Assembly: GCA_946965045.2 (NCBI GenBank) | Contig: OX337234.1 | Coordinates: 868,001 to 932,000 of the forward strand | Length of the DNA: 64,000 nucleotides | Direction of reading: 5' to 3' | Source of the DNA: Epithemia pelagica | Lineage: Eukaryota > Protista > Bacillariophyta | In this document: positions 1 through 64,000 of the stretch, in pieces | How positions within the stretch are numbered: the stretch's first letter is position 1 | Layout of the letters: each line of letters starts with the position of its first letter | Notes under the pieces: generated by a model | Told to the model about the DNA's origin: nothing | The model's database searches: none | The model's input: only the letters and a program-made list of their open reading frames with translations | Position numbers and translations under genes: made by a program

Positions 1-1962
1 ACGCTTGGTGACTTTCGCAAACGCCGGATGGGCGTCATCACCACGTGGCAAAGCAAGTTCCATGTTGATGTACGTGTCGTCGTACACCTCAGGAGTGAAG
101 TTAGTATCTGCCTCCTTGACCTCATCATTGGAGACTACGTCATGAAACTCAGCCGCGAAGTCGGCGTCATGTTCCAGGGGATCAAGGTCCCAGTCGTTGG
201 GCCTAGTTTTGCCTCCGTGAGGGAGGAAATGCGCAGCGTCATTAAGCTGTTGTTGGATGTTGGTGTCGAAACGAGCGAGTCGTTCTTTGATGTCGGTGGT
301 TTCCAGTTCCAAATTGGTAACACGGGAAACGGTGGTACGGGAAATCACGGTGCCTTGAGTGGTGAGCAACCAATAGGACATGAGACTACCGATCCTGTGA
401 GAGACTCCGAGCCACCGGCCAAGCTTGGTTTCACCCAACCCAGCATTGTCGTTGTACCAACAAGGGTCGTAAAAGGAGAAATCAAGGTACTCGGAGATAT
501 CAGGGGTCTCACCGGTAACGGCTTCAAGGCTGGTTCTGTCGTTGAGAGAGCCAGCTGAACTGGAAGTTCGTTGCATAATCTCACAGACCCATCTGAGCCC
601 ATAGTCCCAGAGTCGACGTGGAACGCGGCGACGATGCATGATACGAAACCAGCGTTTTCGTGCTTCGCGAATAACGCCTTCAACCTTGGACTGGTTATGT
701 CGATAGGGCTCGGCCTGTTGATGATCGATGTGATGTTTGCGGACCTGGTCCTGAAAGACCGTCCGTTTACCCGTTTGTTCTTGAGAACCATCGCTAATGA
801 TGGTATCAGGCACTCCAAAATCAGCAATAAACCGTTTGAGGGCCTCTCCGGCATCAGTTTTTCTTTCCATGGGGTACGCGACAACGAAATTGTAAGACGT
901 GGCAAATATCTGAGCGTGCCGGTTGCCGTCCAAAGTTTGATACCGACCATCCATGGTATCCGTGTAAACGATGCCGCGGACTCGCGGCCTTTCAAACATT
1001 CGATCTGCGCGGTACCGTCGCGCCAACGGGAGTATGGCGGACCGGACGACACGCTGTGTTGTCGCTTTCATTGTATTCTTGGCCTGAGCGATGCCAATGT
1101 GCCATCGCTCGCTGAGCATTGTTGCGGTCACGTCACCATGGCGATCTGTGGACTGAAAAGTCCTCTCGGATGGTATATCAAGACGTGGCAAGAACCGTCC
1201 ATCCACCTCGTCCACTTCGACAGCGCTAACAATACGATGAGCGATGTTCGAAGGGTGATACATCGTGGTATCGAGAACGTCGCTGGAGGCGATGGTTTGT
1301 ATGCTGTAATGTGGTTCTGCAACTCTTGTGACTGGGAATTGAACTGTTCTCGGATCCCAATCATGTGGTGAGGATAAGATGAGTCGAGGCAATTCCTCGA
1401 GCTCCTGTTGGGATGGCGTCCTGGATTCGAAGTATATCACAGTCCCAGCCGTTTGTAACGGGATGACAACATCCTCTGTTTCTATTTGAAGTGGTTTCTT
1501 GTCGTACGGATTGTCCTGTACGGTCACACCGTAATGTCTTGCTTGATTCTGATTGAGGAGGGTATGATCCAATCGATCACCCATCCAGAGTGCCTCATTG
1601 AACACGACAACGAACTCTTGCCCGTCGCCCTGCCTTGTCCAAACAGTGGCACCAGTGACAACGGGGACATTGGTGATTGCATCGTAGTCCTTTGAATACG
1701 GTGATACTTGGCATTCCTTGCCCGTGTATGACAATACACAACAATTTGCGCCGAGAACAATAGTGTCGGCGTGCGAATCAAGTTCAACTGTGCCATTGTG
1801 GATGCCATGATTTGGCTTGGCTTTCATACTGGAGGAAATGGTTCGGATACTGGACACGATCCTACAGATATATACTGGTCTCCCTACTCGATAATAGTCC
1901 ATAAGAAATCGACAGAGATAACTCACGATTCTTAATAAACATTCGAATAGGGAGGGCAACAG
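1..1962 (-). CDS. pol: Copia Pol (protease, integrase core; RT/RNase H lie beyond the edge)
   Basis: Manual translation; the ORF track missed it because it runs off the window. Segments read: ...VELDSHADTIVLGANC..., VYTDTMDG, IISDGSQEQ, KVEGVIREARKRW, and ELALPRGDDAHPAFAKVTKR at the edge. No stop in the segments translated. In frame with gag; first in-frame ATG at 1902. Confidence 0.9.
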   Translation of the reverse strand, partial: MLPSLFECLLRIVSYLCRFLMDYYRVGRPVYICRIVSSIRTISSSMKAKPNHGIHNGTVELDSHADTIVLGANCCVLSYTGKECQVSPYSKDYDAITNVPVVTGATVWTRQGDGQEFVVVFNEALWMGDRLDHTLLNQNQARHYGVTVQDNPYDKKPLQIETEDVVIPLQTAGTVIYFESRTPSQQELEELPRLILSSPHDWDPRTVQFPVTRVAEPHYSIQTIASSDVLDTTMYHPSNIAHRIVSAVEVDEVDGRFLPRLDIPSERTFQSTDRHGDVTATMLSERWHIGIAQAKNTMKATTQRVVRSAILPLARRYRADRMFERPRVRGIVYTDTMDGRYQTLDGNRHAQIFATSYNFVVAYPMERKTDAGEALKRFIADFGVPDTIISDGSQEQTGKRTVFQDQVRKHHIDHQQAEPYRHNQSKVEGVIREARKRWFRIMHRRRVPRRLWDYGLRWVCEIMQRTSSSAGSLNDRTSLEAVTGETPDISEYLDFSFYDPCWYNDNAGLGETKLGRWLGVSHRIGSLMSYWLLTTQGTVISRTTVSRVTNLELETTDIKERLARFDTNIQQQLNDAAHFLPHGGKTRPNDWDLDPLEHDADFAAEFHDVVSNDEVKEADTNFTPEVYDDTYINMELALPRGDDAHPAFAKVTKR

Positions 1963-3438
1963 TCAGTCCTTCTTAGACAAACGCTCACGGCGTCCTCCGA
2001 ACATGTTGCCTGCGTCATCCGGGACTTTGTTCTTGTCCGACGCATCTTCACACTCCTTGCATTCATCCTTAGAAGAAAGGGAAGCAATCTGGCGTTTCAC
2101 CTCTGACAATGAGTCAACAATGGATGACAATTCCGAGGCCTTGCGCTTGTTGTTCTTCCTGGAGCTCGCGCCGCTCTTATTTTTGCGCTTTCGTTCCTCC
2201 ATGACCTTATCCTTGTCATCGTTGGACAAGTCTTTCCAGTTCTTATAAAATCCAGTGAATATAGATCCATCTGGCATAAACACACCCTTCGTAGGGGCTT
2301 TTGACTTCTTTGCTGATAAGCCGCCACCACGGAGACGGTCAGCGCCGATTTCTGACACTTTGCGTGTCGTCTGGAACTCAGCAAGCTTGCTAACAGCTGC
2401 TGTCAAATGATTTGCAGCTTGCGTATACGTTAGCCCGTCCATATCAAAGCGGACTTCCAAGGCTTTGACGGTATCCTGTAGTTGTGAGTGTTGGACACGT
2501 TTTAACAACTCACGAATCTTCGCTCCTTCCGAGTATGCTTCCCCCTCGTCTGCATAAATGTTGAACATCTTTTGCAGACGATCGAGGAAGGAAGTAAAAG
2601 GCATCGATCGTTCGGAACGGTAGTGGAGTCCTTCCCTCATGCGGTCAGCAGTGGCAATACGTCGACTGGCATTGCCCTCACCAGCATAGTGGTCGCGAAG
2701 GGCGGCCATGTCGCGACGACCATCGGCGTGACGGGAAAGATGTTGGATCCACTGCTCGGCCGTTTCCGTAACAAGAAAGTTCTTCAGCAACTGGTGGACT
2801 TTGCGAGCATCAGCCTTGAAGAAATTGCCATTCAGCCTAGCGCAAGCCACCATCTTGGCTTGAAAATCGTTGCCAAAGTCGGTTGCGAAGTCTGGGTTCT
2901 CGTTGACACGAACGACGTATGACAAGGGAACGCCATAGACCCCAGGAATCGTGCTTAAGTAGTTGACAAAAGCAGGTTCCCAGTCTGGCCAACGTCGTTC
3001 GTCTTTAAACTTGCCTGGATCTGCGGCCTTGCTCACCGTGTCCACTTGGTCAGCCTCCACTTTACGAGTCGCGGCGCGTTCAATAGCGACCGTGAGGGCA
3101 GCCTTCATCGCGTCTGCATCGTTGATACCGTTGATAGTGGGTACTTGAGAGCATCGGTCAAAATCTTGAACCCAATGCATGACTCCCACTAACCATTTCG
3201 TCCGGCGCATTCCAAAGGTAATGCGTCCATTAGCGGCCGACCGCTTTTCGAAGCTTTCCGCCATGTCGCGCAGGTCCGTTTCAGTCACACCGATGAATCC
3301 AGAGAGATCATCGAAGCCTCCTTCATTGCAAATGGCATTTCGATGAGCGTTGTCTAGGAAGCCAATCCATTCCAGAACTTGATGGATAGGAGTCAAAGCA
3401 GGTGCGACGGGTGCAACGACTGGGGGAGCAGCGGCCAT
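1963..3438 (-). CDS. gag: Copia Gag (491 aa)
   Basis: ORF with diatom-Copia gag motifs (GVYGVPLSYVVR, ADGRRDMAALRDHYAGEG, FTSFLDRLQKMF, GSIFTGFY, C-terminal AGNMFGGR) directly upstream of pol. Confidence 0.9.
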   Translation of the reverse strand: MAAAPPVVAPVAPALTPIHQVLEWIGFLDNAHRNAICNEGGFDDLSGFIGVTETDLRDMAESFEKRSAANGRITFGMRRTKWLVGVMHWVQDFDRCSQVPTINGINDADAMKAALTVAIERAATRKVEADQVDTVSKAADPGKFKDERRWPDWEPAFVNYLSTIPGVYGVPLSYVVRVNENPDFATDFGNDFQAKMVACARLNGNFFKADARKVHQLLKNFLVTETAEQWIQHLSRHADGRRDMAALRDHYAGEGNASRRIATADRMREGLHYRSERSMPFTSFLDRLQKMFNIYADEGEAYSEGAKIRELLKRVQHSQLQDTVKALEVRFDMDGLTYTQAANHLTAAVSKLAEFQTTRKVSEIGADRLRGGGLSAKKSKAPTKGVFMPDGSIFTGFYKNWKDLSNDDKDKVMEERKRKNKSGASSRKNNKRKASELSSIVDSLSEVKRQIASLSSKDECKECEDASDKNKVPDDAGNMFGGRRERLSKKD

Positions 3439-3473
3439 CTTTTCTGTTCTTTTCTTTGAAGTTTAAGAGTTCC

Positions 3474-3818
3474 TGTTGTATAAGTAATACGAGATAATGT
3501 GGTCAGATACTGTCGCAGTGAGAATGCGCTCGATGCGGGGATGATCAGGCCCTGCCATTTTGGGGTTTTCAGGGAAACGAAACCAATCGGTTAAACACTT
3601 TCCCGACCGGACCCGAGAATCGTCTCACACGTCCTCATATGGAATTCGGTCATCTTCCGCGCTCTTTTCATACACTTAGCCATGTCTGCACTGGGTCTGA
3701 TAAACCGAAAGATATCCACAGCGGACGCTATTACTCACGGTGTAGTTCACAACGACAAGTTCAGAGCATTCAGCAGAAGAGTGAGCACCTCAAGGTGCGC
3801 TCCTCGCATAACGTTACA
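3474..3818 (-). repeat. Putative 5' LTR of the first Copia
   Basis: On the minus strand it begins TGTAAC (3818) and ends TACAACA (3474), the same terminal heptamer as the LTR of the second element. An end at 3498 is also possible. The partner LTR is outside the window. Confidence 0.55.
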
Positions 3819-4030
3819 CTAGGATACTTTATCGCTAAATACTGACTCGCCAACCTCTCATGCGCGCCAGTCGAACGCGTACAGGCGTGACCGGTACTCG
3901 CGCTACCACATTTATTCGTACTCACCCCCACGGCTCGACCTGGTCTCTCTCGACTCTGATACAAAATTCATGCAACGCACCCTCATTCATCACGGTGGTG
4001 GAGGTGCAGTGGTCCAGAACATCTTCTTTA

Positions 4031-4480
4031 ATGTCGTCTTCCTCCCACAAACGGCACCACCTCACTCAGAAGGAAGTAAGGGAGCTATTTGACGCTCGCA
4101 GTGTTTCCGAAAGGTCGACGGCGTCTGTTAACAACCAAGATGAAAGCATCGCCAAAAACCAAACCACCACCCCATCCACCAGCAACAACAATCCTTCGTC
4201 TCTGCCTCGTTTCGCTTCGTTTCCCACGGTCGATCCGCAAGCCTATGAAACCCCTATGGCGCAGAAGGATCCATTGGCCCATCCAAGTCGAACCTCCGAG
4301 GAATCCGAACCATCAACCTTTCTGAGCCTTGAAGCAGCTAGTTCCATGTCCACCATTCCATCGGATGCCTCATCTACTCGCTTCATGCGACGTCCTTCCC
4401 CCGACACCTTCTCCCAAGCCTTTCCCATTGCGGCTGTTACTGCTGGTGTTGCTCCCAATGAATTGCCGAACGATGAATAG
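4031..4480 (+). CDS. Element ORF-A (MSSSSHKRH..., S/T/P-rich, unknown function)
   Basis: The N-terminus is homologous to the ORF at 14339 in element 2 and sits at the same distance from the inner IR. Confidence 0.5.
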   Translation: MSSSSHKRHHLTQKEVRELFDARSVSERSTASVNNQDESIAKNQTTTPSTSNNNPSSLPRFASFPTVDPQAYETPMAQKDPLAHPSRTSEESEPSTFLSLEAASSMSTIPSDASSTRFMRRPSPDTFSQAFPIAAVTAGVAPNELPNDE

Positions 4481-5030
4481 CAAACAAAGCTGTTTGTATT
4501 TCCCGCAGACGGCGCTTCATGATTTGGTTCGAGACCACGGATCTCAATCTGCCATGGAATTCTTTCTCCGAGCCATGACACTCAAGGATGATCATACTAG
4601 TGCCATCACGTCCTCATCGTCCTGGACCAAAACACAGATACTACAGCATTTGTGAGATTATGGATTGTCACGTTATACCGTTTTGCGTCCCATTCGCGCC
4701 TTGTCGGCCGGTCAACATGTTCGACTGTGGTTGGCCCACAAATCGGCCGTGTCCGCCAACAATTGGCAAAACAACAAAGCCGCATGGGGATTGTCGTTGT
4801 TAGTCTTGGACGAAATTTCGGAAAATATGGACGTCGAAACGCGAGATAGTTTGATTCAACTCATTAATAAGCCTCAGTCGGAAGGTGGCACACGCCATGA
4901 CCCTGAATGTGGCTGGGGAGGTGCTGTAATTGCCGTGTCTCATGATCCTGGCTATTGTCGCGAATATCAGCCAACTCTGATATGGAGTCTTGACAGACAG
5001 GGTTTACGAGTTGAATATCCCAATGTGTAG
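4473..5030 (+). pseudogene. ABC ATPase (ABC-F-like) domain fragment inside the transposon
   Basis: Q-loop YFPQ, signature LSAGQ, Walker B/D-loop LLVLDEISENMD, H-loop VSHD. One in-frame TGA at 4653-4655; no Walker A. Confidence 0.75.
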
Positions 5031-5105
5031 GAATTAAAATACCATCATGATTTTATCTATGTAGTTGACGCTTTCTGCAGTTGACGACAAAAGCTCTGAA
5101 CAGTT

Positions 5106-5741
5106 TCATGCAGCTCCTCCTGACGACGTGGAATTCCTAGTATCGTTAGTTTTATTGGGGTTTGAGAGTTTCAAAAGGTCAGTCTCGGACAGCATGACTT
5201 CCCGAGTACGGAAACGATCCTTGGTATACCGCGTGTCCCAAGCATTGTCTGTTTCGGGGAACCAATGATACAAATGGCACTCTGACGTACTAGAGTCAGG
5301 ACAGCAGTGACAACATGAGCAGTATGGAAGGAGCATGTGGCTTTCCTCGGCATTGTTCGTACAAGGACGAACCACAAAGCGATTCATTGGAGGAAATTTT
5401 TGATTGTTGCAAAATGGCTCTAGCTGAACATTGTCGGCCCATTCATTGCCACCGTGGAGAATAAGTGTCTCTAATTGGGTTGCATTCTGCAATGACAGCA
5501 ACTTTCCTTTGAATGCGTTGTGGTAGAGTACAACAGTCTTAAGCTGCGGTGTACTTGGACGAAGATTAAATGGCAGTGGGCCCGCAATCGAGTGAAGGCC
5601 GCCCATGGGACTAATTGGTAGTTGAAAGAGGAGTGGCCGGAGGGTTTCGGTTGTGTCGAAAAAGGGATGCTTGAGGTATTTCGACAGGGTCATCTGGTTT
5701 GGCGTTTTTACTTTGTTGAAGGCTTGAATGAAGAGTGCCAT
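5106..5741 (-). CDS. ORF with a short LRR-like fragment and a Cys-rich stretch, inside the transposon
   Basis: LKTVVLYHNAFKGKLLSLQNATQLETLILHGGN fits LxxLxLxxNxFxGxL; convergent with ORF-A. Confidence 0.4.
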   Translation of the reverse strand: MALFIQAFNKVKTPNQMTLSKYLKHPFFDTTETLRPLLFQLPISPMGGLHSIAGPLPFNLRPSTPQLKTVVLYHNAFKGKLLSLQNATQLETLILHGGNEWADNVQLEPFCNNQKFPPMNRFVVRPCTNNAEESHMLLPYCSCCHCCPDSSTSECHLYHWFPETDNAWDTRYTKDRFRTREVMLSETDLLKLSNPNKTNDTRNSTSSGGAA

Positions 5742-6268
5742 GGTCGAGAGAAGGGTGGTTCTGGCAAGATTCCGCCATCATGGAAGCATCGTGGGTAGTA
5801 TCATTGTCGTTGGTGTGGCTGGGGTTGGAGGTGCGGGTAGCCATGATGGATGTAATCGTCCTCACTAGTTTGCCTCCGTGGTGGCTCTGTGGAGGTGAAA
5901 TGCAGTTTGTATCAGAGTCGAGAAATTGGCGATTTGGGGCCCTCGAGCCGTGGGGGTGACTAAGGGAATGCACTTAAAAAGTGCGACTGACCAAGTCGCC
6001 CCATGCTTGGGGGTAAGGAAAGTGGGGTCGCTTAAAGGTCGTTAAAAGATCAATATTTCAGGTCGCTTTAAGAGGTCGCTGATGAATCGCTACGAAGCCT
6101 GTCATTTCCATTCTCGATCCGTTGGCTGCACCTTTGTCGTCGTCGTTGGAATCTCGTGTTGTGGCGGCAATCTTCTCAGCTAAAAGCACTTGGAGAGAGA
6201 AGTAGAGAGAGAGAGACGACAACGACGAGACTGTGAAAGTGTGCGCGCGCAAGTGTCCCCCATCCATC

Positions 6269-8518
6269 ATGCCGCCGTCTTCTTCTTCTTCTTTGTCTCT
6301 GCCTCGTCCACCACCACCACGAACTGTGAATCATTCTCCATGGCTCGCCAGTTTGGATTTGTATCGCAAGGTTCCCGTCGATCTCTTGGAAGGTTCGCAA
6401 GAAGGCAAGGCCGTATCATGGATTGCCTTGCTGGTACTCCTGACCTTGTTTGTGTTGGAAACCAAACAATTTTTGACGCCCCAGCACGTGACGGACATTT
6501 TTTTGGACACGTCGTGGTCCACACGACCAAACCGAAATCCACAACAACAGGATGCAGTGCAATACGTTCGAGTCGATTTCAATATCACACTCTTGGATTT
6601 GTCCTGTTCCTTTGCCACGGTCAATGTCGTGTCCTTTTTGGGCACGCAACTCAATATTACCAGTCACATTCAACGAATTCCCCTCCAAGATGGACTCGAT
6701 CCCACCACGACGACGACCAGTACCAATACTCCACCCGCACTCTTGCATCGCTTTGGCTTTGCCACACGACAGACATCACAACAACAACAAGAGTCGGTCT
6801 TGTTGCACGATCCCAGTGTGACGGCCACCTTGGAGGAATTGCATGCCAATGGCAAGGATTCCGTCAGTTTCAATCCAGAAACCTTGGAGTATGCCTTGGA
6901 AGAATATGAATTTGTCTTTGTCAAGTATTTTGCCAATTGGTGCAGTCATTGTCGAGCCTTGGCACCGACCTGGGAACGTCTCGCCGAAGTCTTGCACGAT
7001 ACCGAACCCCATACACCCCTCGCCACTGTCCTCCAGGCAACGGCCACCAATTCGACCAACTCGACCACCAATGCCACTACACTCATCACCACCACCTCGG
7101 ATCCGGCGGAGGAAGATCCCGCACAATTGGAACAACAAGCCGAACATTTGCAACAGCAAGATTACAGTGACGAAGAATTGCGACAAGCCAAATTGCTCGA
7201 TTTGCCCGTTTTGATTGGAGAAGTGGATTGTGTCGAACATCAAGACTTGTGCTGGGACGAAGAGATTAGGGGATATCCCACCATGGTGTAAGTACCAAGT
7301 CTAGTAGTATCATTGTAACGAAGCACAGGATGGAAACAAGCAAGCGAACATAACGACGATTCAAAGAGATTGCGTGTTGTGAGGAAGAGTTTTAGGAGGA
7401 GGTGCTTTGGGTGTGAGCCTTTCCCTTTAGTCCATCTATACTCACGGTGCCTTTTTCTATGCTTGATTTGCTGGTGGTGTTTTTTACCATTGTCCTTCTC
7501 GTTATTCTTGGTTTGTTTGGTTGTTGCTTTCTGTGTGTCTCTGCTCTCCTCTGCCTCTAGATTGTACGTCAATGGCGAACGGTTCAAGGGCGGCGTGTAT
7601 TATGGTGACCGGACCGTGTCCAAATTGATTCAATTTCTCTTGTGGGCTGAAGAAATGACGGAACACGACGAACCGGACAAGATGCAACAACATGCCCAAG
7701 CCGCCTTGGCCAAGCATACCAACATGACAACCGCCCATGCCGAATGGTTGCAATCCATGAATCATAGCCGGGCCTTTCACAATGCTCGATTGGAATGGAA
7801 TCCTAGCGATCATCCCGCCTGTCAACTCGTCGGATCGCTCTACATGAATCGCGCACCTGGACACTTTTTTATTCAAGCCACGTCGCCGCATCACGATGTC
7901 GATCCACACAGTGCCAATCTATCCCATGTCATTCATCACTTGTCGTTTCATCCGATTTCGGCCGCCGAGGCGGCTGCCGCGGAGGATCCAAACCATGTAC
8001 CGCAACCACTCGTGTCATCCGAACCACTAAGTATCCCCGATTTTGTACCGAGCCATTATGTCAAGGCCGTTGCTCCCTTGGACGGCCATGCCTTTGTCGT
8101 GCCGGAAATTCATCAATCCTGGCACCACTATCTCAAACTGGTATCGACCAATGCCGATCGGTATCACGTCATGCCCAGCAGTCAAGTGTCCTTGTATCGC
8201 GACGATCACGTCCCCGAGGCCAAATTTGTCTTGGATATTTCCCCCATTGCCATTCAATGGAGGACGCAACACCAACCATGGTATTCCTACATTACCTCCC
8301 TCATGGCCATTTTGGGAGGAACCTTTACCGTCGTGGGCATGTTGGAATACGTCGTCTCGTCCGCCTCCCGACAGATTCGACAGTCCACGACACGACGGCC
8401 ACGACCACGACCACCGTCGGCCACGGCGGTACCGGCTCGCAGCAATCCCAAACTTTCCTACGCGACACCAGCCGCCATGAGCCAAGGCAATGGGCCTCGG
8501 CCTCGTCCACCTCAATAA
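6269..8518 (+). CDS. PDI-C / ERGIC-ERV41/46 family protein with a thioredoxin domain; 2 exons (6269-7287, 7561-8518)
   Basis: ERGIC N-terminal LDLYRKVP plus TM segment, thioredoxin WCSHC, COPII-ERV domain (CQLVGSLYMNRAPGHF, DISPI, AILGGTFTV). A GT-AG phase-2 intron at 7288-7560 joins GYPTMV-LYVNG. Confidence 0.9.
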
Positions 8519-9093
8519 TAGTCTTGCATAGAGAGGGAAATGGACGATAATGAGTTGTTGTTGTTCTTGTTGTTGTTCTTGTTGTCAATAGTTTGGCGTA
8601 GTTGTTCCTACAAAACAAAGGAGTCACATCCGTTTGTCTGAGTAAATTGCCATAGAGGACAAGGTTGGTTTCGCGCTTATGTTAATCAAATCCAGGATAG
8701 ACAGCAACCCAAATGCACGAATGATGGAAGCCTTCTTGTATTCCCTTGTCTAGTTGGTGCTGGGCCATCATTCATCTTGATCACTCATTGAGACATAATG
8801 TGGAAGGCATGTTATATTGGAGGGTTTATATTCTACAATGCCAAGAAGCTCAAACAAGCTCGAGAAGCATTGCGAATCATATCTTCTTCTAAAAAACTGG
8901 GTGTACATCGAATTATCATCAAATGAATGGATCAGGGTTTCCTCTAATGTCCAAAGCCGATACAGTGTAGTTGCCGGTGTGACCAACCATATTGTACATG
9001 CATGGAACTGTGAACGTCGACTGTTTCCAGTCCAGTCGACGACACAGAAAGGGAATCCCGGTGGAATATCCAGTTCCCCTCTGCCATCTTGAC

Positions 9094-9489
9094 TTAGCGG
9101 CGACCAATTTGACACCACGAGCGCTTTCGCAACGTTCTGGTGAGCCATGGAGATAAAGTGGTGGGCCTGTGCAACCGGCGACCAAATACACTGGATGCCC
9201 CGACAACTACCGATGACACAACGAGAACTACCGATGACACAACGAGGGCTCCCGCGATGTTGTCGAGGGCTCGCGCGATGTTGTCTGCACCTCCTTTAAT
9301 TTGATTGCCGACTTCCTTATGAGCCTCGGCAAACGAGTTCATCGACTTTGCGAATTCCTTATGAGCCTCGGCAAACGAGTTCATCGACTTTGCGATGGCG
9401 AAATGTGCCCAACTAAGTGTGCTGGAAGCTTTGGCAACCGCCCCAAACGGCCAACCCGCCTTTTTGGATTCCTTAATGCACTTGCGCAT
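9094..9489 (-). CDS. Small hypothetical coiled-coil/membrane protein with an internal 42-bp duplication
   Basis: AKSMNSFAEAHKE occurs twice (9313-9395), followed by a hydrophobic V/S-rich segment. Confidence 0.35.
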   Translation of the reverse strand: MRKCIKESKKAGWPFGAVAKASSTLSWAHFAIAKSMNSFAEAHKEFAKSMNSFAEAHKEVGNQIKGGADNIARALDNIAGALVVSSVVLVVSSVVVGASSVFGRRLHRPTTLSPWLTRTLRKRSWCQIGRR

Positions 9490-10510
9490 TTCATTCTGTA
9501 TCGATTGCAGCGAGACAAAAGCCAGGTGAGAGAAACTGGAAAAGATATGAGACCGGCGAAGCTACATTGCCGTGATTGAAGGATGGACTGAATCCGTTTC
9601 CACCTTCCACCCGCTTCATCCAGAAGATAATGACGCATGATATAACCATTTGTCTGCTTTCTTCATCAATAACATACCTCGAGATCCGTCAAGTCCAATG
9701 ATGACTCCTTCGGAGTGGTGTTGGTTTCGTTTGCACCGCTCATGTCGTTCGCTGCTGTTTGGAATTTTTGTGATAAAGAACACAAGGATCGATCGAGAGC
9801 GTCAAGAATCCAGTTTCCGAAACTAAGCTCGCCGCGCGTGAACAGCCCGCCGGTATTCGAGTCGGCCGGCCAGGGGGTCACCGGTCACATCAACAGAAAC
9901 TCGCGCTCTATCATCTATCATGGTGGCACCTTTCCAATGTGATGAAGGACGAGGCAGTGACAAGCTTCCGTAATGACCGCGGGAACAGAGCAAGAGGTAG
10001 AACAGGATTGGAGAGAGCTTCGCTGTCCTGTCATTTTTTTCTTCTTTCCCTTCGAATGTCATTGAACCGGTAATGACCAAGGTTGCCGAACTGGTCACAC
10101 CAGAAGTAACACATCGTCCACAATGACAATCCGATCCTCCTCATGAAAAAGAACTATCCCGAACGTTATGGAGGTGGCCATAGTCACTTACATGAACCAG
10201 AAGACCCCTTCGGCTTATCCTCAACGCAGGAACCGGCCACTGAGAAGAATGCGAAACGGGACATTCTTTCACCATTTTGGTCCCGTCCGAGTTCGACGAT
10301 GATGGAATCATTCAGGTAAGATTCCATACTTGTTTCAGTTGTCATGGTTCAAATCATGCCTTGCTTGCTGTCCCATGTGTTGATGTTTCGGGCATCGTTG
10401 CAGAGCATTGAATAAACTCGAAGCGACTCCCGCGCCACACAGTCGTCTCCGTTTCCTCTGTGCGGACAAACAAAGACATTGGCAAGCGTAAGGTAATGTG
10501 TGTGGTCCAA

Positions 10511-11170
10511 TGCAGCAAATGAGTCTCTATGGTGGGAGACGGTGGGAATGAGATGATGTTGGCACGAGTTGCAAAATATCCATCGCATGACGGTCGGTCG
10601 TCATGTAATGCAGCAGATGAGTCTTTACGGTGGGAGACGTTGGAAATGAGATGATGTTTGCACGAGTTGCAAAATATCCATCGCGTTTCTCTCGTTCCTT
10701 GCCGTATAGACGTATTTGTTGAATCGATCGTCGAAGGTCACTGTTCGTTTCTCGGCGTCGATCGTCATCTGTCATTTGCGGAAACCCAGTCGGTCGTCAT
10801 GTAATGCAGTAGATGAGTCTTTACGGTGGGAGACGTGGGAATGAGATGATGTTTGCAACACATCCATCGCGTTTCATTCGTTTCCTCCTGTATAGACGTA
10901 ATTGTTGAATCGCTCGTCGAGGGTCACGTTCCGTTTCTCGGCGTCGATCGTCATCTGTCATTTGCGGAAATCCAGTCGGTCAACATGCAATGCAGCAGAT
11001 GAGTCTTTACGGTGGGAGACGAGATGATGTTGGCACGAGTTTCAAACTATCCATCGCGTTTTCATGGTCTTTGGCCGTAGAGGCTTCTATTATTTGTTGA
11101 ATGGGACGGCAAAGGTCACGTTTCGTTTCTCGGTGTCGATCGTTTGCTCCAATTCTGTCGGTCGACATGA
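10511..11170. repeat. Degenerate tandem array of 4 units (about 98, 196, 186 and 180 bp)
   Basis: Units start TGCAG(C/T)A(G/A)ATGAGTCT at 10511, 10609, 10805 and 10991 and share GGTGGGAGACG and ATCCATCGC; the three long units also share TTTCTCGG(C/T)GTCGATCGT. Confidence 0.9.
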
Positions 11171-12016
11171 ACAGGTGAGTTGCTGTTCTGTCCTCCATCA
11201 CTTGATGTGATCACGTTCTTCTTACGATTGTTCCTGCTTGGTTACTTCTCACCTCTATACTCCTCAGAAGATGCTTTTTTTTTAATCGTGGTGTTTTGGT
11301 GGCCCACACGGTGATACAAACATTGATTCTAGGTAGTATAGTAACATCCATCATCCTGCTCCAACCTCGGATCACTGTCCCATCATACAGCAGCGTCTGG
11401 AATTTGCAACTTTTGTAGTCGAGAACCGTTTGAGTTGTGGTGCGCCTATTTTGTAGGTCCGAATCCACGTGGACCAACGAACCGTGAGAAGAGTCTCGTA
11501 GATTGGAACGATCGAATGGTCCAGGTCACACTGTTTGGGTTTGGTGGTGTTTGTGATTTTCTGAGCCACAGTGCGGATACATCCAATCCATTCTGACGAC
11601 CAAAGCCTTCCAATCCAGGCGCCGTTGGTGACATGTGCACCACCACCAACGGACCTCCGTACCCCCTAGCGGGGGTGAGTCATGAGGATTAGTGAACCAG
11701 ATCTGGTGAGCATTCTCTATCTCACCCAAGGCGCGACCTTCAAAAATTGGCGATTTCCCAGTCCTGACACAAACACCAAACAACCACCACACACACACTA
11801 CGGAGCAAATCTGGTTGTCGTCATATCGTCACCAAAGCACCTTTGCACCTCCTTCCAAGACGTCAGCACCATTCCTCTTCCCTCTCAAGAACCTACGACG
11901 ACGGCAGTTGCACCGGGAAACCCTCAAAGCGTCCGCAGTAACACGCCAAGTACCACCCCACTTCCCATCTACCATACCAACACAGAAAGCAATCGTTTCA
12001 TTCTTCCAACAAAGCT

Positions 12017-13291
12017 ATGGCGTCGTACCAAAGGTCCCCAAGTGTTGCTGGCTATGCCTCCGAGCCACCCGAAGCCATTGAGTTGCTGGAAACTGCTATC
12101 AACAAGGGCTTTTTGCATTGGCACGGCAAAACTGCCCACCAATGGCAAGTCGATACATGTAAAGCCCTTCTACACCGCCACACTGCCCCTGCCCCCATTC
12201 GTTCGCCTACTTTGCGTCCTCTCCTCCTTGTACGTTCTACCGGAGGTGGGAAATCCTCCGTCCGCGATGTATGTGGTTTCCTTTGTGGCGGCATTACCGT
12301 GACAATTGTCCCATTACTAAGCTTGTCGGCCGATCAAACCGCCAAGCTTATTGAAGTATGCACCAAGCAATATCTGCACAGCCGCGTCCATGTGTTTAAT
12401 CTTGACGTGCTGCGTTCCCCTGACGTCAATATAACACTACAGTCTGCACTCGAGCGACTTTCCAACAATCAATCAAACAAAAAAAGAGTCCTACTATTTT
12501 CTTCCCCACAGAAAATAGCCAACGACCGGTCTTGGCAACGAACTCTTACCAAGTGTGCATCCAAGGGCGCTCTCCGCTTTGTTGCAATCGACGAGTGCCA
12601 CTTGTACGCTGGCCACGGTGTCGAATTTAGGCAAGAGTTTGGCGAACTGAAAGCGGCTTTCCTTGACAAACTGGAAACGCATTCTCCAATTCCCATTCCC
12701 ATTCTCTTTATGACGGCTACTGCCTCCCTGTCTATGGTCAAGGATCTTGAGTTTCTCACTGACCTCTCCTTTGATCGAACAAAGGACTTTGTCTGGCCCC
12801 ACCAGCATTCCGGAGTCCATCGCCGGAACATCATGATTGACTTGACTTTCAGAGACTCTCCTCTTCGTCGAGTTAAGTCGGACCTGGTACGCATCTCTCG
12901 GGTCCCCGGAAACCGTAAAATGATTGTTTATTCGAATTCGAGAAAGGCCATAATGCATTTGTATGAGCAAAGTCGGCAGGAGCTAAACCGTCGTGGAATC
13001 CACAAAGACATTGTTGTGGTCCACGGCAACATGTACAAAGAGCAGAAGTTTCACAACACCGAACTTTTTGCTGGACCGCCGTTGGTAGATGAGTGTCCTA
13101 CTACAAGAAGGCTCCTACGCTTCGACCCAGTAGCCTACTACGCCACTGCCGCAACAACAAGTGCGGGGCTGGATTGCCACGAAGTGGACCGGGTTCTATT
13201 CCATGGATTCCCTCCTACAATTGAAGACCTCCTACAATGCTCCGGTCGATGTGGACGAGCTCCTGAATCGGAGTTGTCGACGCATTGTTAG
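12017..13291 (+). CDS. RecQ-like SF2 helicase core (424 aa)
   Basis: Motifs I TGGGKS, Ia VPLLSLSADQ, II DECH, III MTAT, IV IVYSNSR, V TSAGLD and VI QCSGRCGR. Ends right after motif VI (no RQC/HRDC). Confidence 0.9.
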   Translation: MASYQRSPSVAGYASEPPEAIELLETAINKGFLHWHGKTAHQWQVDTCKALLHRHTAPAPIRSPTLRPLLLVRSTGGGKSSVRDVCGFLCGGITVTIVPLLSLSADQTAKLIEVCTKQYLHSRVHVFNLDVLRSPDVNITLQSALERLSNNQSNKKRVLLFSSPQKIANDRSWQRTLTKCASKGALRFVAIDECHLYAGHGVEFRQEFGELKAAFLDKLETHSPIPIPILFMTATASLSMVKDLEFLTDLSFDRTKDFVWPHQHSGVHRRNIMIDLTFRDSPLRRVKSDLVRISRVPGNRKMIVYSNSRKAIMHLYEQSRQELNRRGIHKDIVVVHGNMYKEQKFHNTELFAGPPLVDECPTTRRLLRFDPVAYYATAATTSAGLDCHEVDRVLFHGFPPTIEDLLQCSGRCGRAPESELSTHC

Positions 13292-14339
13292 ACTCGGGAG
13301 TCTGTTGGGTTGTATCTGACGATTCCGCATGTTTCCGTTTGTTCGTTGTTTTGTTCGTGAAGCGTCGTTGTTTGGAGGTGCCGGTGGGCGACCGAGATAC
13401 ACCAGCTGTGTAATTTTTTGCCCGTCGCATCATTCCGGAACAATAGTTGGCCACCAGCGTCAGCGAAGACTTTTTGGATGCCTCAAGGGTCGGGGTAATC
13501 AAAACCAGGGGTGTGTTTGCTGACGCAGCAGGCCCTGGGTTTTTGCATGGCAATGGAGGGACCCGACGGAGAGGGACTAGATACGAACCTTCACGAACTT
13601 TGGTTACTTTCCCTTTGAAGAGGTTAGGGTATTGTTGGTCCTGGTTGGTGGAAGATGCTGCAGGAGGAGGATCTTTCGGTGGACCTTTCTTTGGTGGGGC
13701 TTTCTTTGGTGGAGCTGTTGTCGTAGGGACTTTTGTCAGATGGAGGGTCGGTGCCGCAGCTGTTGTGGTATCCGGAGGGGAAGGTGAAGGGTCCTCACCA
13801 TTGGATGCCTCAGCAGGGACTGTTCGCTCCATAGCAGCAAGCAATTTCAGAGCCTTTTGAGGGGACGATTGGGTCCCAAACTGGATTTGCCCAACTGAAT
13901 CCCGATTGTGCCAAAGGTCAATGAACAGTGGTTGGGCTCTGTCGTTGGTAGAAGGATTGGATTCGTTGGATTGATTGGATGGATGCGGGGTTGGTTCGGG
14001 GCGTGGCCGAGGAGGAGGAGCAGAGGCATTACTTGTGGTTGTGGATAAGTCACTTGTACCTGCAGTTGGAACCATCGTACTAACCATCGTACTGTGTGAA
14101 TCCACGGTTGCTTTCGCATGAGGTGTGATGAAGGGAGGGACCGGAGTAGGCTGAACGGCATCAGATTGGCCATCAGAGACATTCGTTCTCGATGAAGCGA
14201 GAGATTCCATTCCGGCGATATAGACGCTTGATTCTTGTTTTGCTTCGGAGGCATGGCGATCCACTGTGCCCCGAGAAGCATAGGCCTTCCTAATGTCTTG
14301 CTGGGAACTGCGATGGCGTTTGTGCGAAGAAGAAGACAT
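13215..14339 (-). CDS. Element ORF-A (MSSSSHKRH..., low complexity, unknown function)
   Basis: Homologous N-terminus to 4031-4480; overlaps the helicase 3' end by 77 bp. Confidence 0.5.
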   Translation of the reverse strand: MSSSSHKRHRSSQQDIRKAYASRGTVDRHASEAKQESSVYIAGMESLASSRTNVSDGQSDAVQPTPVPPFITPHAKATVDSHSTMVSTMVPTAGTSDLSTTTSNASAPPPRPRPEPTPHPSNQSNESNPSTNDRAQPLFIDLWHNRDSVGQIQFGTQSSPQKALKLLAAMERTVPAEASNGEDPSPSPPDTTTAAAPTLHLTKVPTTTAPPKKAPPKKGPPKDPPPAASSTNQDQQYPNLFKGKVTKVREGSYLVPLRRVPPLPCKNPGPAASANTPLVLITPTLEASKKSSLTLVANYCSGMMRRAKNYTAGVSRSPTGTSKQRRFTNKTTNKRKHAESSDTTQQTPESNNASTTPIQELVHIDRSIVGGLQL

Positions 14340-14881
14340 TGTAGGGACAGTAAGCACGGCTCCGTACCTCCATTGCCGCGATGAATGCAGTTGGTGGTTT
14401 GGAGGTTTGTGTCAGTACTGGGAGCGCAGAGGTCGCGCCTTGGGGGTGAGTAAGAGTTTGCACACCAAAAGCACGACACATATGCGACCCGACAACTCAC
14501 CCCCGCTGGGGGGTAGGACCTCCGGTACGGTCGATTCCGAGATGACCGCCTTGACTAGTTTCCGCAAGAAACGATTGCTAGGTAGGCCAAATCATGTAGG
14601 AGTACAATTGTAGAACGCAACTACTCTAGACGGATTGCCGTAACTGACTCATCCTAGTGGCAAAGCGAAAAAAGGAGGAAACAATCGGACTGTTCTTTGC
14701 CTTTGTGTCCTTGGGCCCATGGGATCCAACAGTGTGTCCTCCCTGTAGTCGTAGAGAGTGTCTGGAAATCCTGACACCCACCCACGTAGAGCAGACGGTA
14801 TAACACAACATGCCTGTTTGCTTGGGTCCCAGAGCATGGGGCCCACCGTGTTGTGACTGGTAGCTGGCTAGAGGTGTTCTT

Positions 14882-15785
14882 CTAGAGAGGTGGTTGTTTG
14901 TGTTGTGGTGGTGATCCAAACTCAGTGTTGTGTGTGGGGGCGGTGCTACTGGCACTGTGGTGGTTACTGTTGGTTGGGTTCGTTCCTGGCACCGTCCTGG
15001 TTTGGTTCGTCGGTCGTGTGTCCTTTTGGGTGGCCGTGCGAGTTGTCGTAGGTGGTGGTTTCGTCTCCTCGTTTGAGTGGTTGCTGGTAGGCTCCTCCTG
15101 CAATGTCGTCCTTGTCGTCGGTTCCAGTAGTAACGTGCTGCTGCTGCTGCTGCTAGTATTATTGGAGGAAGATTTCCACCAATAGGGTGGAGCCTGCCGC
15201 AAGGCTTGATGAATGGCGTGATAGGAGGTGACCATGGTTTCCAAGGATGGATTGGTTTTTCGAAATTTGCCCTTGCGATTCCCCCGCAAGGCAATGGATT
15301 GACCACATCCCGCCACTGTTAAATGTATGTCATGGATTGGGCCAGAGACGGCCAACATCCCAAAAACACAAGCAAGCAAGCATGTGAGCGACTACCAGGA
15401 GAGAAGTCATATCCAATATCATTGGATATCCCCATCGACCCACCCACACCGACACACACTCTCGGTACATACCCGGACAACTCCAATGATGGCAGGCGTA
15501 GTCGTCAATGCAGGTTTCACAAAAACTGTGGGCACAGGCCGCCAAGGTTTGGGGATGATGCAAGAGACCGTGACAGAGGGGACACACCAAGGCTTGGGCC
15601 ACTGCGGCCATACTGGTGCGCATGGAATCCGTCAGGGACGACGGTGCCAATTCGGCAGTATGCCAACCAGCCGTAGTAGGATCAGGATCATCAGGATGAC
15701 GGAGTTTATCCAACCCTGACGTTGACGAAGATGACGACGACGAAGCCGATGGTTTGCGTTTCTTGGGATTGACGGGAAGAACCAT
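14882..15785 (-). CDS. RING-finger protein (BRCA1/BARD1-like N-terminal RING); 2 exons (15785-15473, 15315-14882)
   Basis: CPLC...CAHSFCETCI...CP|VAGC after removing the GT-AG intron at 15472-15316; low-complexity tail. Confidence 0.7.
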
Positions 15786-16216
15786 GCTGCGGTTGTTGCT
15801 TGTCGTCCTGGTCCTTGACCTTTGTCTTCGTCGTCTCTCGAATTCGAACTTCGAACCAAAAGTTCCATCCAACCGTGTCACATGTTTCTATGAGCGCAAG
15901 CGAGGTACATTCGCACGCCTGCATAGCATCCATCTTCAGCGCGGTGCACCCCTTTTCACCACCCCCCCCCAAAAACCTTTGGCATGAACGCCTTCACCCC
16001 CATTCGTTCTCATTCCAGAAACGACCATGAACGACGGCAAGGTGGTTAGAGGGTTGCCGCCGCCATTATTCTTGCGTGTCCCTGTACCGAATAGTTCTCT
16101 TCGTCCTACTACTTGCGTCCTTGAAAACCGTGAACAACCGTTCGTCTCTCGAATCTCCAACTCAAAAAGTGTCATTCTCGTCGTTCCACCAATCTGGACA
16201 CACTACACAACAGAAC

Positions 16217-19200
16217 ATGGATCCTCGTATCAACCACCACACGTTCCACAACGACCAGGACGAGAACGACCAACCACAACCAAAGGACAACAACAATGAC
16301 ATGGTGATCGAGTGGTTGAAACCCATTTGGACCGCCACCAATGACGAAGCACATGTCCAAGCCTTGCACCAAGTCCAAACTCGGTTGCAACGGCGATTTC
16401 ATTCCCAGAACCAATCGTCGCCACAAGAAGAAAAAGACGAAAAAGAAGAACAATGCTTGTGGATCCAAGGCTTGTTGTGGTATACCGTCACGACGACCCC
16501 TCGGGCCACCCGTGCCTTGTGTCGGGCCGTGCTCTGGTCCTGTACCCACGGATCCACCTTGCTGGAGTGTCTCGTCGATTCCATTGGGTACTTGTCGTCG
16601 TCGTCGTCGTCGTCCAACCAACCAACGGCACAACCAACGCACCCCTTGACAACCTGGTCCGTCGGCGGGTCGTCACCACCACCACCCGTGTCTCCCACGG
16701 CCCTGTCCAATGCCTGGTCCCTCCTGTCCCACGTATTGCTCGGTTCCGTTCCAGAAGAAGAAGAAGAAGAAGGACGAGGAGGACTGGTAGAACCACGCAA
16801 CGACAAGTGGCCCGACTATCTCCACACCATTTTTCAAAAGGGTCTGGCCCATGCCTTGTGGCTCGAACAAACACCACAACAATCACCACAGTCCTTGCCG
16901 GAATCGGACACAACTCACAACCACAATGACGACCTCAACAACAACAAGAATCCCCATCCATCACCTCGTGTTCCGCAATCCTGGTGCTGCAACGAGTGGA
17001 TGGAACGCTTGTGGCGTCTTTCCACGCGGGTGGGGGGTGGCGATGCCCATCCATTAGGGGACTGGCACACACCCAACCACCATTCGCCGGATTGGCACCA
17101 CAGCCCCGAATACTTTCGGACGGCTGTGGCGTATCACGCGACGCGACACGTCTGGAAGGAATGTGTTTCCTCGCATTCTATTACTACAACCACAACCACA
17201 ACTCTGCCATCTCCCACGGTGCAGTGGTGGATGGCTTGGATCCAGTATTGGATGCATCGACAACCCCAGTACGCATCGCACGCCATTGTGAATGGTTGGA
17301 TGCGTGTGGTCGTACTCGGAGTAGGAGTATCGAGGAACAAAGAAGAAAAAGAAAAAGATGGCAGCGTTCCTCCTCGTGGGGCCTCCTCGTTTGAGAACCA
17401 GGCCTTGCATCCCTTGGCACAGCAGGCAGTCCCTCGTCATTTGGCCTTGTTGTCGACGGCTCTGATTCATTGGTGCTTGAGGAGAACCAATGAGACTCCA
17501 TCATCATCGTCTTGTTCTACCAGTATCGTCTTTCGTTGGATCCGTCACTTGTCGTGGCACTCGTCTTCCACGGTTCTCACAACCGTGGTGCGTCACTGTT
17601 TGTTTACGCACACCACCACCACCCTCACGACTGCTGGTATGCTAGTACCATCCACGACCACCAGGACCGTCTGTATGTCACAACAGTCATTGCAACACGA
17701 ACAACACGAACAAATGGGAATTTTCTTGGCCAATCTGTTGCAGGACATGCCACAGCCGAACGATACGAACCACCACAATCACACCAAAAACAAAGAGGAT
17801 CCCTCTTTCTTGTCATCATCTTCCTCTCAACGTGATGCCGTACTGGCCGATTCCTTGTGGAACGACGATACAACCACAACCAACGACGAGGCTACGTATT
17901 ACACGACACCTTTGTTGCAACACTTGCTCCAAGTGGCCACTGTCTGGGGATCCACCGTGTTTGTCCGACAAACCGATTCCACCTGGCAAACTCCCGTCAC
18001 ATTTTTTCTCGTTCAGGGCTTGACCTTGTTGGCCTCGACCCAGAAGGACTCGACTACGACTACGACTGCCTTGGATCCATCGCTCCATGATACCTTGGTG
18101 ACGGCACTCTTGCAAGGAACCACACTGCGGTTGCAATCGTCCTTGGCCCCCCTCCGTCTCGATGGGATGCGGGTGGGACAAGCCTTGGCCGCCTGCTTGG
18201 GACAAGCGGAATTGCACTTTGAGGAATTGGACCAATACAATCAACGACGACAACAAGAACCAGAAGAGCCAAACGAACCAGAACCGCCCGAGTCGGTCGT
18301 CGAGGAACCATCGGTCCAACCATCCGTTGACCGCGTGCCCTCATGGCGCCCGCGACCGCCGCCTCGACAACGACGACGAAAGAATAGGAAGCTACTACAA
18401 GATCCTGATGCCGAATATGTGAGTGAAGACGATGATTCGTCGGACTGTACTAGCAATGCATCGCACGAGTCGAATGACAGTGATGATGATTCCGTCTGGG
18501 AGGAATTGCCACAGCGCTATGATTTGGAGGATGACCAAGAGGATATTCGAGAAACGCCTCGTCCCTTGTATTTGCGAGATGCCTTGGAACTATTGCGCAC
18601 ACCCGAAACGGATGACCATGCCTGGAGTCACCATGAAACGGCACTGGAGGAATTGCCCTCTCTCATTCGACGAAACATGGCCGATTTGCCCGATGTCGCT
18701 GTCGATTTGGCGGTTCAAGTGTTGCATCAAGAAAACAAGTACGACATGACTGAATTTGGCGAACAGCAACAAGCATGCTTGATTGCATTGCTTGTCATGG
18801 AACCCTACACGGTTGGAATGGCCTTGATTACCGATGCATTTGGGAACTCGTGCGGATTGTCCACCCGACTACATGTGTTGGCGGCTCTGCAAACGGCCGC
18901 CCAAGAATTCGCTGGATGCCCCCAACCCTTGGAATTGGAATCCCCCCAACAGTCACCGCATCTCCTGGAAGAGGTCCAGGACCGCGTTCATGGCAAGCGA
19001 CATCTCATCACGACTACTAGGACAACAACCAATGCCAATTCCAAGGATTTCATGACAGGGGGCTCCGATACACACAACAACGAAACGACAAACCAAGAAC
19101 AAGCATTGGAGACCCTGGAACGCACACGTCGTTGGGGTCGAGGCCGTTGGGACTCCAATAAAACCATTGAGAAGCAGAATGTTGATGCTAAGAGCAATCG

Positions 19201-19720
19201 ATTTGGTCCGGTGGCACCCCATTGGTTCTATGCCTTATTGGGAAACTTTGTACAACGGCGAGAAGATGCCACCTTATGGGAGGGCACCTTGGGCGCTCAA
19301 TTTTTGTCCCATTTGCTCCTCACCATGAGTCTCATTCTCGACTTGGCCGGCCCTCTTGTCTTGAATAGTACCATGACAGTCACGACCATGGCACATGACT
19401 TGGCCAGTCTCGTGTGGGGATTTTGTTCGTCGGCCGAACTCCCCGAACTTCGTTCCGCCGCCTTGCAAGCAGTGGCCAGTTCGATTCACTGCATGCAGCG
19501 GTCGTCACCGTCGTCGGCCTCCAGGATCCTGGCCTTTATGCAACAACAGCAACAACAAGAGAATGTGTTGACCACTTTGCAGGCCATGGCCTCCCATGAT
19601 CCCGATCCACAGTGTCGAACCTTGGCTGTGGTGGTTGCCTCGCAAATTCATGACACCTTCCAACAGGCAGAACAGGGTGAATCGCTTCCACAGTCCGCAT
19701 CTCCCTTTTATCTCCCATAG
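16217..19720 (+). CDS. TELO2: Tel2/TELO2-like protein (TTT complex)
   Basis: Long intronless ORF containing LQGTTLRLQSSLAPLRLDGMRVGQALA and RPLYLRDALELL...ALEELPSLIRR...ENKYDMTEF (Telomere_reg-2-like), plus RFGPVAPHWFYALL. Confidence 0.8.
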   Translation: MDPRINHHTFHNDQDENDQPQPKDNNNDMVIEWLKPIWTATNDEAHVQALHQVQTRLQRRFHSQNQSSPQEEKDEKEEQCLWIQGLLWYTVTTTPRATRALCRAVLWSCTHGSTLLECLVDSIGYLSSSSSSSNQPTAQPTHPLTTWSVGGSSPPPPVSPTALSNAWSLLSHVLLGSVPEEEEEEGRGGLVEPRNDKWPDYLHTIFQKGLAHALWLEQTPQQSPQSLPESDTTHNHNDDLNNNKNPHPSPRVPQSWCCNEWMERLWRLSTRVGGGDAHPLGDWHTPNHHSPDWHHSPEYFRTAVAYHATRHVWKECVSSHSITTTTTTTLPSPTVQWWMAWIQYWMHRQPQYASHAIVNGWMRVVVLGVGVSRNKEEKEKDGSVPPRGASSFENQALHPLAQQAVPRHLALLSTALIHWCLRRTNETPSSSSCSTSIVFRWIRHLSWHSSSTVLTTVVRHCLFTHTTTTLTTAGMLVPSTTTRTVCMSQQSLQHEQHEQMGIFLANLLQDMPQPNDTNHHNHTKNKEDPSFLSSSSSQRDAVLADSLWNDDTTTTNDEATYYTTPLLQHLLQVATVWGSTVFVRQTDSTWQTPVTFFLVQGLTLLASTQKDSTTTTTALDPSLHDTLVTALLQGTTLRLQSSLAPLRLDGMRVGQALAACLGQAELHFEELDQYNQRRQQEPEEPNEPEPPESVVEEPSVQPSVDRVPSWRPRPPPRQRRRKNRKLLQDPDAEYVSEDDDSSDCTSNASHESNDSDDDSVWEELPQRYDLEDDQEDIRETPRPLYLRDALELLRTPETDDHAWSHHETALEELPSLIRRNMADLPDVAVDLAVQVLHQENKYDMTEFGEQQQACLIALLVMEPYTVGMALITDAFGNSCGLSTRLHVLAALQTAAQEFAGCPQPLELESPQQSPHLLEEVQDRVHGKRHLITTTRTTTNANSKDFMTGGSDTHNNETTNQEQALETLERTRRWGRGRWDSNKTIEKQNVDAKSNRFGPVAPHWFYALLGNFVQRREDATLWEGTLGAQFLSHLLLTMSLILDLAGPLVLNSTMTVTTMAHDLASLVWGFCSSAELPELRSAALQAVASSIHCMQRSSPSSASRILAFMQQQQQQENVLTTLQAMASHDPDPQCRTLAVVVASQIHDTFQQAEQGESLPQSASPFYLP

Positions 19721-19885
19721 CGCCTCTGTTCCTAGAGTAGAGAAGCAGTTGTATATAACATTTCATTTCTATAGTCGTATATATGGGTGGACATCAAAAT
19801 GGGACCGTCCATGGATGAGAAAAGGTTGGCGTGACCATCAATCATTTACAACCAAAACAACAAGTGTCGAATCCATATTCAGCGT

Positions 19886-21360
19886 TTAGTTCTTTTCGTT
19901 TTTCTGTCTTCTTTCTCCAAAACGAAAGAAACTGGTCCGTTTGGAAAGAAAGCCATCGGCATCAATGGACGGTTCTGGCGGTGGCGCCAGACCGACCGAT
20001 TCGAAACAAGAGGCATCATCCCCCTCATTATCATTATCATCACCAACATGGCCATCGTCCAGACCAGGCTTGTCCGGGTAGATGCTTTGTGCATTGGCCA
20101 TGAGACGCAAGGCCAAATCCTCTTCCAACCCAGCGACCATTACGTTCAGAACCAATTGGGCATTGTAGGCTCCCACGCGATTGGGTTGTCGCAATTCCTC
20201 TACAACTCCGAGGGTCAAGGACATGCCAAATATTAAAATGCCCAAATACCACGACTGGACTGTCAAAATACCCTCCCCTCCAATGGTTTGACTCCCTGCT
20301 CCCAAGAGCGGGAAGGTAAAGAGGACAATCCCAAACAAGGCCCATAACAAAGCCATGTGCAAATCCGGCAATTTTCGTTGCAAGGCACCCAGCCGATAGG
20401 CTCGAGCTTGACGCAAACTTTTTACCGTTTGGTAGACAATGGATGGTTCCCCGACACTGGTCAAATACAAAATGTCCTCCAAGGGGTCGTCCACCGGGCG
20501 GGCGGATATTAAGGCCGCCGACTCAAAATCGTTGAATTTGGTCAAATCGTCACGGACGTACCGATCAATGCACTGCAAGATTCGTTGATACAAGGCATCG
20601 CGACCCTGACACACCAATGCTACTTGTTCCAATAATGATTTTGCCATGGTAACCTCCTCAAACAGGGCAAGGTAGATTGCTTCTTGCTGTTGGTACATAA
20701 AATCTGGACATGTCGAAAACTGAAAGGTTGAGAAAGTCCATCTGAAAAAACAGCACAGAATTCGCTGATACCATCGATACAACGGGCACATGAGGGCAAG
20801 TACTTACAAAAGGTTTGTCCCACGAGCAATCCAAATACCAACCCAGATGTCGTGAGAATATTTTGAATATATTGTGAAGCATCTTGCGATACGACGGCAA
20901 ACACTCCTGCATCGTCAATAATGCCGGCCAATGTCATGCCAAGGGTAGGATACAATAGCTTCCCGACAGCTGCAAGTGCCAAAGAGGGCAAGCAAATGCG
21001 CAAGAGTGTAATGGTTTGTACGTAATCCATAACCCGGTTTTCTTCTAGGTTGACATTGACCAACGACAAGGCCATTTCTTCCCATATATTCGCCGGCTCC
21101 ACTGGCAAAAAGTGTTTGGCTTGATACTGATTGTGCAATTCATTGGCCATGGACAACAACGATGGCTGCCTCCGTGCCTGCTGTGGAACTGTGCTTGTCC
21201 ATCGTCGTTGCCTTGACCGCGACAATGGTCGCACGGATATTGGCGCCGTTCGAATCGATGGACTCCCTTCAAAGGCGGCCGCAAAGGCAGTACTTTTTGT
21301 CACAATAAGAAGACAAACAAGCTGATGAAAACGCCTCATGAAAAATTGAATTGATCTCAT
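19886..21360 (-). CDS. DUF4239/bestrophin-like membrane protein, probably plastid-targeted; 2 exons (21360-20809, 20703-19886)
   Basis: Signal peptide plus STAF/AAF motif. Intron 20808-20704 joins GQTF-YFMYQQQEAIYLALFEE. Several TM segments. Confidence 0.7.
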
Positions 21361-21958
21361 TTGGATTGGCGGCTTGATTCGACTCTGCGATGTAGTGCCA
21401 AGTCTCGTTCTTTCCAATTTTCTTTTTGCTTTCTGCTTCCGTCAATGGATGCCTCCATTGTCACACATTCGCTTCATGTAGGTGCGTCACACCTGGCACC
21501 ATTCAGTCATGAGCTCAAGGTAATCCGGGACTCGAAAGATCCAGCCGGAGATTCGGCGGAGCATCCGGGACTCGCAACGGATGAAACGAACGGAATGGAC
21601 CCCCAAAATTCAAAATTCTCCTCGTTTAATAGACCTGGCGACCACGGAATGTCCCCCAAATTTGGCCCCATGTAGTCGGCGCGGAACTGACACGTGTGCA
21701 AGACCAAACGGACCCCAAGCTACAACTTTCTCACATTTTGAATCTCGATTTTTATGGAGCTCATGACTGTGACATGCTATTCCCATAAACAACAAGGCTT
21801 TTGCTCGACATTGCTCCAGTGCATGGACTCTCTTTCACTTGGTGGTGGGATTCTTTTTGGCACAACGAGAAACGGTGGAGTGAAACGATTTCGCTGTTTC
21901 ACTGCGCATAATTTTTGTGCACCGTCAACAGGAACGCGACAAAGCAAAGCGCATCAGG

Positions 21959-23666
21959 ATGAACACGAAAAACCTTGGTGCAACTTCCTCAGGGAGCATG
22001 CTCATCCTTGCAGCACTTTTGAGTCATCTTGTAGCATTTGCCTTTGCCGAAGACAACTCAACATGTACCCTTTGCCCTCCAGGAGAAGCAGTGACTCTCC
22101 CAGATCAATTTGTCAGAATTGATTTGGGCCCAACTGCGGGCAATTTGCTGCAAACTTGTTCCTTCTTTGAAAATATCATTCCCGAAGAACAAGGAGAGTG
22201 TCCCACTGTTTCACCGAGCATTCAAGACGACTGTGGATGTCTTCCATTCTCCAGCAGCCCTTCCGTATCTCCCATTTCGTCTCCCATTTCGTTTTCGGAC
22301 GCTCCCTCTTTTGTCGCTCCGTCGACGATCTGCGGTTGTCAGCCCTCGGAATACGTGTTTCAGTTGAACTTTTCCTCTCCCTGTGCACTGGATGCCTTTG
22401 GACCAGAGGGCATTGAAGCACAAGGCTGCCGAATCGATACGGATGCGACAGATACTACCTATGTGTCTGTTCGAACTGTTTTTATATACGAGGAAGACCA
22501 AAACGGGGCAGAAGCTGGACGTCGGCTCGCGACTGGACTCTTTGATGAGGGAGCTGAGATTGTGTACCAGTCAGCCATACTCCTCAACACCAATGTTACG
22601 AATCCCCCCAAGATTCTCGAAGTGGTACTTCGAGGCACCAACAGCCAACAGGAACCGATTACATCACGATGGAGCGTTACATTCACCAATGAGTGTGATG
22701 TATTTCCTGTAATCAGAGGTGGCGAAGAAACACTTAATACCATGATTGTAAGTGCAAGCTATACAGTGTCGACCCGACGTGCCCGTGCTATAAACTCACG
22801 CATCTTTTTCTTGTAATACTGTTCGACGACAACAGATTGAAACACGTGATCCACCCCGTGAATTTTGTCCAGTTGTACCGACCGATCTTCCATCGTCCGA
22901 GCCGTCCATTGCTCCAGTTCCCGTGCCAACACCTCCTCCAGTTCCCGTGCCAACACCTCCTCCGGCTTTCGTGCCAACACCACCCCCTGTAGTTGCTCCA
23001 ACTTGTGCTCCAACGAAGGACAAAAAGACCAAACGCATGAAAGGTAAGAAAGAGAGCAAGGATTCCAGGGGTAAGAAAGTTGTCAAAACACCCAAATCTC
23101 CCAAAGCCACCAAGGATTCGAAGGGAGACAAGGATTCGAAGGGAGACAAAGACTCGAAGGGAGATAACGCCGCGAAGAAAGACAAGGCCGCGAAGGATGA
23201 CAAAGGTAAGAGACGTGATGTGACGTCGCTTTTAGGTTGTTTTGGATACACGAGAACTCATCACCGGTCCATGTTCGTTCCCTGTAACAAAACAGGCAAA
23301 GGGTATTACAGAATGCTCCAGGAGATGGACATGGATTCAACTCGAATCGTCAACCAGGGAGAAAATGCCCGCGGCTTGAACGTGAAGCCAACTACTGAGC
23401 CCACGCTGTGTCCTGAGGACGAGGAACACGACGACGATGATGATTACGAAGACTACGACGACTACTACGGAAAAGGCGGCACTGGAAAGAAGGAAAAGGG
23501 CGAAAAGGATGAGGATGACAAGAGTGGCAAGAAGGACAAGACCTACCAAAAGAAGGACAAGAGCGGAAAGGATGAGGATGACAAGAGTGGCAAGAAGGAC
23601 AAGACCTACCAAAAGAAGGACAAGAATGACGACAAGAAGGCAAAGTACAAGGATTTTTCCTACTAG
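21959..23666 (+). CDS. Secreted silicanin-like/silaffin-like protein, paralog A; exons 21959-22747, 22836-23205, 23296-23666
   Basis: Signal peptide, CxxC Cys-rich module, CGCQPS...FTNEC domain, PT repeats, K/D/S-rich KxxK tail, RML motif; GT-AG introns of phase 0 and 1. Confidence 0.8.
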
Positions 23667-24356
23667 TCTCATCACCAAGTTACATGGAAAAATTTGTGCA
23701 TCAACTTGGCTGAACCCCGAGAGTGTTTCTGATTGTTCAGCACCTTCCACGGTTCCATTGCACGATGTGTGCACCTACTATACATATATCTAAACTATAC
23801 ATGTCATACATTCTTATCACATTTTCGTTTTGTCTCCCATATTCTTACGCGTTTCGATATTGGTCATCACAATTGAACCGACAGCGATTGAAGTTGTCAT
23901 GAAGTGCGACTGTTTTCATGGGTCATCCCGTCCGTCCTCTGGTCGTTTTCACAAGAAAATTTGGGTCATCCATTTGACGGGGGCGCATGCATCGGCATGT
24001 TGTATAGCTCAAAGTGTAGCATCGGTTGGTCTTGGTCGACCACGCCGCTCCAATTTGGATACGACAACAGAAGCTTCTTTTGCACTCACAATTAATTCCA
24101 CCGAGTTTGTCTGGCCCAATTTTGTGCTGTTCACAACCAGGTGCGTACGTTGGACCATACAATCCCATCCAAACAGAAACCAAAAGCAAAAGAATATTTG
24201 GAGATGTCGGTTCAGCGAACATATTTCACAACTCCTAGTCATGGAGTCCGATCATACATATCATAGAGACTAGAGTGGACCGACCAACGTCGTGTCATAT
24301 TCTCCTCTTCGTCGCAACTTGAAACGATTCATCCGCAGAAAAGAAGGACGGTAAAC

Positions 24357-25983
24357 ATGAGGAAATTTGGTACATCACGCCCGATGATGCTCACATGGAT
24401 GCTGGTGTTGATTGAGCTCTCAACATACGCTTTTGCAGATGACACACCAGAGCCATCAGGTTGTACGTTTTGTCCGGAGGGATCGGCCGTGAACTTCCCC
24501 AATCGTCCAGTCATTATCGACCTTGGACCTCCTCAAGGAGAGACCACACTTTCTTGCGGTCAATTTGAATTACTGTTCCCCGTAATTGGAGGAACATGTC
24601 CAGAAGTACCTGCCGAAACTCAGAGGTACTGTCTTTGTTTAGAAGTAAACCCTCCAACTCCAACTCTCGTTCCTACCCCCTTACCGACATTTGTACCATC
24701 GCCGGCGCCAACCGTAAGCTTGACGCCCTCCATCGAATTGTGTGGCTGTCAACCATCTGTTTTCTTTTTTGAAATGAGCTTTGCCTCTCCCTGTCCCCCC
24801 GAAAACGATGCGTTTGGACCGGATGGAGTCGCGGACCAGTCCTGTGAAGTGCAAGTAAGATCAGGCGAAGCTGTGTTTGGAGAAATTACAGTCGTGGTCA
24901 TTAGAGAGAAGGTGGGGACACGGACCGAAAGTATCTTCCTTAACGGGCCGTTTGCAAACGGGGAAGAGATTGTGTACGAATCGATCATGGTGACCAATTC
25001 GTCACTTACAAGGCCTCCCTCATCCCTCGACATGACTCTGCGAGGCACCAACACTGAAGGATTTCAAATGGTGGCAGAATGGGAAGTGGAATTTACCAAT
25101 GAGTGCGGTGTCTTTAACGTCATTAAAGGCGGGGAGGAAACTGCAGGAACCATTATTGTAAGTAAGAGTAATTGCACACACATCAGTCTCGAGAAAGAAA
25201 AGCACACTCACAACATTTTCATTTTTGTCTTTGACAGCGGTCTGTAAGCGATCCTCTCGAGCAATTCTGTCCGGTCCCAGAACCTACAGGGGCTCCTTCA
25301 AGAGTCACCACTCCCACACCCACAGAGGGACCATCGCCAAAGCCAACATCGAAACCTACAGGAGGTATTGCCCCCTCGTGCCCACCGGTAGGTGACCTTG
25401 GAAAGAAAACCAAAAAGAAAAAAGGTACCAAGGAATCCAAAGACGATAAGTCCAAAGGCTCAAAAGGAAGCAAAGGAAAGAAAGGTTCGGATGACAGTGA
25501 CAAGTCTTCCAAAAGCGACAAAGCATACAAAGGAAGCAAGGCTTCAAAGGGAGATTATAGCAAAGGTAAGACGGTTGTTTGCACCCCGCACTGCGACGTT
25601 TCATTTTTCGAACTCACACAGAGACCTTGTTCCTTTACCCAGGGTATCGTGTACTCCGCCGTAAGGGAGGATATACCGACGACTCGTACGATCCACTTTG
25701 TCCAGATCCTGATGACAGTGGCAAAGGTGGAAAGAAAGACTACTCGTACAGCAAAGGCAAGGGTAAGGGCTACTCTTACGACGACGACGACGAGAGCAAA
25801 GGTGGAAAGAAGGACGACTCATACAGCAAAGGCAAGGGCTACGGCTCTGGAAAGGGAAAGTATGACAAGGATATGAAATCAGAAAAAGATGACGATTCAG
25901 GGAAAAAGAATGCAAAAAGTAGTCCAAAAGCCTTTGAGAAAAAGGTGAAGCGGGGAAAGGAACGTCCTGATAAACTTCATTGA
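24357..25983 (+). CDS. Secreted silicanin-like/silaffin-like protein, paralog B; exons 24357-25157, 25238-25565, 25643-25983
   Basis: Same architecture and intron positions as paralog A; RVL motif; Y/G/K/S/D-rich tail (SYSKGKGKGYSY). Confidence 0.8.
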
Positions 25984-26922
25984 AAGTTCTGACAAAGGTG
26001 ATGACTTTTTTATTCCTGGGAGAACACCTTTATTCAGTTTCTGGGTGATGCAAGAGATAGGGTTTTCTGCCAGCTTTGATGTTTTACCTATTGACAGAAT
26101 GCCTGTACAACTATCTTACCTTTCATAACTAAGATATATATAGATGATGGATATTACGATTTACTATTCCTTCGGTTTTACATGCGTTTGTTGCCCGTGA
26201 TCGATACATTGGATTTCGTTTCACGTATACACGGCGTCCTATTGACTGTTGCTGGCATGGAAGATTTATCGTGGACGTTCGAAAGGCACAAGCTGGACCC
26301 CACATCATTTGCCGTGGATATCGAAAGCTTTCACCACATCCTTCTCAGTTTACGTCCGTCTTGAGAGTGGCCTGGTGTTCCAATCTCCAAGGATACCCCT
26401 TTTCGCCTTGCTTGGTCTTGTAATAGTACGCCTTATGACACGTGGAGGTGTAATTAGCAATAAATACGAAGGTCTACAATCCTTTTCTTGCTCACAAAGT
26501 CAGAGAAAGTGATATGCGGTTTACCGTGATATCGTTCGAGTTTCAATGAAATACGCAAAATTGTGTCAAAGCTTGTCCGTCCACACGAACGATCCCCCGG
26601 CGCGAACACGTGCCAGAAGTTGACGGGCAGTTGAAACATTGTCCAACAGAAAGCGGAGACTCTCCGGAACGCCAGTCGACTTCAAGTTTTTTATAAGACT
26701 GATTTCTTTATGCGCAATGCCCACTTTTTATAAATTTTTGGATTCCAAAATCGAGACGTTACCCACATACACTGCTTGCTTTTAAGGATTCAAAACCGTC
26801 CCAAATTTTGATGTGGCGGTCTTGCAGAGGGTGCTTCACAAGATGGAAAAGCGCATTTGATTGAGACAAAAAATTTGACTTTTCACACTAGATCGACGGC
26901 GTCTCCGACCGAGAAGGACGGA

Positions 26923-28692
26923 ATGAGACTACGACAACATGGACCAAGGCCACTGCTTTCTTTCCTTCGACCAGGGGGCATCTCGTTCATCCTAGCTTTC
27001 GTCCTGTTGACTCATGGTCAACCAGCGAACGCCGAAGATGAACTGGACTGCAGCTTTTGTGGTGAAGGACGAAGTGTGGATAATCCTACGGAAGAGGTGA
27101 CAGTGGACTTGGGGATTTTACCCACTCTCACAAATGGAACTTGTCAGTTTTTTGATGTGGCATTTCCACTTTTGGAAAACTGTCCCAGTGTACCGGAAAG
27201 TACGCGTGTAACCTGTTGTTCAGGGACTGGCGCACCTAGTTCATCGCCCTCGTTCTCGCCGACAGGCAATCCAACCACTGTTCCACCCACTCCTGTCCCA
27301 ACCAATGAGCCAACACAATCGCCTGTTCCACCCACTCCTGTCCCAACAAAAGACCCGTTCGTCATTGGAGAGGAGCTCTGTGGATGCCAGCCCTCGATCT
27401 ATGAATTTCAATTTAATTTTTCATCTCCCTGCCCAGCAGATAATGATGCCTTTGGACCGGCAGGTATTGCTGAGCAAAGTTGTCAAGTCACTTCAACATC
27501 ATCCGATTCTGTCCTTGTGGTCGTGAAGGAAGTGGTGATTGAAGAGACTGGTCAATCTGGGTCTGAATTGCGCAATGCGCTGCTCACAGGTCCCTTTCAA
27601 CAAGAAGATGTGATTGCTTTCGAATCTGCTATGCGGGTTGTCTCCGGTCTTGCGGAACCACCCAAGCAATTGGGTATGTTCATTCAAGGCGAAAATAAGG
27701 ACGGGATTGAAGTCAGGGCAGAGTGGTCGGTGGTGTTTACCAATGAATGTGATGTATTTCCCGTGATTCGGCAGTTCGATACGACTGTGGGAGTCTTTGT
27801 TGTAAGTAGGCTTCTTTGGGGACTGGTGGTTACCGTGATAGACCAGAAACATGACCTCAAACGCCTTTGCATTTCTGAATCCTCTCATTATTTGCACAGA
27901 AAGACGTGACAGATCCTCCCCTGTCCTTTTGCCCCGCCGCTGAAACTACAGACGCTCCGACAATGGCACCATCGCAACGGAAGGCGCCCACAGCCACGCC
28001 AACGAAAAATGACGCTCCTTCTCCATTGACGGCGAAACCGACCATGAAACCAACGCATCGGTACGAGGAAACACATGCACCTTCTTGTCCACCGGTTGGC
28101 TTTTATGGCAAAAAAGAGAAGGGAAAAAAGGAATCGGATAAAGACGACGACCACGACTACCAATCCCCCAAGCGAGGTAAAAAGTCGTCCAAAGGAGACT
28201 CGGATTACTCCAAATCTAAAGGCAAAGGGTACATGCATTCCAAGGGAGATAGGGACGACTCTTCTTCTGGGAAGAAATATATGTATTCTGGAGACAAGTC
28301 AGACAAGTCGTACAGAAGCAAATCTTCCAAAGAGAAAGGTAAGGATCGACACGAAAGGATCCAAAGTGAGTATATACTCCAATACTGACACTGGGAGGGT
28401 GCATATAGGCAAACGAAACAGGGATCTTCTCATGGAACTCGCAACAGACCAGACTTCAGAAAGGAAAGGCGAATACTCAAGCTCTGGAAACGAGCTTCGT
28501 AATCTGTACTGGTACAGCCCATCGTTGTGCCCTGGTGGAGACGGAGGAAAAGGATTGGGCCACGATGATTACAGTGGCAAGAAGCTGAAAAAGGTGGGTA
28601 AAAAGGAAAAGCAATACGACGATGAGATCTATGTTAAAAAGAAGAAAGCCAAGAAACGCATAGACAAACTTGAAAAGTCTAGCCACGACTAA
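26923..28692 (+). CDS. Secreted silicanin-like/silaffin-like protein, paralog C; exons 26923-27801, 27900-28338 (or 28365), 28409-28692
   Basis: Same architecture and intron positions; RDL and RNL motifs; KSSK/KSKGKGY tail. Confidence 0.8.
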
Positions 28693-29496
28693 GTTGCCGG
28701 CAGCAAGCAACAAACGCATTGAAACGATCAAGAATCTTCATAAAAGCGAGTGCGCGCTTGGGTAACCATTTGTCCCTTGCGTTGTGTCTCGTCACAACCA
28801 TCAACAATTTCATAAGTCTCGAAAATGGACGAGGTGGGGCGTTCCGTATCCTCCACCCCGATTCCGTTTTCCTCTCTCGATCTTTTGAGATTTCTTTCAT
28901 TTATATGGGCATTCGTGCGGAATAGCAGCACAACACCAAACAATTATTTCATATCAAACAGTATCACACACAAGTTCATCTCTGTCATAACATCATAATA
29001 CATAAGGGAATAAAAACATATGGTAATCGATTTTGCCTTCATCCGCGCCAATCTCTCGTTCTACTGAGACGTCGAGGCACTCATTTCGGGTCCAAACACC
29101 TTCTTCCACCTTTCTTTCCAAAACATATTTATGACGTGTCAAGCGCAAAGTATGGCTTCAATTTGGTGCATCAGACAAAATGCTATATCATGGACAATGT
29201 CGTCTACATAGCTCGCATCTCGTCATTTGAGTCTGTGAAAGTAGAAAACTAGTAGGGTTTCGACTAAAGCAAACATACTTTGCCTTTCTGCGACGAATTG
29301 ACCTGTTGATGGTTGTGGGATTAATCATATAATAATTCGGGTGATACACGAGTCCGCATGTCAATTCAACGCCCGGGCTAGCTTTGGTGTAATTGATGGA
29401 TTGTACGATGCTTTTGGTGTGATCACAAGTTGCCGGAACAGCACCATCAACGAAGCATTGAAAACTTGGAGCACCCAGTCGGGTGGAGATGACACA

Positions 29497-30480
29497 TCAG
29501 TAGTCAGCTGTTTTAGTATGTGACATCTGGAGAGGCATTTGCTCATCCAACTCGGCCTGAGCGTGCATGTCAATAACTTCCCCGGGAATCATTCCATCCT
29601 CGAGCGTCACATTACTTAAATTGGCCATATTCGCAAAACGTTGCAGATCTTTGAGACACCAAGTCATTCCGTTCCAATCAGGTACTTCAGTGAAGGGGCG
29701 GCCTACATCGTCTCCGCGGGGGTTCCTTATGAGTGGATCTGCAGGTAGAATGTGGCGGCCACCATTGATTGCGCATAACTCGTTCGCAAAACGCTCGTCC
29801 TTCACAATGACAAAAACTGCTACCTGAGCATCAAAGGCAACTTCATATAGACTGGAGACAAAATTTCTGTTGGCCTCTGATGAAGCCATGCCGTCAATAA
29901 TGAGGAGGGGCAACGCGGAGCAATTCGGACGGACCTTGGAAGAACCCACTTCCTCCACGTTGCTAATTTGTACCAGATTTGTTTCAAAGGAATGAGTACG
30001 GCAACTTCTTGCAAGAAACGTCTTTGCCAGTTCAATCGCTTCATTCACACTGCGAGGCTTGACGAGCGTTCGTTGGTCGGGTGGTCTCAAAGCCTGAATT
30101 AAGATGTCGTGAAGGAAAGGGGCAGCGTCGGGGGCACCTAAGTGCCTTTGACAGAACGAGAGCGGGACGTTTGTGGAATCACTAGCGCGAATCATGATGG
30201 CACGTGTGGGCCGTTGGCTGACATCGTAGTCGCCATGCAACAGGAAAAAGGCAGCGGTGGTCTTTCCAGATCCTGAAAGCCCACAACATACGTAAGTCTT
30301 TCCTGGAATTGCAGTAACATACAGCTCCCAAAATGCTTGGATAGAAGCTTTGCTTGCAACAACCGTCGAAATTTCTGGAACCCTCCCAAAAACCTCTCTC
30401 AAAGCTGCTGCCTCATCGAGTCTTTTCAGAAGCCAGAGCCACCGGCTGCCGTTCTCCATGCGCTGGAGGGTGTAATCCAT
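29497..30480 (-). CDS. P-loop NTPase (AAA+/STAND-like) of unknown function
   Basis: Walker A GLSGSGKT and Walker B LLIIDG; intronless, 327 aa. Confidence 0.75.
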   Translation of the reverse strand: MDYTLQRMENGSRWLWLLKRLDEAAALREVFGRVPEISTVVASKASIQAFWELYVTAIPGKTYVCCGLSGSGKTTAAFFLLHGDYDVSQRPTRAIMIRASDSTNVPLSFCQRHLGAPDAAPFLHDILIQALRPPDQRTLVKPRSVNEAIELAKTFLARSCRTHSFETNLVQISNVEEVGSSKVRPNCSALPLLIIDGMASSEANRNFVSSLYEVAFDAQVAVFVIVKDERFANELCAINGGRHILPADPLIRNPRGDDVGRPFTEVPDWNGMTWCLKDLQRFANMANLSNVTLEDGMIPGEVIDMHAQAELDEQMPLQMSHTKTADY

Positions 30481-30679
30481 GGTCGCATTGTTGACGAAGA
30501 ATTCTCATGACGACTTCGGTGAAAAGTGGTCGTAATTCTAGACTTTTAGGAGTACGTAACAAAAGGGGAGGAAGGGCTATGGCTATTTTGCTACTCGTAT
30601 GACCAAGACCGCGTCAGCGTAAGGGTAGCTACTGATAGGTAAGGTACAATAGTTAGTCTGATAGAGATGAGGTTTGAGT

Positions 30680-31395
30680 TTTTTGGCCCACAGACCACAG
30701 ACAGTCAAAACTTCATTCCAACAGCGTGAGGTATCTTCATCAATCCTCACAACAGGAACACCACCGATATTTGTACAAGCTGGTTCACGTTGCGAAGTGC
30801 ATGAGTTTTTCAGAGTGGGAAATTGTATACTACACTTTAGCCTACAGTACCCCAGCGTTTCGAACCAGTTACTTTTTCACGCTCCTCACATTTTGTCGCG
30901 CACATATCGTAAAATGCAAAATGCAATAACCACAAGTGACCGCTTCATGCGACAATGGCCAATCCGCGGGGGAAATGCGAAGCACCACCCAACCTAATCG
31001 ATAGGGTAGATATGAAAGTAGTAGGAAATCATAGGGGTGTCGCGCATTTCGACCTGTAGTTCAGTCTCCACAAGGAGTGAACGTATTTCCACTGCTGAGC
31101 ATCGTGGACAATCATTCTCCATCTCCTTAGCTGTGCCCATAAAAACAAATTTAACCTACTTCGTCTATTAGTTGCAGCAGTTCTTGTGCTTGCGGCCATG
31201 AATGGCATCGTATTTGCCCAAACATCGGCCGTCCCATTGTCATTGTCATGGGTGCTGTGCTCTGTGCTGCGGAAAATCACTATAGCATTTTATGTACGAT
31301 TTTTTTTTGGTACAGTCTTCTACACCAATATACTCATGCACTACGCAACGTGAACCAGCTTGTATCTTAGGAACAAAAATCGTCTGTGGGCTAGG
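30680..31395. repeat. Imperfect foldback / MITE-like inverted repeat
   Basis: 33-bp IR at 30774-30806 vs 31332-31364 (1 mismatch), plus GCCCACAGAC near both outer edges and weaker inner similarity. Confidence 0.65.
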
Positions 31396-31529
31396 TGCTA
31401 GGTGGCGAAAGAACTGGTCGCGCGCCAGCAGTCCGGTAGAAAACATGACCGCGACCTGCAAGACTAAATAGAAATCTCATTTAATACATGACGGCTAAGT
31501 AATCAAAAAGAACACGTGTGAGTCACCGG

Positions 31530-32260
31530 CTAGGCCCCTATTTTACAAATTTGAAGATTGATGTATCCTTTTGTACCAAACGGATACAGGACCAAATCTG
31601 GGGTACATTCGGCGAAGGATGAACTATGTACCCTTTTGATCGAACTGTACCCCCTTTGTCCCCAGCTGTACCCATGTATCCATTGGATACATTTTATACA
31701 TATTTTGTATCCGATGGATACAAAAACCAAGACACGCAGGCTCGCTCGCTAGATTTCTCTCATTCTAAAATAGTCCTACAATATCTACAATAGTGAGTTT
31801 CAGTGATTTTGCCGGCGTGACGTGATGCAACCCAAAATATGAACCTGTCAGTCAACCGTAAGGTCCTTATTTAACAAATATGATAAAATATGTATCCTTT
31901 TGTACCAAACGGATACAGGGGGTACATTCGGCGAAGGATGAACCATGTACCCTTTTGAACGAACTGTACCCCCTTTGTACCCAGTTGTACCCATGTATCC
32001 ATTGGATACATTTTATACATATTTTGTATCCGATGGATACAAAAACAACGACGCAGGCTCGCTCGCTAGATTTTTCTCATTCTTAAATAGTCTTGTGGAT
32101 GTTCGAATACATAAGCTTATTCAAGATTAGAATAACGGACATACAACCGTATCTTACAAAATTTACAATAGTGATTTTTAGTGATTATGCCGGCGTGACG
32201 AGATGCGTTGAAACCATTTTACCCATCGGGATTGGGTCTGACCCGAAAAATGAACCTTGG
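31530..32260. repeat. Tandem duplication of an ~330-400 bp AT-rich unit rich in TGTATCC...GGATACA palindromes
   Basis: Units at ~31530-31860 and ~31861-32260 are near-identical over ~200 bp and include TGTATCCATTGGATACA and TGTATCCGATGGATACA. Confidence 0.9.
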
Positions 32261-32311
32261 CTGCAGATATCGGTGGTGTTCCAGACCCTCACATCACAGG
32301 CCCAAGTCGAA

Positions 32312-33752
32312 ATGTCGGACTCAGTCAGAACATTGATAGCGATAAGGAACTATTACATCCAGCAAACTACAAAACTACAAAACCATTCTCGACAAGCTTG
32401 CTGACAAAACTGGAACAAAACGATCCCGCGCAAGATGTAGTAGCGGTAAACTACCTCGATGCACGAGGACCGGAAATAACCAAGCTCTACCATGCCCTTC
32501 AGCAAAACACTGTCTTGGAGGAAATTTGTTTCAATTCCCCTATAGCGATGGAAGAAGGATCCGATGAGTTCCTTCGTATACTCCCAGAGGGAAAATTTCG
32601 GCTCAAATCGCTTTTAATGCATCGTCGAGAGAACTTTTTTGGAGAGTATTTGTCTCCCGAATTTTCTGGTTTCTCCTGTGAGCTCTTACGCATCCTTTCA
32701 ACTGTCTCATGTACTAAGAACAGTTTAGAAACACTGGCTTTGATAAATGGCACTTTTGAAGGACCATGTGGAAAGAAGGAGATGGTGTCAAAGAATCTCT
32801 GTTCGACATTTTTGTTGGCATACCATCGTTGCGTGATGTTAGCCTTACCGAGGAAAGAATTCTTCCAAATGGCTTACTTGGCCTTGCACAAGGACTTGCC
32901 CAGAGGAGCAGTGTGGTGGATTTGGATCTCTCGCATAACCACCACGTGGGCAATCCTATTGTGTGCTCAAGCCTTGCTCAAGCACTTGTGGCAAACAAAA
33001 CACTCAAGAAACTAGATATGGTCGACTGTGATCTTAATGAAAGTGACATGAACGCTCTTTTGACGGCATTGCAAGAGAACCAAACTCTCAAGGTTTTAAA
33101 TATCGATTACAACAATTTTACTCGCCATGGAATTGAAACAATTCTTGTTCCGTTGTTGCCTGGTCTGAACCTGAAAGTGCTGTATCTAAAGAAGAATTTT
33201 GGAGGCTATTTTTGCCATGATGCTACGGAAAAAGAATGTGACAAACTGGTCGGGAGAATAGTCATGTCATTGCAAAACAGTTCTACCTTGAAAGTGTTGG
33301 ATCTGGGCTATTCTTACCACACTTAATTATCCGATGAGGCTCGTTCACTGTACCCTTTGGTCCTTCAGGAAAAACGAATGGCTGCTGGAAAGCCCTTCTA
33401 CAGCACATTGGATCAACGATTGCAACTCTACTTGGGTGCAGCTCACCGTGGATTCAATAAGTTTTGGCAATTGCGCCTGGCTGAAAACGAGTCTCGACGA
33501 ACCGCAGACCGGAGCACGGTAGGTCCAAGCCTCGTACCCTTGCGATTGTTGGTCCCTCGAATATTACATCGCCTCGATCAAGCCTGCCATTCGCGCGAAC
33601 TCGAGGGAGACATGTATTTTTATGTGCGCAAGCTGGTGGAATGGGGAGACTTTGGTCTACGACAAGGATCCTACAAACGTGGTCATTCTACGAGGTACAG
33701 AACCCCATCTTTCCAGAGAGCTACTTTGTATTATTGGGGCAATCCACCATGA
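32312..33752 (+). pseudogene. RNI-like LRR protein pseudogene (paralog of 43551-44903 and 51022-52362)
   Basis: Compared with the paralogs: frameshift just after the homologous ATG, 1-bp deletion at ~32770 (GGAAAGAAGG vs GGGAATGAAGG), and in-frame TAA at 33324-33326. Confidence 0.85.
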
Positions 33753-34109
33753 CTTGCAACTACAACTTTGTCCAATGCAAAGGAATGAGGTGCGGTACTA
33801 TACCCGTATTCCTGCTGCTCTGCATCACCTACTCTTGACAAATGGGCTACCAGTCTTAGAGACATTGGGTCTAACAAAACACTAGAGAAGACATGGACGA
33901 TACGCGAATGAATTCCCTTTCGTAGACCTTGTTACTCTGGTTCTTGACATTGTCGGGATTCCAGGATGGTTCTCGTCTCCACACCCATTCCTGCAAACAC
34001 GTCTTGTCGGAGTCGTCGTCATTTTGCATTCGTCCATGGTTTGTGGAATCTGCGACAGTTGAATCATCGCCGAGGCCAACAGGATAATCAAACAACACTT
34101 CTTTATCCA

Positions 34110-35573
34110 CTATGGCTGTAGATGCAAAATTACCTCGTCCTTGAGCCGCATTTTGCAAATACAGGAACGGAAATCTTGAGCAAAATACAGTGTACAGCGG
34201 GATTCGCTGACCGCAACACTTCTTGTTTTGGGTCCACGACAGTCCACAACAAGAAAGCTTTTCATTGGCACCTCGCGGTACTTCCCAATACTTTCATCAA
34301 AATGCTGCAAATGTTCACCAAGTTTGTCCCCCAGACGAAGCAGCTCCAAACACCATTGGGGATTGCCATTAATGTAGAAATCAAGTTCACCATGTTCAGG
34401 GTTGCCACTCTCATCAACTGCAAATGTGTTGAACTCAGGAAGCACATAATTATCAAGAGGCAGTAGCTTGGAAAGGGCCTCATTAAATAAGTGCTGGAAA
34501 GTTGCTTCTTTTGGAAATCCATTCTCCAATGTGTCAATGAATCTCTTTGCAGACATCATCGGAACAGCCTGAAGTATCAAGTCATCAAGCGATCCCGGTG
34601 CATGATCTGCCCGATTTGGGAAGCAGACTCGGTTATAGTACCAAGCGGCTGCCAGGGAAGAGAACTTCCCTTGTTGATTTAAGATTCCTGATCGAAGAAG
34701 TAAGGGAGGTATCGACTCTGTCTTTCCATCGAGAACTGCATCAGCGATTTCGTAGGTATGATGGTGCACATTATTCCTTTCTGCATCAATAGGAAGCCCA
34801 AAGCATCGGTGGAGCCCCATGAGGAACGCAGAATTCCTAAGCCTGTTCGTGGCTTGTTGCTCCGAGAATGCGTGCTTCGTATCAACATCTGTTTTCATCT
34901 GTTGAACAAGCCGAAAGCCAACTGTCAACACGCCAATATGGTAGTTCCCGTCTGATAAGCGGGCAAACCTTTGTAAGTTATGGATGAACATGTCCCAATC
35001 AGATACGTGTAAGCGCCGTGAAAAAAGTCGAATGGCTTCAGTTGCTTCATCCGACGAAAAGTAGGGTTTAACGTGCGGATACTGGGAAAACTGGACGGGG
35101 GAATTGGGAGTCATTAGGTCGTATGTAGCAGCAATAACGACAAAAACTTTGTTTTGTGCATCACTGATCTTGATTCCCTTCAATAGAAACTCCCAAAAGG
35201 AATGAAATCGTTCGGCGTAGGCATTTTGGGCAGCATCGAATAAAAGCCACGTTTCTTCCATATCTTCCAAATCATCTTCATCGTCGCTGATGCCTTTTTT
35301 CTCCAACCATTTCTGCAGCGAAGCTGTTCCATCAGCTGTCTGGTTGATTCGTTTTCGATGCACCTTGATTCCGAGACTTTGTAGATACCATTTGACTTGT
35401 TGTAATAATGCGGTCTTGCCCGTGGCTGGAGGGGAGCCTACTACAACGGCATGATTTGTCTTGGCCGCACTGACGACGCGCTCAACTAATGTCCCTCTGT
35501 GCACGTACGGAAAAGAATCGACAATTCCGTCCACTGGAATTAGATGTCCATCAACTGAGCTGTCAGGTGACAT
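34110..35573 (-). CDS. Crinkler-type NTPase plus PD-(D/E)xK restriction-endonuclease-fold protein
   Basis: Walker A GSPPATGKT, Walker B WLLFDAAQ (E replaced by A), and C-terminal PKEATFQH...ELDFYING..QWCLELLR..GEHLQHF. Confidence 0.75.
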   Translation of the reverse strand: MSPDSSVDGHLIPVDGIVDSFPYVHRGTLVERVVSAAKTNHAVVVGSPPATGKTALLQQVKWYLQSLGIKVHRKRINQTADGTASLQKWLEKKGISDDEDDLEDMEETWLLFDAAQNAYAERFHSFWEFLLKGIKISDAQNKVFVVIAATYDLMTPNSPVQFSQYPHVKPYFSSDEATEAIRLFSRRLHVSDWDMFIHNLQRFARLSDGNYHIGVLTVGFRLVQQMKTDVDTKHAFSEQQATNRLRNSAFLMGLHRCFGLPIDAERNNVHHHTYEIADAVLDGKTESIPPLLLRSGILNQQGKFSSLAAAWYYNRVCFPNRADHAPGSLDDLILQAVPMMSAKRFIDTLENGFPKEATFQHLFNEALSKLLPLDNYVLPEFNTFAVDESGNPEHGELDFYINGNPQWCLELLRLGDKLGEHLQHFDESIGKYREVPMKSFLVVDCRGPKTRSVAVSESRCTLYFAQDFRSCICKMRLKDEVILHLQP

Positions 35574-35592
35574 GGTGCATGGTGCTTTGTGA

Positions 35593-36705
35593 TTGTGCGT
35601 TGTGATTGTCTATTGTCTCAGCCGAAACAGACAGTGGACGCATCTTGCTGCTTCTTTGCCCGTCAGGTTTATCACAACCTCCATCTTCGAGACTCAGGGC
35701 ACGGCTGCATCTCCGGACTCAGGTCATGGAGAGGGAATTGCAATGGCGACTAATACGGCCGTTGCAATGGCCCGAGCTGGAATTCCTCCTTCAAGAATTG
35801 TTGTTCCGGTATTTACAACGACAGGCAGTCTCGTTCAAGTGGCAGCGGGTTACATGCTCGGACCGAGTAGCCCAGATAAACCCAGCCTCCCAGCCGTTTG
35901 CTTTGTTACGCCGGTGCTCCGGTTGTCAGACACTTCGGAATGCGAGAAGGTCGCCACAATCCTCGTGGCGATGGCACGCCATTAGACAGAAGTAGCAGAA
36001 TTCGTAAATTCGTCGAGCAACCTGTCGATACCACGTTCCGTCAAAATGGGCTTGGATCCAGCGAAATATCACTGCAAGTTGATGGATGACTTCTTTCCAG
36101 TTTTGAAGTGCAAGGGTACATCCTTCAATCATATGCTGGGAGTTAGGAGTCGGCTGGAAGGGACTTCGTATGCTTGCCTCCCTCTTGCTATCAGGCTGAA
36201 AGGTAAACAATGCAATTGTGATGCCATTATTTTTGAAAAATTGGTGGGATACCGCATTGGTCTTCCAGACGACTCTGATGATCGGGATGCTATGGTTTCG
36301 ACGATGGAAACTGCGGTTGATGACATGCACGAAAAGGGAGTGGTCCATATGGATCTCTACCTGTCGAACATATTGTGAAAGAAGCTTGACCACGGTTCTT
36401 TCAGTGTCCAGATCATTGATTTTGACACTGCACATGTATTGGGCAATCCACTTACCCTTGCGACTATTCAGCGTATGGCCGAACTAGGATCTAAGTTTTG
36501 GAACCTTGGAATCTACGCAAGAATCCAACACGACAACCTGTACATTAAAATGCCGAAGGAGAAAATCCACGAGGAGAAGTTACGAGTAGGGCGGCCAGGT
36601 GAGAGTGAAGAGGATGTGAAGAGCCGTCTGGACGGTGCGTGTGCTTCGTTCATGGAAGATATTTTCGCGGCCGTCAACTGGTCAGAACTTTACCCCGATT
36701 GGTAG
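35593..36705 (+). pseudogene. REase-like plus protein-kinase-like (Crinkler-kinase type) pseudogene, 5' truncated
   Basis: One frame broken by TAG (35983-35985) and TGA (36376-36378); catalytic loop VVHMDLYLSNIL and DFD motif. Confidence 0.7.
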
Positions 36706-38778
36706 GTGAGAAGAAGATACTTGGACAAGACGAGATCAACTGGCTTGTGTCGATCCGCCCACCAAAACAGAGGCACCGGGAATGCGCCACAAGGTGGTGG
36801 AAGCTCCATGGGCCAGTTCTGGAACCAATGCAATTTGGTGTTGGTACCATTGCGAACGTAGAGTTTCGTCGTCTTGTTGCTGTTCCGGGGTGAATTCGTC
36901 AATATTGTACAACAAGGAAGCATGGGACCCTTGCACCTAGCGTATGCCAATCATCGAACTATAATTAGGGGCTTGTTTTTGTTCCAAATGACATTAGGTT
37001 GAGGGGCCCACTAGTGCATGTCGACAAGTCAAACTGCAAGGTTTTTCCGACTATCTGCCACGAGGTGGCGCCACGAGAAGGTGGCTGTTCTGTTTTGTTA
37101 AGGAAAATGCGGACGGCCATCATATCCATTTGTCGATCAGGACAACGACAAAGCGAGCATCGTAAAGACTTTGTGACCGGACACTTGATCCACACCATTC
37201 CACCAAAGGCATCATTTGTACCAGAAAGGCGATACCAATATCATCGTTGAACACGTCATTCAAGCCAGAGAAAACATGAGTGTTCACAATCTTGAAGCAA
37301 AGTCACGTTCGATGCCCGTGGCAGGACAAGGCGAAACGGAATGAACGCCTTGAAAGAATATGAGAGGTGACTCCATCCACCAAACACGAGGTCATCGCAG
37401 AGTAAATTCCGTAGAAATGAAATGGCATGACATCGAGCCGACTGTCAAAAAGGAAGTTCGTAGTAGCTTCGGTCCAGTTTCCAGTGTTTTTCCAGTCCAG
37501 GTACACGTGAACTATCCAAATGTTCTCGCCCGGTGGTACGCTCCTCCTTCGCGTACTTCTCCGGTCGGCCTGTCGTTCGTTGTTTGGTCTCATCCATTGC
37601 TTGAGTCCAAGTCGTACGCCAACAACGTGCCAAGAGTCGCAAACGGACAATTTTGAACATTCTTCTTCTTCTTCTTCTTCTTCTTCTTGGGTTCGACAGT
37701 GCCAATGTTTTGAGAGTACGCATTCGATCGGGCCATTGACAAGCCTCGCTGGCGAGTCCCATCCCTACATGGTATCTTTGCCCATGCCAAACGTCCTTCT
37801 TAGAGCATTCCCCACCACTGATCATCGGACTAGCAACAGCTGTCGATTCCTTCACACCAATCTTGGATGAAACGTGGATGGTTTCATGCTTGTCTTGATT
37901 GGAGAATCTCTCGTTGATATCTCAATTCCCGCAAGCTCTAGGAAACCATGGTGCCAACTGGAGAATTTGGGTTTCACGACCAATCTGGCGACATGGGCTG
38001 TAGCGTCTACACGACAGCTGCGTTTCGTCAAGACTCAAGACGACGTCGTCGTCGTCGTTGATGATTTATTTTTTCTTCAAACGCATCCTTTTCTTTGGAT
38101 CTCTGTGTGTCTATGTGCGCCATCTTGCCCTCTCTCCAAACTCCAACAATTCAGTGACTTTGGCGCACCGCCAAACTGTTCCGAACGCGGATGGCGCACC
38201 GCCGTGCGTTGAGTTGGAAGAATCGATGCCAGGGGGGCTTAGTTGTTTGAAAACGGGGGATTTGGGGGAGGGAGCGATCCCATTAAGCCCTCTATGTGTT
38301 GCATGTCGATGTCGACACCTGCGTGACATGGGTGCTTAAGAGAAGCACGCTTCATCCGTTGAATCCCCAAGCTTTAAAATTTGTCGGAACAGAATATTTA
38401 CCAGCGCACGCCGATCTGCGCCAATCACGCAGACGCCTCCGGCTTCTAAGTATCATCCGTTGAGCAGTGGATTCGTGGCACTCCACACGTTTCCCATCCC
38501 CTCGTTTGTTTATGATCGTGCAAGCCAGGCAGGCCTATCGCAAAAGGAAGTCGTGGTGAGAAGAGGTGCAGTTCGTGAGACGGCTTGCTGTTGTCACGCA
38601 GTCATAAAATAGAGAGAGGAGGTCTCTTTCCCTGTTGGTGCGAATCTCTCTCCATTCATTCTCACACCATCCATCTCCCTCCAACAAGGGTCCATCATCT
38701 TCTTCTGGGACTTTTGAATTCTCTTTGCCGCACGTTCTTTGAATACGTTAACACTGTCTCGTGGGGTGCGGAGAAACA

Positions 38779-41173
38779 ATGCCATACCAAGGATCTTCTC
38801 CTCGCACCTCTCCAGCATCGGAAGCCCCCGTGGTGGCGCCATCATCATCGGCACCACCACCAACGTGCACCACCACCACCACCAACGAGGAGTGCAACAG
38901 CAGCCATAGCAGTAGTCACCACAGTGGCGCCCAAGTACTCTTGTCCTTGGCCACTGGTTCGGAAACCGAGGGACCCATCAGTACCAACCACAAGGACGTG
39001 CCGGCCGTGATTGAACCTTCCAATTCTCCCGGTAACGAACCCCCCACACACGCAGAGGAGGCAGCAACGACAGCGTCACCGTCGTCCAGTTCTCACCATC
39101 ATCCACCCGTCACGCCCTCTCCCTTGGCGCATTCCCAAAAAGAACGAGAAGGAGGAACCAGTGGCGACCGTGACAGTCAGACAAGGAACAACAGCAACAT
39201 GCAAATGTCATTGCATGCCAGCAATGGCTTGGTGCCATCCCCAATCAAGCTTTCGTCATCACGTCGAAATAATCCTGAAGAACCACAAGCCTCGAGCATT
39301 TCACTACAAGACAATGACACCAAGAATACCAGCAAGCGGAAATCTCCCGACAATGTCGCGGTTCTGGCAGTCGAGGACAATGACGAAGAGGAGGAGGAAC
39401 TTTCCGTCTCTCGCAGTAGCAAGGTGCCTCGGCGAAACTTGCGCGAGAAGGATGCCTCGGCTCCTTCCTCGCAAGTGACTGCTACGCCCCCCAAGTGTGG
39501 CAACTCTCCTGTTCAAGCGGAGCACTGCAGTGACAGCAAGACCTTGATTTCCCCTGCATCTTCCGCAGCTACTCATGAGGAACCTTCCAAGGCAGCCTCT
39601 CCTCGTGGACCGTCTACTCCTGCGACTGTCTATGCCGAAATGGCTCCTCAAGAACGACACCGGTCCTCGACTACGGCAGCGCATTCGTCATCGTCCTTGA
39701 GGACGCCCCAGCACGCTCTTTCCTCTTCCTCACACTATGCACCATCTCACCATCCAGGGACAACTCCCCTCTACCATCATCCTCATCCTACAGCACCACC
39801 CACGTCCATCACTCCCTCTCTGGGCGGCGTGGCGTATCCGCATCACCATCATGCTACACTTGCTCCACCCAGTGTCCCAACACATCCTGCGCATCATTCG
39901 TCCTTGCCACCGCCACACTATGTCCCTGCCGCACCCCCGGGACAACCATGGATGCATCCTGTTGCACTTCCACCGGGGTATTACGCCGTTCCTGGCTATG
40001 CGGCGGCTCCTCCACCACCCCAGTATTATACCGTTGCCATTCATCCCACACCAGCCACCGCCGCCGCATATGGTGCACCACCACCACACATGGTTACGAC
40101 CGCAGCACCACCACCTCAACCGCATTTGGTCCATTCCTCAGCAGCCCAGCCTCTGCACCACCACCACCACCAAAAGGCCACGACGAAAGCGTCCCATCAC
40201 CACCCACTGGCGGCACCACCCTCGCCTCCCACTCCGCCCTCACCGCCACCACCACCACCACCACGAAAAAAGAATAGAGACTCGACCAAATCCGAAGAAG
40301 TCAAGAAATCCATCGAAGAATGGCAAAAAACCAGAGCGACCATTGGGAACAAGGCACGGTGTATTCCTGTGGAACATCCCACCAAGGCCAAAAACATTGT
40401 GTAAGTGTGGTTCGTACCAATGACAGTGTTCTATCATCGAGGTTCTTACTGATACTGTTCTTTTTTCCTACAGCGCTAATCCGGAAAAAGTGGATTTCAA
40501 GTTGCCTGACTTTCCCTTGTTGGTGAACTTTCCGGAACATTTGACACGAGGGCAAACACGGGGAACGGGTGAACACAAGGGACTGGCACCCGAGGGAAAA
40601 CGTCATTGTGTCATGTGTGGTCAATTGCGCATTTGTTCGTCGTCGGCCAATCGCATGAATCGAAGCACGGCACCCACCACCAACTCGTCGCCGAACAACG
40701 CCCACAACCCCAACGAAGCCGATTCCTCGTCCTCCACAGTACATATTATTCCCCGACAAAACAAGGGGGTGTGCACCGCCTGCGATGTGACAGTCTGGAC
40801 CGTATTGAAACACGGTGGCAACACTAGTTCCAGCAGCACGAACGGATCGAATTTGGAAATCAAGTGGTGCAAGGGATGTAAAAACTTTCGGCCCTGGGCG
40901 GCCTTTGGGGATAAAGGTTTGGCCACCAAATGCGCACGGTGTCGGCATCGGCAACGTGAAAAATATGCCATGCAAAAGAAACAGGGCACGACTGGCATGA
41001 CCGCCACTCCAAGCAGTAGTCTTGCCACCACCACCCCTACCAAATACACTAGTGGTTCTTACGATCCCTATGGCCATCATCATCATCACCACCATCATCA
41101 TCACCAACAAAAGGATGATGACCTTTTAGCCGCACAGGGGTTGAGCAATCTGATGCGTGCGCAAAATGCATAA
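38779..41173 (+). CDS. Putative Cys-rich Zn-finger transcription factor (SBP-like C-terminus); 2 exons (38779-40400, 40474-41173)
   Basis: Long S/P/H-rich N-terminus; CVMC, CTAC and KWCKGCKNF...TKCARCRHRQREKY motifs; GT-AG phase-2 intron. Confidence 0.7.
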
Positions 41174-41562
41174 AAAGCATTCCACGCAACAGAAAACCAG
41201 GGAATATGGCAATGGAACGTTGTAGGACAGTGTTTCTGAAGACAGTACTCTGCTTGGTTCAACTATTTTGAAATTATAAAGTCCTGTCTTTTTGCGTTGT
41301 CCATTGTTTTGTCCAATGTAAATTGCTTTTCCTAGGAATAAAGTCGTTGTCTATTGTGTACCACCGCTTAATTGGGTCACATCCTCCGTGCTTCCGTAAC
41401 TGGAGTCTACTCTGTGCGACCAAAGCTGGTAGCAATATCAACTATCAACTTACAGTTTCATGCACGTCTACTCTACCATGTAACGCTTTCAGTCTGTCTT
41501 AGCAACTTGAACCTATTACTTTTTTCCTTCCTTACAACTATCACTACTCGTCCATCTCTTCT

Positions 41563-42555
41563 TTACATGAGTTTCTTCTTTTTGAAGTATCGTTTGAGGT
41601 ATCCCACTTGGAGGTAGGTGACTCCAAACAAAATGGCGACGGAAATATAGGAGAAATAATGGACACGCGAATTAATCCCATCGGCCGTTTGTCTCATTCG
41701 TTGTTCTCGTTGTTCCATGTACCGGTATTCTTTCAAGACTTGTCGAGCCGAGGCAATCGAACTATCCAAACTGGATTCCAAGGGTGTCAAATGTTCGTCT
41801 TTGCCAAAGCCGGCTTCTTGTGCTTTGGGACTCAAATCCGTGACATCCTCACTGACCATGACGACATCGAATAGCATGTGAACTTGATAATCATAGGCTT
41901 CTTCAAAAATGTTGTCATCCAAGAGAAAACAAATTTCAATGCCTTCATAGTTTTCCGCTGCCTGTGAGGAATGATGCTTGCGAATATGATTGAGGACGAG
42001 AGGAGTGAAAAATCGCGTCTTGTCCTTGTATTCCACTTCATCCAACTGTCCTTCAAACGATTCCGCATGGACCGAAACAATGACTGGAGCCGCATTGCCC
42101 GGTCCTTTGAGGGTTTCGCCCTGTTTGGCCATGAATTTACTGGCGGATTGTGTGACCTTGTCGGGCGGATCGTCCAAAATTCCCTTGGGTATACTTTTCA
42201 ATCGAGACTTTTGCAATGTCATTTTGTACACTTGCTCGACATAAAACAATTCGACATCGGCAGCTTCCTTGGGATCCTCGTACAATTGTTCATCGGGCAA
42301 GGGCAACAAGACGACATGGGCATCGTCATCTTCCGGAATACTAAATTCCATACATCGATGCCCCTCGCCCGATTCCAATGACAAAATAATGGGATAGGCG
42401 CTTGTAGTGGTTGTTCTTGTCGAGACTGCCAGGAGTACCAGCAGGCTCAGACAGACACTCCGAACCACGGACAAAAAGGAGGAAGGAGCATGACCCAAAG
42501 CGGAGGACCGCCTTGACTTTGGCAGGCACCGACCACTTCCCCCAATGGACCTCAT
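41563..42555 (-). CDS. emp24/gp25L/p24 (GOLD) family cargo receptor
   Basis: Signal peptide, GOLD Cys pair, coiled coil REQRMRQT, TM segment, C-terminal YLKRYFKKKKLM. Confidence 0.9.
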   Translation of the reverse strand: MRSIGGSGRCLPKSRRSSALGHAPSSFLSVVRSVCLSLLVLLAVSTRTTTTSAYPIILSLESGEGHRCMEFSIPEDDDAHVVLLPLPDEQLYEDPKEAADVELFYVEQVYKMTLQKSRLKSIPKGILDDPPDKVTQSASKFMAKQGETLKGPGNAAPVIVSVHAESFEGQLDEVEYKDKTRFFTPLVLNHIRKHHSSQAAENYEGIEICFLLDDNIFEEAYDYQVHMLFDVVMVSEDVTDLSPKAQEAGFGKDEHLTPLESSLDSSIASARQVLKEYRYMEQREQRMRQTADGINSRVHYFSYISVAILFGVTYLQVGYLKRYFKKKKLM

Positions 42556-43550
42556 GTTTTGGCTGTCGTTGCGGTTGTCGGGTCAGGACAAGGTCGTCGA
42601 AAGAGAGCTACTCCTTTTGTTGCTTATATTGCAGGAGGTTGTATCCACAAGGACGACTTTGACTTTGCTGGTTTGTGCCACCGTCCACTGTTGTGCCAAT
42701 GGTTCAGTCACGAATCACGAACTATGAAGCCTTAACTCTAAGAAAGAATATATGTCCCCATTTATATAAGCGAACGACGGGACAATGGTGGCCAAAATGC
42801 CGCCAACCGCCGATTTCTCCCTCTAACGAGATCCATCTTCGAGGTCCTTTGTGAGAAGACAATGAAATTGAAAGATCTGAAGAGAAGATATACCACACCA
42901 ACTTGGGAGAGTAAGGCGAATGCGTTGCCTTTTTCGGGACCTTGACCATTCCAAACAAGAAGACACCCCCCGAGATTGAATCTGCCAAGCCTTGATTTGT
43001 GGACCGTTCTCATTGAAACGAGCATAGGAATCTTGTCGATATGTAACGGTAGACCCCCCTACGAGTCATGTTGAACCAAGAAGAATCACCATGAATTGCT
43101 GCGATAGTCGACATTCATGATTCGTGAGAGTGCGGGATCCTGTCGAACGATACTACAAGTCAAACTCTTGCCAGACCAAGCACCACTGCCCCAAACCCTA
43201 CTGGTAGGACAAGGTTTGTTTGCGGAAGGAAACAAGGACCGATTTTCCTTGTCTTATTGATCATCATGTCATGGAATCCCCGAAATTTGGACATGGGTAC
43301 GGTTTGCTCCTTGAACGGTCGTCACTCGCGTGACCACTACTCCTAACAAATAAAATTGAGTTTGTGACGGTGCCTAAATCAGGGTCTCATTCCCAAGAGA
43401 AGTTCTTTTTGAAAGGGCATTCATTTGTACCCTATCTTACAGCATTCTCCACTTCATTAGCCCACAATGCCTCTCTGGGACAGGCAAGTAGTAGTATGTG
43501 GTATAAAATAGGAGTTCTGGTGTGTGGGAACGATACCCTTTATTGTTTCT

Positions 43551-44903
43551 CTAAAAGCATGCACCACGTTTGCACGCCCCTTGTCGCGGACCAAAGTCTC
43601 CCCATTCCGCCATTTTGCGCACATAAAAATACATGTCTCCCTCCAGTTCGCGCAAATGGCAGGCTTGATAGAGGCGATGCAATATTCGAGGGACCAACAA
43701 TCGCAAGGGTACGAGGCTTCGACCTACACTGTTCCGGTCTGCGGTTTGTCGAGACTCGCTTTCAGCCAGGCGCAATTGCCAAAACTTATTGAATCCACAG
43801 TGAGCTTCGTCCAAGTAGAGTTGTAATCGTTGATCCAATGTGCTGTAGAAGGGCTTTCCAGCAGCCATTCGTTCTTCCCGAACGTCCCAAGGGTACAGTG
43901 AACGAGCCTCATCGGATATTTCAGCGTCGTAAGAATAGCCCAGATCCAAAACTTCCAAGGTAGAATTGTTTTGCAATGACATGACTATTTTCCCGACCAG
44001 TTTGTCACATTCTTCTTCCGTAGCATCATGGCAAAAATAGCCTCCAAAATTCTTCTTTAGATACAGCCCGTACAGGTTCAGACCCGGCAGCAACGGAACA
44101 AGAATTGTTTCAATTCCATGGCGAGTAAAATTGTTGGAATTGAGATTTAAAACCCTGAGAGTTTGGTTCTCTTGTAATGCCGTCAAAAGAGCGTTCATGC
44201 CACTATCATCTAGATCACATCGGGCCATAACAAGCTGGGTGAGTGTTTTGTTTGCGATAAGTGCTTGAGCAATGCTTGAGTATACAATCGGATTGCTCAC
44301 TGTGCCATCCCCTGGTAGTGATAACCTTTCCACACTGTCATTCTGGGCAAGTCCCTGTGCAAGGCCAAGCAAACCATTTTGAGGAATACCTTCCGAATGA
44401 AGCCAGACATTACGTAAGGATGGCATGCGAACAAAAATGTTGAACAGAGATTCTTTGACATCATCATCTTCATTCCCGGATTCTTCAGGAAGAAAGTCAC
44501 TATGCAAATCAAGTGTTTCTAGACTGTCCCTGGTACCCGGCGCAGTTGAAAGGATACGGAAGAGCCCACGGAAGAAACCGAAGTGGTTGGGGCACACAAT
44601 TTTAAGAAATCTGAGCCGAAACTTTGCCTCCGAGAGTATCCGATAGAACTCGTGGGATCCTTCTGGCATAACTATAGGGAAGGAGAAAAGCAAATGGTCC
44701 AAGACTGTGTTCTGCTGCAATGCATGGTAGAGCTTGGTAATTTCGGGTCCTCGTGTATCGAGACGATCTGCCCATACGTCCGTCTGCGAGGGATCGTTTT
44801 GTGCCAGTTTGGCCAGCAAGCTTGTCGAGAACAAGAAATTGGAGGATGGAATCGTCCTCCTCCTCAAAACGTTATTGTCGCTATCACTGGCTGAGCCTGA
44901 CAT
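43551..44903 (-). CDS. RNI-like LRR protein (NLRC3-like repeats, no NACHT)
   Basis: Intact ORF; repeats such as LQENQTLRVLNLNSNNF and LQNNSTLEVLDLGY. ATG chosen by homology with the paralogs. Confidence 0.8.
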   Translation of the reverse strand: MSGSASDSDNNVLRRRTIPSSNFLFSTSLLAKLAQNDPSQTDVWADRLDTRGPEITKLYHALQQNTVLDHLLFSFPIVMPEGSHEFYRILSEAKFRLRFLKIVCPNHFGFFRGLFRILSTAPGTRDSLETLDLHSDFLPEESGNEDDDVKESLFNIFVRMPSLRNVWLHSEGIPQNGLLGLAQGLAQNDSVERLSLPGDGTVSNPIVYSSIAQALIANKTLTQLVMARCDLDDSGMNALLTALQENQTLRVLNLNSNNFTRHGIETILVPLLPGLNLYGLYLKKNFGGYFCHDATEEECDKLVGKIVMSLQNNSTLEVLDLGYSYDAEISDEARSLYPWDVREERMAAGKPFYSTLDQRLQLYLDEAHCGFNKFWQLRLAESESRQTADRNSVGRSLVPLRLLVPRILHRLYQACHLRELEGDMYFYVRKMAEWGDFGPRQGACKRGACF

Positions 44904-45282
44904 ATGGACTTTCAACAAGGGTGATACGGCGTCAACAAATCTAGCGGTAACATGAGAAGGACCTTCTTTCGACTTTTTTATTTGTGATCTCATTTGTAAA
45001 CGCGACCTAAAGACGAATGGTTCCGGCAACTAAGATAGGTACCTACGTAGGTAGTTTTGTTAGAGTAACAGAATAGGAGTTCGGGGAACTCCTCCGTTCT
45101 GGTTCAAGAGACCAGTCGAAAGTTTACTTTCTGTATCCCAGGTGCCAAGGATCTTGGCTCCACAGCAGCAGATAGTCATTTCTTGTGTGTGACTAAATGC
45201 TGGACTGTCCCAGCCGCAAAGCCGCACTGTCTCTTCTCTGATCTATGGGAAAGATGACCCAGATTGTTTCTCTAGTACCTAG

Positions 45283-45576
45283 TGTTGGAAATAATGATGA
45301 AGACGGAAAAATGATCCACGAGTCCTCAGAGCCACCCGGCGACCAAGTTGAGACAATGACGAGAACTACTTATCGAAGCAGTCACGAACAATCACGCGAG
45401 CGAGAAGGTAAGCGCGTTACGTTCGCTGACGTGGTAAAATACGGGAAACCAAAGACGAGCGAGGCGAAAAAGACGAGAGCTCATTCTTTGGAGATAATCA
45501 AGAAAGTAAAGTAAAATTACGTTTTACATCTACGACGATAGCGACGAAGCTGACGGCATCCTTGCATCGTACAACA
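45283..45576 (+). repeat. 5' LTR
   Basis: Direct repeat of 50709-51002; TGTTGG...TACAACA. Confidence 0.97.
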
Positions 45577-45639
45577 TTATCTCCAAAGAAAACACGAAAT
45601 CCTACAAACCGTCTTTTCAAGCGCATCAACGCAATTTCC

Positions 45640-46383
45640 ATGTCCAGCCCAAACAAGCAAGAGATCGACAAACTTATCCAAGAACTCGAAGAACTCACAA
45701 CTCGACAGAGAGAAGTGCTTGCCCAAATCAAGAGCATCCGGGAAGTTCCCATCGTTGAAGCGACACGGGTTGCCACTGGGGCAAAGTCCCAGCCCGGAGG
45801 GTACGAGACAGGCGACAGTGAAGAAGGCAGTCAGTCGGAAAAGAAGCCGGCGGCCGCGCAGAGAAGAAACAAGTATCAACGATCATTGCCCACTGCATCC
45901 AGTGTGGCCAGTTCAAGCGTGGAAGTCGTTGGAGTCATTCGTCACCAACAATCTCGAGGACAAGAGTCGGACGGCGATACCACTCTTTATTCGGAGAACG
46001 AAGGAGCTGAAAGAGAACCAATCACATATACAACAGCGGAACTCTCGGCATTGAAAAGTGGCTGCACCTTGTGGACCTCAGCAGTTTCAGGGAAGCGGTA
46101 CATCATCCACAAGAAAAGGAGGGCTTTCCGAGTGGGAGACATAGTTCGAATTGTCAATCCCGCTTCGCTCCACGTCGGAGAAGCACCAACCATTTGTGAC
46201 GGCACGGGTGTTGTTGCCCGAGTCACCGCATACCAAGTAATCGTCCACACTGATAGTGGCCAGGACGTTCGACGAGGTAAGAACAACATCCGATATCTCT
46301 CAGCAGAGAAGGATGAGCAGTTCGAGCGCGTCCAACCCGTCCAGCCAGGACGGCGCCCCCAGTTCGCCAGGTACCACGCCTGA
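45640..46383 (+). CDS. Extra ORF upstream of gag (coiled-coil N-terminus, KOW/SH3-like C-terminus)
   Basis: 247-aa ORF between the LTR and gag; FRVGDIVRIVNP...GVVARVT..QVIVHTDSG; overlaps the gag start in another frame. Confidence 0.65.
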   Translation: MSSPNKQEIDKLIQELEELTTRQREVLAQIKSIREVPIVEATRVATGAKSQPGGYETGDSEEGSQSEKKPAAAQRRNKYQRSLPTASSVASSSVEVVGVIRHQQSRGQESDGDTTLYSENEGAEREPITYTTAELSALKSGCTLWTSAVSGKRYIIHKKRRAFRVGDIVRIVNPASLHVGEAPTICDGTGVVARVTAYQVIVHTDSGQDVRRGKNNIRYLSAEKDEQFERVQPVQPGRRPQFARYHA

Positions 46384-49300
46384 AGGGCGTGGTGCTGGTG
46401 GTCCAGGCCGAGGAGGAAGAGGCCGTGGACGAGGAAGAGGACGTGGTGGACGCGGAGGTCGTGGAGGCAGAGGAGGCCACACGAGTAGTAATGCATTCAA
46501 GGGCAACACGGAAGGCATGAACGGCCACGTGTTTCAAGTCTTCCATGAATGCAATGACAAGCGACAGTTCACCCGAACACTGGAAGCATTAGAGGAACAC
46601 TTCGCGAAGACGTTCAAGCATGCGGGCGACATGGTGGTCCTTACCCGAGATTTGAAGAATCCGTCCGTTCAAGAGCCAGCCGATCTCCCAGACGAAGAGA
46701 CGAGTCGCTCGAAGATTGGTATGTTGGTGAGTTATCGCGGACCCCACCAACCGCAAAATCAGCAACAAGGACAATCTTCAACCAGTAATGGGCTCCAGTT
46801 TGCCCAAACAACAACCGCTCCCGTCCCTGGCCTCGACGGAGTTCTGCATGAAGCCATCATCTGCTTCCATTGCCAGGGTCCTGGTCATTATGCAAGCCAG
46901 TGTCCGCATCGGGCCGATAACAACGAGGCAGCCACTGGGGTTACCATGCTCCAGAGCCATGGTCCCGTCCACAACTTCACCTTTCTGCATTTTGATTGTT
47001 GTTTCTCGCAATCACGCCATGTTGCTATACCCGATTCTTGGGTTTTGTTGGACAGCCAGTCCACAGTGTCCGTCTTCCGAAATGCCACCTTGCTCCAACA
47101 CATCCGCCCTGCCGTTTCCCCCCTCACGGTCTACACCAATGGCGGTTCCCAAATCTCTCGTCTTGTTGGGGACATCCCCAATTTTGGCGAAGTATGGTTC
47201 AACCCACAATCTCTGGCCAACATCCTATCCCTTGCTGCTGTCCGTCAGCGGTGCCGTGTCACCATGGACACTGCTGGTGCCTCCGCCATTGCTGTGCACC
47301 GGAAGGATGGTTCGGTAATGCTTTTCAAAGAGAGCCCCATGGGTCTCTATTATTTTGATGTGAACGATCCCACTAACTCTATTAATTCCCCTTCTGCCCC
47401 TTACCTTTTTCTCAATAGTGCGACTGGGTATTCCCCCTGTGAGGTCGAAGGAGCGGATCGTGCCCGTACTCTTTACAGGCAACTCGGTCGACCCTCCCAA
47501 AGCGATTTCCTCGACGCACTGGCAAATAATGTCGTCCAAAACTGTCCCGTCACCCCCGAAGATGCCAAACGCGCCCTCAAAATTTACGGCCCAGACCCCG
47601 CCACCATCAAAGGCAAAACCGTAAAGCGACCGACACCCGCTGCACCACAAGTAGTCCCAACGGATATCCCTACCAAAATCAAGAACGAACACCGACGCGT
47701 GACGATATGCGCGGACAATTTCTACGTCCAAGGTCACATTTTCTGTCACACTATTTCCAAGCACCTCCATTTCCGCACCGTTGCAGCAATCTCCAATCGA
47801 CGCAAAGCAACTCTCGAGAAGGAAATTAAGGACGTCATCAACATGTATCATGCCAGAGGTTTCGAAGTCACAGATTTCCACGCAGATAACGAATTTGCAC
47901 CAATCCAACAGAGAATTCTCCCCGTCCTATCAAACATCGTTGCCGCTGACGACCATGTCGGACAAGTTGAGCGATCCATCAGGACCATCAAGGAGAGGGT
48001 CCGAGCCCTAGTTCACGGCCTACCGTATCGACGCTACCCGTCCCTATTAGTGCGAGAAATCGTGGCGCATGCCGTCCGCACTCTCAACCAACTACCAAGC
48101 AGAAAGGGCGTGTCCACCACCATGAGCCCACGGAAAATAGTGACGGGCCTACCTGACCCGGATTTCAACAACATGCGCATCAAATTCGGCCATTATGCCC
48201 AAATATTCGAAGAAAGACGAAGAACGAACACGACCGCCCCGCGAACCATTGGCGCCATTGCACTCAACCCAACTGGCAACACCCAAGGGAGTTACTACTT
48301 CCTATCCTTAGACACGGGTGCTCGCGTCACACGCCAACAGTGGACAGAGCTCCCCATTACACAAGCGGTAATCGACCGTGTCGAAGAATTGGCTGAACAG
48401 CAAGACCAACCACTCATTGATGGTGAGCTGGTTTTCGAATGGGCCCCGAACATCCCCATCATTGACGACAACGATGAGGTACCCAACGACAACGATGACC
48501 TTTTGAATAACGACGAATCGGACAAAGAAGCGGAAGAAGCGGAAGAAGAAATCAACGACGGGAACAGTGACGACTCTGATCCCAACGAAAACGATGTCGA
48601 GTCAAGCAGTGACGAACCACCGGCATCAGATGAAGATGATGACGACGAGCCACCAATGGTTTCAACAACAGACGATGAAGACAACGACGATGATAATGAC
48701 GACGACGATGATCACGGGGAAATTGAAGAAGAAGAAAGAGCGCACAGTGAAATGGATGAAGATGAAGGAGCGCATCATACACAAGAGTATCAGGATGAAG
48801 ATGAAGGAGCGAACGATTATGACGAGCATAATGATGAAGACGGCGATGGCGAAGCAACCGCCATGTCCGAGGACGACATGCCCCGACACGAGTACAATTT
48901 GAGGAGCGACCGGACACGCTCCTACAGCCACAGACTTGACCACCAAATGGACACCGCGGACGGTAGCACATCATACATGCATATGCAATTTCTCCAACGT
49001 GCGATCCGTCACGCAACAACCAACGTGAACAAACGAAAACCGATCCATTCTTTGGTGGCCCACTTCATATTCACCCAAATGTCTGCCCAAGCAGGCATCA
49101 AGAAACATGGTCAAAAGGCCATAGACGCACTTCTCAAGGAATTCACACAATTAGATAATCAAGATACATTCGATCCCCAGGACGCATCAAAGCTTACGGC
49201 ACAACAGAAGAAAGCAGCCCTCAGATCAGCAAAGAGAAACGCTGTGGCAAGATCAAGGGACGATCGTGCGCGGACGGACGGTCCCAGCGACCACACTACG

Positions 49301-50940
49301 ATAAAAGTGAGACTGCTTCACCAGCCCTGTCAACAGACACCCTGATCATGTCACTGATCATCGACGCGATTGAACGACGGAAAGTCATCACCGCTGACAT
49401 CGCTGGGGCATACCTTAATGCTTTTATGCGCGATTACGTGTTAATGAAGCTCACCGGTGATGTAGTGGACATCTTCTGCCAGATCGACGAGAAATACAAA
49501 AAGTTCGTCGTTATGGAAGGAAAAACCAAGGTACTCTACGTACGACTCAACAAAGAACTGTATGGATGCGTTCAATCTGCACTACTGTGGTACGAGTTGT
49601 TCTCCACAACACTGAAAGAGATGGGTTTCGAACTAAACCCGTACGACTCATGCGTGGCCAACAAAATGATCAACGGACGTCAATGCACTGTAACCTGGTA
49701 CGTGGACGATCTGAAAGCATCGCACGTGGAAGAGAAGGTAATCGAAGATGTCGTGGCAGCAATCGAAGCAAAATTCGGGAAGATGTCGGTGTGTAGAGGA
49801 AAAGAACACACCTATTTGGGAATGAAGATTACAATCAACGACAACGGCACGGTCAGCATTATCATGCCACAATACATCGACGAAGCAATCGACATGTTCG
49901 GCGAGGATGTCACACAAGGAGCATCAACGCCTGCGAGGAAAGGACTTTTCACAATCAAGAAGAATTCACCGATACTCAGCAAAGAAAAGAAGGACAAATT
50001 TCACAGTATCGTGGCAAAATTACTCTACCTGTCACAACGTGCCCGTATAGACATCCAAACGGTCATCGCGTTCCTGTGTACCCGAGTTGCCAAATGCACC
50101 GTCGACGATTGGGCCAAATTGAAACGAGTGCTCCAATATCTGAACGCTACCAAAGAATTGGAATACATTGTCGGAGCAGACGATGTACCTCATCTCAAGA
50201 CATGGGTCGACGCATCATTCGCCGTACATGACGACATGCGCAGCCACACAGGCGGTGTAATGTCCCTTGGGCGAGGTGCTATCATCGCAAAATCAAGAAA
50301 GCAGAAGCTCAACACTAAGAGCTCGACTGAGGCCGAGGTTGTGGGTGCAAGTGACTACCTCCCAAACACGATATGGGCCAAACGATTCCTCGAGGCCCAA
50401 GGATACGAAATAGCAAGCACAAAATTCGCCCAGGACAACCAGAGCGCCATCAAACTAGAGAAAAACGGAAGAGCTTCAGCGGGGAAGCAGTCGCGCCATG
50501 TGGATATCAGATATTTTTTCATAAAAGACCGAATCAAACAAGAAAATATCGACATCCATTACTGCCCAACGGAGGAAATGTTAGCGGATTTTTACACAAA
50601 ACCACTACAAGGGAGTCTTTTCGTCAAGTTCAGAGACGTATTACTCGGACACAAGCCCATCGATTCCCTGCAAGGCTCCCCGTGCGACTCCTCGACTCAT
50701 GAGGAGCGTGTTGGAAATAATGATGAAGACGGAAAAATGATCCACGAGTCCTCAGAGCCACCCGGCGACCAAGTTGAGACAATGACGAGAACTACTTATC
50801 GAAGCAGTCACGAACAATCACGCGAGCGAGAAGGTAAGCGCGTTACGTTCGCTGACGTGGTAAAATACGGGAAACCAAAGACGAGCGAGGCGAAAAAGAC
50901 GAGAGCTCATTCTTTGGAGATAATCAAGAAAGTAAAGTAA
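46313..50940 (+). pseudogene. gag-pol: Copia gag-pol, frameshifted near 49230 and internally deleted
   Basis: RGG tract, CCHC knuckle CFHCQGPGHYASQCP, protease LLDSQST, integrase ADNF/ADNEF/VERSIR, RT DIAGAYL and WYVDDL, RNase H WVDASF. The RT N-terminus KEKRCGKIKGRSCADG is in the downstream frame. Confidence 0.9.
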
Positions 50941-51002
50941 AATTACGTTTTACATCTACGACGATAGCGACGAAGCTGACGGCATCCTTGCATCGTACAA
51001 CA
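50709..51002 (+). repeat. 3' LTR (the pol ORF reads into it, stop at 50940)
   Basis: Direct repeat of 45283-45576. Confidence 0.97.
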
Positions 51003-51021
51003 CCTAGGATGCACCCCGTCT

Positions 51022-52362
51022 TCAGGTCCCTTGTCGTACACCAAAGTCTCCCCATTCCGCCATTTTGCGCACATAAAAATATATGTCTCCCTCCAGTTCG
51101 CGCAAATGACAGGCTTGAGAGAGGCGATGTAATATTCGAGGGACCAACAATCGCAAGGGTACGAGGCTTGGACCAACATTGTTCCTGTCTGCGGTTCGTC
51201 GAGACTCGTATTCAGCCAGGCGCAATTGCCAAAACTTATTGAATCCACGGTGAGCGGCACCCAAATAGAGTTGCAATCGCTGGTCCAATGTGCTGTAGTA
51301 GGGCTTTCCAGCAGCCATTCGTTTTTCCTGAAGGACCAAAGGGTACAGACAATGAACCGGCGTTTCATGACGGGTTCGATAGTTCAGTTCCAAAACTTCC
51401 AAGGTAGAATTGTTTTGCAAAGGCATGACTATTCTCTCGACCAGTCTATCACATTCTTGTTCCGTAGCATCCTTACCAAAATAGAAACCAGAATAGTTCT
51501 GTAGACTCAACTTTTCCAGATTCAGACCAGGCAGCAATGGAACAAGAACTGTCTCAATTCCATGGCGAGTAAAATTGTGGGAATTGAGTTTTAAAACCTT
51601 GAGAGTTTGGTTCTCTTGCAATGCCGTCAAAAGAGTGGCCAGGCCACTATCATTTAGATCACAGTTGCTCATTGAAAGTTCTGTGAGTTTTTTGTTTGAG
51701 ACCAGTGATTCGGCAAGTCTTGAGTATACAACCTGATTGCCCACGTGGTCGTTGACCGAAAGATCCAAATTCACCACACTTTTATTCTCAGCAAGTCCTT
51801 GTGCAAGGCCAAGTAAGCCATTTGGCCGAATTTCTTCGTCGGCAAGGCTAACATGACGCAAGGATGGTAAGCCAACAAAAATGTCAAACAGAGATTCCTT
51901 GACACCATCTCCTTCATTCCCACATGGTCCTGCAAAAGTGCCCCATTCTAAAGCCAGTGTTTCTAAACTGTTCTTAGTACATGAGGCAGTTGAAAGGATG
52001 CGTAAGAGCTCAGAGGAGAAACCAAAACGGGAGTTGACTCTGGATACTTCGCAGTTTATTACAAGCGATTTGAGCCGAAACTTTCCCTCCACGAGTATTC
52101 GAAGGAACTCATTGGATCCTTCTGCCATCACTGTAGGTTTGTAGAAACCAATTCCCTCCAAGACTGTGTTTTGTTGCAATGCGTGGTAGAGTTTGGTAAT
52201 TTCCGGCCCTCGTGCATCGAGGCAGCTTGCTTCTAATTGAGTCTGCGAGGGATCATTTTGTTCCAGCTTTGTCAGCACGCTTATCTCGAACGGATCTGTG
52301 AAAGAATAGGTGGAATCGTCATCCTCAACGTTACTGTCGCTATCACTGGATGAGCCTGACAT
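51022..52362 (-). CDS. RNI-like LRR protein, tandem paralog
   Basis: Intact ORF highly similar to 43551-44903; the Copia is inserted ~15-20 bp past its stop codon. Confidence 0.8.
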   Translation of the reverse strand: MSGSSSDSDSNVEDDDSTYSFTDPFEISVLTKLEQNDPSQTQLEASCLDARGPEITKLYHALQQNTVLEGIGFYKPTVMAEGSNEFLRILVEGKFRLKSLVINCEVSRVNSRFGFSSELLRILSTASCTKNSLETLALEWGTFAGPCGNEGDGVKESLFDIFVGLPSLRHVSLADEEIRPNGLLGLAQGLAENKSVVNLDLSVNDHVGNQVVYSRLAESLVSNKKLTELSMSNCDLNDSGLATLLTALQENQTLKVLKLNSHNFTRHGIETVLVPLLPGLNLEKLSLQNYSGFYFGKDATEQECDRLVERIVMPLQNNSTLEVLELNYRTRHETPVHCLYPLVLQEKRMAAGKPYYSTLDQRLQLYLGAAHRGFNKFWQLRLAEYESRRTADRNNVGPSLVPLRLLVPRILHRLSQACHLRELEGDIYFYVRKMAEWGDFGVRQGT

Positions 52363-52847
52363 TTGGACTTTTGTACTTGTAACTTCTAACAAAACTGATG
52401 CGATGTGATGATGATAGATGATACAAAACAGAGATGCCCACCACAAAACAATCAGAGCACAGAGATAACCTTTTTTGTAGCAATAGCAATAGAGAAGAAT
52501 TATCGTCTGTGGCTGAATGAAATTTTAAACGCGACCTAAAAGCGAATGGATCCGGCATTCGTGGCATGGCGGCCAACCATCATCATCAATCATCACACAA
52601 CGGACCTCCCGCGAGCATCTCATTGATCCTATAATCTCCCAACGAAACAACAGCATTGACAAAGGCGGGACGAATCTCGACTTGAGATTTATTTCTTCCT
52701 TTTGGAAATTGGGAAGCATTGGAGCGCAAAGTAGAGTTGCCCTCCGCACGAGCCCCATAGTTAGACACGAGGAGGAAAACGGTTTCCTTTTTGGTTTCTT
52801 TTGTGGTGTTGCAACGTTTGCCAATTTTCACGTGGGTGTGATTCATC

Positions 52848-54505
52848 ATGACGGTCGTATCTTCCTCCGACGAATGTACCCCCGTGACAACCACCACTGC
52901 AAAGGATGGTTGTGCTTCGCCGGGTTGTACCAATCCAGTTATCAATCGTTTGGCGTGTCCCAAATGCATTCAATTGGGAATTAATCCACCCGCCTATTTT
53001 TGTGGACAAGAGTGTTTCAAAGCCAATTATGGACAACACAAACAAGTCCACACGTTGGCCAAACAAATTCGAGCCGCACAACAAGTTCAACAACAACAAC
53101 AATCCATGTGAGTGCGTGTGGTGTTTGTGTCTTGTAGAAACGTGTTTGCCAAGAAAAGGATATGTACAAAGAGTTGAAACTGGTGTGCTACTGTAATGTT
53201 TTGCCATGTAACATTCTCTGTTCGTTGTCTCAATTTGTGTGCTCTCTCTCTCTCTGCGTTTCTCTTTGGTGCCCCTTTTCCGGATTTGTTTGTTCAATGC
53301 TCAGTGTCAAGCACCGCAAAATGCCACCCTCCGATGGTGGAACTACTTGTGCCTTGGATGCCCCCGACGACGTCAAACTGTCTTTGCCGACCTGGGCCAA
53401 ATTTTATTCCTTTACCGGAGACTTAAGGCCGGCCATGTTGAGTCCCCCACGCACTGTCCCTGAGGGTATTCGACGTCCCGATTACGCCGATGATCCAGCC
53501 GGTGTTTCGTACAGTGAACAACGTGATAAAAATGATCAACGCACCCAATCCTTGCGCGTGTATACGCCGCAGGAATTGGAGGGAACCGACGACGTACCAG
53601 GGATGCGACATGCCTGTCGCATGGGACGCGAAGTCTTGGATGTCGCCGGCAAGGCCTTACGGGTAGGTGTCACGACGGATGAAATTGATCGCATTGTCCA
53701 TGATGCCTGCATCGAACGCGAATGTTATCCCTCGCCCTTGAATTATTACAATTTTCCCAAAAGTGTCTGTACCAGTGTCAATGAAGTCATTTGTCATGGT
53801 ATACCGGACTTTCGAGAAATCCAAGACGGAGGTATGTTGATTTTTCGTGTCGTGATTGCAAATCAGGTCCTGCTTTGGTAGCAATGGAGATTTGGTTGTC
53901 TCAGCAATGCATCGTTCTTCCTTTTTCTTTTTCGTTCTCTTTTTCATCTTGCTTGGCAACCAATGAACCTTGCAGACATTGTCAATTTGGATATTACCAC
54001 GTACAATGCCGGTGGGTTTCACGGGGATTTGAATGAAACCTTTTGTGTGGGCAAGGTCGATGCCGATGGCCAACGCTTGGTCCAAACCGCTTTTGAGTGC
54101 TTGGCCGCGGCCATGGCCATGGTGAAACCGGGAACCCTTTACCGTGATTTGGGAGCCGTCATTGAACGTGTCGCCAAACAAAACAAGTGTAGTGTTGTTC
54201 GGACCTATTGCGGCCATGGCATTGGAACCTTATTTCATACCGTCCCCAACATTCCCCACTATGCCAAAAACAAGGCCAAGGGTACCATGAAAGCCGGCCA
54301 TATTTTTACCATTGAACCCATGATTAATTTGGGAAAATCGGGAGATAAAACCTGGGGAGATAATTGGACGGCCGTCACCTCGGATGGCCAACGATCGGCT
54401 CAATTTGAACACACCATTTTGGTCACCGAGACAGGGTATGACATTTTGACCGGTCGCGACAATGAACCGGTCATGCAATGGCAACCCGAACTCAATTTTC
54501 GATGA
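52848..54505 (+). CDS. MAP1: Methionine aminopeptidase 1 with N-terminal Zn finger; exons 52848-53107, 53305-53831, 53976-54505
   Basis: CASPGC...CPKC...[12 protein letters not shown]; [19 protein letters not shown]; GD-IVNLDIT; GFHGDLNET; GHGIG; IEPMIN; SAQFEHT. Confidence 0.95.
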
Positions 54506-55043
54506 AGAATCCCCTGCAACTCACAGTAGAACGAATCAGAGAAGCGGACGTGGAACGATTGATGGTACAAAAGGAGTTGAACCAATGGTGGGAAGGAGGA
54601 GGAACGGGTGGTGGCCAGTGTCTCCCAACCGTTTCCTCGATGCCTTGGTTTGCTCGTAGACACATGGAATGGTTATTCCATCACTACCATGACGACATCC
54701 ACGTCGTCGGTTATATAGCCATGCTGTATAGGTTCATCATTTCTCCCAATATTCATAATACGAGTAAGTGCGTGTTTGTCGTTGGTGTTTCTGTGACTGG
54801 CAAGAGCGATCTTTGTGCGCATTCATGGCCTATACAGTGGATGGCGCAAGGCCTCAAAAGTCATTGGCCTATCAAAGAATCGTATAGCGTTATATAGGCC
54901 TTGTGTGTACAACTATATGGATTTGTGATGGGTGTGACACCTTTCGTCCGGATGCCAACCGTTTCGTGGTGATGGTTCGATGTTCGATCTTTGTTCATTT
55001 TCTGTTGTGCGATTGTCGTTGCTCCAGACATAAAGCGCATGGT

Positions 55044-57199
55044 CTAGTCTTCATCATCCTCGTCATCCAATTGGAGAGACTGATCAATGGTGGGGAACCA
55101 TTGAAAGTAGCCCCGAAACAAATGGACGGCATGGGTCAAATCGACGGATCCCATGACTTCCCGACAGGAATGCATGGACAATTGAGGCATGCCCAAATCA
55201 ATCGTTCGGACACCGGTCCGAGCGGAAATGGTGGGACCAATGGTGGATCCACACGAACAATCGTTGCGGACGACAAATTCTTGAATCGGGACATTGGTGC
55301 GACGTCCCAATTCGCGCTGAGTCGAGAGAGAAACACCAAAAAGAGAAGAAACCGCAACACACACACACAAAGGAATGAGACACAACGCTTCACAAAAACA
55401 AACACGCACGCAACGGCTCGTCACACAAGAAGAGTCCGACATACCACCAAAAATCCTGTGACAGTGTTGGTTGCATAGCGTTGATTGGAATTGGACTTGA
55501 TCACCAAGCCGGTATTGAGCGTCGGTCCATGAGAAGTTTCATGTTTGCCGGCATAATTGGGATGAATCGCATGGGCTTGATCGACCGACATGCAAAAGGA
55601 TTGCGCCACGACCGATGGATACTCTTCGAGGGGATGATCTTGTCCCAAGGCGCGACTAATTTGTTGCAGGGCTTGTTCCAACACGGGACTCCCGGCTCCG
55701 TGCGTACTGGTACTTCCCACTTCTTCATGATCAAAGGCACACACCAGAGAAATGTGTCGAGCCTCGTCATTGTGCCATTGCGCATGATCGCACAAGGCCG
55801 TAATGGAACAAAAGACGGTGGCCAAATTGTCCAAACGACCCGAATACAAAAATTCCGAATGCAACCCACCCAAGGCGGCCGGTTGAGCATCGTACAAACT
55901 CAAATCCCAATCGGCAATTTGGTCCACATCAATCTTTAACTCTTGGGCAATCCGCTGCAACAACAAGGGTTCCTGACCTTTGCGCCATGGATCCTTTTCT
56001 TCCTTGTCCTCGGTCTTGTCGTCCTCTTTTGATTCAGTTTTGGTTTCTTCTTGTTCCTCCTGTTCCACAGGTGTATTGATTTGTTCTTCGAGGGCTTGTT
56101 CCAATGCCGTTGCCGTCGAGGGATTGGACGACGACGACAAGGACAAAGGATAAGGTTCGACCACAGCTTGCGGCGTCGAGGCCACAATGGGAACCGTATG
56201 GGTTTCTCGATTGAGCGCCAAGGCCTTGCGTTCATCGGCCGTTTGCAAATGAATGCACAGCGACGAAATACGAGCAATAGGATCCGACAATTGGACCAAT
56301 CGATTGGTAATCTTGTGATGGTCCGTACTCGTACGAACCAATACGTTGCCCGACACACTCAAATCGCGATCCAACCAGGTATGCCACAACCCACCGCCAT
56401 AACACTCGACGCCCAATTGAATACAGCCGTGTTTGGCCGAGGGTGCCGTGCATTTGGACCGGGGTTTCAATCGAAAATTGGGTGAATCCGTATGACCACC
56501 GACAATGCAAAAGGGAACAATGTTCTTGTCGTCGTTGGTGTCGTTGTCATGTTTGGAACGAATCGAAGCTTGTCCTCCGACTGTAAAGGCTACCAAGGTC
56601 GATTGTTGTACGGTATAATAATATTTGCCACCGGCTTGGAGAGGATTTTTCTCGTGATGGTGGGGAGACCATTTGGTAAAACCTTGTCGTTTCAATAATT
56701 GAACCGCATTGGAGACGGCATGATAGGGATCGGTCGAGGCGGTCAAGTAGGCCTTGGCCTGTTCGGCCAGGGGCAGAAATTTGTGTTTGGGAATCATTCC
56801 ACTCGTTTTCTTCCTAAGTTTGGTAGATTTCTTGCTTGTCTCGTCGTCGTTGTCGTCTTTTTTCGTGTTGTCGTCGTTGGAGTCCGAGGTTTGGTTGGTC
56901 GCACTGCTGTCACGGACGTCCGATGATGCGGAGGCTGCCGACGCTACGGAGGAACCTCGTCGTTGACTCACCGAATTGGAACGACTGGTGGTCGTGGTCG
57001 TTGTCCACAAGAGGGAAGGAGGAGCAACAATCGACAAGGCGGCTGCTGGAGATTTAAAGGCACGAATCGATGGCAAGTGTGCCAAACTAATCCAAGCGTG
57101 AACGCAACCACCAACCGTAGTGGTCCAAACAACACACCCAATGGCCAACCACAAGGTAACGAAACAGCTTTGCCCACTCGTACTACGACTGGTCCACAT
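55044..57199 (-). CDS. DNPEP: Aspartyl aminopeptidase (peptidase M18), probably plastid-targeted; exons 57199-55445, 55316-55044
   Basis: GGHTDSP, GRLDNL, FDHEEVGS, DQAHAIHPNY, CGSTIGP, QLSMHSCRE; signal peptide followed by AW. Confidence 0.93.
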
Positions 57200-57951
57200 T
57201 CGACCCGCAAGGATTAGCTATTACTCTCTGGTGATGATAGCTGCTGCGGGTGCTGCTACGATTTGACACCACTGCAACCGTTTGGATTCCGAATATCTCG
57301 TCACAACACAGTTGGATGATGGACTGTGAGATAATAGGATCTTTGTGTCTCTCAACGAAAAGACACACCGTGTTGGTGATGGCAACAGCCAACGGTGCGC
57401 GCAGCTGTGTGGTCGTTGACTTTGCTGCTTGCCATTTCTTTCTTCCTCAAGTACGTCTGCCAGTCGGCGGGCTGTCGTCCCCGACCACCAACAAAATTAT
57501 TTTGAAAACCGCGTGTTTGGAAGAGTGGTGTGATGCCATGTCCGAGCTTCGGAACTCCACTGACAACCCAACGGTTCCATAACTGTGGAAAACAGGTTTG
57601 TACACTACACGCCTATTTGGATTTGGCGATCCAATGACGTTTGAGGGAACGTAAAAGCGCGTGGGAGTGGGTCATAGTGACGTGGTTAGGTGACGTCAAT
57701 TGGGCGATTGGACACGTAATGGAGCTGCTGTGGAAGAAGCAGTACGCCGGCCTCACCCACGCCGCGTCCAGCACAGACTCGTAGAATAGTACTTGCAGCG
57801 AGCATCCGGAGGAGCGCATCCACCAACAACAACCAACGACCAATCGAAATCGTCCGTCATTTCAAGCCCGCCACCACACCGTCGTCCTCCTCCCAAGAAT
57901 CATATTACGCAGTCACTCATACACCAGCTATCACCACTTACCACCACCACC

Positions 57952-59449
57952 ATGTCTCTTTCTTCTCCTTTGTTCAACAAGAACCATGGTCTCATGGCCA
58001 CCGCACCGGCTGCTGCCGCTCCTCCTAGTTTGTTGACGCAAGTCGGTATGGCTGGTACTGCCGCTGTTATTACGGTCACCTTTATTCACCCCAGTACGTG
58101 CTTTGTGTCTGCAACAAAGCTGGTAGAATGGTTTTTGCTTGTTCGGTTCGTTGATTTGGTTCCACCATGGCGTGACTCTCACATGCTTTGCTCTCTTGCT
58201 CTCTCGTTTCGCCCTCTTGTTTCTTGGTTGATGGGTTGCAGTTGATGTCGTTAAGGTACGTCCCTGAAGATTGATTCCTTTCCGGGTGACTTTTTGGTCG
58301 TTGTCCTTCGACGACCCTGTCAATGGCTGGGTTTGTCATCCACAATGGTCGATGGGATGGTCGTTGGAGGGCAATGTTGTTGTGGTCTTTTGCTATGGCA
58401 TGAGCGATTGGTCACGATGGAACACGGCCCATTCGACGAATTGGTGCATGCACACCTGTTGAAATCGTATATTTCTCACGTTTTTGTGGTTTTGTTTGCT
58501 GGTATATAGACTCGTATTCAAGTGTCGACCGACTATGGTAAATTGGGCATGTTTGGAACGGCCATGAAGGTCTCGACCGACGAAGGTGTCTTGGCCTTGT
58601 GGAAGGGTGTGAATGCCGCCTGGTTGCGCGAAGCCTCGTACACGTCGTTGCGATTGGGTTTGTACGAACCCGTCAAGGTGGTCTTTGGAGCTGGTGACCC
58701 GGCCACGGCCACGTTTTTGAAAAAGTTTTTGGCCGGAAGTGCTGCCGGTGCCTTGGGATCCCTCGCTGGAAGTAAGTAGTGCTTGTGTGGCTCGGTGATG
58801 TAGAAGGAGTCTTGTGGACGATGGACCACTTTTCGACGACAGTCAAATGACTGTGACCACTTGAAATCAAGAGTTCGTACCAATTTAGTCCATGGCAAAG
58901 AGCATTTCTCACACTTGACCTTGTTTTGGCCTTCTTTCTTCAGACCCCTTTGATGTGTTGAAGACCCGTCTCATGACATCGTCCGGCAAGGAAATGCCTT
59001 CCATGGTCAAGACTGCTGCCGAGTTGTACGCCAACGCCGGTATTATGGGATTCTACCGTGGTATTGACTCCAATATCGCTCGTGCCATGGTGTTGAACGG
59101 TACCAAAATGGGAGTCTACGATCAATCCAAGGGTTACGTTGTTGCCGTCACGGGCTTGTCCAAAAAGTCTCTCATGACGCAATTCTGTTCGGCCGTCATT
59201 GCCGGATTCTTTATGACTTGTACGGTCGCTCCCTTTGATATGATCCGTACCCGACTCATGAACCAACCGTCGGACGCCAAAATCTACAACAATGCCGTCG
59301 ACTGTATGATCAAGATTGCCACTAAAGAAGGACCCTTGACATTCTGGCGTGGCTTCTTGCCCATTTGGTCTCGATTTGCCCCCACCACCACACTGCAATT
59401 GGTCATTTTCGAACAATTGCGAGGATTGATGGGCATGAAGTCGCTTTAA
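57952..59449 (+). CDS. Mitochondrial carrier (oxoglutarate/dicarboxylate/UCP-like); exons 57952-58093, 58242-58255, 58510-58771, 58944-59449
   Basis: Three PxD/ExxKxR signatures (HP-IDVVK-TR, NPFDVLKTR, APFDMIRTR); includes a 14-nt micro-exon. Confidence 0.92.
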
Positions 59450-59551
59450 GTGCGCATGTCTCCTCTTGTTTGCTCCCCTGTCACATTCCACAAAATACAC
59501 CAAGCGCATCCCGTATAAATCAATTCTGTTCATTTGTTCTTTCCGCACTCG

Positions 59552-59591
59552 ATTCATTCATTCATTCATTCATTCATTCATTCATTCATTC
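59552..59591. repeat. (ATTC)n microsatellite
   Basis: About 10 ATTC units. Confidence 0.9.
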
Positions 59592-59910
59592 CTTCTACTT
59601 ACGCGCGTGCATCATGAGAGGATCTGTTTACGAACTGCATGGAACTATTCCCTGTTGACCCGAAAAAAAGACAGATCTGGGTTGGATTCTACAGCCTGAA
59701 TTGAACATTTAAAAGCCGTTCTACTAGTATGGACCAAGTACATGAATACTCCTAGGTTTCTGCCATGCTTGTCGTTTATACCGTTGACTTTTTGACTCTA
59801 TCTAGACAAACTTTCGTGGACATGAGAAACACACGTGAGCAGTCGTTTATGCTGCAGTATGCATGGCAGACACCATGGGGATCAAAGAACTCATCGATCA
59901 CACTTCCTCA

Positions 59911-60816
59911 TTAGAGTTTTGTGAAGGGAATAAAGCGTGGCACTGTATCAAGGTATTTTTCATACTCTGCACCATGAAGCTTGATGAGGTCCGGTTCTTC
60001 AAAATGCATGACAGCAATGAAAATGTACATGGTACAACCCAAAGAGAACAGGAAATGGGGCATGGTCATTAGAGGCGTAGACCAAAACATGATAAACCAA
60101 CCCAACATGATTGGGTGAGCCATGATACGGTAATGCCAACGCGTACTCAACGTGACACTGGTCGTCGTTTCCGGAGATTTACTGAAAGTCTTGTTCGCAA
60201 TGAGATGGGTCGAAGAAGAGGGTCCTCCTTCATTGGAGGGCGGAGTAGGAGCCAAGCCAACGGCCTTGTTCAGGTCAACGCCAGTGCCCTGGGTTAGACC
60301 AAACAAGTGAAAGTGATCATGAGCGAACGTGGCTGTGACAAGGAACTACACGCCAAACAGGTAAAATCCGGTCAAGAAGGAAGCAGCTCGTTCATTTGAG
60401 GTAACATCCCAAATCCAGGGAGCATCAAAGTTGTGCCAAAAGAGCATGAGCAAAACAACACAGAGGTTTGTTTGAACCATGTAGAACGTCCGCTCATACC
60501 GTTTCGGAAGGTTCATCCATTTCTTGACCGCAGGGCGTGCAAACAGAGAATGGCAGAGGCCAAAGAGAGAAAGAAGCGCAAGGTCGATCATGACAGCATG
60601 GTCCCAAGATGTGCGTGGGGCTGAGTCGAGCGTGGGAACCAGCGACATAAAGTCAGGAAGGAAGGTCTTGGGAATCAAAAAGGCAACAAACCATAACAGA
60701 ATGACAAGGAAGGAAACATAGGACAATACCGCGAAGATTGCCGATGATGCCGTTCCCTTCATCTCCTGATTACGAGCGTTGGAAGCTTCCATTGGTTTAC
60801 TTGTTTGGTAGGACAT
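59911..60816 (-). pseudogene. MddA/nurim-like S-methyltransferase copy with one in-frame TAG
   Basis: Collinear with 61360-62268; TAG at 60348-60346 where the paralog has Leu (FGV*FLVT vs FGFLFLVT). Both halves are in the same frame. Confidence 0.8.
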
Positions 60817-61359
60817 GACAGGTAGGACGAGTGATGCGAATGTTGGTTTTGTGAGTTCATACCAACGATAGATTGGAGAATCTCATCTTGCATCTGAGTT
60901 TCCGATGGAAAAACGGAACATCATCAGTCTTTCTTTTTGAGATCGTTTCGTATGGGAGAATGCTTTTGCTTGCGGAAGTGCATAGCATCCGCGGAAGTGC
61001 ATAACATCCCACAGGTTCTCTAGAGCCTTCCGGATGACTTCCTCCTCCTGATTTGCGAGAAGAGGCAACGGGGAGCGCGCGTCGCTTGGCATACTTGCTC
61101 TTGATGAGAGTCAGCCGCACCTCAATACATAGGGGAAAGCTCGCGCCATGCTCGCACAAGGCCGCAATCAAGCGGGGGGACCATATTATTATTGTTGGAG
61201 TTGCAATACTTCCACAAAAAAGTGGCCCCGCCCAACCACTATGGACTCAGCCATTTCTAGTTTTCCTTTCTACTCATATATATAATTTGCAATCAAAACG
61301 ACATATCAGGCGACTGTTCGTAATCACAATATTTACAATTCCCCATAGGATAAACTTTA

Positions 61360-62268
61360 TCATTGACGGTTCTTGGTAAAGGGAATGAAGCGGGGAACTG
61401 AAGTGAGATATTTTTGGTATTCCGCACCATGAATCTTGATGAGATCAGGTTCTTCAAAATGCAACACAGCGATCACAATGTACATTGTAAACATGGCCGA
61501 AAGCAGGAAATGAGACATGGTCATTTGAGCCGTTGACCACATCATAATAAGCACGCCAGTCATGATTGGATGAGCGACGATGCCGTAATGCCAGCGTACG
61601 CTCCTCACGGCTTTGGAATCCGTAGTTTCTTTCGCGATGAGATGCGTCGACTGAGATGCATCAGGTTCAGTTGTGGTCATGTTGGGATTCAAGCCAACCG
61701 CCTTATTCAAGTCAATACCGGTCCCCTGAGAAAGGCCAAACAAGTGAAAGTGATCCAAGGCAAATGTAGAAGTAACGAGGAACAAAAACCCGAATAGGTT
61801 GAATCCTGTGAGGAAGGCCGAAGCTTGTTCGCTTGACGTGACATCCCATATCAAGGGACCATCAAAGTTTCGCCAGAAGAGCATGAGCAAACCCAAACAA
61901 ATATTTGCCTGAATGAGGAAGAAAGATCGTTCACATTGTTTTGGCAGGTTCATCCACTTCTTGACCGCAGGGCGTGCAAAGACAGAGTGACAGATCCCAA
62001 AGAGGGAGACAAGTAGAAAATCGATCAGGATAGCTTGTTCAATGGGTGCATGAGGCGCTGAGTCGAGCGTGGGAACGAGGGACAAAAAGTCAGCAAGGAA
62101 GGCCTTGGGAATTAAAAAGGCAACAAACCATAGTAGAGCAACAAGGGCGGAGGCGTAGGAAAGCAACGCGAAGATCGCCGTTAATGCTGTTCCTTTTATT
62201 TCATGATCGAGATCGTTCGAAGGTACGTTCTTCATTTGTTTGCTTGTTTGGTAGGACATGATAGGCAA
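61360..62268 (-). CDS. MddA/nurim-like membrane S-methyltransferase (ICMT-like), intronless
   Basis: HSVFARP..KKW, ERS, TSTFALDHFHLFGL, HYGIVAHPIM, EEPDL..IHGAEY..Y...VPRFIPF. Confidence 0.85.
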   Translation of the reverse strand: MPIMSYQTSKQMKNVPSNDLDHEIKGTALTAIFALLSYASALVALLWFVAFLIPKAFLADFLSLVPTLDSAPHAPIEQAILIDFLLVSLFGICHSVFARPAVKKWMNLPKQCERSFFLIQANICLGLLMLFWRNFDGPLIWDVTSSEQASAFLTGFNLFGFLFLVTSTFALDHFHLFGLSQGTGIDLNKAVGLNPNMTTTEPDASQSTHLIAKETTDSKAVRSVRWHYGIVAHPIMTGVLIMMWSTAQMTMSHFLLSAMFTMYIVIAVLHFEEPDLIKIHGAEYQKYLTSVPRFIPFTKNRQ

Positions 62269-64000
62269 GGCGATTGATGCGAATGTTGTACTTGTGAGCT
62301 ACTCCATCTGCATCCTCTGAAGATAGGAATATCGGTAGATTGGATCTTGGTTTTCCATAGAAATACCAATACGGAACAACAGTAGCCCAATCCGATGAAG
62401 TCACCCATAGAAAACTGCTTCCGGTTTCCGGTTTCCGGTATCTTTGACTGTGGAATGTGGAAGAGCATAGACTTATTTAAGCCCACAAACCGGCAACTTC
62501 TCAACTTCCGGCAGCTTCCGAGTGGACGGGACAAAACTCGTACAATAATTCGGAGAGCCCTGGGGGAGGACTACACTTAGCTAAGGCAGAGATATGATTG
62601 GTCGAAAACCTCCAAAACCTATGTCGTTCCTACTATATTACTTAGACAAACCTTTGAAAACCTCCAAGGTTTTGAAATATTTGACTATACATTAGACTAG
62701 AGTGACGAAGTAAGACAAGGTTTCCTACCATACAAATTAACGGAGTATCGGACTTAGGAATGGAGGGAATATGGAGGCAATTCATCATGCCGATCCATCG
62801 GCACCCAAAATGGATCGACAATGAGGGTACCGATAGAGCGCCAAAAAACTTCCTATCACCACGGCAAACGAAAAACAACAATCAAACAAATTTTGCAATG
62901 GTCATAAACAGGGGATTATTACATGCATGGAAAAAAGCTAGCGCTTAAAAAAAACCATGGCAGGTGAAGGCCTTAATGGCAGCAGCAACAGCGCGGCCAA
63001 GAGCTTGAGCAACCCATACGTTGGATGGACACCGCAGCCACTACCACAAGCGATCTGCAACAGCACAGAACGGAACGAAACACGTGTTCCCACCGGCTTT
63101 CCTTTAGTTTCGGACTTATTTGGAGAGAGAGGAGAGAGGAAAATGGGAGTCCAAAGCCAAAAGCGAGTTACAAACAGTAGAGCAATCCGCAGGAGACCAG
63201 AGCATCAGTACAAGTCATCAACAGCATCTAAGGAGGGAAATGGGCCCTGGCGCTTGATTTCCACCCCCAAAAGCGAATTTCTAGAAAAAATTCATCGAAT
63301 TAAAATTTTTTATGCGCAGTTTATTTTTATATGCGCAGTTTTTAACTATAATCCTGCTTTCCCAACTAAATCTGCAAATCTAGGTCTAACAATGCACATT
63401 TCTCTAGCTAGTTCTAGAGATTGAGCTAACTATCACGCGCATGCAACAATTTTAATGCGCACAAGCCCGCGATCAAACCATGAATAACGCGCGCCACACT
63501 CCGATAATGCGCACTGCAACTATCTGGCGCGCTCGACCCCCCCGAGACGCGCATGACGCAACCCTCATGCGCAAGCGTCTGTCCCCTCACCTTTGAATCA
63601 CGAATTTCCACTCCCACCACATCACACAGCAGCTGCCAGAAAGACTGACGCACATGGATGTCCCAAAAAATGTCTCAGACGGATCCTCCTTCCCAATCAC
63701 CCAAACCGCGGGGATTACCAACTCGACACTCTGATCCATCGAACAAAACCGAACAACTTAGCATACTAGTCATTCAACAATCAACGACCACCAGAATCGA
63801 TGCTCATTCATCTCCCTCCACCTCCACCCAACACACCACAACAAACAACAACAGTAGCAGCAGCAACAACAGCAATCGATCACCCAACGCTATCGAGATT
63901 CCCCTGTTCAATCCCATTATCTATCCAGCTTCTTTCATCAACCTAACAGCTCTGCCATTCCAATCACGCTACAATTAAAGCGGCTTGGGGCATCTGTCTG

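Follow-up and report, generated by a model that had tools for sequence, protein, structure and literature searches.

A deleted copy of a helicase and DDE transposon, probably of the AcademH type, in the diatom Epithemia pelagica

Positions 11660-14515 of the window, the 64,000-nucleotide stretch of the Epithemia pelagica assembly that was analysed, are a non-autonomous, internally deleted copy (2.9 kb) of a 7.6-kb cut-and-paste DNA transposon. Taken as a whole, the evidence is probably best explained by a deleted copy of a helicase and DDE transposon of the AcademH type within a diatom. An earlier note on this DNA had described a perfect 9-bp direct repeat, GGACCTCCG, around 21-bp terminal inverted repeats (TIRs) starting with TA, and a RecQ-like helicase core facing a second open reading frame (ORF) with no DDE transposase, all of which is borne out (Table 1). 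The TIR 21-mer occurs at two sites only in the window, these being the two ends, compared to 0 expected in shuffles, and the inverted pairs at 11720-11739/14430-14449 and 11756-11774/14405-14423 extend the symmetry of the ends to ~115 bp. The helicase ORF (12017-13291, plus strand) has Pfam matches to DEAD and Helicase_C, the minus-strand ORF that it faces (13215-14357, 380 aa) has no Pfam match, and the window copy holds no transposase domain.

Table 1. Features of the window copy, with other members of the family in the same assembly (TSD, target site duplication; positions are those of the window)
Feature	Position	Strand	Remarks
Left TSD copy, GGACCTCCG	11651-11659		same letters as 14516-14524, abuts the inverted end
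Left TIR, 21 bp, starts TACCCCC	11660-11680	+	20 of 21 bases complementary to 14495-14515; same as left end of the L001 full copy
Left subterminal inverted-repeat blocks I2 and I3	11720-11774		90-95% complementary to 14405-14449
RecQ-like SF2 helicase gene, truncated	12017-13264	+	416 of about 674 codons homologous, followed by 8 foreign ones and a stop at 13291
Deletion junction	13264-13265		parent element positions 1608-6346 (4,739 bp) gone, by BLAST against L001:5546-13143
Transposase gene, 5' part, ~358 codons	13265-14340	-	starts MSSSSHKRH, lacks the DDE core; collinear with the 882-aa ORF L001:10337-12985
Right subterminal inverted-repeat blocks I2 and I3	14405-14449		partners of the left blocks
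Right TIR, 21 bp, starts TA	14495-14515	-	same as right end of the L001 copy
Right TSD copy, GGACCTCCG, 9 bp, perfect	14516-14524		pairs with 11651-11659
Second family member	about 3920-6015		distant, truncated, internal sequence differs
L002, full copy, 7,816 bp			10-bp duplication
L004, full copy, 7,832 bp			10-bp duplication
L010, full copy, 7,829 bp			10-bp duplication
L011, full copy, 7,526 bp			9-bp duplication
L014, deletion derivative, 4,107 bp			10-bp duplication
L012 and L013			9-bp duplications, two in all, exchanged between these copies and inferred from their swapped flanks

The earlier suggestion of a deletion derivative also holds, with BLAST resolving the window copy into positions 1-1607 (99.4% identity) and 6347-7598 (99.2%) of a 7,598-bp element (L001:5546-13143) from a different contig of this assembly, an element which has the same ends and its own 9-bp duplication, TCCAAGGGG. 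A single base of microhomology (T) is found at the deletion junction, the deletion cutting the helicase just past motif VI and leaving the transposase with its first ~358 codons only. The N-terminal motif of this transposase remnant is common to the paralogues P0123-P0129. The transposase of L001, the closest full copy, is itself broken by a frameshift near L001 10556-10580. Excising the element in silico restores no long ORF across the site, thus there is no sign of gene disruption. Evidence from reads suggests that an allele without the insertion exists, and the read data suggest many miniature derivatives of the family. The window copy is an ordinary dead derivative, of use chiefly as an insertion-polymorphism marker.

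The earlier note had staked its reading on other copies with a 9-bp TSD, and eight further sites with duplications of 9 or 10 bp are indeed found, giving a tally over nine sites of five with 9 bp (the window copy, L001, L011 and two from the L012/L013 pair) and four with 10 bp (L002, L004, L010 and L014). The ends begin TACCCCC in all ten of the full or deleted copies with both ends read. The metagenomic relatives L007, L008 and L009 yielded neither exact ends nor duplications. The family is diverse, comprising a dozen lineages or more whose proteins share about 51-82% identity, together with near-identical copies, deletion derivatives and many miniatures. The second member that had been placed at 3921-6015 in the window is real, but it is a distant one, its similarity being confined to the ends, which match those of L001, L002 and L004 at 66-76%. 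Read on the minus strand, its right end at 6015 is TACCCCCAAGCATGGGG, the ORF 3860-4480 retains the transposase N-terminal motif MSSSSHKRH, and since ~60 bp of the left end are missing no target duplication can be read.

AcademH, reportedly described by Kojima in 2020, is a lineage of the Academ superfamily said to occur in animals and fungi, and AcademX is marked by an XPG nuclease. Duplications are of 9 or 10 bp in AcademH and of 3 or 4 bp in AcademX (PMC10045372), and the reported hosts of Academ and AcademH match the host groups of the Pfam domain family DUF6589, namely Basidiomycota, Mucoromycota, Cnidaria and Mollusca (PMC10799480). The diatom family is filed as AcademH-type on account of its TSD length, its helicase content, the host range of DUF6589 and the absence of XPG nuclease: all nine sites have a TSD of 9 or 10 bp between inverted ends and flank, every full copy has a RecQ-like SF2 helicase beside the DDE transposase (truncated in the window copy), and XPG_N and XPG_I had no match in the transposases, the helicases or 25 distant relatives. 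Membership of AcademH is likely, the comparison with Academ being one of published description and not of protein sequences. The family differs from AcademH in that its host is a diatom, with relatives in other marine protists, and in its low identity to the animal and fungal DUF6589 proteins. If it does fit AcademH then what is new here is the host record, a stramenopile, rather than a new kind of element, and the diatom family would extend AcademH beyond animals and fungi to stramenopiles. A literature search on DUF6589 (PF20231) gave nothing linking it to Academ, and one on Academ in diatoms gave nothing useful.

The transposase is a single ORF of 1,476-1,732 aa in L002, L004, L010, L011 and L012. 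Five transposases, full or partial, and 25 distant relatives were scanned with Pfam, which gave DUF6589 alone, with scores of 37.8 and 31.3 bits where the cutoff is 27, and no MULE, Transposase_mut or SWIM domain. A profile search found 726 relatives, the nearest 150 of which appear environmental or protist; D615, D861 and E1117 show little or no variation among the relatives, and the same goes for E816 and H911. The accepted AlphaFold2 model covers a core of 641 residues and used 36 diverse sequences (pLDDT 88, pTM 0.87). It has D86 on strand 1 and D332 just past strand 4, with E588 in a helix; an earlier model, of 1,001 residues and with 7 close paralogues, was discarded (pLDDT 40). As modelled, the DUF6589 core has an RNase H-like DDE fold into which a large domain made up wholly of helices is inserted. 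The P-element, hAT and RAG1 enzymes are built in this way too, and the best structural matches of the core are the P element and Hermes transposases. There is no sequence-level family match to the P element or hAT, in which duplications are of 8 bp and no helicase is found. Structural matches in AlphaFold DB and the Atlas are DUF6589 proteins, commonest in the same four host groups, and the fungal and animal ones are matched with probability 1.00 and E around 1e-13 at a sequence identity of only 9-15%. Word-indexed protein searches with the transposase gave for the most part paralogues on large ENA contigs, the fetched ones belonging to this assembly, and reached no fungal or animal relatives. 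The analysis supports the view that DUF6589, an uncharacterised Pfam family, forms the catalytic core of a DDE transposase, and it supplies candidates for the catalytic residues.

In NCBIfam the helicase in the window comes closest to recQ_fam, below the cutoff. It has the RecQ-type motif set and its best solved-structure matches are RecQ1, BLM and RecQ5, as might be expected of a cellular RecQ paralogue lying by chance between repeats. This reading is extremely unlikely, as the copy in the window is truncated, neither the 681-aa full helicase nor its C-terminal 222 aa has a Pfam match to RecQ_Zn_bind, RQC or HRDC, and in a tree a branch with 100/100 support separates the helicase from three canonical RecQs. 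It is also multi-copy, with 17 clusters on large ENA genome contigs that are about 55-63% identical to that of the window, besides the 641-aa helicase of the L001 full copy (P0001) at 99%, and all ten of the loci fetched from those clusters are from this one assembly and lie inside the same kind of ends; the separation from cellular RecQ on which the earlier note depended is thus upheld. The ~9-bp duplications, the deletion derivatives and the relatives with foreign fragments are shared with MuDR/MULE elements and Pack-MULEs, and a Mutator-like element with a captured host RecQ fragment was the alternative named at the outset. It is very improbable given that the DDE transposase of autonomous members is of the DUF6589 type, with none of the MULE-type domains in any full-length member, and that every full copy has between its ends a helicase of 641-729 aa (677-729 aa in intact relatives), the gene of which is convergent (tail to tail) with the transposase gene in all full copies examined. 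The same convergent pair of helicase and DUF6589 genes is found in relatives only 22-27% identical, and the identities of the two proteins drop in parallel across element pairs. As the helicase is constant and has co-diverged with the transposase, the pattern is not that of recent capture, and it appears to be an ancestral component and not captured cargo. Kolobok, which is known by its 4-bp TTAA duplications and THAP domain, might be thought to fit as well, since the structural matches to P element and hAT suit the group that includes it. It is present in diatoms and some of its lineages have a RecQ-like helicase, as in fungal KolobokH or the red-algal Kolobok-1_CCri, the latter having it, like the diatom element, on the complementary strand (PMC9587614). 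In the diatom element all nine duplications are of 9-10 bp and none is TTAA, no THAP domain was matched by Pfam in the element proteins, and the conserved motif past the second D is GDLHxxFH rather than a clean C/DxxH, so that little credence can be given to Kolobok.

A reading that carries more weight, although still unlikely, is that of a superfamily of its own or a deep lineage outside Academ, that is a marine-protist DUF6589 DDE transposon in which the helicase was acquired or kept independently and the TSD length is merely shared. Such a lineage would suit the low identity to the animal and fungal DUF6589 models, the environmental or protist nature of the nearest profile matches, the apparent 8-bp duplication of the distant relative L005 and the fact that Academ is known here by description. 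Yet DUF6589 exceeded its Pfam cutoff, fungal and animal proteins with DUF6589 are matched in structure with high probability and a low E value, and the TSD length, the helicase and the lack of XPG all match the published definition of AcademH. It is likewise unlikely that the diatom and marine-protist helicase and DUF6589 elements are both a deep lineage apart from animal and fungal Academ and dependent on a mechanistically essential helicase, for example in unwinding the G/C-palindromic termini. Were this so, it would be a cut-and-paste transposon needing a dedicated helicase, and the co-divergence to about 22% together with the huge excess of ends-only miniatures would mark an old, active and experimentally tractable system in transformable algae.

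For an AcademH-type element, the transposase would bind the ends and then excise the element, which may be inserted at target cuts staggered by 9-10 bp, with the helicase perhaps an accessory in the unwinding of ends or target, or in repair. The window copy, without the catalytic core and the helicase C-terminus, would have been moved by proteins from intact copies, and the 4,739-bp deletion may have been born of interrupted gap repair after an excision. Diatoms can be transformed, and the near-intact copies could serve to test what a helicase contributes to cut-and-paste transposition. A terminal hairpin was considered as well; its stem is clear in the subfamily of the window (z about -3) but not so in L002 or L004, which makes it a weak idea. 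In marine environmental assemblies related sequences are frequent, and transcribed homologues are found in the transcriptomes of Attheya and Pedinella.

The transposon copy in the window is an ordinary dead derivative of a longer element. In ENA assembly ERZ21939226, a contig of 318 kb holds locus L001, where the same two ends lie 7,598 bp apart within a perfect 9-bp duplication, TCCAAGGGG; the 641-aa helicase encoded there, P0001, shares 99% identity with that of the window copy. The window copy matches positions 1-1607 (99.4%) and 6347-7598 (99.2%) of the L001 element with nothing between, so that it lacks 4,739 bp of the full element and is a deletion derivative, as the earlier note had inferred. 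The deletion junction is at 13264 of the window, with a single base of microhomology. The truncated helicase ends eight codons past motif VI, with the C-terminal ~220 residues gone, and of the transposase gene only the first ~358 codons remain, as the facing ORF; as the catalytic part of the transposase is missing, the copy is unable to move by itself. Over 2,856 bp it differs from the L001 copy by 17 substitutions and one 2-bp indel, therefore both the deletion and the insertion are recent.

The structure read from the sequence alone, a perfect 9-bp repeat around 21-bp inverted ends beginning TA and a RecQ-like helicase core facing a second ORF, is confirmed (see table). The 21-mer of the end has no further occurrence in the 64-kb window, where none is expected by chance, and two more subterminal inverted pairs stretch the symmetry of the ends to about 115 bp. 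The best matches of the helicase ORF among solved structures are RecQ1, BLM and RecQ5, in NCBIfam the RecQ family model ranks first, at a score far under the cutoff, and the facing ORF (380 aa, minus strand) has no family match in Pfam. Each terminus (11660-11677, 14498-14515) is also a small palindrome, ACCCCC, four bases, GGGGGT, which folds as a single strand at -6.3 kcal/mol (z about -3); the L002 and L004 families show this fold more weakly or not at all.

Further large contigs of ERZ21939226 encode helicase paralogues with about 55-63% identity to that of the window, and nine loci beyond L001 were compared. At the loci from this assembly every family element begins TACCCCC, with the second gene tail to tail with the helicase, and L003 retains the left end only. 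With the window and L001 included, the duplication is 9 bp long in five cases and 10 bp in four, thus the other copies with 9-bp duplications that the earlier note called for do exist in the same genome. In L001 itself the transposase ORF is split by a frameshift near 10556-10580 of the locus into pieces of 882 and 848 aa; the frameshift could be genuine and inactivating, or an error of long-read assembly. The copies at L012 (ctg1227l) and L013 (ctg1351l), both at 8722-16530, are identical and have swapped flanks, the order being CCGGTCACT, element, CGCTCCATT in the former and CGCTCCATT, element, CCGGTCACT in the latter; this points either to ectopic recombination between copies or to contigs wrongly joined over an identical repeat of 7.8 kb during assembly.

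Features of the window copy and of further family copies in the same genome
Feature	Position in window	Strand	Length	Duplication	Description
Target-site duplication, window copy	11651-11659, 14516-14524		9 bp	GGACCTCCG	identical at both places
Inverted ends, window copy	11660-11680, 14495-14515		21 bp		directly inside duplication; 20/21 complementary; both begin TA
Helicase ORF, window copy	12017-13291	+			Pfam DEAD and Helicase_C
L002			7,816 bp	10 bp	second gene, single ORF, 1,488 aa
L004			7,832 bp	10 bp	second gene, single ORF, 1,558 aa
L010			7,829 bp	10 bp	second gene, single ORF, 1,476 aa
L011			7,526 bp	9 bp	second gene, single ORF, 1,673 aa
L012			7,809 bp	9 bp (inferred)	second gene, single ORF, 1,732 aa
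L013			7,809 bp	9 bp (inferred)	second gene, single ORF, 1,732 aa
L014			4,107 bp	10 bp	deletion derivative; second gene truncated, 647 aa

A second family member proposed within the window, at 3921-6015, proved to be a distant relative that keeps the N-terminal motif of the transposase, in an ORF at 3860-4480. This member (3920-6015) lacks the left ~60 bp, and the rest of it is unrelated sequence, including an ORF at 4665-5030 with a weak, sub-threshold match to an ABC/AAA Walker-B motif; the unrelated sequence may represent gene-fragment capture.

The second protein of the full element is, as judged from its predicted fold, a DDE transposase. Pfam DUF6589 is detected in it at 37.8 and 31.3 bits against a cutoff of 27, and a profile from seven paralogues retrieved 726 relatives among 1.84 billion representative proteins. 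Across relatives of ~20% identity D615, E816, D861, H911, D1113 and E1117 are among the residues that are invariant or nearly so (numbering of the paralogous transposase P0121). The structure predicted for P0121:530-1170 from 36 diverse sequences (pLDDT 88, pTM 0.87) places D615 on the first strand, D861 just past the fourth and E1117 on the helix after a roughly 200-residue all-helical insertion. In AlphaFold DB and the ESM Atlas it matches DUF6589 proteins, with probability 1.00, E values as low as 8e-14 and TM scores of at most 0.69, most commonly from Basidiomycota, Mucoromycota, Cnidaria and Mollusca, with bacterial IS66 transposases next and far behind.

Sequence comparison indicates that the helicase is a constituent part of the element. 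Three environmental relatives, with transposases only 22-27% identical to that of the diatom, also have the convergent pair of DUF6589 and DEAD/Helicase_C genes, and across element pairs helicase and transposase identity drop together. Pfam finds no RecQ C-terminal domains in the full-length helicase, the closest named homologues of which are Attheya transcripts, in keeping with a diatom host. A maximum-likelihood tree puts the six helicases of this genome in one clade (100/100) and shows no grouping with cellular RecQ: a long 100/100 branch parts all element-type helicases from the three canonical RecQs, with Zn-binding, RQC or HRDC domains, that made up the rest of the tree. One distant relative with the same gene pair (L005:7636-14998, JGI 3300021915, and L006) has ends beginning CACACTGTAG, and in L005 the flanks share only 8 bp (ACTTACTC), therefore the length of the duplication may vary across the wider family.

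AcademH elements make duplications of 9 or 10 bp and AcademX of 3 or 4, a difference tied to the carriage of a helicase or a nuclease (PMC10045372), and the reported hosts of AcademH are animals together with Basidiomycota, Ascomycota and Mucoromycota (PMC10799480). The diatom family resembles AcademH in its 9-10-bp duplications, helicase, inverted ends, lack of XPG and the matching host range of DUF6589, and by these described features it is probably a transposon of a known kind in a newly recorded host. No literature linking DUF6589 to Academ, and no report of Academ in diatoms, was found. That the family is instead a separate lineage is unlikely. A MuDR transposase in autonomous members was also looked for, but they carry DUF6589 instead, and the MULE reading was rejected. 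Some Kolobok lineages do carry a helicase, in one case encoded on the opposite strand (PMC9587614), but Kolobok was rejected on the length of the duplication, 9-10 bp here, and on the lack of a THAP domain.

Assembled contigs of four sequencing runs of the same organism were placed on 10600-15600 of the window. Summed contig depth, which is not copy number, is about 70-250 on the flanks, about 250-350 in the element interior and 3,700-13,000 over the outer ~100 bp of each end, with the ends (11602-11768, 14441-14607) at about 15-100x the flanks. Many distinct contigs link 11695/11696 to 14449-14467 via short fillers that differ, and together with the terminal excess these joints suggest that miniature derivatives with only the termini in common are abundant. 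Other-letter calls in the interior agree with the L001 version, therefore the full-length form supplies most of the reads there. Run X2 has a contig of 1,205 nt, matched by one in X3, that follows the left flank as far as 11655 at about 2% divergence and continues in the right flank from 14604; its length leaves no room for the element, which suggests an allele without the insertion. In run X4 (another sample, 2024) the left flank is covered at 100% identity with no contig depth on 11769-14440, which could reflect an RNA library or a strain without the subfamily of the window.

The window also holds other repeats. Just upstream of the insertion site, at 10509-11143, lie repeats about 98-190 bp long, tandem or dispersed (families D6, D9, D12 and D14). 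A direct pair of 295 bp, 100% identical and 5.4 kb apart (45282-45576 and 50708-51002), resembles retrotransposon LTRs, and several blocks at 32377-33683, 43556-44832 and 51006-52299, 75-91% related and lying in both orientations, suggest that one or more retroelements are present in further copies.
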